The notes under the pieces were generated by a model that was not told the DNA's origin, did no database searches, and was given only the letters and a program-made list of their open reading frames with translations. Below, piece by piece: positions 1 through 64,000 of a DNA stretch of 64,000 bases. The position numbers and the translations under genes are program-made. Location: positions 56,606,001-56,670,000 of the forward strand of contig CM060733.1 of NCBI GenBank assembly GCA_030704615.1. Reading direction: 5' to 3'. Source of the stretch: Takakia lepidozioides. Lineage: Eukaryota > Plantae > Bryophyta. Each line of letters starts with the position of its first letter. Position 1 is the stretch's first letter.

Positions 1-98
1 ATTTTCTCCTCTCCGTGACTTCACAAATTCTACATAAGGCTCACAATCTAGCCTATTCATGAATACATAACTTTGTGTTTGTCTGTTTGTTTTACAAT

Positions 99-1622
99 TT
101 CAACATGGCGATGGGTTCACTTAAGAATATTCTTTGATCCAAACTAAAGTTCAAGCATAATAGTCACTCCAGTCCGAAGATATGCAGTTATGAAAAATGC
201 TCTTTGTAGAGCAGAAGACCGTCATTTTCTCTCCAACTTTAACCCTTAAGTTCCCAAGCGACCTGAATCGGGTCACTATGAATTTGAGGTTCGACCTAAT
301 TTTTGCAGATCTAATCTGATGGGGCTCACTCCTGAAGCTTTAATGACAAGGGATTTGTCTCCGTATGATGCAAAAAACAAAACTAAAAAAAAACAAAAGC
401 TGCGACCTACCAAAAATATCTTAGATCTCATTTTTACGTTTTGGGCTGAAAAGGGCTTGTTGACCGCTGACATGGCAGGTAAACAAGCCCTAAACAGTTT
501 GCACTCCAAAGGCCATTTTTGGCAGAAAATTAGCAATTTTGGAAAAAGCACTTGTGGTGTGTGAGCATTACAACACATCCACCATTGGCTTTCAAAAAAT
601 TTGTAGAAAAAAAAGTACTTCATTTGGAGGCACATTTTCTCTTGTCAATTTTGAGATTTCAACCCCCATGTAATTGCATACATAGCAACCATAGGTGAAA
701 AAATCAGTTGGACCTGCAATTTAGTGGGGTCATAGCCACTCCACTATTGATTTGGAAATGGTGGGTCTTGGGGCAAGCAAAATTGGATAAAGCTAGGTTC
801 TGATTTGGTCAAACCAATTTCTTTTTCACTTTTTCTTTGGGACCTGATATTTGAGGTCTGGGCCAACGCTATAATCTCACAATTTCCACTGTGGACTTGG
901 CTCCTTTTTTGGTATGTCATGCATAAATGAGTTGGGCCCATTGCTATAAGGCTGGAATCTCTGGATGATTTTCGGTAGGTTTCTAGGGGCAATTTAGTGT
1001 AGCTGGGTACCCAAAATTGGTAAAATGTCAAAAAAGGGCTTGGGAACTTGAGGGTAAAAAAAAAAAAAAAGGGCCTGCACAAAGTTCGCAATCCAGTCTT
1101 TTCATAAATTCATTAGGGTAAGTTGGCCTTTGACCAAACAGGCGTCTATGACCGAACACCCCATTAACGCTTCTGTCAGCACCTACGACCATGCAGTGCT
1201 GGTCCCAAGACTGTCCATTTTTGCCATGTGGCAAACAATTGTTTGATAGAACCCCCCAAAAACTGCGATTGGTCATAGGGCTCTGCGTGCACACAAGCAT
1301 TCTGATTGGTTCGACTTTGAAAGCCTATAACTTTGTGTAAAATTCATGAAATCAAATGGTAGCCCCCATACGTGGGACACCTTACAAATTTTACCCGGGG
1401 TAAAAATGACAAGAATTCACCGTTGGATTTTTCACCATCCTCATAGGCCAACATACCCTACCTCATGTTTGTCCGTTCATTGTACAGTTTCAAGTTTCAA
1501 CATGGTGCTGGGTTCACTTAAGAATATTCTCTGATTAAGGCTAAATTTTGAGCAAAATTTACTCTAGTCACAAGGTATGCACCTATGAAACATGCTCTTT
1601 GTACATCAGAAGATAGTCATTT
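99..1622. repeat. Diverged ~130-bp direct repeat pair (99-228 and 1496-1622) in AT-rich sequence, probably an old DNA-transposon remnant
   Basis: TTCAACATGG.G.TGGGTTCACTTAAGAATATTCT.TGA...TATGAAA.ATGCTCTTTGTA...CAGAAGA..GTCATTT occurs at both positions. No credible ORF. Poly(A) run at ~1055-1070. Confidence 0.55.
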
Positions 1623-2874
1623 GGCATGACTTAAGAAGCTTATTCATAAATTCATAGCTTTGTTTCAGTTTTTTGTTTTTGTTTTATTTCAAAAACATAA
1701 AAAATTTCATGACCCATTTCTTAAAAGATAAAATAAAATAAAAGGAAATAAAACAGCAGCCATGGAGACCTGTGCTCCAATCCCAGCAGGCGCACTTCCT
1801 GCGAGCTAAAGCAAGGCTGTAGTATGGTTACATCACTCCCTAACCGCCATCTTTTGGTAAGAGCATTGCAAGCATTCAAAATCTCTAGTGGGAAATGTGA
1901 GCATGGAAGGCTGCGGCTTGTCCTTGCTGTGGCCGCACCACGCAGCCGCCGTCAATTCCATTTCAAGGTGCTCGCATCAACCTACCCTCTTGTTTCTATT
2001 TGCAATGGAGATCGATCCACATCCATGCTTGCTTGCTTGTTATCGGGCCCTTCATCTGTTTTACATGAGAAACCATAGACGGACCAGGAGCCCGAAAGCA
2101 ACAAGCCGACAGACATGACACTGTCGAGGCCACGCAAAATGGTTGATGACAACTGGTCCAGACACGTGAATTCATAAAATAGGTAGCAGAAGTAGATTGA
2201 CACGCTTCTGTAGCGATGATATTCCTACCTTGATTTCTTGCGGATTGCAAGCTGACAGTTTACATGCTACATGATCTGGAGTAAGTTATGAAACGCCAGT
2301 GTTGATGAGTACATTTGTCAGCTTTCAAAGCGCTGTGTAACAGTGTAACTTTATCTCGTTCCAAGCAACTTGTTCCAAGTTGTTTGGTTCAGAGCAAATC
2401 GCAAGGACAGCACTTATTACAGTTGTGGAGGAAACTAGTGCTAGATGCTTTTGTCATCCAACTGACGACGGGAGGGGAGAGAGGGGGGAAGGGGAACGTG
2501 TAGGTAACCTGATTTCCTGTAGCCTCTCCCCAGGGTAGGAACTATACTAGTTTTAGCGCCTATCATCGCTGGTTCCAATACCCTTCCATAATCAGTATCC
2601 GATGCAATTTGTTGGACAGTGATAGAGAATATATCACAAAAACTTTCAAATCAAACTTTGAAACAACCCTCCGGCCTCGTTCAAGACAGAGTAATGTAGA
2701 TTCGTAAGCGATCTTCTAGCTCAGATTGCTCTCGTCTCATCCCAAACCAAAAAAAAGCTTCTAATTTGCTGATCTCAGAGGTCCAGTACTGGGTATTGTA
2801 ATCTTCGAGCCCTTCTTCCAGCTCCTTTTCATCCTGCACAACCAAGGGTCACTAATTTGCTGATGATGTGGTAG

Positions 2875-5491
2875 CCAACCGCAGCTCTCTAGCAGCCGAG
2901 ATAGAGAGCAACACATGCCCTATATGTTTTGAGCTCATGAAATCCCCCGACTACTCACCCATGCTCCTTTCTCCCTGCGGCCATACATTCTGTGCCAAGG
3001 TCTTTTCTGACACCATTATCTTTGCACAGTGAACCATTGTCTTACCTACATGTCGTGAGAAGTTTTGTATTTCTAAATTAGGTCTGCTATGGTCGTTTCT
3101 GGCAGGTTGGTGATTAGCGAACAACTCCATGATCTTGCTAAGTCTGTTTTTAAATTTCTTTCCCAGATGTTGCAATGTCAACTTCCTTTCAGTTCCTGTT
3201 TCGAGCCTCTGTTGGCAGAACAGATAACATGACCTTTAGGTATTCTTTCAAATTAGCCATATAATTAAAGTCAGATCTCTCTCACACGCACCGCTTTATC
3301 TTCTAAGGAGGGACAGAAGAATGTACCCATAAGACGTTGCTTGCCGGAGCCTTGTGGCCATAGACCCTGGGCCCGGAGGCGAGAGAAAGAGGGACTGATA
3401 TCTTGTGTCACAGTGTGTGGCTGTGCATACAGCAGTTCATCGAAAGAAGGCGCGCATTGAAGGGGGCCCTGTTGGTCCACCCCCCTGTCCGTATTGCCGT
3501 CAAAAGATCTTGTCCCAGACTTTGAATATTTCCTTGCAGAGAATGATCACCAATATCCTGTCCTTACAAAAGACGTTGCAGCAAGCAGACGTGGAGAGGG
3601 TTGGGTTCTCAGAGAGGCACTCTCAAGCTCAGATACGGTGCCAGATATTGCATGACGGAAGGCAGGAAACTAGCAAAACCAAGCAAGTAAGATCCAATTA
3701 CACCTTCATAAGAATGTACTAGCCACTAACCTACTCTCTCTCTCTCTTGAGTGGCCTCCTCAATATGTGACCTGCAATGTGTCATGCAGACTGGGTTACA
3801 TAAGTAGCGCTGGAATCGACGTAATAATTCTAGTTAATGCCAGCCCCTACATCCGCACTCACTCCCTGTGTCGTGGTTTTTTTCAAGCAATGAGATTTAG
3901 GATCTATACCTGTTAGATGGAAACCCCATGACCAGATCTGAAAGGTCTAGCAATGGGAAGGCACTATACCTCAATGTTATATGACATTGGCAAATTCACG
4001 AGGAACAACCATAAGAATTTCCGTTGCTGCTGTCAATGGTTTGTGTTTTGTCAACACATCCTGGCCTTGAAAAACAAGGTGTAGCAAGGTGGCATGGAGA
4101 GGCTGAATTGTCTGGCCCAGCTCTCACTGGCACAGTTGCAGTGCCAAATTTTGCAAGGCACACTGTTGGATATCAGGAACACCCAACAGTGAGGTCGGCA
4201 TTTCAGCTTCTGGGAGAGCTACTCACTTTTCCCTTTCCTCCTCCCTTTTCCATGACAGTGTGATTGGCAGTCCAGCAACAGTTGTTTGTTAAGTGTGTCT
4301 TGCGCAAATGGCTACATTACAGTGCCGAAATAAGTTCCACTAAACTAATGTCAATGCCAGCCTTTGGAATCAACACTCAATCACCCATGATTGGCATAAC
4401 TGAGCAGTGTCTCCTTTCGTATCAGGGTGGGGGACAACCGTGTAAATGGCTAAGAGCATCTACAGGGCCATGCTTGAAGCATACATCGCATCAAATGTTC
4501 ACTGCTAACAATCAAAGAGTACATCATGGTTTTAGTTTGAAATATTTGGATGCCTATGATTGGTTGATGCAGAGACTGGAAGGGGAGCTGGCAGCAACTA
4601 ACCGCATATTGGAGCAGTTGCAATTGAAGCAAAAAGATGCTCAAGAGAGGCTTCAAATGGTAATACTTGCCTGCAAAATGAGGATTGTTAGGGCTAATCT
4701 AATGAGCTTTCAAAGAGGAGAAACCTCACTCAGAGGTATGGGTTAACCCAAAGTCAGGTCTGTTTGAGCACGTCATGGTATAGCAGTTTACAGTTGCCAA
4801 CAAGACAACTATACATAAACTTTGACCAAGTCCCATGATTTTAGTTCCAAAGAGTCTTGTCATGGGGTGCAGCCAAGTTGTTAGAAGTGGCAAAGGTCCA
4901 TGTAAGTTTGGATATTCCTGTCTCTCATTGTTCATGTAATTGGAATGGGGTGGCCATGGGGTGAAGTGGCTCTTAGTTACACTGGTTTTGGCCAGAGTCT
5001 TCTTTCTCTATGATCGGAAAGGGACTAACATTGTGGTGGTGGCAGGTGAAGTTGGAGCATCAAATGGTGGTGTCTGAAGTGCAGGACACAGAAAGTAAAC
5101 TAGCTATGCTGCAAAGGGCTCACGCAGAAACTATTGCCAAAAGTAATCTCATCCAAGCTTCTCTGTTTGCTCTGGAAGGGGTACAATCCATCTCTTCATG
5201 GACTTGTTAGCATTGCTGCATTATGTTCAACTATATCCAATCAATGAATGTGTTATTTAGATCAGAATTGTCAGACTTGGTCATTTCTCGAAAGGCAAGC
5301 TCGTCATGGAAATTTGTGTGCCACTGTTCGTAGCTTGATCACACATCTAAAGGTCCCAATCATGAGCCACAAGTATGACAAATCATGGTATTTTGATTAG
5401 CTCCATTAATGAACTGTGGCAGGAGCGTGACAAGTTGAGATTGCTGTTGCAAGATTGGGTTGGCATTGGAGATGACTGTCATTCAGTTTAG
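2875..5491 (+). CDS. C3HC4 RING-finger plus coiled-coil protein (putative E3 ubiquitin ligase), spliced; 5' exon(s) unresolved (possible exon ~2523-2703 and further upstream)
   Basis: Exons 2875-2999, 3414-3686, 4573-4659, 5046-5180 and 5423-5491 have GT-AG borders. They join to CPICFELMKSPDYSPMLLSPCGHTFCAK/CVAVH...PCPYCRQKI, followed by heptad-rich coiled-coil exons. Stop TAG at 5489-5491. Confidence 0.8.
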
Positions 5492-6968
5492 TACTAAGGT
5501 GCTCAAGCTTATGAGTTGAGAGCAGTCTTCATGGAATGCACAGTAAGGCATCCATTTGGTGGGTGTTGTGCAAACCCTCAAGGAGGCATGCTCTACATCC
5601 CTAGCAATCCTTGGGGTCTGGGTTGTAATGCACATTTTACAATTGTTCTGGTGACAGAGGTGAAACAAATACATTCAGTTAAGGACACACTCTGAAAGAG
5701 GAAAGGCAACCTCTCTTTCTCTCACTTGTTTCCGTCCAAACTGGCTGCGAGGTCTATGGCCACAAGGTTGCGGCAAACGAAGTCTTATGAATACATTCTC
5801 TCTCTTTAGTCAGGAAAGGGGGGAATGCCTTTCTATGCTGGAATCACTTGTAGCTGTCCAGCGAGCAGATCCCTGGGGGCCAATAGAGGATGTTGGTTTC
5901 TATTTGCACACGCTTGAATCAGGATCAAAGCAAAAGGCAAGCTGAGTTAATGGAAATACAAAAAGTTTGGAACTCGGTAGATGTGGAGTTTACTAAAATG
6001 AAAATGCTTTGGAAAGTGTGGCAAAGTTTGTATATAATTTAGAAAAGAGAGTTACCCAAACTTGGATCATGCACAAAGATATGACACCAATGATGGGGCT
6101 GTGGATCAGTAGGGCATAACATTCTCCATACTACAGTATTTGGTCTCTTCTGGTAAATAGAATGGTGATGCCAGCATGTCACAGAGGAAGAGTAGACTTG
6201 GACTCTTGCTCATACACATCTACAGCCTTAGAAATCATTTTGGGATCCAGGTCAAAAGGAGGAGCAACAGACAGTTGACCAGTACAGATCAGTAAGGAAA
6301 AAAGTAAGATAAAATCACCTACTTTTTTATAGATGCTTCCCTGAGAATGTGTTGCAAAAATGTGGACAGCCAATGTTGGAGTGCACAGAGTTAGCAACGC
6401 AGAATTTGTGAATTAAGGTTCTCAAAAACCATGGGCATGACTTTCTTGAACAACTTTGCACGCTGATCACATGCACGTACCCACACGTCCGATTCATTTA
6501 TCATGCATTCATTGCAATCGTATCTTGTGATGACCTCTCAATATGTTTCCTGTTCAACAATGCAGGTTGCTTTTGTGGGTCCCCCACAGTGAATGAAGTG
6601 ATTGTATTTGACACATTATGTACTTTGTGAAGCAGCATCAACAGCTGCAAGTTGGTAGTTAGCATTTTGCCTCTAAAGTATGACCACAGATCCATAGATT
6701 GCTACTAGGTTCCCTCTTTCATTCAGACATTGAAAGCCAAACGTTTAAAGTCCTGCTTTGAAGTCAAAAGTTGTAAGAGAAAAACAGCTCAGCTCTGTTG
6801 AGGTTGCTGCGACACTCTCCCTCTTTACCTTTTTTCTAATCCTTTTCACCTGTCTTTCATGTGTTCACTCCTCCCCACCCTACTGCTGGTTCAAGTTTAT
6901 ACCAAGTTCAAATTTGAAGTATTCAAGACAAACATTTCTACTATCAGGGAACTAGAAATATGTTGACC

Positions 6969-8528
6969 CTAGGAACTTTCAAGCAGGTTGTCGAGATAGA
7001 GGTTCAAAAAGTAGCGACCTGTTGACTGCACATCTAGCCTTTTCTGACTAGGTTCATATTTGCCCCTTCGTAACTGGTACTGATATGTTACGCCTGACAC
7101 AATGTAGGGCTCCCCCTTCACTTCCACCGTCTCTCCACATTGTGTGTTCTGCACTCAGATGGACCAGAGAATGAAAATTTGACACCGTGATACAACCAAA
7201 CAAAAAAACAATCAGCAACACCCAGTGACAACATTCGATATGTAAGAGCTCCAGAGCACAATCTTCCATGCCGCACAATTTCACTCACAAACACTTCCAT
7301 ATCCTGAACCATTGTTCACTTTGGTGAATGACAAATTTAGCATCCCCTTAATTCCACTGCAACTATTGTGAAGTGAGAACATTCCAACGGCCACTTACAA
7401 TGTGACTAGGCCAGAGCTGTTGCACAATGGTTTCTTGAAGAAATTGGGAGCACCTAGGCACATATTGTGGTTTGAACCCTACATAATGATCACAGGAGCA
7501 CATCTCACCGGAGGTAGGCTATGAATGCCCAAATGCCGGGGTGGTGGCGTGACAACTGTAACATGATATGGCAGAGACTCCCGATCTCCCCGCTCCCTCT
7601 TTTTGCACAATACTTGAAATCCCTTCAGGTGCACCCATCCCGTGGAACCATCAACACCAATCAACTTGTGCCACATTTAGTTTATTCGGTCTCTACTGTT
7701 GAGAGTATCCTAAGGCAGAATTGGCCAATGGACACTGTCCTTTGGACAGCCCCCATTCCAGCGAAAAGCCTTGCCCTTCTTCTATAGGACACTCATTTGT
7801 TCATCAGTCACTCTTGACTAATCTCTGTTGAGTGCCATCCATGTGAAGGCTGGCTAGGATGTACCCTTCAGGGCATAATCCCCACAACAACTAACCCTCC
7901 CAGAGCCAGGGTAAACAACTGAGGCCAACCTCAATGTCCCGCCAGTGAGAACCGTAGCCATCCACAATCATGTGACGGAAGAGCTTCACTTAACTGGCAT
8001 CGACATTCATACTGGGGAGTATAGGAGTATTTCCAGTTCTGCTTCTGTGCCCCCCTGTGTGACACAGTTTGGCTGTCACACACACTTGAGGGTGTATTCC
8101 CTCGTTAAGGGATACTAACCCTCCCAGGGTCTGTAGTGGGTTTCCAGCATACCAGGCCATATGAGACTCAACCCAAGATTGCCATCGCCCTAGGCCACGG
8201 ACGACGGTAACTATAATTTCTTGTGATGGAACTGACATTACCCTATAATGGATGAGGTCGATTCCATCACTACTCCTTTATAGCTTCTGCTGCAATGTGA
8301 CACATGTTGCTTTGGTTGCGCTTCCACTCACACTGTTGAGAGCAAGAGGGCACCATGAACGAGAGAGAGAATTCAAACTAGATTTCCATCGCGAGGTAGA
8401 GGTAGTAGAATCTACCAACTTACTAAAGCAGGGGTACAAGCTGGACTTCGCGGTCGTTGGAGCTGAGAAAGAAAAGCCCCGCTCAATCCCGTCTCTGCAG
8501 CATATGGGTGGCGCAAACTGCAGGCCAT
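6969..8528 (-). CDS. Small conserved protein of unknown function, probably plastid-targeted; at least 3 exons
   Basis: Exon 1 (8528-8424) MACSLRHPYAAETGLSGAFLSQLQRPRSPACTPAL is transit-peptide-like and ends at GTAAGT. Exon 2 (~7620-7510) reads ...ESLPYHVTVVTPPPRHLGIHSLPP. Exon 3 (~7148-6969) reads NTQCGETVEVKGEPYIVSGVTYQYQLRRGKYEPSQKRLDVQSTGRYFLNLYLDNLLESS*. Confidence 0.75.
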
Positions 8529-8919
8529 GGACAGCTCGCCAATGTTCCCTCTCCTGCTCGACGCTCAATCACAACGAATCTTCTCGCATTCTTTGAGTTG
8601 GGTCCAACGATCTGACCGAATTGCGTAGGCAACCAGACTACAGAGACTAGAGACAGGCTGCTCTGGAGAAACGAGAACAGGTTCCCGTTCTAAAAACTGC
8701 ATTGGGAACGTGCTACCTCAAATTAGGGTTACGGTGATCATTTGTTGAAGGGCTTTCAGTAAGGCTGGTGTTCTTGTCTGTTTGTGAGATGCTGTCTCAC
8801 GACATTTTTGGGCTTCATATGTCTGTGAGGTTTTAGACTCTGCAAGTACTCAGTGACCACAAATTGATTGCTAAGTGGATGCTCCTTTGTCAGGCAGTTA
8901 GGGCTTTCTGGCAGCACCA

Positions 8920-11900
8920 ATGTTGTCTGCGAAGAGACCAGGGGAGGACGATTTGGCACTGGTGGAGCTCAAGCGGCAGCGTACAGATGGAACGACAGTT
9001 CCTGGAACTGGTGGTCCGCTGCGGCTATCGGTCACCAGTGAGGTTAGTCGTCCCTGCTTATGTCAGATTTTGAAGTAGTCATTCACGGTTTTGTGCCCTC
9101 TAAGGTTTGGTTGTTTTGAGCATTACATTTGTAAGATTACACTCCTGGGAGTCATCTGAATCAATAAGGCTGAAGAAATATTCTTGGTGCGCAGCAAGGA
9201 AAGCAATACTGTGGCTGAAGTTGCACAATCTCTCTTGCTAAAATGAGATTTTGTTATGTGCATTTTGTGCCACTTGGCTGCTTAGACAAGGTCCTGTCAT
9301 GTTGTGGAAGCTGTTGTTGCACTGGGAGGATTACACCAGTTTTGGTAGGTTTGTCCGATCATGGCGTGATAAACATAAAGCAGTCGGAGCTGTGAGCTAT
9401 TTCTCCTGGGCATCATTCGGCCCACCTATTGCAAGGCTAGTTGGGGGAACAGGGTGCCACCATAACTCCACTACTCAACGGTCTTTAGTAGTTAATGTAT
9501 CCCTTGGATTTACCATTTCATCTTATTAGGATTTAACAATCCTGCATTGGTGAAATGTCTCAATGTCCCAATAGCATTAGATTTGTTGACTTGAAAGTCC
9601 AAGTTTGGTTGTTCACGTTGGCAGCTGTGAAACTCAATACGGTGCTCTAGTGATGCCGGCTTCTGACTTCTGGCTCCTGGCTATTTCTGACCGGTTTGGT
9701 TAACATAAAATGCATACTCACTTGTCCACCATAGAAAAGTGAGGGGTTAACTAGGAGGTGCAGCAAGTTCTCTGGATATCAATTTGTTTTTATGAAAAGG
9801 CTAAGTAGCAGACCAGCCCATTCTTAGCTGGTAGCTGATAGAGATGAAATTTGATACTGAAGTAAAGTATGTTTTCTCTTAAATGCAGGGGGTGCGGAGG
9901 ACATCCAGTCTTGATGGACCGATTATGGTTCTTACAGGCCATGGGGTGGGTGTTTTTTCCTTGTTGGATTTGTCGGGTTTGTTTTGTAATATAATTGTAG
10001 AATTTGGTTCCTCTAGTCATGGTTTCACAGCTCAAGGCGCACATTAATGCTGGTTTCGTAAGTGACCAAGCACATATCTGAGCCCTCACCGCAATTCTTG
10101 AAGCAGCTGAAAAACTTTGTGCTACCAAGTAGTCAGTGGTTTTTGAGAACTAGCATGACATTTGAACAATTGGACTATTTGGTATTATGCTGGCGATCTC
10201 TGGTTGATTTCTGTGACCACTAGTCCTTAGGTTCAGGAAATCTTAAAAGGATTAGCGGTGGAGATGCAAAGTTCGACGAGTTGGAAACTAGACCTGTCCT
10301 CTACCTCCTAGAGATATTGACAGATAGCTTCTAGCACAAGCAGCAGTACAAAAACTGACAGCCTAAACCAACCAAAGAGTTAGTACTAACAAGAAGTGTC
10401 AGTCCTAACAAGAATGCTCCTTACTGCAAAAGAAAAAACTTACAAAAGTAGATGCTGGACTTCTCCTCTCTCTGCAATCTACTAGGATAGCACATCCAAA
10501 ATGCTAGAAGAAGTGCTGGGCATTGCCTCAGCCTTTCCCTTAAATCCTACATGGGTTTTCTAGAAACTCTAGTGGAAACATGGGCTGGAACCTTCTGGTA
10601 GAACTATCCCTAGCCGTCAAAAAACCCTAACAGAATCCTAGCTAACTAAATCTGTGCTGACTTCTAACACGACGGACAGATTGGCAGATGAGTGGCCTCG
10701 GATTTCTAACTTTTTATATTGGGTTGGGATCTGCAGAGTGCTGTGTACACGATGAAGTTCAACCCTCAGGGCACAGCAATTGCCTCTGGATCACATGATA
10801 AAGACATCTGTATGTATTCTGCTTAGTAATAGTATCATTGCACTTTCGTTTGCAGATTCATGCACGTGCATAATATAAACGAAGACTGGCCTGTGCTAAG
10901 GAATTTGGCTCTCTTCTATCCTGGACTACCTGACTACTATGCTGCAGGAGAACACAGCAAGTGTGGAGAGGGATGACCAGAAGGAGGGCTTGGAGATATG
11001 TTGGGAACTGAGAGGAGTGATGTGAAGATGTGGGCTTGGGACTCGCTTCTGTATCTGTGTACCGTGGTTGCTGTGCTTGGAGGAATCAGAAAGGGATTAA
11101 AGGAGAGTAGATTTGGGGCCACTGACATAATGGGGTCAAGCCTTTAAAGAATGTTTCTTCTGGCTATTTATATTTCCTCTATAAAGCTCTTTACCATGGC
11201 ATGAACTCGGTGTTAAATCTCATCTAAAAGAAGAGAGAGGGAAAGACCGCGTATACATGCTCACATCTTTGCAAGCCTTTGACTAGGTTTGGGATTGGTG
11301 GCAGTTTTGTGGAATGTGCAAGGTGAATGTGAGAATTTTATGGTTCTGAAGGGGCACCGCAATGCTGTTCTGGATCTGTGCTGGACTACTGACGGGGCTC
11401 ATATAATATCAGCCAGCCCTGACAAAACTGTCCGTGCATGGGATGCATCCACAGGCAGACAGGTATGTGGTTTGCTTTGTTGGCTGCCCTTGTCTTCTTT
11501 GTTTCTGCAAGTAACAGCTTCTGGTCTCAGCTCATACCGAAGGACGATTGACCTGTTGACCCTATAAGACCTGCTGGATGCGTACCAGCTTCTGAGGGCT
11601 GTTGAAAACAGTCAACGTGAGTCGATCTCAGCTTAAACTTTTTCTTAGCTGTCATAACATTGTTGTTGATTGCTACATCTGTCTTGGGGTCTGTCCATTT
11701 AGGCACTTCTTGTCACACTGTCCAGACTAAGGTTGTGACAGTGTATTGGGCTGAGTACATCTTCACAAGCAAACTGGATTTCAACCAGAATTGGAACCCA
11801 CTGCTGACCACGTGTCACCCACAGAAAGCTGGACCAAAGTCAGGAATATAACATCGTGTCAGCACCTTGCAGATCAAATGGAGAGGGACAACAGAGTAGT

Positions 11901-13751
11901 CTAATGGTAGGGTTTTTTAAATGGCCTGGGGCTTAGCATAGAGTCCTACTTTCAGGGGGAAAAGCAGTATTTGGTATTGCTTCAGAGTGTTGTAGGTCTG
12001 ATTCTGATATTCTGGGTTCCTAGCTTTCCCGTCTTGATGGTATGTGCTGGTGATTCTTGCAGATCAAGAAAATGGCAGAGCATTCTTCGTTTGTCAACAG
12101 TTGTTGCCCTGCTCGTAGGGGACCTCCGCTCATAGTTAGTGGTTCAGATGATGGAACTGCCAAACTGTGGGACATGAGACATCGTGGCTGCCTTCAGACT
12201 TTTCCGGACAAATACCAGGTACTTAGTGTCATTCCTGACTTGCTGTGGATGAATGCATTTTTCTTTCTCTCTCTCTTCCTTCCAACTCCGCTCAAACTGG
12301 GCGCGGGGTCAATGGCCAGAAGGCTACGGCAAACAAAGACTATTCTCTTCCTTCCAACCTCCCACAACAATACCTTATCTTTGACCTGTGATTGAAAATG
12401 TGTGGTGGGTGTTGGGCAGATAACAGCAGTTGGGTTTTCGGATGCCGCTGACAAAATTTACACAGGAGGGATTGACAATGAGATCAAAGTGTGGGACCTT
12501 CGCAAGAATGAAGTGGCAATGAGATTACAGGGGCACACGGAAACCATTACCAGCATGCAGCTCAGCCCCGATGGCTCTTACTTGCTTACGAACTCCATGG
12601 ATTGCACTCTGAGAATTTGGGATATGCGGCCCTATGCACCACAAGTAACTTCTCTATAGACCATTAGAATGCCCTCCACCCACCCCAACTTAAACCTTTT
12701 TTCCCTTTCCATCGGATGCTTGGGCTCTCTCTATGTCAATCACACATGCACGGAAAGTTTGTCTGTCTGTCTGGTTCTCATTCGGTTGTTTTCTCGATGC
12801 CTACTTATTTGTCATTGTGGTTGTATTTCCCTGGTATCAGAATTTGCCTTTTGCTCTAGGCAACTTCCAGTCTGGAATGGATGTGCATTACCACATCATG
12901 AAATCTGTTTCAATGGCTGGTAGATCTTATATTCCAAATTGCTAACATTCAAAATCTACAGAAAGTCATACACTGATGTGGTGGCGGCTTCTGTGTTTTA
13001 GAACCACGGAGTTTTGTGACCTGTTGCCACCTGTGTGCAGAACCGGTGCGTGAAGATCTTTACTGGGCATCAACACAACTTTGAAAAACACCTGCTCAAA
13101 TGTAATTGGTCCCCAGATGGCAGCAAGGTGACTGCTGGTAGTGCTGACCGGATGGTGTATATATGGGATACGACCTCTCGGAGAATTTTATATAAGGTAA
13201 AAGGTTTACTCATTCATAGCAAGTGGAGGAGGCATTGTGTGTGAAGGAGCAGTTTTCTAGTTTTTGATCATGTTCAGGTGCCCAGACATTCACATTTAAC
13301 CAAGACTGCACAAGTTTGTGTTAAGTAGGGTTGGGTGTTGCTAGATGAATAAATCTTTGGGTTTAATTGCTGTAGGCATTAGTAGGTGGTTACATCATCA
13401 GGAAAATATATGCTACAAAATCCCATCAACGCATCTCAACTCCATACCTGTTTTTGCAACAGAAGTGTTCTACGGGGTGGGGTGTACGGGAGGTCCTGCC
13501 CCCAAGGGCTTCCTTCCAGAGTGCACTGGATATATCCTCTTGCATGAAATGTTGTGTAGCAGGGGGCGTATAAACATATGTAGCCTCTAACTCCATCAGC
13601 TCAATGATGTGTGTATATTTTGTGGTTGCAGCTTCCAGGTCACACCGGCTCTGTCAATGAATCCGTATTTCATCCAAAAGAGCCCATTATTGGGTCATGT
13701 GGCAGTGACAAACAGATTTTCTTGGGGGAAATTGACCCTCTTGTCCGGTAG
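8920..13751 (+). CDS. SNRNP40: U5 snRNP 40 kDa WD40-repeat protein, 8 coding exons
   Basis: Spliced exons give RTSSLDGPIMVLTGHG/SAVYTMKFNPQGTAIASGSHDKDI/LWNVQGECENFMVLKGHRNAVLDL.../HSSFVNSCCPARRGPPLIVSGSDDGTAKLWD/.../RIWDMRPYAPQ/NRCVKIFTGHQHNFEKHLLKCNWS/LPGHTGSVNESVFHPKEPIIGSCGSDKQIFLGEI, diagnostic of SNRNP40/WDR57. Stop at 13749-13751. Confidence 0.95.
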
Positions 13752-14394
13752 ATATCTGGGTAGACTAGTGGGCTTGACTACTTATCGAAGGTTGGAACCC
13801 CAGAGGTAGACCTAAATGTTTGCTTTGACTCGTCTGAGAACCAGAGCTGACTGTTTTCAGCATGAGATGGCTGAAGTATTTCACGGTAGAAATTATCTCC
13901 ATGGAGTTTGCACAGATCGTTTTCCATGGTATGCTGGACATGAATGAATTCACCAGTAGATGAAACAAAAAGTGAACTAGGAACCTGTGTGCGAACTTGC
14001 GGAGTAAGTTACGATAGAAAGACTAGTGTTGAGGAATGGACACCTCACTGGTCAATGACAAGGTCAACACATGTGGGCATGGATGAGAAACAACATGCAA
14101 TACCCAAGGGTGGGGTTCTGATAGGATCTATAATTATTGCTAGGTGGCTGGCATGTTGGGTGGATACCCAGGTGTTGGAGTCTAATGCAAAAGAAGGTGG
14201 GTGCACTGCATGGCCAAGTCTTACATGGATTTGAGTGTTGGCTGGCAGGTGTTGGATAAAGCACCTTTTTGGCATGCAACAAAAGTAAAACAATTCTACA
14301 TTTCTACTGTTTGCTTGCCCCCAATTGCCACCCATGCAGCCCGCCCTCGCGACATATGTAAAGTTTCGCTTGACCGTCCAATAAGAGGGATCGT

Positions 14395-14925
14395 TGTGCT
14401 CATCCTACCCCACCCCCACCAATGACCTTTTCTTCTACAGGAAGTAGCACATTCATAAATACAACGTTTGACAATAATTAACTTGACAACTTGTTTATAT
14501 AGCCGGCACTAACACCCACACCCGCATATTATTAGCGCTAACTTACTATTAGAGTTCCGCAATTACCTCTATAAAGAGACATGGGGGGTGTGCAAGCAAC
14601 TTACTCCGTTAGCACACACAACCAAGATTCTTGGGGTGAAATTCGTGCATAAAGCAACTTCTTCCGACAAGCCATCTTCTCTACACTCAAAGTCTTCTTC
14701 ATCTCTTCAAGTTTCTGGGAGGGTGCGGAAAGGAACTTCCCCATGAATGTGATAGACTACATTACAATCAATCTAACCTAGCGGCGAAGTCTTCGGCCCT
14801 TTTTCAAATAAAGTAAACGAAGCGGTCTATTGTACTCCATTACTTGTTACTTCCAAGATTTAAATGCTATTTATTCATCATTCTCCAAGTCATTCTCTTC
14901 TTGGGTGAACACTCATTCCACCACA
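14395..14925 (+). mobile_element. Possible old solo LTR
   Basis: Begins TGTG and ends CACA, with an internal CTATAAA box. The flanks ATCGT and ATCAC only partly match as a target-site duplication. Confidence 0.25.
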
Positions 14926-16070
14926 ATCACTCATTTATATATATATATATATGTACTAAAAAAAAAGCCGAAGCTTCAAAGAATAATCAACAGCCAAATT
15001 AGTTCACATAGAAACTATTATACTTAGAGACTTTCGTGGTAAGTTGAGAAAGTTCTAATTACAACGCACTGATCCAACCTCGGACCCTGCAAAGCAGCGG
15101 GTAAGGGCCAGCCCAACCCTACGGCCTCCGCCGTCGAGGCGGCGGCTGCAGCGATCCGCGAGCACATCTGGGCCGTCCGCCGCAAAGGCGAGGCCTCGGA
15201 CGCAGAAGAATCACACCCCGTGTACGGCACACATGTGGAAAGAATCGGTAAGTCAGATCGCATCCGGACCGTGCGACGGGAAAGATGGAGGGGGCGCGAA
15301 AGAGGCGAGGTGGCCTCTTTTCGGGGAGCGAGGGGCCGGCCCCGTATTCCAGGTGTCGAAACCCCGGGGACACGTGGGGGCCAAGGAAGTGCGGTGAGGA
15401 CAGAACCTTCGTGGCCGCCTTCGGGGGCGCGGTGACGTGGCCCGCGCCACGGCAGCAGGTGACCCGGCAGAGCGAGGCGCCCACCACGTTCAAACGCAGG
15501 CCGCAGATTGCCTCGCCCGCACGCCACCGAGACCTCGTCTCGACCTTTCCAGGCTGCTGCACCTTTTGTCTCTGCGTATTTGGGCCTTTGGGAGAGCTCG
15601 ATTCTCTTCATCTTTGTCTGTTTTCTCGCACAATTCGAGCTTTGGAGATCCTCTTCTCTGACAGGCTTGTCTGCTGGTGCTGAATTGCGGCTGTGAATCT
15701 ACTAGTAGCCGTCAGATTCTCTCCATTGCTGAATTGGTTCGTTTTATATCGAAACTGTGTTCTTGGTTGAAGCCTCGGGCGGTTCGGGGCTGACATTGTT
15801 GCCCACGAGGATTGAACATCTTCCGGGGTGGGAAAATCTCGAATTGCGGTGTATCTGCTTGTTCTAGCCTTTGAGATTGCTCTCTTTGCTCTCTTTGCTC
15901 TCTTTTTGTTTCTGTTTCGAGGTTTCCAGGCGCTTCTTCTCTCGCATTGTCTCCGCATTTGGGTTTTATCTTAGCGCCTGACGTCGGTGCACAAGCTAGG
16001 CGTTGTTTCTGCTTGAATTCTCCTCGGAGTGGAAGAGGCTTGTTTCAAAGTGGAGAGGAAGGAAGGGAAC

Positions 16071-16991
16071 ATGGTGGTTGGGGGGAAGTTCGCGCATAGG
16101 GAGGGGCCTGTCTGGCTCGCTCCTTTGCTGGAAAGCGAGTTTTTTGGGCACTGTAACACTCATTTCACAGGGAAGAACGAGAAAAATCATTTCTGTCTGG
16201 AATGTCATGCGGGGCCTCTGTGTTCGGTGGGAGTAGCGGAGTCGCATATGAGCCATCCGACAATTCAGATTAGGAGAGCGTCGCACAGAGATGTGGTTCG
16301 AATTGGCGACATTCAGAAGTATTTGGACATCTCTAATATCCAGCCCTACACCATCAACAGTGCGAAGATCGTCTTCCTTCAGAGCCGTCCGCAGCCGAAA
16401 CTCGCCAAGGGTGCGCCCCGGTACTGCGATATCTGCCACCGGAGCCTTGCAGACCAAGTCCGATTCTGCTCAATTCTGTGCAAGCTGGTGGCAATTCAAG
16501 AAAGCCCGCATGACTTCACCTTGTCGCTCACATCCTATGGAAAGCCTGGCCAGAGCCTTGGCAGCCGGGGATCAGGTGGGAGCAGTGTAGCGCCTTCACC
16601 GAGTGAAGGACATGAAGTCAGTTCCACCAGTCGTGGTTCCAGCGGGGTTGCTGGATTCTTCCCCCGAACTCCTAATGCTATCAGTAAAACGAAGAGGCGA
16701 GCGAACGAGATGAGCGGCGAAGGTTTGAAGTCCAACCATGAGGTTTTTCCCAAAAAGAAAAGGCTGTCTGCTGGAGTGGAAATTTCAGTGGGTAAAAAGG
16801 AGGGTCCACACGGTGACAGGAATCATCCTTTGATATCAATGTCGATGCTCATACCTCCCGAAGGAGATGTTACAATGTCACAGGATGCACCTCTCAGTCC
16901 CGCCGCCCCCTGGACCCCTCAGAGTGTTGATGCAATTCCTCGAGTTCATCATAGGAAACAGGTGCGTCCACACAGGGCGCCCTTCTACTGA
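16071..16991 (+). CDS. PLATZ: PLATZ zinc-binding transcription factor, single coding exon
   Basis: PVWLAPLLESEFFGHCNTH...NHFCLEC...IQIRRASHRDVVRI.DIQKYLDISNIQPYTINSAKIVFL.SRPQP...CDICHRSL....RFCSILCKL, plus the C-terminal RKQVRPHRAPF motif. Confidence 0.95.
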   Translation: MVVGGKFAHREGPVWLAPLLESEFFGHCNTHFTGKNEKNHFCLECHAGPLCSVGVAESHMSHPTIQIRRASHRDVVRIGDIQKYLDISNIQPYTINSAKIVFLQSRPQPKLAKGAPRYCDICHRSLADQVRFCSILCKLVAIQESPHDFTLSLTSYGKPGQSLGSRGSGGSSVAPSPSEGHEVSSTSRGSSGVAGFFPRTPNAISKTKRRANEMSGEGLKSNHEVFPKKKRLSAGVEISVGKKEGPHGDRNHPLISMSMLIPPEGDVTMSQDAPLSPAAPWTPQSVDAIPRVHHRKQVRPHRAPFY

Positions 16992-18240
16992 TAGCTCCGC
17001 ACAGGCTGAAGGGGCTCGGTGATTCGGCACCTGAGCACTAGTGGAATGCGTGTAGATAACAAGCAAACTTACCGCTGTTGAATACAACTTCGAATTCTGG
17101 AGGAGAATGCAAAGTACGACTTCTGGAGGAGAGTGTTCAAGCCCTTTGAAGACATATGAGGCAATGCTCTGAAATTCACACAAGGTACTTGTTCCGTTAT
17201 TCTGGTGATCTTTCACTTATATTGGTCAACTGTGTCTCGGAACTGGGCTAGCATGCTTTGCATTCCTGCTTCCCGTGGTACTAATACCACCTCACCACTG
17301 CAGTCGAACGCTTTTGGAGTTCGAGTGTAGTATCACATTCTCGTTTTCCTAAGCATCAATGACAATGCTTTACATGAAAGACCAAAAGTATTGAATTTGG
17401 TCCTGGTTTTGTATATGTGTGGAACAGGGGACATCACTGACATGGAGGGGGGAGAAGAGTACTTCCAGAAAAAGAGGAGAAAGATATCGGCTTAGGCTGT
17501 TCCACAGCGTTTTCACTCACTCACACATACATACATTGAGGGGTGGCCTTTAAGGCGACCCTGTAAGATTTTCAGCACATCATACTAGGATGCTGATTCC
17601 TCCTCGGATTTGGATAAGAAACTATAACAGCATTCCAGGCATGAGGTCTCTCACCAACCCGCTCCCCACTATATTACTGTACCATTCAACTTCAGTTGGG
17701 GCTTCGGGCATCTTCACACCTAAGATTGTCCTATTCAGCTCGTTTGACAAAATGATATTGCAAAGAGGAACCCAGCAACTGATGGTATGAAATAAATCAA
17801 GTGAAGAAAACATGATGGCAAATAGTTGACGGGCTTGTAATTGCTCAGGTTGAGCGCTTTCCTGTTGTTTCATGAATCAATGTACTCAATACTGGTGGGT
17901 TTCATTCATCTCTTGCTCTTATAGTTGCAATGACTTCTGTGTCTGCAAGTGTCCGTGGAGGTGCACAGCTACACTTCATATCTTTCGAAGCAGCTACCAA
18001 AAGACAGTGCCTTTTGTGTGCAGCACCTTCTTTTGCTTTTCTCTCTACACAGATAGTCTACTTGTGCTTATGGTCCATCTCTGTATAGGCTGGAATAGTC
18101 AATAAATCTCATTAAATGCTTTAGATGTACCAACCTAGGTGCAAGATGCCAGAGCGCAATGAATTCATTTGGAAATGTCAAAGAGTCTGGATTGCAGTCA
18201 AACTCGTTACCCATCTGCAACATGCTTTTGGTGGAGTTAT

Positions 18241-18850
18241 CTTCCACTCTGCCTGGACAGTACTTACTTAACTAGACAGATTAGGAAAGAAAATGACACT
18301 GAATGCAATACTAGATTTTTCATACAGCAACGAGTATGAATCACGAAGATAACCACTTGTGAAGCTTCCAACAAGCACTTCAATGAATGGAACCAGGAGC
18401 AAATCTCAGTGGAAAATCTAGTTTTGAAGATTTGTTTGTTAATGATCTGCCCCACATTTCTTCTGACTATTGGCTGTTCCTCAAATTCAAATAGTGGATC
18501 TATTCCGTTGACCTAATGCAAAGAGAGCTTGTGTGCTTGAGAAACAATAACTTCCACTCTGCCTGGACAGTACTTGGACAGATTAGGAAGAAAATGACAC
18601 TGAATGCAATACTAAATTTTTCATACAGCAACAAGTATGAATCCCGAAGATAACTACTTGTGAAGCTTCCAACAAGCACTTCAATGAATGGAACCAGGAT
18701 TAAAACTCAGTGAAAAATCTAGTTTTGAAATTTTTTTGTTAATGATCTTCCCCACATTTCTTCCGACTATTGGCTATTCCTCAAATTCAGATAGTGTATC
18801 TATTGCGTTGACCAAATGCCAAGAGAGTTTGTGTGCATAAGAAATAATCA
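18241..18850. repeat. Tandem duplication of a ~300-310 bp unit (18241-18550, 18551-18850)
   Basis: Both units start CTTCCACTCTGCCTGGACAGTACTT and align along their length with scattered substitutions and indels. Confidence 0.9.
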
Positions 18851-19620
18851 CACTTGGACAATTCCAAGTTTGTACATGTCCTCTCGTGCATTGCAATCAT
18901 TGTTTCAATATAACATGAAAGTGAAATGATAGATGCTCCATTCATATACTGAACCAAAAAACGATGAATGCCCAAATGCTGACAAATCCAACAATTGAGG
19001 GAAAAAAATGATACTTAGTGGAAATGAGAAAATTTACATTCAGATACAATATTGATACTGTAAGCACTCCCACCATACCTCTGTAGTCCCCTATTTTGCC
19101 TCAGGCATGCAGCAAATCTCGTCCCCAACATATTCATATGATCATTAGGACTGTTCAGCATTGCTTCTGTCACTGTGATGTAGAAAACTTTTGTGAAGTG
19201 CATTAGTCCTCAACACAGCAGGAACATTTTTGATACTACACATTGTGACGGGTATCCACCACCTTGTAGCAATCCACTACTTACCTCTCCAGCACTGTCT
19301 TAGCGTACTAGCTGTGTGAGCTGCATCAGCACCAAGGTCAAAACATAAGATCTCAGAAACAACCACCTCGAAATTGGAAGAAGCCTCACAAACTACAAAG
19401 CAAGCTTTCCCTGCGGCAGAAATTCAGGAGAAGCAGCTCTTATAACACTCCATCCTCTTGACATGGGTTCACTCACATCAACCATACAAAGAGATGTATT
19501 GTGCACAAAAATGTGACTACACAGACAGCCACAAGAAGGGACAATGTCCTCCTCTATCATGTAAGGAGAAGGAGCAGCATATTGAGTAGTCTGAGAATAC
19601 CTTGAACAATGACACCAGTA

Positions 19621-22044
19621 TCAGAGGTCTTTCCCAAGCTCAATTCGAAGATTATCATAGGGATAGTTGCGCGGAGCCTGAAACCCAAACAGTCATGCAC
19701 ACAAATGTAAGATGATGACAATGTACTCACTGACTGCTTGCCATGTGAGGTCCACGCCAGCTTTGGACCAGGAAAGGGGGAGGAGGGAAGGGGAATCCCA
19801 CAGTCATGGATGACTCCTTAACTGACCATTCAAATGAAAATTGGTCGTGCCTCCCCAATTTTATCTTGAGAGCTGACATGGCATTATGCAAGTATTGACC
19901 ATAGGGTTCTGCCCCATGGACTGCGGCAGCTTTCAGCTTCAAGGTACAATGCTTTAGAAATCAGATCGGTCAGGTGGCTTCCCTTTTTTTGAGCTGGATT
20001 AACTTACTGTCCAAGGTAAGCAGCCCACTCAAAATTGCATTTCAGCCTAGTGCCCAAGGTGGGAAGGGCGCTTCAGGTGTTCTCTAGGTCCCAGTTATGC
20101 ACCAAAGGTTCTGAAGAAGGCTGAGGGAATGTGTGCCTGGAAAGAAATTAAAAAACTAAATGCTCTACCTTAGCGAACATTCATTGGAAATACTACAATA
20201 GACCCGGCTGAATGATTTTGAGCTCGTCTCAAGGAGATCCACAAGATATCCCCTTTCTCAAATATGAAAACCGCCTAAACTTCTTGTCACTCTCTGCAAG
20301 ACAAGCTGGGCTTTTACAAGTCAGCCATCTGGAAGGTGCCTTTCTTTGGCTGAGGCTTGAAGGTTCTTGCCTATGCAAGAGCGTGCAGTGGGCATCGTCA
20401 AGATTCAGGAGCATTGCCTTCTCTTTTTCCCTAAGGCCAAAATAATCTCTGTTCACTTCTACAATGATCTGCCTGCCTCGATCTGCAGATTCACTCCAAG
20501 TTTTGAAGGCCCTTGTAAGGGCAGAACATAGGGAGTAGTGAAAAAGTAATCATCAAGATAAAAATCCCAGGTGCCTAGGGTATTATCTTGAGAACTCGAA
20601 TTTAGAGGTGTGGCTCGCTGGGGCCCATGCCCATTGCACGAGGAGCATCCTGTTTCATCAAGCTAATACTAGGGTAGCCTGTGCCGTTGGCCCAAGTGTC
20701 CAATGTCATCTAAGTCCAAGTGCAATCTCCTATATATCCAAGTGCGTCTCCTATGTCGAGGCCCATGTGTGAAGAATTGAAATCGATATACTAAAATGAA
20801 GTTGGATGTCAAAAACACTTGAAATTCCAAATCTCCCACATGAAGGGCCAATCATTGCTCCAGGAAAGCCCACTTTGCTAATTTCCCCAAATTTCCAGCG
20901 ACCTAAAGTACTTGAAATTCAATATCTCCCATACCATGGGTCCAAAAATTATGAGACCAAGCCGGTGCACCCCTCCCCATCGAGGGCGTTCCAACGGCAC
21001 CAAGCACCAGGGCTGGAACCCCGAGGTTTGGGAGATCTCAATGACGCTACAAACAAAACAAAACAAACAAACTACCTTGCTTCATATATTGATTGTGTTG
21101 CACAGGAAGATCACATGAAAGAATCACAAAAGCTCCAACCGAGAACCTAAAGGCTCGACCAGAGGTTTGAGACAGGCTTACAAAGGGAATTCTTGAGGCC
21201 TTGTTATTCCAAGCAGCTGCAAGCCCGACGAGCCCAAAGAATCCCATGCCTCCCATCAGCCACGCCAGCGCTTCGAACTGAATCACATACCATGCAATGC
21301 CACCACTCTTAGTCATGGACATCCCTCCTCCCCTGCATTTCCTAATGACAGACTCATTCTACACTTGGGATAAGCAGCCCTCCTTCACCCCACCTACCCC
21401 TAATTATCAATCATGTCAGCTCACACAAAATTGACCAAAAAACCCTACATCTAAAGCACTCTCTCGCACACTACATCAATAAAACACATTGTTCTAGGCG
21501 CGCGAGAGAGGGAGATAGAGAGCAACGACAGCTGAGGCCGTTTGAATCCCTAACCGATACATCAGCCACTGGGTTAACCTGACCTAATCCAAGCGACTCT
21601 ACTTTGCCACTCATGCCAACACCATAGCATTACCATCAGATCCACCTTGCTTTCCTCATCAAATTACAAGGAGAAGGACTTACCTTGCCAACCATGGGAG
21701 CCACATTGTCGAGACACGGCTCTGGAAAGGGGCTTCCATCATCCCATATCAGTTCCTCATTTTCATCAAGCTGCATGCCACACAGGACAGCTACTTAGAC
21801 ACTTGAATTTCAAAATCAAGTTCATGGGTTTCGAGACGCTTGCCTAACAATCCTTGCATTTGCAAATGAGCTCAAAAACCAAGTGGAGGGACGGAGAGGT
21901 TACAGGCGCAGAAGGGGGTGGGCCAGTGCCCACAGGGAGCCCAAAGCCCGATCGCAAGCGCAAGGCGGATGCCAGATGTCCAGGCACCACACCTCTGCGC
22001 ATCACAGCGCTGAAGCACTTGATGCCGCTCATGCTTCCTGCCAT
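19621..22044 (-). CDS. NDUFB8: Mitochondrial complex I subunit NDUFB8/ASHI, 4 exons
   Basis: Exons read MAGSMSGIKCFSAVMRRG...LRLRSGFGLPVGTGPPPSAP / LDENEELIWDDGSPFPEPCLDNVAPMVGK / FEALAWLMGGMGFFGLVGLAAAWNNKASRIPF / APRNYPYDNLRIELGKDL* (19677-19621), matching plant B8 subunit motifs. Confidence 0.92.
20669..21092 (-). mobile_element. Non-autonomous Helitron in the last intron of NDUFB8
   Basis: On the minus strand: A|TCAATATATGAAGCAAGGTAGTTTG... at the 5' end and ...GGGCCAACGGCACAGGCTACCCTAG|T at the 3' end. This gives TC and CTAG termini, an AT target, a GC-rich subterminal hairpin-like motif and no TSD. Confidence 0.75.
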
Positions 22045-22169
22045 CTCCTTCCCTTCTTTCTCTCCTCTGCCACTACACCATCTCTCTTGCAGGTCTCTCT
22101 ACTGCAGATTTGGGCTGATTAACCATTGATTAGTCTAACCCGCCTTCTAATCAAGATTCTTACTTTAAA

Positions 22170-22210
22170 CTGCCACGTGGGTAATAACTATTCGCTGTTA
22201 TGGCACGTGG
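22170..22210. promoter_or_regulatory. Two G-boxes (CACGTG) in the short divergent promoter between NDUFB8 and the BOD1/Shg1-like gene
   Basis: TGCCACGTGG at ~22171 and TGGCACGTGG at ~22201, between head-to-head ATGs at 22044 (-) and 22436 (+). Confidence 0.5.
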
Positions 22211-22435
22211 CTCTCTGCTATTTGTCGTAATCCAGGGTTTCCTAGTTCTGGAGCTTGACCGGATTGCCAGATATGCTGCAGTCGGGGATCTGAAGTGTAT
22301 CGCTCTTGCACTTGTACATCCGCGGAGCTTTAGAATCATGGTTGTTGACGTGATTGAGTGATGTGCAGGAGTGCACAGACGGCCCTCATTTCACGTGTGG
22401 TGGGGATGGCAGCCGATCAGGAAAGGTAGACAAGC

Positions 22436-23946
22436 ATGCAGGACACAGGGGATGCTGGGTCGTCGGCGTTGGGTTCGCCGGTGGCGCCCAGTCAGGTTCT
22501 GTCATCTCTCATGAATGATGGGACATTCGACAATCTGCGGGTCAAAATCATCAACCAACTGAAGCAAAATGTGAGTGTTTTAAATCCCCCCCAGTTTGTG
22601 GATGTCACCGAATTATCCACGGGAGCCTTCTCTGTTGAATGCTAGGTATCTGGTGTTGAGCCCTGCGGCGTGGTTGCTGATATGAGTTGTTGGGTGTTTG
22701 ATGTCAAGTGGTGGATTCGGTGTTGCGATGGTGTTCCACGCCCTATTTTGGGAGTGCGTTAAGGGTGGGTTCTGAGTACAAACATTCATTGGCAGTGTCA
22801 AGAACGTTGAGTTCTTTTCTAACGAGAGAGAGAGGCGAAGCAATTTGGGTTTCCGACTGGAGGGCCCTCGTAAACCCACTAGCATAATAAGGGTTTGAAA
22901 GGAACGAACAAATCAAACCCCAAAAGTCAAGCAAAGGCACCTGTGGTAGGTCTGTCATCTATGAGTGTTTTCGAGCGCCACTCTTCACTGCCTTCAGCAG
23001 TCTGTCTCTTGGTTATTTACTTATCCTTTCTTGCCAGGGTAGTGAATTTGGTCTATCCACACCAAAGTTTCTATGTGCCAAATGCAATGGATTGTTGAGT
23101 ATCTTGTGAGTACCCTTTCATCCCCTGGACGTTGGGCAGTGTCTAAATGAGAAGTGTGTGCATGCATGTATGTGCAGGAAGAGATTAGGAAGTATACTTC
23201 CACTCTGGTAGAGAGCAGTTCAGTGCTCAACACACCAGGGGCAGAGAGTAAGAGTCGGAGAGAACTTTTCGATTCACTGCGGCGCGAACTTGAGTATGTT
23301 CCCCAAGTCTTACCCGCAACAGGAAACATGTGAGCATGTCATGTTGGAGTTCAACTCATAAACCATGGAACTCAAGCTTGGGTCCAAGCTATTTGTTTGC
23401 AGAATGATGTCTTGCTAGTGGTAGTCTGCTGATCATAAATGTGTCTCCTGCATTCCCGTATGAGAAGGCAGAGATAGAAAGCTCAAAGAAGTTTGGTAAG
23501 AGAATACCATCAAGATTCTTCTACTGAGGTGTGCTGCTGGGAAGGCAAGTGTTGACATTGATGCTAATATCCAGTGTCTGGTGAGGGGGTACAGAGGCCC
23601 AGTGCTAGAGAGAGCTTCAAAGGCAGCATGGGAGCTTATACTATCAAAAGATGGCGTGGGCAAGGAAATAACTGAAAAGGTGGACGTAGTTTACACAAAA
23701 TTGAGTGGGAACGAGTCCTCAGCGTCCAGTCCCCATGACCAGCCTGCCCAATTGTTCCAAGAGAGGGCCACCGTTGATGTGCCTCCAGGATGCGAACCTT
23801 CGCACCCAAATATTAGTGCAAATGGGCATGTACATCGGAGACCTGACTGGGGAAGCACTCCTCAGAATGACACACTGGCCATTCCAAGTGCCAGAAAGGG
23901 GGCCCAAGATGAGCCGGATTGCTACCATCCTCCATTGTATGACTGA
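22436..23946 (+). CDS. BOD1/Shg1 (COMPASS-associated) domain protein, 3 exons
   Basis: Exons ~22436-22570, ~23178-23293 and ~23595-23946 give VLSSLMNDGTFDNLRVKIINQLKQN/EEIRKYTSTLVESSSVLNTPGAESKSRRELFDSLRRELE/GPVLERASKAAWELILSKDGVGKEITEKVDVVY. The G.FD.LR motif is typical of BOD1/Shg1. Confidence 0.8.
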
Positions 23947-25902
23947 TTGATTGGGATCCAGCTTAAGGGCTACTCTGGTTGCTGTATGTGCTGGTCAGAT
24001 TTGTTATACACAACCTTAAATTGTGGTTGAGGTGTCTGTATGGAATCCTTGATTCTGGCACTTACCCTTACAAAGAAATTCTCGGCACGTACGGTAACTT
24101 CTTTGTAGTAAAGCAGACTTACAGGTTGCAGCAGGGTAACCAACCAATGGTGTTGTTCAATGTCCATACGAAATTGGGGCAGCCTATTTGATCTCCTAGT
24201 TAGTTTGCGAGATTGTGAAGCCCTTTCATTTAAGATTACTGCAGCCACACCAGAGCTCATGTACAATCCAATTGCATCAACAGTTCCAAGAAGCTTTTCA
24301 TGTCAAAATTCCCTCTGACTCTGGTTGTCTTTTGAAGAGAAGGTTTTTTCTACAAGCTTAATAATTTCTGCCTTCTCGCTTGTCTGAAAATCTCAAAACC
24401 CTACAAGCAAGGATTGCTGAGTTATTCTGACATTAGAAGCCATAGGGGAAAGCAGCATGGATTGACAGGATCATAGAGCTGATCAATGGTGAAATAAACA
24501 TGGTATTCACCATTGAAAGGGATCTATTGGTAAGTTTTGTCATTGCAGACTAACATATTCAAAATGTGGATGTTGGGTGAGATGGCCTCGAGGTGCAGAC
24601 CACCATTTGGCCCCCGAAAGATTGTGACATGAGTAGAGCACTGTTTGTAGGGGACTCTGCATAGAGGCACAAACAATTTTCAGATACACATAGTAACACA
24701 AGCGGCATTCCTGGGTCACGGTTTTCAAATATGTACACTTGATGGACTTGATCTCCTCATAAGACAATTAAGTTGACTAGTGCAATGTACTCACTCATTT
24801 CACAAGCAACGCTGAAGAGGGATGTGAGTGTCGGACCCCAAAATAGCCTGAAGAATGTTAGTGCAATCAAAAGTGAGAATGTGTGGAGGCTGATGGAGTG
24901 TAGGGAAGGGAATCATTGAACCTCCCTGGCTCCCTTTTGATGTAGAATAAAAGAGAGAATGTGATGGAAGTACCTTTGAGGACTAATACGTCTGCAAATG
25001 ATTCTCGGATTTTGGGTGTACGCCCAGGAGTGGGAGGGAGATCAGAAATTATAAAGACAAAAAGAGAACTTTAACCGCTAGCCTGTATGAGTGTAATCGT
25101 GGATTCCAGAAATGCGAAGAGCTACTCTCTACTACTGTTTGGCGTCTCAGTGTTGCCGTTTCTATTGGGAACCCATACTTCAGTGTCCTAGAGCATTGCT
25201 CAAAAGATTGCAGATGACTGCTTAAGAGATCTCAGAACTACCCTGATTGAATATCAAACGAGATCCTTGCCACAGTCAGTTGTCGAAGAAGATGAAATCA
25301 GCTCACGCAAACCAATACAGAGAAGACCTATCAAAGACCACAGATAGTAACAGATCCAAATCGATTGAGTCCATGGAAAGAAATGGAGAGAAATGAGAAA
25401 ACAGTTCCACTTTAATTTTCACGCATTCAGTGGGGACAGAATGCAGGTCAATGATAAGAATCCATTAAAAGACCGTTGGCTCAAGGTAACTGCACAAAAG
25501 AAATGCGGAAATGCTGCTCTTTACTCATTGCTGTATACATAGTCACTGTCGCCTGGAGCTCTGCTCAAAAGATTATGTGCAGATGCCTGCTTAAAGTCTT
25601 TGAAACTACCCTAATCAAGCATCCAACCAAATGCTTTCCAAAATAACCTGTCTCAGGTGCCCCTTGGTTGAAGAGGTGAAGAGAACCTCTATAATTCCAG
25701 GCCCTCTCAACCCAAGTAAATCTGTACAGACGCATTGTGGCAGAGACCACCCTCACTCACAGATTGCACTAGAAGCGCCGCTGTCAAGTTGAATGTAGCA
25801 GGCGACAAGATCTTGCCAACATAAACACTCCTTCCTCTGCCCTAAGTATGTTACAGAAGTTCACCATCGGCTGTCTCACCCTGTTAGCGCCCGAAGAAGC
25901 AT

Positions 25903-27513
25903 TCAAGAGTTACACCGGCGCCAAGCATACACCGACGTCGGTGGCGAATCAGATGAAAGACCTGAATTACATGGAATTACAGAATTGGGAGGAAATGCAG
26001 AATCAGGAGACTGATAAGTGGCTGTGGACTCTTGAGTGCTCTCCAAACTAGAGCAAGATTTGGGGCTGCAAAATCCCAGTTTGAGGTCGAGCTCCAGCAT
26101 GCTAGTCCCTCGCTCTTTGGGAATGAATTTCGATGGACATGGAGCTAGCTGCAAGTTCCCATCTGGAATAGGCCCAGACAAGAAATCGGATGTACTCCTG
26201 TCCACAGTGGCGCGTGAAACCATAGCACAAGTTTCTTTGATTGACCCCTTCTGCACTGCCTGACTCTGTGACACAGTGCGTGGTTGTAAACCTGTAATAC
26301 CATCAATACTCTGGGACGTTGGGCACTTCTGGGAAGCTAGCCTAGTGACCCGGGAACGGGTGCTTTCGCCAGGAGTTGAAAGCTCTAGCTGCGGGGGAGC
26401 GTTCGGCAATGGCGAAGAGCAAGAGGTAGGCAGTAAGAAGTTGGTGCGTGCCTTAGCCCCACGCAGCCTACGGGCTGCGGCATCATATGCCCGAGCAGCA
26501 TCCTCGGCTGTGTCAAAGGTGCCGAGCCAATGCCTGCATCTGCCTATACGATCTCGAATTTCAGCGGACCATCTACCCCATGGCCTCTTCCTAACACCCC
26601 TATACACTCGCCCGCTGGTCCCCGCACCATCGCCGCTGCTGGCTCTATCGGAAGCATTGCTGCTCAGGGTCTCCGGAACCAGTCTGCAGTTATCCAAGGA
26701 TGGTGCGAACAGCTCTGAAGAAGGCCTGCTTTCAGCAGCTTGCGGGTTAGATCTGAAGCTTTGTTGTGCGGATCTCACGAAGTTATCCGGGGAGGGTCTA
26801 AAATTTTCCAATGTGGATCTGAAGCTGTCGGATGTGAAGTCAGAGTAAGCTGCTGCTTCTGAAGATGGAGGAGGACCCAAGTTATGAATGGAGTTGAATG
26901 TCAGCATCGGAGGAGAATGATGCAACACAGTCGGGCCAGTCTGCCAAGACGGCGAGAGACGCTCTAGATCTGCCGAAACATTCATGGCGGAAGCCGCCGG
27001 GGGCACACACACTTGCGAGCTTCCAAACAGAACACGCTGACCGACGACCGCAGCAATGCCATCCAAGTCATGCAAACTCGTCTCCTCCGCACTGCTCTGA
27101 GCAAACCTGTGATCGAACAAGAGAGACAGCGGACGGTCCCCCTCCATCTTCACCAATTCAGCATCTCCATATCCGTGCAGCGGCACGCCCAGACAAGAAT
27201 TCTCACCCCAGCTGCTCATGAATTCAGCAGGCGGCTGTGTGCCGCCCAGTCGATGCTGAGGAGTGCTCTCCTCAGCAAGCGACCGAATGGAAGGGTGGCA
27301 AGATGACATACAGTGAGTGCAAAGCGAGTGCAGGGGGATGGCATCCCCTGAGCATCGCATGCACGCCCCCGCCTGGTACCGATCACCAGCCCCGCTCTCC
27401 TGCACCTTCTCCTTCTTCACATTCACAACAGTCCCGGGCATGGTGTCCCTCCACTTCCGCTTGGGGGGGTATATGGCGCTGCCCAACAGCATGTCGTGCA
27501 GCGCCATGGACAC
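25903..27513 (-). CDS. AP2/ERF transcription factor (ERF084-like AP2 domain) with a C-terminal EAR-like motif; single exon
   Basis: 536-aa ORF with [56 protein letters not shown], and LELDLKL (LxLxL) near the C-terminus. Confidence 0.93.
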
Positions 27514-29427
27514 AAGCTCAAGCCTTGAGATGGAGCGGCTGCAGATTTGCTCTCTTACTTACTACTTACACTCTCCAAACCAGCACACGGACGACGACAG
27601 TCCTGCTGCCCAGACTCAACTGAGAGACGTGAAAGATCATATTGCCTGCCATGTGCGCATTTTAAATGCGAGCAAGGTGTTCAAGACCTAGACTTCAACT
27701 TGCCTCTGCCTCCATGCAGGACTAGAGAGAGCAGTAGCTGAGAGCTCGTAGAGGGTAGAGCTATGGCTGCCAAGGCTGCAGGCCAGCATAACGGAGAGTG
27801 CGAGAGGACGCGAGAGAAAGGGGGCTCTAGAATTTTCCGGTAGTGGGCCTAATCCCGCGCCAGGAGGGGAGCGCATTTGCGTGTCGTAGGGCTGCCGTTC
27901 ACCGGGTGAGTAATATCAGGTTTCTACCTTCTTGACTTTCAACCCTGGATTAACGCTTTCATCATTCCGCGCCTGTACATTCATCACCTGCAGGACACTC
28001 TGTGCTCATCAAGTAATCAGTCTAGAGTTCGACCTCCACTGGCGGTGTCCATCATTATTCCAAAAGGAATTTTGGGCCCATTTCTTTTTTTTTCTTGTTT
28101 GAAAACAGGGGATGGAGGCCCCGGACATGCTGACGTTTCTCCATATTAGCGGGCCGGGCAGTGCCAAAGTCTGAGAATTTTTATTTCCAATATTGTTTTA
28201 TAAAAAAAACATTTTTTCATCAAATCCCAGTTGAGACGAGTATGGATCTTATACAGTGACATTGAGGAGGGCATCAAATCTTTTCTTTTAGGCACATGTG
28301 TTTATTTGGAAAGTAGACAAGCTTTGGAATCATCAATTGTTCGTGAATGGCGATGGTAAGTGTTCAACGGCGTTGATGCTTTTGATGATTACTATGCCTT
28401 ATAGTTTTACAAAAACCTTGCGGATGCCATCAAGCTTTAGATACATCAAAAAAACGGCGCCATTGGCCCTAGCTAAGAAAAACATGCCGATGAGCAACAT
28501 GAAAGGCATTGGAAAAAGAAAAGATCTAGACGAGATGGCGCAAATTGCCAAGTCCAATCTAGAGAGAACCCTCCAAGTAAGAATATTGACAGAAACTATG
28601 AGGTTACAAGCGCTTTCATAGTTCAAATGTGCTTTTTTAATAGCACAGATATTACAGTAAAGCTAGTTGATGTTGAAGCCATGGAGAATCTCCAAAATCA
28701 CTAAGAATGCACTAAAGATCACATTTGTTATGATTCAACATTATGGTATAACTTGAACAAATGCCTCACCACCGTATGCGAAATTTCAGGCTTTATTGAA
28801 AATATTATTTTTATTTAATTTCTCATCCATTTCTTTGAAAGGGATACACCTGGCAATGTTTACAATTGAATAAAATCTTTCATTTATTAAAATGATCTTT
28901 TTTTCCCAATAAAAGACAATAAAAATATATATATCAAGGTCATAAGTTGCATCCCATGATGTACTTGTAAACATCAACTTGTTGAAAATATAAGCAAAAT
29001 TTTAAAATATACAAGAAAACACTACACATTCCTTGTCACTTGGGCTACCACAAAGATTGTGCAAATAAATAAACATATTCAACAATGAAAATACATCACT
29101 AGACTACATATATTACATTTTCTTTCTCTTTGAGTTGAAATTGAATGTCAATTAGAGTTCAACAACCTCATAACAACATTATCAAGTAAATTCACAAGAA
29201 GATTCAAATAATGGTAACCGATAAATTGGTAAAATTTTGGGTATCATTTATTTTTTAGTTTGTTGTTAGTTCCAAACACATGCAATGCAAGAGCATAAAA
29301 AATTGGGGCTGATTTCCCTTCGTTAATATCTGCTCGTGTACGAGGGCATTATCAAAAAAAATAATGCACAGTGCATTACACACTTTGTAAAATGCACACC
29401 TCCGACAAATCATCCGATTTCTTTACG

Positions 29428-29544
29428 TAGGGGAAGGCCCCTCTTGTGGTGCCTTCCGGGATTTTTGGGCCCATGCCTCGGGCATGCCGTCCTCGGATGA
29501 GGCCCTTAAATCCAGGATCGCCCTCCACTCACGGCTTTCCCCTA
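29428..29544. repeat. GC-rich mini-element with imperfect inverted repeats (MITE-like or transposon terminus)
   Basis: TAGGGGAAGGCC (29428-29439) and GGCTTTCCCCTA (29533-29544) are an 11/12 inverted match. Internal hairpin CATGCC-TCG-GGCATG. Surroundings are very AT-rich. Confidence 0.45.
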
Positions 29545-31240
29545 TACATAAATCCTTATTGTCTAGCTCAAGAGAAGTGTACATAATGACATTCGTTCAT
29601 GTAGTTACACAACCATGTGCCGCACTAAAATTAGGGCTTTGCATTGCTTTGCATTACTAGTAACGACTTTTGCGAATAATGTCCAAGGAAACATAATGGA
29701 TTCAAGTGGCGTAAAAAATGTCAGATCGACTTGATATCATATTTGGAAGTCGCAATACAATAAAGATATATATATATGTATATTATATATTTTAAGCAAT
29801 GTAAAGAGGCAAAAAGATATTATTTAATATATATATGGAATTTTACACGATTTGAATTTTGGTCAGTTTTATAAAAATGATGACAATGATGTGGCATTTA
29901 GGGACCCTATTCCTGCTCTATGCTAAAATTAGTTTCTGACTTTTTTTTGGAATATATCAAGTGAAAAATGAGTTTGTTAAGATTACTGAACAAAAGTCAA
30001 TTGTAAAGCATCAATATGTCTTCAACCTTCCATTCTATTAAAAATTCTCATAATACCTAAGACAAAAATGACAAGTAGTCTAGAAACATGATAACATATT
30101 TCAATCATTCAAGATTAGAATGAGGACTCTGCTGCCTAATGAGAATTATAGAGTGAATGGCTTATAATAATGACAATTGGTGTGATTTTGGACTTTTGAA
30201 AAACAAATATGGCCGAACCCGCTGCCCTACGCGGCGTGTGGATAGTTCGTGACCGGTTGGTCTGGCGGTGATGTTTCCCTCCTGTCTGCCCAAATGGCTT
30301 ATCTGAAAAGGGGTTAACTTTTCCCCCTCAAGGGCATGAATTGTGAGCAGTCGCTCCCAGGTTTCCTTTGTATTTTAAAAAACAAATCGCTGTATAATCA
30401 TAATTATGGTGTTGTAAAAGGAAAAATGGATATTACTATGTCGTCTTCTTACATTCTTTTCATGTAACATTTATCTATCATATTATTGATAAATTAGTTG
30501 AAATAATTACTTGAAGAAAACAAAAAAATTAATAACTTTTCTCATTCCATTGCAGGGTCGATCTTTCTCAAACACTACAATATTTAAACAACGGGCTAGT
30601 CACATATGGCTCCTCCATGTGAATAGTGAAATCTACTTTCATCCATAGTAAACCTAAAAATTCATCCCTTTACTTTTCATAAGTTGTTCAATAACATAGA
30701 TGTTATCTGAAGGAGGTGTTACCAAGAGAAGGTGCATCATTGAAGTAGGTTTCAGCAAAGGAGAGGAGGTGACACCTAGGGAAGGCACAACAGGTGAATT
30801 TTTTTGCCAATAAAATATTCAAAATTAATATCTGAATTTATAGAATCTTTCTGAAAAAGCTCAATATGAAACTACATTATACTCTAGAGACCTCGTGCAA
30901 TTTCAAACTTGGTGTGCCCCTTAGCCTAAGTTTCTAAGATTCAAATAAATAAACAAAGCCTGACAATGTTGGGTAGGTATGTTGTAAATATGTACCCCAG
31001 TCGCTGGGAAAATAAAATCGACGAAGAGACGAAGAGCCAGAAGACATCTACAAGTTTGTATGAAATAGTGGTGAGTTGCATGGGCCCCACATGGCTACTA
31101 GATGCGGGACCATATACTGTCCATGCCCAAGCGAGATTTGGCAAACATTCTAGAGGGAGCGCCAAAAGTGTTTTGGTAGTCGCGTAGGACTGTACCAACG
31201 TAAGTAGAAAAGGCGAGGAAGGGAGAAGTACAAACCCAGC

Positions 31241-31834
31241 ATGGAGGCAATGAAAAGCACCGCCGTTGCAGTGGAAGCGTGTGGGAAGAGAGGGAGGGGT
31301 CGACCTAGGAAACTTACAACGACCAAGGAAAGAGTTGCATCAAAAGTCTTTGAGGTTTCATGTACAGTTGGCGTAGGAGGATGACGTCCAGGTGCAATCT
31401 TTTGAGTCGTTAAGAAAATTTATAATAGAAAATTATCTTGCTGGGTTTTTGGCTGTTGAATGTGGTGGTACAATGTCCCATTTACATTTTCAAATGATAA
31501 TCAGAATATTAACTACAAGTACTATTCATGTTAACAATATGATAAAAACTCATCTAAGGTGGGACATATGTCCACTAGTGAGACATAATGTTATGTGTAA
31601 GAAATTGCAACAAGTTCGGTTACATACATGGAAAGGCATGTTAGGATACTGTTTGAAGAATTCAATTACAGACAACCGCATTTGAAGTTTTCTGGTCATA
31701 ATGTTAGGGCGCATGATATGGAAGAGGGGAAAGAAATGTATGCACTATATGATAGTGTAGAGCTCAAACACCCTGTGTGTTTGACGCCATCTATGCTACG
31801 GAATTTTATATGTAATATTATCTATCTATCGTAG
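31241..31834 (+). mobile_element. Decayed Replitron-type HUH endonuclease (rolling-circle) transposase
   Basis: Frameshifted pieces read MEAMKS...KRGRGRPRK (AT-hook) ...FEVSCTVG (motif 1) / ...LAVECGGTMSHLHFQ (HUH motif 2) ...LHTWKGMLGYCLK (YxxK motif 3) / ...HNVRAHDMEEGKEMYALY..VELKHPVCLTP. No helicase domain adjacent. Confidence 0.75.
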
Positions 31835-34509
31835 TTACTCTCATCGCAATATGTTGTCGTCTTTGCGTTTTGCAATTTTGGAAGATGGTGGTGTGAATAT
31901 GAAGAGAGAATAAACAAAGCCTGACAATGTTGGGTAGGCACGTTGTAAAAAGCAGAGGGACACTTTGAAGTTTGAATCGCAACACAAAATTGGCTTTTGG
32001 AAGGTAGAGAGCTAAATCACATTCCTTGGCAATATAAGATGGGGTTTAAATTATCTAATAGTAATACTATATGACCTTGTCCCCACTTTGTCCACACATT
32101 TCCCATTCCACACATCCCACACTTTTCCCTGTCAGCGTTGTCCCCTCTACGGCAATGTGGCTCAAAATTCCATCCGCAATAAGTTACTACGCATTGAAAA
32201 TACTTTGTGGGGGGTTGTATTGGAGCGAAGGGATAGTATCTGACAGATAGAGCCCAAGCCCCAAAGGGAGCTACCGGCAAGGGAAAAATCCCGGTTTGGC
32301 GTCATCTCTCTCGGAGTGCTCCCTTGTGCGTAGAACTAAAAAAGAAAAACTCGTCGATAGATCCCCTTCCACTAGATGAAAACAAATCACCCTTGCTATT
32401 GGCTTAGCAGATTTCCCTTGCAAAATTATTTCATCCATTTCTTGACGACTGTTCATCAGTATGATGAATATTAATTTAATAAAATATCATAAAACTGTCT
32501 TTTGGAAATGTTTTGCATCACTTTCAAGTTTCAACTGTTTTTTTTTTTTTTTTTCCCTTCCAGCATCTTCGGAATGGCATTGCTCCAACATAGACTCATT
32601 CTCATCAAATAACCAACCTCTATTGGAGCTGATGGGTAAAACAGATTATTAAATTATTCGCTCTGTATAAATAATGGTTCAGGGAGAGAGTTGGCGGAGT
32701 AATTGTATAGAGTAAATACTGTTTTTGAGTTTGTGGATATACCACATTATTTAATTTAAATATAAATAATAATATCTGAACAATAATTTATGAATGCAAC
32801 ATCACATATCGTGTTTTCTCATCTTGACAAATTATGTCAATGTACAGTGTAGGTAGTCTAGAATTGAAATGTATTCATATCTTATAATTTATTAAGAAAA
32901 TCTAATTATGAATCCAGGCTTTTCCCACTGGTTGTAGTTTGTATGCCTTGTTGTAGTCCCTTCACTAATCCTCCTAAAGCTCGAGGGGTTCTGAAAACAA
33001 AGCAAGGTAACAAAGCAAGGTTCTATTTTATTTTTACCTTATTAGTTAAAAAATTAGAAACTGAATTCTATTTAGTATGAGTTCTCTTAAGAATATAAAA
33101 CTAACCACGTCATTGTTATATTCTTCAATATATATATATATATATACAGGAGTCGTCAAAAAAGAAACCACAACAGGAGGACATAAGGCTTACATCAAAT
33201 GATGGGGTAGTATATTTTCTCAAGCATACTGTCGAAAAGTAAAATCATATTATATTTTCACAAATATATTATTCAATCAACAAGATGGGACCTATTTCAG
33301 CTCATTATTGGGAACGCGTTCCCAGGTAAAGTTGTGGCATTTCAAAGCCTGCATCAATCCGGAAGACAACAGGAATAATGTAAGTAAGAACTTAACGGAC
33401 GTAACGATTTAAAGTAACAACTTCAAGTCTAGGTTTTATCGGTCCCCAAACCCGCCCACCGCGGCAATAAGGACTTCCCACGGTGATACAAACCCAGGCT
33501 GGTCGCGAACATTCCCGTACCGGAGAAACCGGTTACCAGCAACCGGCGACGGCCCTCGTCCCGGTTCGTTCAGGCACTGAAACCCGTCAGGCCGTTACCA
33601 CGGGGGGAGTACGGCAACCGGTGCAGCCGGGATTCCGTCTGGGGCTGCCAAGGCAATATTCTAGAGTTATAAAGGCCATAAAGTAATGCGCGGAATGTTG
33701 ATTGTACCCTCCCATTTGAGTGTCCCCAACGTCTCCCAATTTTAGCGCACCATCATTGCTCGAATATGTCATTCTTTATCATTTCCTCCCTGTCACTCTG
33801 CCTTCAAATCTACCATCCGCTAATTATTCACAACGGATCGGCTCCAAAACGGGTAATGGTTATGGGATAACAATAAGCGCGCGCCACAGAATAATTATTA
33901 ATTTAACCCTTCCTGCGGGGCGCGGGGCGGGGTCCATGCCTGCGGGAATTCCCAGACGGCAATCCGGTACACAAGCCCCATCATTCGTGCGTGTAAGCCT
34001 GCCAGACTGCTGCCCCTCTTCATTATTCTGCTGCCCTCTGTACCCCTCTATCTCCCTCGCTATATATTAATATATATGTAAGTAAGTGTATCGCACAATC
34101 CTCATCCCATAAGTATTATTCTCAGACTTGAGTAGGTCTCGGTAAATATAGTCTGCCAGGGAATGTGTCAAATATATATTCGATAATAATCTGCCAGAGG
34201 TTATCCACTAAGCTGTGGACTAATTATAGCCCGCTCCGAGGGGAGACGAACGGCCGGGATTCGAACCCCAGGTGGCGACGGAACTCGGGGGGCAAGTGGG
34301 TGGCGGGAAGCAGGTACAAATCGCCCGGACCCGCGATCTGCGCCGGGGTGACCAGCTCAGCCGGTCACAGGCGCTGGCAGGGCAGGGGCCGTGGTGCACT
34401 GGTAGATTTACCCGTGGATTGCGAATCTCGCACGCGTTGTGTCCAGACCTAGAGCCAGGCCCGGCCCCCGAGGCTGGGAGGCTCGGGGCCAGGGGTCGGG
34501 GGGGATTCA

Positions 34510-36149
34510 ATGAACCTGAGGTAAGCATTCAGTGTACCGTGGGGGGGAATGTAGGCAGTTGCCAAATTCTAGGGTTTTCGAGTGTGAGCTTGACTTGACT
34601 CGTGGTCTTCTCGGTCTACTGGGGACAGTGTGGAGGTACTCGTTCATGATTCTGATTACCTCAGCCGAGTACTTGGTGGAGCTAATCGAGAATTAATAGC
34701 TGAGGTTGGTTTGTTGGGAGATGATGGGGTTAGGGATTGCGGTCGTGGAGAGTAGACAGGGAGGATTAATGGGTGGGTGTGGGTTCTGCAGAAGGTCGTC
34801 GCTGCGAGGAACTGACCCGAGAATCCATCATCGTCATCATCATTGCCTTTTGCCAAATTGGGTAGCTACAGAGTGGGTTGAGACATGCCTATCGATCTCA
34901 CCAACACATTTGGAGCGACATAGGCGTGGAGTGGTGGTGTTTTGAGAAGACGGGATCCACGGGATTGATGCGAAAGTGGGAGGGATATTATGTTATGTAA
35001 TAATTTGGGAGAGAGACATGTTTCTAGTTTCTAGGCTAGATTCCTGGGGGGTCCGTTACGTTTGGCATGCAGAGATGGGGGATGGCAGGTGAAGGAAGAT
35101 CGGAGCATGGGCGAGGCATGCAATCCCAGCTCGCAAATTTCAAAAGCTGTTCAAGATCTGCTGGGTGTATGATAGATCACTGGCGTGCAGCCATGGATTC
35201 GCTATTAAATGGGGGATTCAAGGCACTTGGAGTAAGTACTGAGTAAGGAAGGAAGGGAGTGATGATCACTGCAGGCCAACAGCCGTGAGGGGCAGCAAGG
35301 ATTTGATGGCGCGCGCTTGCCGATGCCTGCCGTGGCCCATAGCTGCCGGGAGACGGTGGCCTGCTGTGCTTTACACCTTGCTATTCGTCAGCTTTGAGCT
35401 TGGAGGTGTTGTGTCAGCACGCATTTCTGGGTGGACGGACGTCACCACCCACCTTGTTGACTCCCCTCCGTCCGTGACCTTATTAGATTAGATTTTTATA
35501 ACTTCTGACCAGGCGCAGACTGAGGTGGCAGCTCTGTATTGACAGACAAATCTGCTTTGTCAGATTTCCCACCCCCCGTCGTCCAACGGAGCTGCATGGA
35601 AAGTTCCTGGCTCCGAAATGCGGCTACTTGATGCAGTTCTCGCCTTCAATGAACTCCCATGGCTGGAATGTAACGGAGTACGATCTGGGGGCACGAGGAT
35701 CCAGAACGGGGGCCATCACATTCTATATTCCGGAGCATAACTGTTGCTGCTGCATGGCAGTGGACGGGGGGCGTAGAGCCCACTTGGCCGACAGCGCCGT
35801 TGATCAGAGTGATGGAGTGCACCGAAATGCAGCGGTGTACAGAGCTTCGTTGATCACTGAACCAAGCCTTCCCAAAACGACAAAACATGCGTACCTTCTC
35901 ATCCCTCAGGCTCCAACCCCGTTGGGAAAGAAGGTACGAAAGTCCAGGAATGTGAACTGGGAATCTGCTTTCTTCACTCCTTTGATACTTGTAGCCTTTC
36001 TGGTCTTCTATTTTGTCCTCTGGCGCACTGAGGCCCATGCTTTCTCTCAGGTCCAGTGCCTACCTATATATTTCTCGGAAAAGGAGTCCCCCTTCCAAGT
36101 ACACCAGACACTCTGCTCGAGGAACACTTATTTGCGAGCTGATCTATGA
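34510..36149 (+). CDS. Hypothetical spliced orphan ORF with one C-terminal transmembrane segment
   Basis: ATGAACCTGAG|GTAAGC (34510-34520) can splice in frame to CTGACCAG|G at ~35513, entering an open frame to 36149 that contains CCCC and FFTPLILVAFLVFYFVLW. No family recognised. Confidence 0.25.
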
Positions 36150-37395
36150 ATCTGCAGTCACATGGTGTCAACATAGATCAGTGAATGTCCAATTGTGCTG
36201 TTTGCAACGTGGAGTAAGCGGCCAACAGCATCTCGTCGACAGAAATGCAGTGGCAGGCACCCCAAAGCAGTTGAGGGGCCGGATTAATTACTTAAAGTGC
36301 TTTCATTTACAGCGTTCTAGAAGTACCAACCCAGTATCTTGTACTTCCGCTCTGGCAACTCACCTAATGAGCTGGTCCTTGCTCACTTTTCCAAAGAGAC
36401 TTGACCTACCCAAAAACAAACGCCATTCCCACACCAAGATGCACTAAAGCACATCTCTCCTTTATCATCCTCACTGATGAGCAGACGAATTTGTCTCCCA
36501 TTTCCAGCTTTCAGACAGACTCCCCCATGCCGACTCCTTCAAATCTCCCCACTGCTGCTTCATTGCCTTTTGGACTCACTCCCAGAATGGACCTGCATCC
36601 CTCTTACGACATCCTTCACTGCCTACTTCCGGATCGATCAACCCCCACTTAATCACAGGCCATCGACGCCTCCCCCCGCATCGTCATCGTCAAATTCTTC
36701 GCAACCCACTCGAGTAATTCCTTCCTAGCCAAATCCTAGTAAGGTATGTAGTATGTACCCAAGAAAATTCCGGGCCCTCATCACTTGGACTAAAATTATA
36801 TCGAGGGCCCACACTTGCATTACGGACCCTCGAAATATTTCATCCCGTCGGGGCCCCACAGCGCATGACAAATAAATCCTCAACCTCCGCCCGCGTGCCA
36901 AGCCCGACCCTACCCGCGCTCCTTGCGTGAGCTAACAACTTATCGGCATCCGCCTTTACGCCTCCATAAGGCCTCACATCCACGCCATATTATATACACG
37001 TTTATTTATCCCATATCGTTTGACCGCAATCCACATTAGGGCGGCCTATAAAGTAAAGTCCCGGTAGGGGGTAAGAAGCAACGGCGGCTGGGAAGGCGGG
37101 CCTGTCCTCAACAGACCCTGCGAATAATTACGTTTATTTGGCCCTAACGGTTCCAGCTATCGCCTGCCTTTACTTCTGTCGCCACGCCTTTACTGCCCTT
37201 TCGCCAGCCCCCCCCTTCCTCTCGCACGCGCCACTCCCCCTGCGCACATGTCATCGCCAACATGGATGAACTCTGCCACGACCGCTGCTCATCCACGCGG
37301 CGCCAACGGGGCTACTCTACCCTCGCTTACTGTCGGTGGACTGCGCCGTCGCCCGGCTCACCGCCCGAGACCGCTTCGCCCACCGGATCTCCTCA

Positions 37396-37423
37396 CCGCG
37401 CACCGGCTGCAGCCGGTGCGCGG
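37396..37423. repeat. Perfect 28-bp GC-rich palindrome
   Basis: CCGCGCACCGGCTGCAGCCGGTGCGCGG is its own reverse complement. Confidence 0.9.
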
Positions 37424-39902
37424 CTGCAACCGCAGTTACGAGCGCAGGCAGTGATGAGTTAGCAGAACGGCGAGTCAGTGCGGTCTGATCATTACGCCCC
37501 TGTACGATTTGATTCTCGGTTTTTGCAATCATTATCCCACTTATGCTTTTTTAATTCCCGATCGCTCTCGCGATACTCGGCTGCGCACACCCTCGTCGTT
37601 TATTATTATTACTTCGATTCTCATTATCATTATTATTATTATCGTTGTCCATTCCGTTGCCTTTTCATGTTCAAGGACTCATAACTGTGACCCGTCCGAC
37701 GCTACCGCTGTCAGCCGGTAACGGCAGCTGCTCTCCGTTGCCCGGTCAACGCAACAGGCTACAGCCGGTCGGGGCAGCGTTACGGTACAGCGCCAGCCAG
37801 CCGGTCGTCGTCAGACCGAACGAACCAGCAATCGAAATGGATCGTGCGATCGACTGATCCGCTGCGACCAGAGAAGCTGGTGTCGAGATCGGAACCCTCC
37901 ATGTGTCTTTGTGTCCGCAGGTACGTCTCTTCCACGTCATGTGAGGTCATCGTCCGGATGTACGTGGATGAAGAATTGCTTTCGGTCGTGTGTTTTTAAA
38001 TGTGATGGCGCGAATTGCACGCTGCCCCTGGCAGACTACAGAGCCGTGCGGTCTGGGCCGGGCAGGCTGGGCGGTCAGGCCGGGCAGGCGGCAAGCGTAA
38101 TGATAGGTATCTCGAGTGCGCTGACCGCGGTCAGAGCGCGGGTGGTGGCAGGTTAGGTAACGCCCTGCCCTAGATCGCCGAATCTCGGGTGGCTGACAAC
38201 CACCCGGGACGTTTGCGCCCCGGAGGGCACCTGTGCCCACTACTGACCAGTTCCGTGTTCAAATCCGCAACCCCATTATCAATCAACTTGTTGTTGTTGC
38301 AAAGATGCTTTTCCAGTTCCGAAATTAGGCGGACTTAGTGCATCTTGACATGCCCATTATTCTCGACGACAATCTTATTGTGTAATTCTTAACGTCCAGT
38401 TCGTTGACGACAGTGTGAGATAGTGCGGCGCAAACACGCTACCAACATATTTAGAAGCCGGGAAGCACCTCGTCCACAATTCTCGTCTCGCAACCATTTT
38501 TGAGTTGGGAGTATTGTGCGGGTCAAAACATGTTTCCATTTTCGTTCATAGTTCCATCGAATGCGACAACCAAATTCTGGCCGTGCCAACTCCCCTTATG
38601 GCCTTCCGCACGATTATTGTAATCGGCCGCATACAAAAGAAAAGCTGAAAAGGGACGATAGGGAGAATAATAAGAAAGGGGTTGGTCAAAGGCAATCCCA
38701 GTTCCACTATGCCACTCCAACCATTGATACCACCTATGCTAGCCCGCGGATGAAAGTCGTCCATTCCTACGTCCAAAAGTGAAACTACGTCCATCCACAG
38801 CTCTGTGCGTTTAGTGCGGACTGGCGGCGGTCAAAAGATGGCGTGTGCGGGCGCACACGGGATCCGTAGGGGGTAGAGACGTGTAGGGGTAGGAGGTAGG
38901 GGGCCTATGAGCGTGGGGCGGTCAAAGGTGACCTATAGTTGCGCCTCCATCCCGTCGCAGTGTACCCCCTCAAGGAAGGCGAAGGAGAGAGAGAGAGAGA
39001 CAAGACACATGCATCACATGTGTGCCGTGCAGCAGTGCACCACTCCGTCTTCGTCTTCCTCGCTCGCAGGCTTTCGCTTCAACTTCCTCGTTCAATGTTG
39101 ATGGTTGACCATCGCCTCAACGGAGTGATGGTGGGGTGTTGCTTTTCCATCATTGAGGGAGCTCGGACGGTGGAGCGGTTGAATACGAAGTGACTGGTCT
39201 TGTAGAGGGAGAATTTGTCAGGTGATGCTCATATTCCCTGTCGTTACAAGGATGGAGGTGAGAGGGGTTGGGGTTTGGTCGGTTGGGGTTTGACCCTCCT
39301 GTTTTTGCATGCCAAGAAATGCTCCCTATGAAGATTTCAAGATTGGACCCCGGCAACCCCGCAGATCAAGTTATATTGTTGCAAAGTCAATGCAGGGTCC
39401 AAAGCTTGAAATAGAAATCGGCAAGCGGAAGTGTTTGTCCATGAGAATTAAGAACCCTCAGTTTAGTTCATCCACCAGTCATATAGATGCCCATGTTAGC
39501 TCGTCAGTCTTGAAAACTTGATGGACTTCTGATGGCAGGGTGGAGATTGACAGGCCCCACAACTTCATTCTGAAGCCAGAGAAGGACCAAAGATGTGTGA
39601 AAAAGGTCCAACTCGCACCAATCCCCAGAAGTCCACATTTCTAGACCATCCAATTAAAGTGGGCATCCCAACATGCTTCTTACCACTACTGCATCCATGA
39701 GTTTTACATACAAAAGTATAACTCCAACCAGAGATGATCTTCAACATATATACACAATTTGCATGTAACCATGGCTATCAATCTATGCTCCTGAAAGAGA
39801 CAAAAATGGAAAAACCACTGTCACTTGGAACTGCTTGTTTATCAAAATGAAATCCCCATAACAACCATATGCACATTATTTTATCTCTTACTTTGAAACC
39901 TA

Positions 39903-42900
39903 CTACCCAGTTGTAGTCTGAGCCTGGAGTCCACAAAGGGCATGAATCTTTGCCACAATAGGTGACACTTCGTTCGGTGCGTACGTGGTGCCAAAACCTG
40001 CCCAATGCTTAGAGGTTGCAACACGATCAAAGTAGAAGGCGCCATTTTCTAGCGGCGTGTTATTTTGCAAGGCCAGCCATACTATTGTGTCCGCCCCTTC
40101 CTCTGCATTGCGCAATGCTGATTGAAAGCTGGGCATAACCACATTCAATTTTCCAGATTCAGCAAAAAATGATTGATTGACTGAGTTGTTAATGCAGAGC
40201 TCGCATCTTGTTTTGAGCAAAAGTCCTCTGTATGACTCAGCAACACCCAAATTTAGAGACCGTGCACATTGAACCCCCACAAGCATTGCTGTGATGGACA
40301 TAGTCCCCATGGACATCAACTCTCCCGGACTTGGTATATATCTACCAACTCGAAGTAAACTCAGCCTGAATTCCACAGAGCTTGACTACAGGGAAAATGA
40401 GTGTTGTATCTGCTGGCCACTATGAGCATCATGTTAAAACGCACCGTTGAGTGCTGCACTGCTGCTCTAGCCCCGGATTTGGCCACCTATGTGACACTGC
40501 CAGTCACAATGTCTGTCGAAAAGGGAAAGGGAAAGGGATAGAGCAGGGGGTACAAGCAGAACTGATCATTGCCCACATTTCATGGCACCCCACAGCCAGG
40601 CATGTGGAAGAACTTATTCTAATTCTACTTGAGAACACGAGTAGATCCAAGGATAATTTCCCCACAAGATTTAAAAAAATTCCAAGACAGCCCATACCTG
40701 GATTTGAAGGCGGGCATGCTTTTCTTCAAGGCAGATGTGTCCACCCAACCAGGGTGCATTGAATAGAAGCCAATGCCCTTGGATCCATATTTTTCTGCCC
40801 AGTACTCCGAAAGTGCTACCTGCAGTCACATGCTTCTTTGCAGGTTAAACAAATGGCAAGTAGCTCGGTCTAGTCGTCATCCCCTTTCCTAGTCCCTCTT
40901 ATGATTCTGTCTTCCCACTTCCTCTGCATTCCTCTGGTGTTCTGTCTATTTTATATAGCTCTCCTCCTCTCTCCATGCAAGCTGGATGAATGGTGTCCCC
41001 TCCCCTTTCATATTGGTAGACCAACAGCAAGATTGTAAATTCGAATTGCCCTGTAATGTCCAATTTTGCTATGTTAGAAGTTGCTGATTTGCCTAGTGAA
41101 GTTGAGTGAAGATTCAGGACCTGCACACGCTTGTTGCGAGCATATTGTGCTAATCCATCGAGCTTGTTCTTGTCTTCGTACTGCAAGCCCCTCCCCCACA
41201 CCATGCTTTCTCTTCTCAATCGAGCTCATTGTTCCACTTCTAACCAGAAGTGGCTCTTTCTCTGTTCTGCAAGCATAAATTAGATCCAGCTCATGGTGCT
41301 CAACCAGAGAGTCAACTGCAATGCAAATGTTGGGGGTTGCACTAAGGCACTTTCAGAAAGTGATGCAGACAGGTGGGTGATACCTGATATATGATTGCTC
41401 TGGCCTAGTACTCAACATGATGACCTTTAGTTCCAAGAGTAAACATCAACATTCTATAGGTAAGTAATTGCTCCTCAACTGATCTTGTCTTTAGTGTGGA
41501 AGCCACCTAAGTACCTGCAAGACTCCAGAGAGCGCCTCGGTGTACATGCCGCCTGATGCCACGTTGATGACCCGTGACTCAGGGGAAGCACGCTCCAATG
41601 CAGGCAGCAATAGCTCTGTCATGGCATACACACCCGCCACATTCACTGCAAAATTTGTCTCGAGTCTGAACCCATCCCAGCAGGTCGTCATCATAATGCA
41701 GCTGATTTTTGTCCATAGGTTAAAAGGGAAAACATCTAGCTTGGCAAGCACTCCCACCAGTTTTTGGGAGGTGAAACTGCTAAGAGGCAATGGCATATGT
41801 AAACTAAGATGCTTTCAGACACTCAACCACTTGCATCTTGGACCACCATGATAAATGTGGGCTTTGATACTGGCATTCCTCAAGTATGATAACTTTTTTC
41901 AGATGCTGATAGCTGTTGTAACTTACCCGTCCACTGTCAGTTGATATTCGTGCTCCATAAGTCCTGCATTATTTACCTGCAAGAACACAAACTCAGATTG
42001 GAGAATGCATTGATAATAATCCCTTTGGTCTCCTACAGGCTCACCTGCCTCTCGTGGACCTGATAAATTTCGTCCTCTCTTTCCATCTACAACAGTCTTT
42101 GAGAGATTGTGAATCCCTGGCAGAGGCAATTTGAGAACAGTCCCTCCGATGTTTACAATCATTATTCATGACCCAAAAGTTCAAACTACAGCAGAGGCAG
42201 CCTGAGCAAGGGTACCAGGACATGGAGGGGTTGATCAGAGGACGAATAGCGCCGTGCAAAATCCCGGATCTGCTGCATTGAGGACAAATCGCACACCTGC
42301 ATATCCTATTCTAGTTGGTGATTTAGATCCTCAAAGCACGAAACTTGGAGTTGATTTCAAGCAACTCGTATATCGTGTGGGTGGAAGCCCCAAATGATAC
42401 CTCTGACTTCATTAGCCCTCAAGTTTGCCAAGAATAATTTTTGACACGTGTGCTTCACAACTCAACCAAAAGGTGCAACTCTCTCACTCTCTGTGTCCCA
42501 TGGGCCCTTCGTTGAGAAGATAACCCTCTCCCCTCTCCTATGCCTTTTACAGATCTCAAAACCAACATACAGGACACAGGCATGTGAATGCCAAGAAGCA
42601 GACAGACACAAGGCACCTGCTGGAGCCAGTTTTTGTGTTAAGCTAAGACATCACCAGAGACAGAGGCAACTTGATGACTCCAAAAAAGTGGGACAATAAC
42701 TAGGAGGACCCCAACCTCAAGTGACACATTAGAATTTCCAGTTTTGGACTTGATGTCCTCCACAGCTTTCTCTCCTTTCTCTTTGCTGCGGCAAACTAGA
42801 TAGACAGTCGCACCCCTGTGCCCACCGCAAGATCTCCGCTGAAACGATTACAGAAGTGAGCCCATCAAACAATTTGCGTGTGCAAACCACTCCTACCAAA

Positions 42901-43534
42901 AGAGTCTTGTTGCCATTACTTTTGTTGAAATCTGGGAAAGTAGAAACAATCCCTATAAAGATGGGGAGATAGTGGGGAAATGAGGGGAGCACCTGGATGC
43001 GAGAGCCTCGGCCGAGGCAAAGCCAATGCCCTGGTTGGCACCTGTTATCACACATCGCTTGCCCGCCATATCAACCTGCATCTCCTCGTCGATAAAGTCC
43101 TTTGCATGCTTGCTGCAAAAATACATCACCAATCCCTTCCCCTCAAACCAATGCACCCTACTCCATGGAAAAGTGAAGGAGAGTTTGGACAAGGGTCGCA
43201 CAGGGAAGGCGGGATAGAGGGAAAATCGTGGTTCGCAGGAACACGAGCTGAGGAAACACAAAGAGGGTATGGAATTGCTCTAGGCTTCTCAATTCATCCG
43301 ACAAACATTCCCTTGGCAAGTGCGAGCTTCACTCCGCACAAATGGCCAGACGAGAAGAGACGGGAGTAATTGGAAGACAGAACTCCACATGATAAATCGT
43401 TGTGATGAATAGGAAGAGGGAGAGAATGAGTACAGAAAAGCAGAGCGGGTGAAATTGAGAGTGCCAAATGTGACGAAAGCCGCTGCCTTGTATGCCTGCA
43501 ATCCCGCCTGCCAACATTTGTTCACAGCGTCCAT
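39903..43534 (-). CDS. DHRS12: Short-chain dehydrogenase/reductase, DHRS12-like, ~9 exons
   Basis: Spliced exons give VITGANQGIGFASAEALASR (TGxxxGIG), VNNAGL, ETNFAVNVAG, RVINVASGGMY, QYARNKR (YxxxK), SMHPGWVDT and EGADTIVWLA...GAFYFDR. Confidence 0.92.
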
Positions 43535-44974
43535 CGCTTCACACCACACCACGCATAAACAGCTTTACCCCCTCAGACCTCTCCTTCTCTGTCTCTCATT
43601 TTACTTTTTGGAATTTTATTTCTTTTAAGGCAAAGCCAGGTAGTATATTTTACTTGGATTCAGAGTTTGCACAAATTAGTCGAAAAGGGTCTTTCTCTCT
43701 CTTTTCCCCACAATTCCAATCAAATCGAATCAAAGCTGCTCAAAAGCCTTGAAAGCAACTTGACTTCGAAAACCTCTCAGTCTCATTCTTCTTCACTTTA
43801 GCTGGACGAATTTAGAACTGAAACTCAAATTCGAGATATGAACGAAGAAATTCCAGCAAATTTCGATCAACTGTAATTCACCCGTGGCATGAGAAATTGG
43901 AGTAAGAATATGGGGGATCTCAATTAGTCCGTCCCTCTTTCAAAGCAAAACAGAATTCAACCGGCTGTTGTTGCTTTATGGCATGCATATGCTTCCTTTC
44001 GAAATTCAAAGAGATAGAAGCGATTCAAGGACATGGTGACATGACATGACCCACCGGTCTCATTGTTGCAAGGAGTTTCTAGTGAGCGGATGAGCTGTGG
44101 ATGAGTGAGGAGGCCCAAGCAGGTCTTGGGACACAACAACAATGGTAGCAAACACAGAACAGTGATGCATTGTACAGTGCAAAAACACAATCTCAATAGA
44201 GAATCACATGAGGTCAAGCAAATCTGGTCAGCGCCGCGAAGACTTGCATAGACCCGCCATTAGGTACTAGACCCGCCATTGGGTACCCGACTCGAGACTT
44301 TCAACTTTCAGAGCTGTAGAGGTCAAGCAACTAAACTATAGAAAGAAACTGCAGAAGTTCATGGGCAAAGTCTAAAAGGTACAGGATACAACACTTTCAA
44401 CTTGCTGTAGACGTCAACTAAACTATGGAAACTGCACAAGTTCATGGGCACGCCCAATAAATGTATCTTCATGATAGATTTCAAGAAAAGACACAAGGAG
44501 AGCTAACTACACAACATAGACCTTTACGAGGTCTGCCGATGTATATCATTATCGAAAGTCTACACTCTGTGAACGAGACCTCTCCAGTCCTACCGTAACT
44601 GGTTTCATCCCTTCAAAAAGAAAATTCTCACCTGCTCTTTTAATAGAGTCGACAATAGCACTATCGCATAGTGTACAGCAGAGAAACATAGTACAAAAAT
44701 GAAGCATCAAAGTAGTGGCCATTAACAAAAAACACTCATCGACCCTCCTACTTCTGCGCTAGCCTCCTCCCGCAGCCCACTGATTGACTCTTCCCACAGT
44801 GTCGGGTTGCCTGACCTTCCCAAACTGGGCAAATGAGTTGGGGTACATAGTTGGGCAGAGCTACTACCTCCCGGTGGTGGCCTCGCTATCCTTCTTCAGT
44901 GACCTTGTTTAAGCCCATTTCTTCAGCGACCTTGTCAAAAGTGTCCATCAGAGTCAAATCCATGGATAATCAAG

Positions 44975-47900
44975 TCAAAGGATGCGGTCAGACTGTGATG
45001 GCAACCTTTTGAAAAAATTTGAAGGCACAAAAGGTAGTGGGTCGCGGAACCGCGGGTGTCGCAACACATACACTCCCAGAAGCACCGCTACAACTTGAAA
45101 TGGAGTGACATACAGAACCACCGCTGCTACAAGACAGAAGGTAATAAACACAGCAGTTGCTCTGGCACAATCAAACAACAAGGCAACATCAGCAGTTGTC
45201 CACTAGGCTAGGATGCTCTTATCAGGTAATGAAAGGACAGATACATTCTAGTGCAACAAGATTTGTTCGAAGAACACTCATCATTGCAAGCAGAAGCCAA
45301 AACCTTTTAAACGGATGTTGAACAAATAAATGGTAATACCTTGGGTCACGCCAACTGAGGAGCGCTTGAAGTCTTTCTCCCATCGTGGCAACATCACCAA
45401 GTGCATTTTGAATTCTTCCAGCAACACCCCGGAGCCTTTCATACCTATACTTCAAAACCTGCAGTTGGCATCAATTTGTGTCAAACTCGGTTACATCACG
45501 GTTGCCAAAGAGCAACATTTCAGCACCGACTATAAATTGACACTGCAAGAATTAGAAAAAGATTGACAAAAGTGGTCATGGTGTTATACCTCTTGAGCCC
45601 TATTGGCTGGAACTACATTAAACTCCTCCTCCAGCTCATCCAGATCACCGATCTGCTCCCCTTGCGAAAGCTTGGCGTCCATGAAAGGAGGGGTCCGAGG
45701 CCGGAACCGATAGTTCCAGGCTCCAATAAGGAACATGTATAGAAAGACAGTTGGCAGCAAAAGCTCAGGGTAAAAAACAAGAATCAAAAAAAGAATATGG
45801 ACAAGCACAGTCGTGACAGGGCTTTTCCAGCTGCAAATCTCTAAGAACCAATTCATAACCGCCACAATTCCACTCAGCAAACCCTGCATCAACAAGTCCA
45901 TAAGTCAGGGTGTGGATTTGGGGACCATGGTGTTCTGGAAAAAGCTCAAAAACCAACAATGGTGGGGTTAGAGAAAGATATATTTATTTAGAATTACCAC
46001 CTGTGAACTATTACTGGAATGATGGATGTTTGCTATGAACAATGAATGTTCCAATGAAAGAATGGATCACAAGAAGGAACACTTGACAAGCTATCAATTA
46101 CATCTAAAAGCAAGAAGCACTAACAGCCCGACATATGTAAGAGGTGGAATGTGTCCTATACTGACAGTATATAAACCATTCATCGCCAAAATCAAGACTC
46201 AGACAGACCACATACCATCATCCGATAGTAATTGGCTTTGCTTCTCCGCATACTCCATCTCTCTGCCTCTGTATCTAACATAAACTGTACAACCTCTTGA
46301 CGCAAGGGAGGCTCAGACTGCATGAGCCGTAGGGCCACTATGTTCATTGCGGCAACCCGCAAAGCTTCCAGCTGCTTTGGATCCAGTGGGTAAAAGTAAT
46401 GCATTCGGGGTAGTTGTGGTTGCAGGTATGCATGCATCAAGTTCATCGTAGAGGCACAGGACAGCCGTACAGCAAGCTCTATCTCACCCATCTTCTTCAC
46501 ACCCTGCGGTGTAACAACCAGCAACGGGTATGCATTGGTATACACCCGATCACTTTCCAGTGTTGAAAGGCGAATGCGAACTTTGCCAATGGGAAGATCT
46601 TTTGCAGCATTTGCTTTGTCCAGTAGAGGGTGATGAGTATGCCTGTAACACAATAAGCAGTTTTACAAACCAAATTGAGCACATTCAAAAATATGCAAGA
46701 GTTGCAAATTGCAATGTGCCAACTGCTGCAACGAATTTCCCCAGAAAAAAACTACAAGTCTACATCTGTACAAAAGTTCTACATGTTACTAGTACAATGT
46801 TAGGAAAGCAATCATTTGAGACAACTACATCTCCCAAATCAATATGGCAAATGCAATTTTATTTAGTATACAGACATCGAAGCTGTGAAACAACAGCATA
46901 GAGATTTGAAAAAAGTAGAGACATCAGACCTATTGTCAAACACACCCACTGTGAGGACAGTACATGGGTCATAGACCTCCCAAGTATACTGCTCATTCCA
47001 TCGAGGGTTGAAACTTTCAAAAATTGTCCGCGTCCGCACCCACTTTGGCCCATACTTTGACACACAATATGCGTCAGTACTTCCCCGATTGTCCTTGGTG
47101 GTTTTCATGGGAAGTAAATTGTTGGCTCCATGAATGCCCAGTTCCAACACGCCTAGTGAAGGTCTCCAGAGCTGCTTTGCTGTGGGACGTGTGCAGCTGC
47201 TATAATTGGAGGACTCATCAGTGACATGGTATCCACCATCAAAGCTCAGGCGCAAGTGAATGCGCCCTCGAAAAACGCCCTTGTCACCACCCTCCCTATC
47301 CAGCACATACCACCTGACAGCAGGCCCCAACCATTGTGAGACAATTGAATATCCTTCTGAGACTAGAAAGCAAGCTACTAAGACTAGAACAAATAGTCCA
47401 CATTCAAGTGTGCCATATTTAATAGAACAAGAGAGAGTTGTAACAATACGAAGGGAGTCAAATCCGTCACCTAGATGCCACAGGGCGACCATCGATTCTG
47501 CGTTCAACACTACTGAGAGGTATCCTCACTTGTCCGAGAATCTCCTCCTGCACAACATGAGCAAGACAATCAACTGCCTCAACAGAACCATTCTCTGACA
47601 TTGAAGGATGCTAAAGTGTAACATTGAGAATGAAGAGGTCATTGCAGTCCACTTACTTTGTTCCCAACCCTGTCTTCAACAAGAAGATGGAGCAATTCAT
47701 CGAAAGGCTCTGCTGCAACGAACATCAGGTCTTCGTTCCAGAACGGGCTGGCAGTCTTGACTGAAGCATTTCTTGATCGTAATGTCTGATATGGGCCTAC
47801 ATGTGCCTTCACATACTGCATACGGATCATAAAAACGCCAATTAAGGCACACAATGAGACAAAATTGGTTTCAGGCTAGCTCATACATAAAAATAACAAG

Positions 47901-50900
47901 ATAAAATCCAAACAACATTGGTTCAGAATGAGGGAAAAGGACAAAAGAGCACCGGTTCTGGCAAGCGGCCCCCTTTGTCATGAGAGATGAGGTCTTGGGC
48001 TTCGATCACATTCACTCGCAGATACCAGAGCTTGGGGGACAAATAGACCTTCGATCGAAAATGGGCATGACCACCTGTGTCAGACTGCCAGGCTTCAGGG
48101 AAGGCCTCATCTGCCTGTGTCCCCCACCATATTGCAAGCATAATTTCACCTGGAGTACAAACCATTGCAAAATTAGTAGTTGTACACCTATTTTGGAGCC
48201 CATTTACAAATGAAAAGCAGCAAAACAGAGTTGAGTGAGATTGTACCAGAGAGATCTAAGACATACAATTACTAGAGAGAATTGCTCCACAAGCACTATA
48301 CCAATCTTGAGAAAGACCTCAAGGATCCAGTCAGACTTTGTCAATTTAGGTTACGGTAAAACATTGCAAAGTTACTGTTGGTATAACTATTTAGATTATG
48401 GGCAGGTAGTACCTTGAACTCTACCCTTCCCTGCTTTGGCCTCAAGTTTGTACCATTGTGGGGCCAGTGGACTTTCAGGAGGCTTGCGTTGTGGAATCTC
48501 TGCCAAGTCAAACATGAGACCTCCAAGAAAATCGTCCTTCGAGATCTTGTCCTACACAACACCATACACTGCAACCTCTGAAGGCTTGTGGACAGATGAC
48601 AGTCACCAAAAATCACTCTTCCATTAACTAAACCAGTAAGGTAGTAAACATCCACTTTCTTCAACCATTGAAGAACACAATACAAACAGAACGACTGAAA
48701 CATAACAAACGTACACTCACACTCAGCACAAGCAGTGTGAAGCTCAATAAATTGGTTGCCATCTTACGAAAATGCAGAAGACAAATTCCAAACCTGGTTT
48801 GGAACTGCTGGGTTCAAAAAAAAGTCTGAACATTTACAGGGTAAAAGCAAATGCTTGAATGGGAAATATTAGTCATAGAAGACGTACCGCATCCCACACA
48901 GTCAATTCAAGAGTTCCACCTTGAATTTTGTCCTTTCCAACTGCAAAGACCTGATTCCACTCTGGATTCAGATCATGTTTCATAATCCTGCTCTCCGTCT
49001 TGACATCTCCCACTGTCAACTTTACATACTGGGGTCATCACATGTACAACAAACAACCAACCTCAAATCAATGTCTAGCATTGTCAAGATATCCCAGAAA
49101 ACCCCACACTAAGTAACACCTTACCTAGCTGCATGCAAAATATGTTGAGACGGAACATGTATATACCACGATACTATGACAAACTATGTGGTCTCCCAAG
49201 CACTACCGTAAGTGACTTAGTGCAAAAGTCCTCCACAATCCTTGAAAAGCGGCCTATCAAGAGATCTTTTCCAAATCTAACTTGAGATTGAATCATAGCA
49301 GAACTGAAATACTGCAATGACTTGAAGAGGTTAGTTGCGCAAAGATTGGAAGAGAGAGTAGATAACAGAATCTAAAGATACTTACAGGATCGCTCCTGCC
49401 ATCCATATCTTTACCAGCAAGACCACGTGCCTTCACCACACGAACAAACAAATAAGTCATCTGTTCAACAAGGTCATAGTGGGTTTTATAATCAACTGCC
49501 TTCCCCAACTCGGGAGTAGTTTCCTTAATGGTAAAATCCGCTTCAGGAACTGTTAGGAGGCTAGGTCTGGGTTCTGGCTGCTTGTCTGCCTTAGCTTCCT
49601 GCTTTGGCTTTGGATCTTCCTTCTTTTCTTCTTTCTTTGGTAAATCCAGAATATACCAGATCTTCAGCCTGCACAAAACATACAATGTTCCATGACTCAC
49701 AGGCATCACCATAACCGTATAACAAATAACCCTAGGTGGTTTGGAGGTAATGATTTCTCCCAAAACTCAGCTGCACTGTAAGCTTATTAGTTACTAACCC
49801 AGATAACATGTGTCTATGTCATATGTGAAGAGATGACCTACACGACCTGAAACATTGGAAGACCCAGGTCTGGGAGTTGAGCTGAGGGACACAGCCTGGT
49901 CAGTCAGCTCTGCAAACCTGAACAATACGACTACATTGCATCCTAGAGTATCTTCCTCTTTATTGAGACCTTACAGACAGCACTGGATCCCATGCATTGA
50001 CAATTCTATTATAGCATCAAAAACTCCCGAGAGACTCCCAGGAGCTGTGGTGCGGGGCTCTAAATTCATTGACAAATTCTTGGCTTGCATCACTAAGAAT
50101 CACCATACCCAAATTAAAAACTAGATCTCATTGGAATCCCCTACCTGACAAACATCCTCAACAAGTATCAGCATTGATTGGTTTCAACTTAACTGAGTGG
50201 CCGAAGGACGGAACTCCCCACAATTATGGTGACAAATTTGAAAAGAATGGTCCGTTGGCAGAAGTTCAGTGTGGGAGGATTGGATGTGGGACACATACCA
50301 CACACTCACCCTAGTCGTCCCTTGATGTGGGAAAAGAGACCTCGCTTTTGCAGTGGATACCATCTCACAGCCTCTGGTTTATTCGTAATACTATTGATGG
50401 GAATGACATTCTTTCCTAAGAAACTGCTTCGTCTGCCGGTGCCAGTCTTCCTCTCATTCTGGATGTTGATCTCCAGGTCTCCAGGCATTGAAGGACAACC
50501 AATGAGAAACTCAAACTGCACATGCGAACGCCGTGTGAGACCGGACTGCCTAATGAACAGAGATGTTTGCAACTTTACTATGCACTTATACGGTTATTCT
50601 TCCGCTTAAGATTGAGAAACACGATCTCCTGGATCACTGAAGCTGTATAGACAACACATGGCCTCCGAAATACTATGTTTAGTGAATACTGACCAAGAAA
50701 CATTATCCGACAGCTACAATGTCTGTCTCACTCCACAATTTTATTGAAGAATTCAAACAAAACTGAGCCAACAGCAGACACAAAGGCTTCCGGTAACAGA
50801 AAACTACTGGTCGCAGAGATCCTAGGGGACGATAACAATTACGATTTGCAAGAGCTCGTGGTTTCTCTCTAACGCCACAGTACATTATCATATTGGTTTG

Positions 50901-51516
50901 ATAGCTCCAGAATAACTGAGATTATCCAGAAACGGAGACAAGCAAGGGAGAACATCACGGGCTTTCCAGCCTTGAAAATAATTAGAAAAGTGCACCTTCT
51001 CATTCCACGTCGGATCCAGATCTTTGAGTTTGACCTTGGTCCTCTTCCGTTGGCCATCGTAATCCAACTGCGCACAAAGCAACAATGCGGCTTGGTTTCA
51101 AACAGAAACATATCTCTGAAATCCTAATCTTGCAATGCATTAGGCAGCTTCCGGAAGGCAGGCTTCACAAGGAAAACATTTCAGGCCACAAAGACGCCGA
51201 CAATCATCCTCGAGACTAACTAGCCAAATGTAGCTAGTCGGTTAGCTAGAACAAGCAGCACGTTTTGGAAACCTCCAGCGACAGCTAACCAATCCATGCG
51301 ATATGACATCCGAGCAGGAAAATTACTAGGCTTTCAACTACCATCGGAAAAAATCTCACGCTAAGATGACATGCAGATACCGCTCAAATGCAAAACGTCC
51401 GAGCTCGAGCAGTAGCATACCACACAATACGCATTAGATGAGCCCTGGCCGTCTTTCGGCATTAGACCTCTTGCGGCCACAACCTCAACAATCAACTTGC
51501 GCGGGTGGCCTGCCAT
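44975..51516 (-). CDS. MCTP: Multiple C2-domain and transmembrane protein (MCTP; FTIP/QUIRKY family) with four C2 domains plus PRT_C, many exons
   Basis: MAGHPRKLIVEVVAARGLMPKDGQGSSNAY; YDLVEQMTYLFVRVVKAR; EIMLAIWWGTQADEAFPEAW; KVYLSPKLWYLRVNVIEAQD; YGPKWVRTRT..FNPRWNEQYTWEVYDPCTVLTVGVFDN; RLQALLSWRDPR/ATA; LRHPRFR..LP.VP.NFFKRLPSQSD. Confidence 0.95.
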
Positions 51517-52679
51517 AGCTGGAAAAGCTTCCTGTACACAGAAACGCCCGATCCACTCCCTCACAAACCTCTCTTACCACCAGCTTCCTCCTCCGCTTTC
51601 CATCTAAGACCTTCTAGTGTGATCAACTGTGCGATCAACACAACACTGCACTGCAAATTCAATCCCCTCTCTCTCTCCCTCTCTCTCCCCTCGCTGCGTG
51701 TCTGCGCAGAGAGTGTCAGCGTCGATTCATCACTAGGTACCATCTTCTTGCCCAGCTACAGCCATACGTATACGGTTTCGGGATACGAATACGCGCACCC
51801 GATACAGGCACCGAGAGGGGGTCGTATGTATCGTAGAACGGTAAGTAGGAGATGAGCGTACGTACGGGGGCATAAAGAGGCGGCGAATACGAGCAGTAAA
51901 TACAACGGGCAAATGCGCAGGTGTCGGACCGTTAAGAGCGCCGCCGCCGCTTTAAGTTGCCCGATTCCATAATCCGCTCCACCCTGCCGCTCACCGACTT
52001 ACATACCCGCTGCGCACCCGCGCCTTCGGTGGGCCCGCACCTCTCTCGCCCCCGCGGCTTCGGCGTACCCGTGCAGTCCGGGCCGCATGCCACCCGTCCC
52101 GCCCCGAGATATGCCACGCGGGTTGTACTTTTTGGCGTGTTTTATAAAACCAATTAATTCGGTTCCAGCTGTATAATAATGAATGAATCAGACCCTTAAA
52201 GGCTGGCACGGACCGTCGAAAACAGTTTTTGTATTATCATTATTATTGTTATTATTTTGTAATCTGCGGATTTCGGACACCGTAAACGATCAAATGTTTT
52301 CGTGTCGGTATGATGGTCGACACGATTCCATCGATCCTTTTGGCTTGTGGATGGATGGATGGATGGGTCACGATACTAGGACACTCAAACCTGCAGCATT
52401 CGTCCATGTATCACTTCTTCCGAACGTTGGATCGGAAACAATTCAAGATCTGATGCCCTTGGAAGCTAACTCCCCCACTGAAACAGTACGGAAGTGATGA
52501 AGTCTGTTACATGTGGCAAAAAGATGGAAGGGTGAGGTGGCCCAGTAATTTCTTGGCCATCCCCACACTGCCACAATCATCTTTTTCTTTGTTTGTTTTT
52601 TTTTTTACAGAAAATAGCCCGAGTCCTGCATGCAAGGAAAGCCAGAACCGTAGTCAAGAAGAAACGTCTATATCCCTAA

Positions 52680-55390
52680 AGAGATGTGTGCCTCCGCATA
52701 CAATCACTTCTCTAAACTCTTCCAGGCAGATTCAAAGGATATTCTCCACCCCGATAAACTTAGAGATTGCCTCCAATGTATTCCCCAAACTCTTCAGCCT
52801 CAGAACACCTCCGAATTAGAAGATGACCTGACCTCGCAAGAGCTAGAGAGAGCGCTTAAAGCCCTGAACAACAACAAAGCGCCGGGGATAGATGGAATGA
52901 GAGTGGAATTTTACAAGGCATTGTGGTCAACCATCTCCACTAACTTCTGTGACATGGCCAATGCCATCAAAACAAGGGTTTCATGCCTATCTCTTTGACT
53001 CATGGGATTATTAAGGCTTTTGATAAAGTCGACTAGTCCTTCCTGCTGGCAGTCCTACAGAAAGCAGGCCTCCCTCCCTATTTTTGCAAATGGGTGCACA
53101 TTCTCTTGCAAAGAGCGCCCACACAGTCCACCATAACGGATACCTTTCAAAGCCTTTTCAGCTTCAAAGATCGGTCACACAGGGATGCCCGCTTGCGCCA
53201 TTCATCTTCTTGTTTGTTGGCTATATGCTTCAAAGCAATCCCCTGGTGAAAGGTTTAAAACTGCAGAACCCCAGAACTGGCCTTTGGGATGAGGTGAAAG
53301 ATTCAATGTTCGTGGACGATACCTTTTTGTTGCTTCAGGAAGACCACCCCTCTCTTGTTGTAGCTCAGAATACCCTAGCTCACTTCTGTGATATCTCAAG
53401 GTTCAAGGTCAACTGGACAAAATCTAAAGCCCTGCTTCTTGGAGACCTATCTAAATCCACCATAGGATCCTCCCCTACTTGGGGGCAACACCTTGGTCTA
53501 ACATGGCTTAGAGATGGTGAGACCACCACCTTGCTAGGGCATACTTTTGGAATCAACCTGAGAGAGGAGCAACGTATGGGCCCCACTATTCAAAAACTGA
53601 AACGTCAGCTTGCTTACTGGGGGTCTTGCCACCTCTCTATTACGGGTAGAGCGTTGGTGGCAAACCAAGTTCTACTTGCTAGGGTTTGGTACTTTGCCTC
53701 CACCTGGGGACCGGAGTCTAAAATTTTCAAAGAAATCAAGAGACTGATCCGTAACTTCATCGGGGGCTCCGCATCCCCTTCTCAGAACAGAAGACCTCAA
53801 GTATCCTGGGCCCAGATCTGCCTCCCTAAAAAGATTGGAGGGCTAGGAGTTTTAGACCCAAAGACTCAAGTTTAGGCGCTTCTTGGGAAATGGATACCCA
53901 GATATCTAGGGCCCGAAGGAGGCTGGTGGAAGCTCATGGTAGCAAACACTATCTACTCCTCCTCCCCAATGCAACGGGTCCTATGGCCAGAATCCAACAG
54001 ATTGATTGTCCAAGGATTCAATCACCAATCACCGGGCTCTCATCTTTGGTCCTCCATCTGGACAGTCCTGGAATTGCCTAAGATCTTTTTTGGTAAAAAA
54101 AGGAGCCATCTTCTTTCTATGAAACCTTGAGACAACACCTGTTCCTTAATGACCCTAGCCCATCCGTGGCTGACCGGGGTTCTGCAAAAAGATGGGCTGC
54201 ATAGGAAACTAGAGGCTTCTCCACAATTAAACACCTTTGGGACAGCTCCCCTCAATCCCTAAGAGAGGCTCTGGGTGCAAATCGTCTCCATTCGGGGATA
54301 CCCCTCATCATCCAATCAATCCCTGATACTTGGAAACTTATACTCAAGAAGTGTCACGGACCCCACAGACCACACCAATGGGTTCTTCTACAAAGTCCAT
54401 CTTTACAAGTCATCTATGTTTCTGAGGTCTCTCCATCTACGATCTCTGGATATAGATTTCATGCTCATGAGCTTTCTGGCAGCCTCTCCCTTACTACTCA
54501 CTTCCAAATCAGGAAGTCATCCATGCTCACATATGCCACTGGTCTTCCCCGGAAAAAAACTTCAATCCATCTGTCCCAGTGGGCATTCCCCTGCTTACCT
54601 GGCTCAGAAATGAATCATTCACTCTGGTCGGAAACTCAGGCCTTACATCTTTGCAATTAGACCCTGCCGAGTGGCAGTGGACAATCAATGGCGAGATTCA
54701 TCCTCTTTTCTCATACTCAGCTCGGCGGGGTTACAGAGCCTAACTTCAAGCCAGACCTCTCACCACAAAATGGTAGGGCAGGTTGGAGTCATGAGAATGT
54801 CAGCGAGGAAAATTGGAAGAGCATCTGGTCAGTAGTTTGGGAGAAGAAAAAATCTGCCAAGATAAGTGCATTTCTGTGGCAGTTAGTCAACAGAGTCCTC
54901 AAGGCGGGCCAATACATCAATTTAAACTTCAATGTTGCTACCCCATGCGGATGTTGTGCTGACCAAGCAGTAGAATCCCTGGAGCATTGTCACCGAAGGC
55001 CATCTGGCTCTTGGTCCAAGCATTCTATAGAAACTGGGAGCCCATCAACCTTAGTTCCTTGAAAATCCTCCTCAACTACAGTAAACAAGGAAAGCAAAAA
55101 CTCTGGACTGCCCGGTTTTTGAAGTGCTAAGATACTCAGTTCTCTGGAACATATCGCGCTGCAGCGGATGACCTGATATGCTTTCAGTTGATCTCCGATC
55201 TTTCAAACTCTGGGGATGCTGAAGAGCAGGCCTTTGTGTCCCTCCCAGTAGGGGGGGATGCTCTCTTTCCAAATACAGGTGAGATCATAAGTGCAGCGAC
55301 AAATGATTCCGAGGTGGGCCCAAGTTGTCTGGAAGACATAGGGTAGTGCAGGCTGGCGCTCAGGTTTCCTGGCAGCCTCTGCACACAAAG
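52680..55390 (+). mobile_element. 5'-truncated, degenerate L1/Tx1-type LINE (RT plus zf-RVT region)
   Basis: ELERALKALNNNKAPGIDG.RVEFYK; KAFDKVD; SVTQGCPLAPFIF; FVDDT; SITGRALVANQVL; LPKKIGGLGV; KISAFLWQL...CGCC....ESLEHC. Several stops and frameshifts. Confidence 0.9.
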
Positions 55391-55479
55391 AAGCCCTTTT
55401 TTTTTTAGCTGCTACTTTGAGATCAAAGAACACAAGAGTCAAAATAGCAGTTGCGGATGTATTTTCCTTGTTGTAGATC

Positions 55480-55714
55480 CATGCACATCGTCCTTACTAG
55501 AAACTGCCTTGCTTGACATGTATACCAATTGTGGGAACATTGAGGAGGCCCGTCAAGTGTTTGACAAGATAGCCCAACGTAGTGTGGTCTCATGGAATGC
55601 AATAATTTCAGGATATGCCTAGCATGGGTATGGTGTGGAGATCTACGAGCAAATATACAGGAAAGGATGACACCCAATCAAGTTATATTTGTTTGTGTTC
55701 TGAAGGCTTGCGCC
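55480..55714 (+). pseudogene. PLS-type pentatricopeptide repeat (PPR) gene fragment, cut by an LTR insertion
   Basis: ETALLDMYTNCGNIEEARQVFDKIAQRSVVSWNAIISGYA*HG...(frameshift)...MTPNQVIFVCVLKACA, ending abruptly at TGTCAC. Confidence 0.85.
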
Positions 55715-56294
55715 TGTCACGGACATAGCCCAGAAGAACTTACCAGGAGTAAATACCAGAAGTTATCAAGTTACAAGTTACCATGATTTACCAAGTTACC
55801 GGGAGTTTACCAAATTACCAAGAGTAACTTGGAAAACTACTCAGGAAGCTTCATTTGAAGAAAACTTCTCCATCAAGATATCTATTTTGTTTAATGAAGC
55901 TTCTCCATCAAGAAACCTTTGTTTAATCTTGGAAACTTCTCCAGCAAGAAACCTCCATAGGGGAAGCTTCTTGGGGAAGCTTCTTAGTAGCCAATATATA
56001 CAGGAGGCGAGACTGGACACTCTTCAGTCTCGCCAACACCAGTTCAAGCTACTTTTGTTTCCAGTTCCTAGTACTCCAGTCCAGTTCCCAGTACTCTAGC
56101 CCAGTTTCCAGTATCTGGCACTCTAATCCAGTTTCCAGCATTCCAGTATTCAAGTCGTGTTCCAATATCTTGTACTCTTGTACATTGTTATAAACATCGT
56201 CTTGATTCCTATTTACTCATCGTGCATTCGGCCACGCCGACCTTGACTTCTTGTCTAACATTGTATGTGTTCAGGCATGTTCTCGTCCTTGACA
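55715..56294 (+). mobile_element. 5' LTR of a Tf1/Tcn1-like (self-priming) Ty3/Gypsy element
   Basis: TGTCA...TGACA termini, TATA-like ATATATA at ~55994, and internal AGTTACC and TCCAGT short repeats. The PBS position TTGGCGAGACT (56297-56307) is complementary to LTR 56026-56036. Confidence 0.85.
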
Positions 56295-56332
56295 GTTTGG
56301 CGAGACTAAAGTTTGTTCTTTAGTTAGTTAAG

Positions 56333-56492
56333 ATGGAAGGCACATTTGCGGAAATGGTCACCACATTACAGAGTCTTCAGCTCCAGATGCAAGAACTTCG
56401 TACATCTACCGCCCAATTGCAAGCTGATCAGTCTCTAGATCTTGGCAACGCTCTCCACAATTTGCAACAACAAATTTCAAAGTTAAAGGAGT
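56333..56492 (+). pseudogene. N-terminus of gag of the self-priming LTR element, interrupted by the nested insertion
   Basis: ATG 39 bp after the LTR opens the coiled-coil-like MEGTFAEMVTTLQSLQLQMQELRTSTAQLQADQSLDLGNALHNLQQQISKLKE, which is broken at 56493 by another LTR end. Confidence 0.65.
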
Positions 56493-57009
56493 TGTCGTGC
56501 GCATACATATCGCTACACAACTACATCGCTGTCCAAACCACACCACACATATATGCACAATAAAGTAGTCTGCCACAATGATAAACAAGCATAGAGACAC
56601 TGTTGACACAAAACATATGAAATCCATCGCTATCACTCTTTAAATAGAAGTCGAGCCAGGGCACCCCAAGCTATGGGGACTCCACCCCACAACAACCTAC
56701 ACTCCCATCATGACACTCAGATCTAAACGCATGCAGGAGCTCGGTCGCGCAGGCTCAACTCGAGAAAGATGAGCCGCGCGACTGCCGCTCTCGTGAAGAT
56801 AAGACGGACCAGGTGTCAAACTAAACTTGACACCTGATTTAACACTTGACCTAAATCCAAGTGTTAAATACAAATAACTAGTTTTATTCTAGCTGTTTTC
56901 ACACTGTGCTTATTTAACTTGACAGCTGTCGTGCGCATACATATCGCTACACATACATCACTGTCCAAACCACACCACACATATATGCACAATAAAGTAG
57001 TCTGCCACA
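56493..57009 (-). repeat. 3' LTR (517 bp) of the DNMT-bearing element, with an ~83-85 bp direct repeat at both of its own ends
   Basis: 56493-56577 and 56927-57009 are near-identical (TGTCGTGCGCATAC...GTAGTCTGCCACA). TATTTAAA lies on the minus strand at ~56639-56646. TG...CA ends. Confidence 0.8.
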
Positions 57010-57269
57010 ATCGCCCCCCTAGCTGGTGGATAGGTCCCTCTACCTCCAGATAGCTACAAGATGTAATAGCCACAACCGTACTAAGTCCTCTATCACTGTC
57101 CCTATTGTACTCAAACTCTATAGACCAAGAGGCCGGGTACAAGAGTAGCCCCATCGTTAGTCGCCATCTTGCAATCTGTGAACTTGAGCCAGGACCTCGT
57201 GTGTTCAAGGTCTCCTAGTAGCTGGGCCTTGCGTTTCTTGTTAGTCTTCCATGGTTGTATCCACTCCCA

Positions 57270-57411
57270 CTATCCAATGCAATGTGGACATAACCAATCC
57301 CCATCCGGAACCATCTCAAGAGGGGTGTCAAGCATCCATATGCCAACCTCTAGAGCATCGATCGCACACCAGCATGGTGGCTGCCCCTTTAGCAGACCCA
57401 CACAACATGCA
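57270..57411 (-). CDS. PHD finger at the integrase C-terminus (one frameshift)
   Basis: CMLCGSAKGAATMLVCDRCSRGWHM-(fs)-CLTP.LEMVPDGDWLCPHCIG* is a C4HC3 PHD pattern with the conserved W before the last Cys pair. Confidence 0.88.
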
Positions 57412-58683
57412 CCTCAAACCTGCAGATACCACCACCAGGTTTGGGTCAATCCTGCCATCAACATTCGGAAGGTGACATGGCGCACAATTACGCACATGGT
57501 CCTTCCAAGTTATGCCATCCCGACCCTCCAAGACCAAGACGCCTGAGGGCAAGACCTCTCGAACCCTCAAAATAACACGTCCTGCAGTCACATCCAGGGT
57601 CGTAGGAGCAGTCTGCTGCAGATAGACATAGTCACCAGGTTGAATCTCCGAACCCCAGGACGATAGCCCCCACCACGTATGTAGCATGCAACGTATCACG
57701 GTGTTGTGCAATGGCAAGGTTCTCGAAAGCCATGGGCATGACTCTCTTGAACAACTCTGCACGCTGCTCACATGCACGTGCCCACACGTCCGGATCGTCA
57801 AGGTTAAGAACTGTAGCAGCTTCTCTGCGAATGGATGTAGGCAAATCCGGCTCTCGGCCAAAGAGAAGAAAGTATGGTGAGAAGGAGGCAAGTGATGCTT
57901 GCTTGCTGAACCTGTAGCCCATGGCTAACCAGGGTAACTGAAGGTCCCAATCTCCTAGGTGTCCCTTCTGCAAGCCATACTTGCGCAAACCCCTCTTTAC
58001 TGTCTGAACAACTCTCTGCCAAGCCATCGGCTTCAGGATGATCCCGAGAAGTGGTGCGGTGGTCTATCAAGGCCTTGTCACACAAAGCCTGAAACTCCCC
58101 CAAGAACTCTCTCCCTTGGTCCGTGAGTACCTCAGCTGGAGCACCGAATCGGCTAAGCACACAATCCAGGAATGCATACGCAGCTCCCTCACTAGCCTTA
58201 TCAGGCAATGGAACCAATTCAATCCACTTGGAGAAGTGCTCCACCATCACCAACACGTACTTGTTGTGGCGCATGGTCAGTGGCAACGGCCCTGCGAAGT
58301 CAAGACTCCACCTGTAGCCCAATCCCATGATCGGAAGAGGGTGCAATTGTGGAGTAGGGGCGTTGAATGAAGCACGCACCCTGTCACACACCATGCACCT
58401 AGCCACAAATTGTTGCACCTGTGTGCATACCACGCCACCAATACTGCCCCTGCAGTAGACTATGAGTGCGTCGCACCCCAAAATGCCCCAACTCCTCATG
58501 GGCATGCCGCACTAACCGTGCCCGCTGTGTTGGGTGAGGCACAATCCTCACTCGACCATCCTCCCACACTCGGAGCAGGTGTGTCCCCTCCCACCTGAAC
58601 CTCTTGGCTCGTTGTAGGATCCGATCCCTCTCCTTGGCAGTCATAGTGGCTGCCGTGTCTCCACTGCGGAGGTAGTCCAACAC
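57412..58683 (-). CDS. Retroviral-type integrase (HHCC, DDE core, C-terminal SH3-like region), frameshifted
   Basis: HAHEELGHFG...CMVC; WSLDFAGPLP; VLTDQGREF; DGLAE/RVVQTVK; FSPYFLLFGREP; GDYVYL. Confidence 0.93.
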
Positions 58684-58899
58684 AACTGAATCCTCATGTA
58701 TATCTTTGGCGCCACCCTGCTCATTGCTGGCCTCAGGGTCTCAGACACTTGATCTACAGTCATCCCTGTTGTAGGTCCAACCTGGCCTCCGCTGCCAAGA
58801 TACACAGAAATGCAGATGCATGCCATCCGGGCACCATCTCCTCGTCCGTCTCACCATGCCACCGAGCTCCAGTGTCATCCTGCTGGCTCGTGCATGGAT

Positions 58900-60247
58900 T
58901 GCGACTCAACCCATCTGCATTTCGATTGACCAAACCCGGTCGATGCACCACCTGAAAGTCATACTCTTGAAGGATGAGTGCCCACCGTGCAAGCTTCCCC
59001 GTAAGCTTGTCTGACTCCATCAACCACTTGAGTGGTTGGTGATCCGTGACAAGGGTGAAGAGATTGCCGTATAATAGCACCTGAAGTGTGCCACGGCCCA
59101 CACTGCAGCTAAGCATTCTCCCTCATATGAGCTATACTTAGACTCTGCAGCATTGTTCGAGCGGCGCTAGCATAAGCCACTACGAACTCTCTTCCCTCAT
59201 CATCCACCTGTGTGAGCACCGCTCCAAGCCCCAGCATGCTCCAATCTGTATGCAGCTGAAAAGGACGCCCCCTGATAGGTCGTCTCAAGATGGGCGCCGA
59301 GGTCAACCTCGCCTTGAGCTCTTGAAAAGCTTGTTCTTGCTCATCTTCCCACTGCCACTCCTGGTCCACCTTGGTCAGCTTGGTTAGAGCCTTTGCAATG
59401 GCACTAAATCCCTTAACAAACCGTCTGTAATAGTTTGCTAACCCCATGAAAGCTCGAACTCGGCTCACATCCGTGGGGCGTGGAACCTGTGCAATGGACT
59501 CTACCTTAGTCTGCTGTACCCCCAATCCTCCAGGATATATCATGTGACCCAGATACTCAATCTGGTTGTGGAAAAACTTGCACATCCAGGTGTCGCTCAT
59601 GCTCTCATCCCCGTAGCACTAAAGATGATGATGTCATCTATGTAGCACCGAGCAAACTCTCTGCTAGAATCCTGTCCATGACTCTTTGAAACTCAGCGGA
59701 GCGTTTTTAAGCCCAAATGGTAAGAACCGCCACTGGTATAGGCAATCCTTCCCGTGCTCATTGATCCCCCAGAATGCCGTCTTTTGCTTATCCGCCTCCT
59801 TGATCGGCAACTGGTGATATCCGGATCGTAAATCCAACGTGCTAAAGACCTTGGAATGCCCAATGGCATCAAAGATCTCCTCTGGTGTTGGCATGGCATA
59901 CCTATCGGACTTGGTCTGACGATTTACAGGCCGGTAATCACCGCACATACGTCTCTCCGTCCAATTGCCATAGACATCCTTCTTAGCTGGCATCACTGTG
60001 GCTGAAGCATACTCTCACCAGAGAGCTCCACCAAACCTGCCCAGAGATCTTGAGTCCTCATCTGAATCAAAGACCTCTCCATGTCACTGTATCTATAGGG
60101 TCTCCGAAAGATTGGCGTGTCAGTGGCCAACTCAATACGGATCTCTTGACCCTTCAGTGCTCCCAAGTCCTTCAAACTGAAGGCAAAGCAATTCCTATAA
60201 GCCCTCAGGAACCGCCGTATACGTCGTCTCTCTCCCTCCGGTGACAA
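58900..60247 (-). CDS. Reverse transcriptase and RNase H, frameshifted
   Basis: RT: RRMCGDYRPVN, FSTLDLRSGYHQL, PFGLKNAP, YIDDIIIFS (~59620-59645), IEYLGH, FMGLANYYRRFV. RNase H: FQLHTDWSMLGLGAVLTQ, TDHQPLKWL, NADGLSR. Confidence 0.95.
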
Positions 60248-60591
60248 TGGTCCAATGTCAGGCTCCCAATTGTCCTCCGTAACTGCAACCTTAAGTCCAG
60301 TGGGCTTAGAGGTAGAGGACGCGTCCCGTGGTTGCTATGCTGCAACCTCTTGAGCAGTACCCCCTTCCTGCTCAGTCAATGACAAGGCCTCATCCTGCCC
60401 CATCATCTCATCATTGAGAACCTCCTCATCCCGAGAAGAATCCCCAACCTCATCCATCACAGCTGCCTTCGCTGCCAACTCCCTCTGAACCTCGAGCACC
60501 TCCCACATGTGCCATGGATGTCTACACCTCGTGGTCCTCACCGGCTCGCCCCCACTCGCTGCCTGTACCGTCTCGGTAGGCAGAGAGACCG

Positions 60592-61860
60592 TCAAGGGAA
60601 GTGCACTCCGCACTCTACGTTGCTCAGCCATAGCAAGCTGACAATCCAGGTCAAGCAATTGAGATCCATTGCTTGCCCCAACACCTGACGACGTGATGCC
60701 TCAGAAAGAGAAGGCACCGCCGTGGTCCCAGTGGAAAACCCCATAGCCCGCTCTCGCTCGTCGGCATTAGGCTCCACTAACTGCTGCAACTGAGCATCCC
60801 ACAGGAGGCCAGGTCCACCATCCCGAAAAGCATGGGATCCTGGGAAGCTGAGCAGTGTAGGTAATGCTGCTCGTGGTTGACCCACCCTGTTGACCACTGC
60901 CAAAGGCAAACGGTCATCGTGTCTCACACGTTGAGACTGCCTTCCTGTGTCCAAAATGCCATCCACGGTGAGGTGTGCTGGCCGCTGCACCCCATCAAAT
61001 GCACGCTTGAGCAGTGCGGGTGGCATCAAGTTAGTCCGTGGACGATGAGCCCGTGACCCCACTGCAGCTGCATCCAGCAACACTGCTGACCCAAGCCACG
61101 ACCGGACTTGATGCACACTGGCCATCACCCTGGCCCGAGAATCACCCATCAGTGGTACATTCTCCAAGATGTATGCTGGAGATACAGCTTGATGAAGCTG
61201 CAAGCAGCGCAAAATCCGCACCATCTCCCAAAACAGACCCGTCCTCGAGTCTCGCAATCCATTGCCATGCCCGGCTGATGAATGCCCTTGGCAGGGCCAA
61301 CCTGCCACTATCAGATCAATGAGCCAACCTGCTCCAAAATCTTGCGCCCCCAACAAGGAAATGTCTGCTGGCAAGGCTTGTTGGTATCCACGAACTGCAG
61401 ACACAGGCAACAAGTCAGGGTACTGCTGTACCAACTGAGCCACATGGCGCAGTGAGACGCGTCGTGCAGTCTCATCCCTCTCCACATACAGGTAACGCCT
61501 TACCCGCACACCTGCCTGTAGCACAGCAGCCAATCCGGTGCTGATCCCGCCAAACAAGTCCAGAAGGCAAATGCCTTCATCCGGCCGCTGCCACACAAGA
61601 GGTGTGGTGTCCAATGGCGACAACTGAGGTGGCCCTGGTGCAATCACCGCACTCTCCTCCTCTCCTGACGGTACAAAAGCTTCTTCCCAAGCTTGTTGCA
61701 CCCGTCCATCAGCAGCTTGCTGCAAATCCTTGCTCGTACCCCACAACGGAGTGTGAGCAACCATGGCAGGCAACTCCGCCGTACCATGCATGTCATCCTG
61801 CTCTGCTGGAGGTGGCACATCCTCTGCATGGGCATTGCTTCCAGCAACTCTCCAGGCCAA
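60592..61860 (-). CDS. C5-cytosine DNA methyltransferase domain embedded in pol (DNMT3/DRM-like motif style)
   Basis: Motifs in canonical order: I LLDLFGGISTG, II YVERD, IV IDLIVAGWPCQGHS (catalytic PC), VI YILENV, VIII AHRPR-TNL, IX ERERAMGF, X LGQAMD. Confidence 0.93.
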   Translation of the reverse strand: MAWRVAGSNAHAEDVPPPAEQDDMHGTAELPAMVAHTPLWGTSKDLQQAADGRVQQAWEEAFVPSGEEESAVIAPGPPQLSPLDTTPLVWQRPDEGICLLDLFGGISTGLAAVLQAGVRVRRYLYVERDETARRVSLRHVAQLVQQYPDLLPVSAVRGYQQALPADISLLGAQDFGAGWLIDLIVAGWPCQGHSSAGHGNGLRDSRTGLFWEMVRILRCLQLHQAVSPAYILENVPLMGDSRARVMASVHQVRSWLGSAVLLDAAAVGSRAHRPRTNLMPPALLKRAFDGVQRPAHLTVDGILDTGRQSQRVRHDDRLPLAVVNRVGQPRAALPTLLSFPGSHAFRDGGPGLLWDAQLQQLVEPNADERERAMGFSTGTTAVPSLSEASRRQVLGQAMDLNCLTWIVSLLWLSNVECGVHFP

Positions 61861-61912
61861 CTAACGGCAGCTGTGAAGGCGGCTAGTGTTGGCATCTTGC
61901 CCCGCTGGGCAG

Positions 61913-62329
61913 CTAATACCCCCAATGAATGTCACAGGAGCTGTGCACGGCGACCATCCCCTGACTGCCATCCAGGCCTGTAGGATGCTGACTCCTCCCA
62001 GAAATCCAGGTGAAGCCCATGGGGTATAACACTGCCCCACCAACGAGGACATCGTAAGAGACCGCGTCTGTCACAATGGCCTTGGCTCGCATCACTGAGC
62101 CATCTACAGGATGATCCGGCTGCAGTCTAATAGCCAACTGATGCCGTGTCATGCCGCGAGCCTGCTCTGATCCTCCCAGAGATGTCTGTATCTGGAAAGG
62201 ACAAGGCTCCATATCCGCCTCCATGAGGCCCAAACCTGCAATAGCAGCTCTGCCCAACATCAGTGGCTGAGCTCCTGAGTCCAACAAGACCCGCAGTGGC
62301 CGGTACTTCTTGCCTGCCGGTCCACTCAA
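61913..62329 (-). CDS. Retropepsin-type aspartic protease
   Basis: RVLLDSGAQPLMLG (DSG active site) and YDVLVG downstream. Confidence 0.85.
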   Translation of the reverse strand: MSGPAGKKYRPLRVLLDSGAQPLMLGRAAIAGLGLMEADMEPCPFQIQTSLGGSEQARGMTRHQLAIRLQPDHPVDGSVMRAKAIVTDAVSYDVLVGGAVLYPMGFTWISGRSQHPTGLDGSQGMVAVHSSCDIHWGY

Positions 62330-62881
62330 AGTGAAAATGCCTCCTGGTTGTCTAACAAGACAACTCCAGGTGTCACCATGGCGCGCTCAATGCTGGCCTA
62401 GCTGGCAGCTCCGTCAACCTGGCAGCTGCAACTTGCCATGGCGCAGCCGTGGCAGTCTTGACCCTCAAATCCGAGGATCCCTCTGCCACTACACCTTCAC
62501 TAACTCCGCAGAAGATGAAGTGACCTCCCCACTCTCACAGAGTGTTGCTGCTAGTCTGAACACTGCAGCTGGTCTCAGGCGTCGCAATCATTGTTGCCGA
62601 GAACAGTGGGCCTGACACAGAGGTGGCTGCCCCCAATAACACACCGGCCGCACTAGCCTTGGCAGCAGGAGTCAATGCTGCACGTGTAGCTCTCCCCAAT
62701 GGCATAGTAACCTCCGCCTCGGTAACAGTCGGGCGAGAACTAGGTGCCATGGATGGCGTCGACACAGTCTCCGCCAATGTGAATGACTGAGGAAGCCTTG
62801 CCTGACGGCTTGCCTCCCCACGCTGTGGATCCAATTCCACCTCTGCACCTCGTGGCTCAGGAACTCGTGCTGCTCCTCGAG

Positions 62882-64000
62882 TCACGCTGCAGCAAACTCC
62901 ACCTGCTCTAGTGGTAGTGCTGCTCCGCACATAAATCCCATGCCTCCCATATCTCCTCCCTCAGGAGCAGGAGGTGGACCATCCCGCCTGGGAGCCGGTA
63001 CCGCCTGAGCTATAGCCATGGCAGCGAGCCTCTGCTCTAGCTGCTGAAGCCGGTTGGCCATGCCTTGATCAACGCCCTGACCTCCGCGTCCTTGGCCATG
63101 TTGAGCTTGCCCTTGGCCTGCACCTCGTGCCCGACCACCTCGTCCTCCTGGGCTGGTCCACTCGCCCCGGCCACCATTGTTCCCTTGGAACTGGCCTGGG
63201 CGCAACTCAGGATGCAAGTCATAACACTGGGCATCTCCATGCCCATACTTGCCACAATGCCCACACTGCAAACTGTGCAGGCTGTGCTTGTGCCGGCCTT
63301 CTGCCACTCTCTGGCAATCTCTCTTGACATGGGGTCCTCCACATGTCCAACATATCACCCCTGGTTGCTGTTGGCCTGCAAAAGATGCCACGGGCCTCTG
63401 CACCTGAGGTCCCCTGTAAGCTCCATGGAACTTGGGCTGGGCAACCTTGCCCCCCTGACCACGCTGTTGGGCAGTCCCTTGTGCTTGTGGGCTGACAGCT
63501 GTGCCCCGTACAGGCATGTCCTTGCCAAATCCAATTGTAACAACTCGCTCCTCCACCATGTTGAGCTCAATCCGCTCAGCCAGCAGAAACACATCTGCTA
63601 ATGTGGGTTGGGCTGCTTGTAACAGGGTTGCATCTCGCACCCTTCTCTTGAGCTCCTTGTCCAAATTCCATACCAAAACTGGATTGCCTGAGCTTCAGTA
63701 ACCCCTTGGGTCACACTTATCAAGCGCCTCATACGAGTGTACGCCTCTCGCAGGCTCTCACTGGGTTTGCGCTGGAAGTCTTGCAAACTTCGCAGCTTCT
63801 CTGTCCGTACACCTTGGTAGTTCCTCCGCAACTCCTGGAAGACTCCACCACCGGGTTGAATCTAGGCACATGTGTTGTAGTTGTGGCAGGAGGAGTAGTA
63901 GCACCTTTTGAACTGGTACCACCTGCAGAAGTACCAGCACTACCTGCTCCACTACTAGTGCTGGCAGTGGGAGCTATTGGTACTGATGCAGCTACTGGTC
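62882..64000 (-). CDS. gag (retrotransposon gag domain plus two zinc knuckles), frameshifted, 5' incomplete
   Basis: LRSLQDFQRKPSESLREAYTRMRRL; CWTCGGPHVKRDC and CGHCGKYGHGDAQC; RGG-rich tail. Confidence 0.85.

Follow-up and report, generated by a model that had tools for sequence, protein, structure and literature searches.

The element described here is a copy of a high-copy Ty3/Gypsy-type retrotransposon family in which a C5-cytosine DNA methyltransferase (DNMT) is a regular part. It lies on the minus strand of a 64,000-nucleotide stretch of Takakia lepidozioides DNA (contig CM060733.1), referred to below as the window. Its domains follow each other in the order gag, protease (PR), DNMT, reverse transcriptase (RT), RNase H (RH), integrase (IN), and PHD finger; the coding order Gag-PR-RT-RH-IN with a DDE integrase is that of Ty3/Gypsy elements. 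The gag region runs to position 64000, so that the 5' end of the element lies beyond the window edge. The following features were assigned.

63002..64000, minus strand: gag, broken, with a zinc-knuckle-like CCHC stretch (weak match to PF03732, E 6.8e-4)
61913..62386, minus strand: aspartic protease with a DSG motif (PF13975/PF13650 below cut-off; colinear with P0122/P0124)
60634..61590, minus strand: DNMT3-like C5-cytosine methyltransferase core, motifs I-X unpermuted (profile match, alignment, fold of the relative L082)
60338..60661, minus strand: C-terminal tail of the Gag-PR-DNMT frame, frame-shifted here (matches the tails of P0016, 76%, and P0124)
60329..60337, minus strand: in-frame TAG, then CAA CCA, a readthrough context of the CAR-YYA type (kept in relatives)
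59620..60334, minus strand: linker and reverse transcriptase, broken (PF00078, E 6e-12; RT from ~60295)
58900..59618, minus strand: RT connection and RNase H, broken (PF17919, PF17917)
57668..58540, minus strand: integrase, H2C2 zinc finger and rve core, broken (PF17921, PF00665)
57280..57420, minus strand: C-terminal PHD finger, broken (PF00628, weak here; E 4e-10 in the intact L082)
57012..57020, minus strand: polypurine tract (PPT; from sequence, relatives having a PPT at the same position)
56927..57011, minus strand: repeat A, first copy, ending in GACA (repeat search)
56921..56930, minus strand: internal end-to-end joint GACA-GC-TGTC, likely an integrase attachment site (sequence comparison with relatives)
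56580..56924, minus strand: repeat B, starting with TGTCA (B also forms the element's 5' end in relatives)
56493..56579, minus strand: repeat A, second copy, the 3' end of the element (GACA; 95.6% identical to the first A)

A preliminary description of this DNA had treated the DNMT as part of the retrotransposon polyprotein, and this holds: the domain is integral to a Ty3/Gypsy-type element and is present across the family. The RT follows within 1.5 kb of the DNMT in 54 of 82 sequences (81 loci and the window). In the sequencing runs X1, X3, and X6 (these and X9 come from the same organism as the window), contig depth over the DNMT is within the range seen over gag, RT, and integrase, summed contig depth not being equivalent to copy number. 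The same description had placed the domain inside pol, running into the RT across a single frameshift, and here it has to be revised. A Gag-PR-DNMT frame, with the DNMT as its C-terminal domain, ends before the RT. The frame change, near 60634, is specific to the window copy, other contigs differing at this point (29 each in runs X1 and X3, 4 in X6, and the only contig of X9); it is damage in this copy, not a family trait. Beyond it stands an in-frame TAG (60337-60335) that is kept in relatives.

The window copy is dead. It has at least 12 frame breaks, in the form of one- or two-base indels relative to other copies, and has lost three residues (LWW in relatives) directly after motif VIII. Its alignment to intact relatives spreads over many frames, and PR and DNMT are split by two frame changes, at ~62012-62024 and ~61836-61839. 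A second, isolated integrase fragment of the same family is found at 6415-6501 and is 92% identical to 57716-57792.

Two other assignments were considered. A DIRS/PAT element with a tyrosine recombinase is ruled out by the rve integrase and by the 4-bp target duplications of relatives. The C-terminal chromodomain of chromoviruses is absent from the intact second frame (ORF2) of L082, in which Pfam searches find a PHD finger instead.

The 3' flank of the element (55716-56492) is high-depth repetitive DNA with a TGTCAC end at ~55716, and the element may have inserted into another LTR-like repeat. On the plus strand, a PPR fragment (55347-55622) lies between this repeat and a decayed LINE-type RT with a zf-RVT domain (52650-55100), whose CpG observed/expected ratio of 0.29 is below that of the DNMT element. 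Elsewhere, the window contains three host genes: a long-exon PLATZ factor gene (16017-16991), an AP2/ERF factor gene (25903-27558) with an LELDLKLG motif, which we take to be EAR-like, and a C2-domain (MCTP-like) gene (46192-49766). The PLATZ, AP2, C2, and PPR domains point to a streptophyte host, probably a land plant. There are also a 300-bp tandem duplication (18238-18851), a pair of direct repeats (80%) separated by 1.4 kb (91-227 with 1488-1622), and a 49-bp inverted pair 2.4 kb apart (3318-3366 with 5751-5799), all of which are possible old transposons.

The methyltransferase domain, its relatives, and its history

The stop-to-stop minus-strand frame 61860-60592 (422 aa) matches the DNMT family PF00145 with an E value of 1.4e-12 (48 bits, cut-off 22), which bears out the earlier assignment of a DNMT core. 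Motifs I (LFGGISTG), IV (PCQ), VI (ENV), VIII (HRPR), IX, and X are present, as had been noted, and stand in unpermuted order, and the catalytic PC, ENV, and RxR are retained. The domain lies on the same strand as, and between, PR (62386-61913) and RT (~60295), and it is colinear with intronless relatives, in agreement with the reported lack of introns.

The solved structures that best match the window DNMT are DNMT3A chains (6.8e-7). A profile of 81 relatives retrieves DNMT3A at 7.9e-28, followed by DRM-type structures (6.5e-14) and HhaI (1.2e-9). The predicted model of the unbroken L082 domain (pLDDT 97) aligns with DNMT3B over 273 residues (Z 29.2, rmsd 2.6 Å), with lower Z scores for HhaI (25.0) and DNMT1 (22.7). 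By profile and predicted fold, then, the DNMT of the element is closest to DNMT3A/B, and its motifs are unpermuted, unlike those of DRM. The catalytic Cys is conserved in 78 of the 81 rows, the Glu in 79, and the two Arg residues in 79 and 75. The dN/dS values called for in the preliminary description, 0.09 to 0.26 in 7 between-family pairs with dS near saturation (3 further pairs being saturated), indicate that the DNMT is under purifying selection between families. Within one family, the ratio is 0.48 to 0.76 (4 pairs), as expected from decay after insertion. For the RT, used as a control, the only computed pair was saturated.

Named relatives come from Marchantia polymorpha, M. paleacea, Calypogeia, Riccia, and three Sphagnum species. 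The protein search returned 243 relatives of similar length and 70 longer ones, and a HMMER scan found 229 clusters with E < 1e-30. The Marchantia protein Mp_4g09160, to residues 142-417 of which the window gag was aligned by tblastn, is an unbroken Gag-PR-DNMT frame. Some bryophyte gene models annotated as "DNA (cytosine-5)-methyltransferase" are transposon frames and can inflate DNMT counts. A search of genome contigs gave two loci, one Streptomyces DNMT and L082. The latter (1-9285) is a retrotransposon of eukaryotic type, without breaks, that is filed in a public cyanobacterial assembly, presumably as a eukaryotic contaminant. The ORF2 cluster of a close L082 relative has 226 members in metagenomes, and the L082 family is therefore probably young. 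Viral contigs contain only distant phage-type DNMTs, 28 to 58% identical over short parts.

The preliminary description knew of no account of such elements in land plants, and none was found in a search of the open-access literature; the same search gave no account of the in-frame stop or the ends of such a DNMT element. Marchantia and Sphagnum gave no match in the three supplements searched, including the 96-genome table of PMC5890265. A DNMT-bearing retrotransposon was previously known from Klebsormidium; the family described here differs from it in host range, the conserved stop, and copy number.

Two layouts are found among the 197 proteins of at least 450 aa: the DNMT lies between RNase H and integrase in 97 and after PR or before RT in 66, and has no recognizable neighbour in 34. 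They correspond to two groups in a FastTree of the RT-RH region (107 rows: 106 picked from 153 after thinning, plus L082). The streptophyte group (37 rows, support 88) includes Marchantia, Calypogeia, Closterium, Klebsormidium, and a Coleochaete transcript and has the DNMT before the RT. The chlorophyte group (63 rows, support 100) includes Scenedesmus and Haematococcus and has it between RNase H and integrase. In the DNMT tree (138 rows), the two groups separate in the same way, with a single change for each label (supports 85 and 91); the outgroup of this tree comprises nine prokaryotic (phage or bacterial) rows and one dinoflagellate row, with no host DNMT3 or DRM. Both trees are FastTree only, with mostly unnamed rows and a sampling biased by the queries and seeded from one side. 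The K. nitens RTs P0388 and P0415 fall in the 37-row group (support 88), but neither record contains a DNMT, and the searches retrieved no DNMT of K. nitens. In the RT tree, P0457, P0459, and P0461 lie immediately outside the DNMT clade; they are RT-RH-PHD-IN elements that carry Dam (PF05869) and match the DAM-LTRs described in a preprint (bioRxiv 10.64898/2026.05.21.726589).

The simplest reading of these trees would be one ancient capture and one domain move: there are fair grounds to place the DNMT in the clade before the chlorophyte-streptophyte split, with a change of position in one branch. The capture is not specific to land plants: it falls in a clade of the green lineage with Klebsormidium, Closterium, Coleochaete, and chlorophyte elements. 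Horizontal transfer of the clade between algae and bryophytes, in place of inheritance from a green-plant ancestor, is possible but doubtful. It would account for a DNMT identity of 66 to 73% among liverworts, Sphagnum, and the window, which is high for liverworts and mosses that diverged >400 My ago, for the lack of any named vascular-plant DNMT among the 190 matches listed, and for the imperfect sorting of families by host in the DNMT tree. However, the deepest split in both trees separates chlorophytes from streptophytes wherever hosts are named, and between-family dS is saturated. With these results, what was presented as an acquisition in the K. nitens lineage (KnitGypsy-Dnmt3; de Mendoza et al. 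2018, PMC5890265) becomes a clade across chlorophytes, charophytes, and bryophytes. The K. nitens element was later cited as streptophyte (PMC12344493; bioRxiv 10.64898/2026.05.21.726589).

The in-frame stop and the role of the methyltransferase

Most long Gag-PR-DNMT relatives end ~95 to 190 residues past motif X. In the unbroken L082, a frame of 1162 aa is followed by TAG CAA TCA and then, in the same frame, by 1047 aa of RT-RH-IN-PHD. The window junction (60337-60329) reads TAG CAA CCA, with no variant in these nine bases among the 40 of 65 rows listed from four runs; L002 has TAG CAA CCA and L022 has TAG TAG CCA. Family 1, which groups with a Sphagnum protein in the DNMT tree, has a stop in all 29 distinct junctions (19 TAG, 10 TAA), followed by CAA CCC, one base off CAR-YYA. 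The L066/L067 row (CAG) was dropped from this count, as its context differs and the loci belong to family 2. The junction pattern matched only stop, CAG, or CAA codons, and L034 and L027 gave no match.

In plants, UAG followed by CAR YYA drives readthrough of the tobacco mosaic virus (TMV) type (PMC2754532). RT-RH-IN-PHD is likely to be produced by such leaky readthrough of the UAG, with the DNMT outnumbering RT and integrase; readthrough would place the DNMT at Gag stoichiometry. Translation of ORF2 from a spliced RNA or by reinitiation, the stop context being incidental, seems unlikely. In family 1, an ATG follows 7 bases after the stop, so that reinitiation is possible there; plant LTR elements with two ORFs, of which Gag-PR is the first, are known (PMC6317226), and ORF2 of the Coleochaete transcript is annotated as a complete ORF. 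Against this, the window, L002, and L082 have no ATG at that place, and in five families with otherwise unalike linkers, ORF2 directly follows the stop without a change of frame, with CAA as the next codon in four of them. The stop is not general: the sister family 2 (L051, L056-L081; 11 loci aligned) lacks it, with open frames in L069, L075, and L076, and several algal-type proteins, including Closterium-type ones, fuse DNMT and RT in one frame. Gag-level dosage is therefore not required.

The DNMT is probably produced in amounts like those of the coat protein, enters the particle, and methylates the cDNA of the element ahead of integration. Slightly favored is a sequence of events in which the DNMT is released by the protease within the particle and methylates nascent cDNA there, so that new insertions would arrive pre-marked. 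That the enzyme acts instead in the nucleus, in trans on integrated copies or competing elements, and so damps or times the activity of the family, is improbable, a shade more so than the splicing or reinitiation of ORF2. A Gag-side position would yield far more enzyme than one cDNA needs, and slowed retrotransposition is one of the roles discussed for such elements (PMC5890265). On the other side, the DNMT is fused in the polyprotein, in either position, in 163 of the 197 long proteins, whereas a free gene would serve a role in trans equally well, and the CpG observed/expected ratio of the element (0.49) is not below that of host DNA (0.56), a weak test. The target of the enzyme is not visible in the dinucleotide and trinucleotide ratios of the element, and the modification of the host epigenome suggested in the preliminary description finds no support here.

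The three conditions under which the DNMT would be a one-off host capture, a nested insertion, or an assembly artefact of the heavily broken window copy can be dismissed together, as the same domain order is found in dozens of loci and in named genomes, no repeats flank the DNMT, and independent contigs (X5 record 20, X9; run X5 is only guessed to be RNA and has no bearing on expression) span the DNMT-RT join.

Since 2018, what retrotransposon DNMTs do has been an open question, in part because their hosts Symbiodinium and Klebsormidium are hard to work with. A further part of the reason is the inactivity of the Klebsormidium domain in yeast, where KnitGypsy-Dnmt3 gave no methylation, a result that its authors call inconclusive (PMC5890265). 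Marchantia polymorpha is a genetic model in which a CG-methylation mutant releases transposons (bioRxiv 10.1101/363937), and its unbroken Mp_4g09160 frame makes the question directly testable.

Element ends, priming, and integration

The element has the layout B-coding-A-nn-B-A, with the termini TGTCA...GACA; in the window, the 3' end runs PPT, A, GC, B, A. The 5' end of relatives is B alone: 21 distinct insertions (27 loci; the partial B copies L031 and L062 were left out) start with TGTCA, or TCTCA in one case, and A precedes the 5' B in none of the 21. Eight distinct 3' ends, including that of the window, are A-nn-B-A. Six others have a single A after the PPT; these fit a 1-LTR circle or A-A recombination alike and were not used. 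Both ends are available for 7 insertions; the 4-bp target duplication is perfect in 4 of these, contains one mismatch in 2, and is lacking in 1. These duplications and the TG...CA ends of relatives are Ty3/Gypsy-like; the same LTR at both ends, as in canonical LTR termini, is not found, the left end being B and the right end A.

The internal joint GACA-nn-TGTC, also found in L005, L025, L030, L045, L066, L078, and L082, consists of the right and left ends of the element back to back, and the B/A junction joins the end on the primer-binding-site (PBS) side to that on the PPT side. The 18 bases that follow the 5' B are able to pair with a site within B. This site ends at B 177-180 in 7 family-1 loci, with 0 of 300 shuffles as good in five loci and 3 and 40 in the other two; none of 300 was as good for L082. 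Of the 6 family-2 loci, 4 showed no significant pairing, as did 1 of the 7 family-1 loci. Where a TATA box is present (three families), the pairing site is ~25 to 30 nt below it. Reverse transcription is thus very likely to self-prime from the RNA's own 5' end, and the site fits self-priming of the Tf1 type (PMC6317226). In L030 (10500-10535) and L082 (7229-7260), the predicted primer in B makes up the 3' arm of a hairpin, the 5' arm being a copy of the primer-binding site; the primer would thereby be hidden only in the 3' copy of B. An aberrant end is seen in L019 (13162-13450, same as L023), where B is present only from position 179 and is followed by 9 bases of the primer site and then by A; it could reflect an internal deletion or the joining of A to a strong-stop-like piece.

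Taken together, the PPT and the primer site define A-nn-B as the repeat unit. On balance, the simplest route is suggested, in which A-nn-B is the true repeat, the two ends of the cDNA become linked head to tail, and the integrase cuts GACA-nn-TGTC, dropping nn. If a symmetric 2-LTR circle were cut at one or the other of two equal sites, half of the 5' ends should read B-A-nn-B; there are none among the 21, so the proposed route needs an unexplained bias. The permuted ends point to an unusual integration route, and they probably explain why surveys based on LTR pairs missed the clade.

The full combination can be put forward only tentatively from the sequences: an integrase retrotransposon clade as old as green plants, with an active DNMT3 throughout, in which bryophyte readthrough would load the enzyme at capsid stoichiometry to pre-methylate the cDNA, and end-joined, self-primed cDNA would integrate through an internal attachment site. 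If true, it would amount to a replication route intermediate between those of LTR elements and DIRS elements, one that standard LTR finders do not see.

Comparison with known systems

As described in PMC5890265, KnitGypsy-Dnmt3 likewise has an unpermuted Dnmt3-type domain in an intronless Gypsy polyprotein, with purifying selection in both, and its repeats are laid out in the same DIRS/PAT-like split manner, A-coding-B-A-B in its authors' lettering (legend to Fig. 4c). In contrast to the window family with its stop, its DNMT, RT, and RNase H share one ORF; the window family also differs in its land-plant hosts and high copy number. In the parts of PMC5890265 consulted, a PHD finger, a self-priming site, an internal attachment site, and 4-bp duplications go unmentioned. 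The window family very probably works like KnitGypsy-Dnmt3 and belongs to its clade.

Retrotransposon-borne C5 methyltransferases are also found in SymbioDIRS-Dnmt3, which methylates CG de novo in yeast, and SymbioLINE-Dnmt (both PMC5890265), as well as in the EpiLTRs, whose DNMTs are sister to DNMT4 (bioRxiv 10.64898/2026.05.21.726589). According to these sources, the three belong to another retrotransposon class or DNMT clade and are set apart by a tyrosine recombinase, a LINE endonuclease, or a chromodomain plus Dam, respectively.

Single features recur in other systems. Tf1/Sushi-Tcn1 chromoviruses, which are present in mosses, similarly lack a tRNA primer site and are predicted to self-prime (PMC6317226); the window family differs from them in the PHD finger instead of the chromodomain, the non-canonical ends, and the DNMT. 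The window stop context fits the CAR-YYA of the TMV-type signal exactly (PMC2754532). Tca2 likewise has a single in-frame stop between its structural and enzymatic frames, although in Tca2-type elements it follows gag (PMC2194720), whereas in the window it follows protease and DNMT. Finally, the end-to-end joint of foamy virus is also palindromic and is cut by a DDE integrase at the 2-LTR circle junction (PMC1180852); in the window family, by contrast, the joint stays inside the repeat permanently, and integrated copies have a permuted form.
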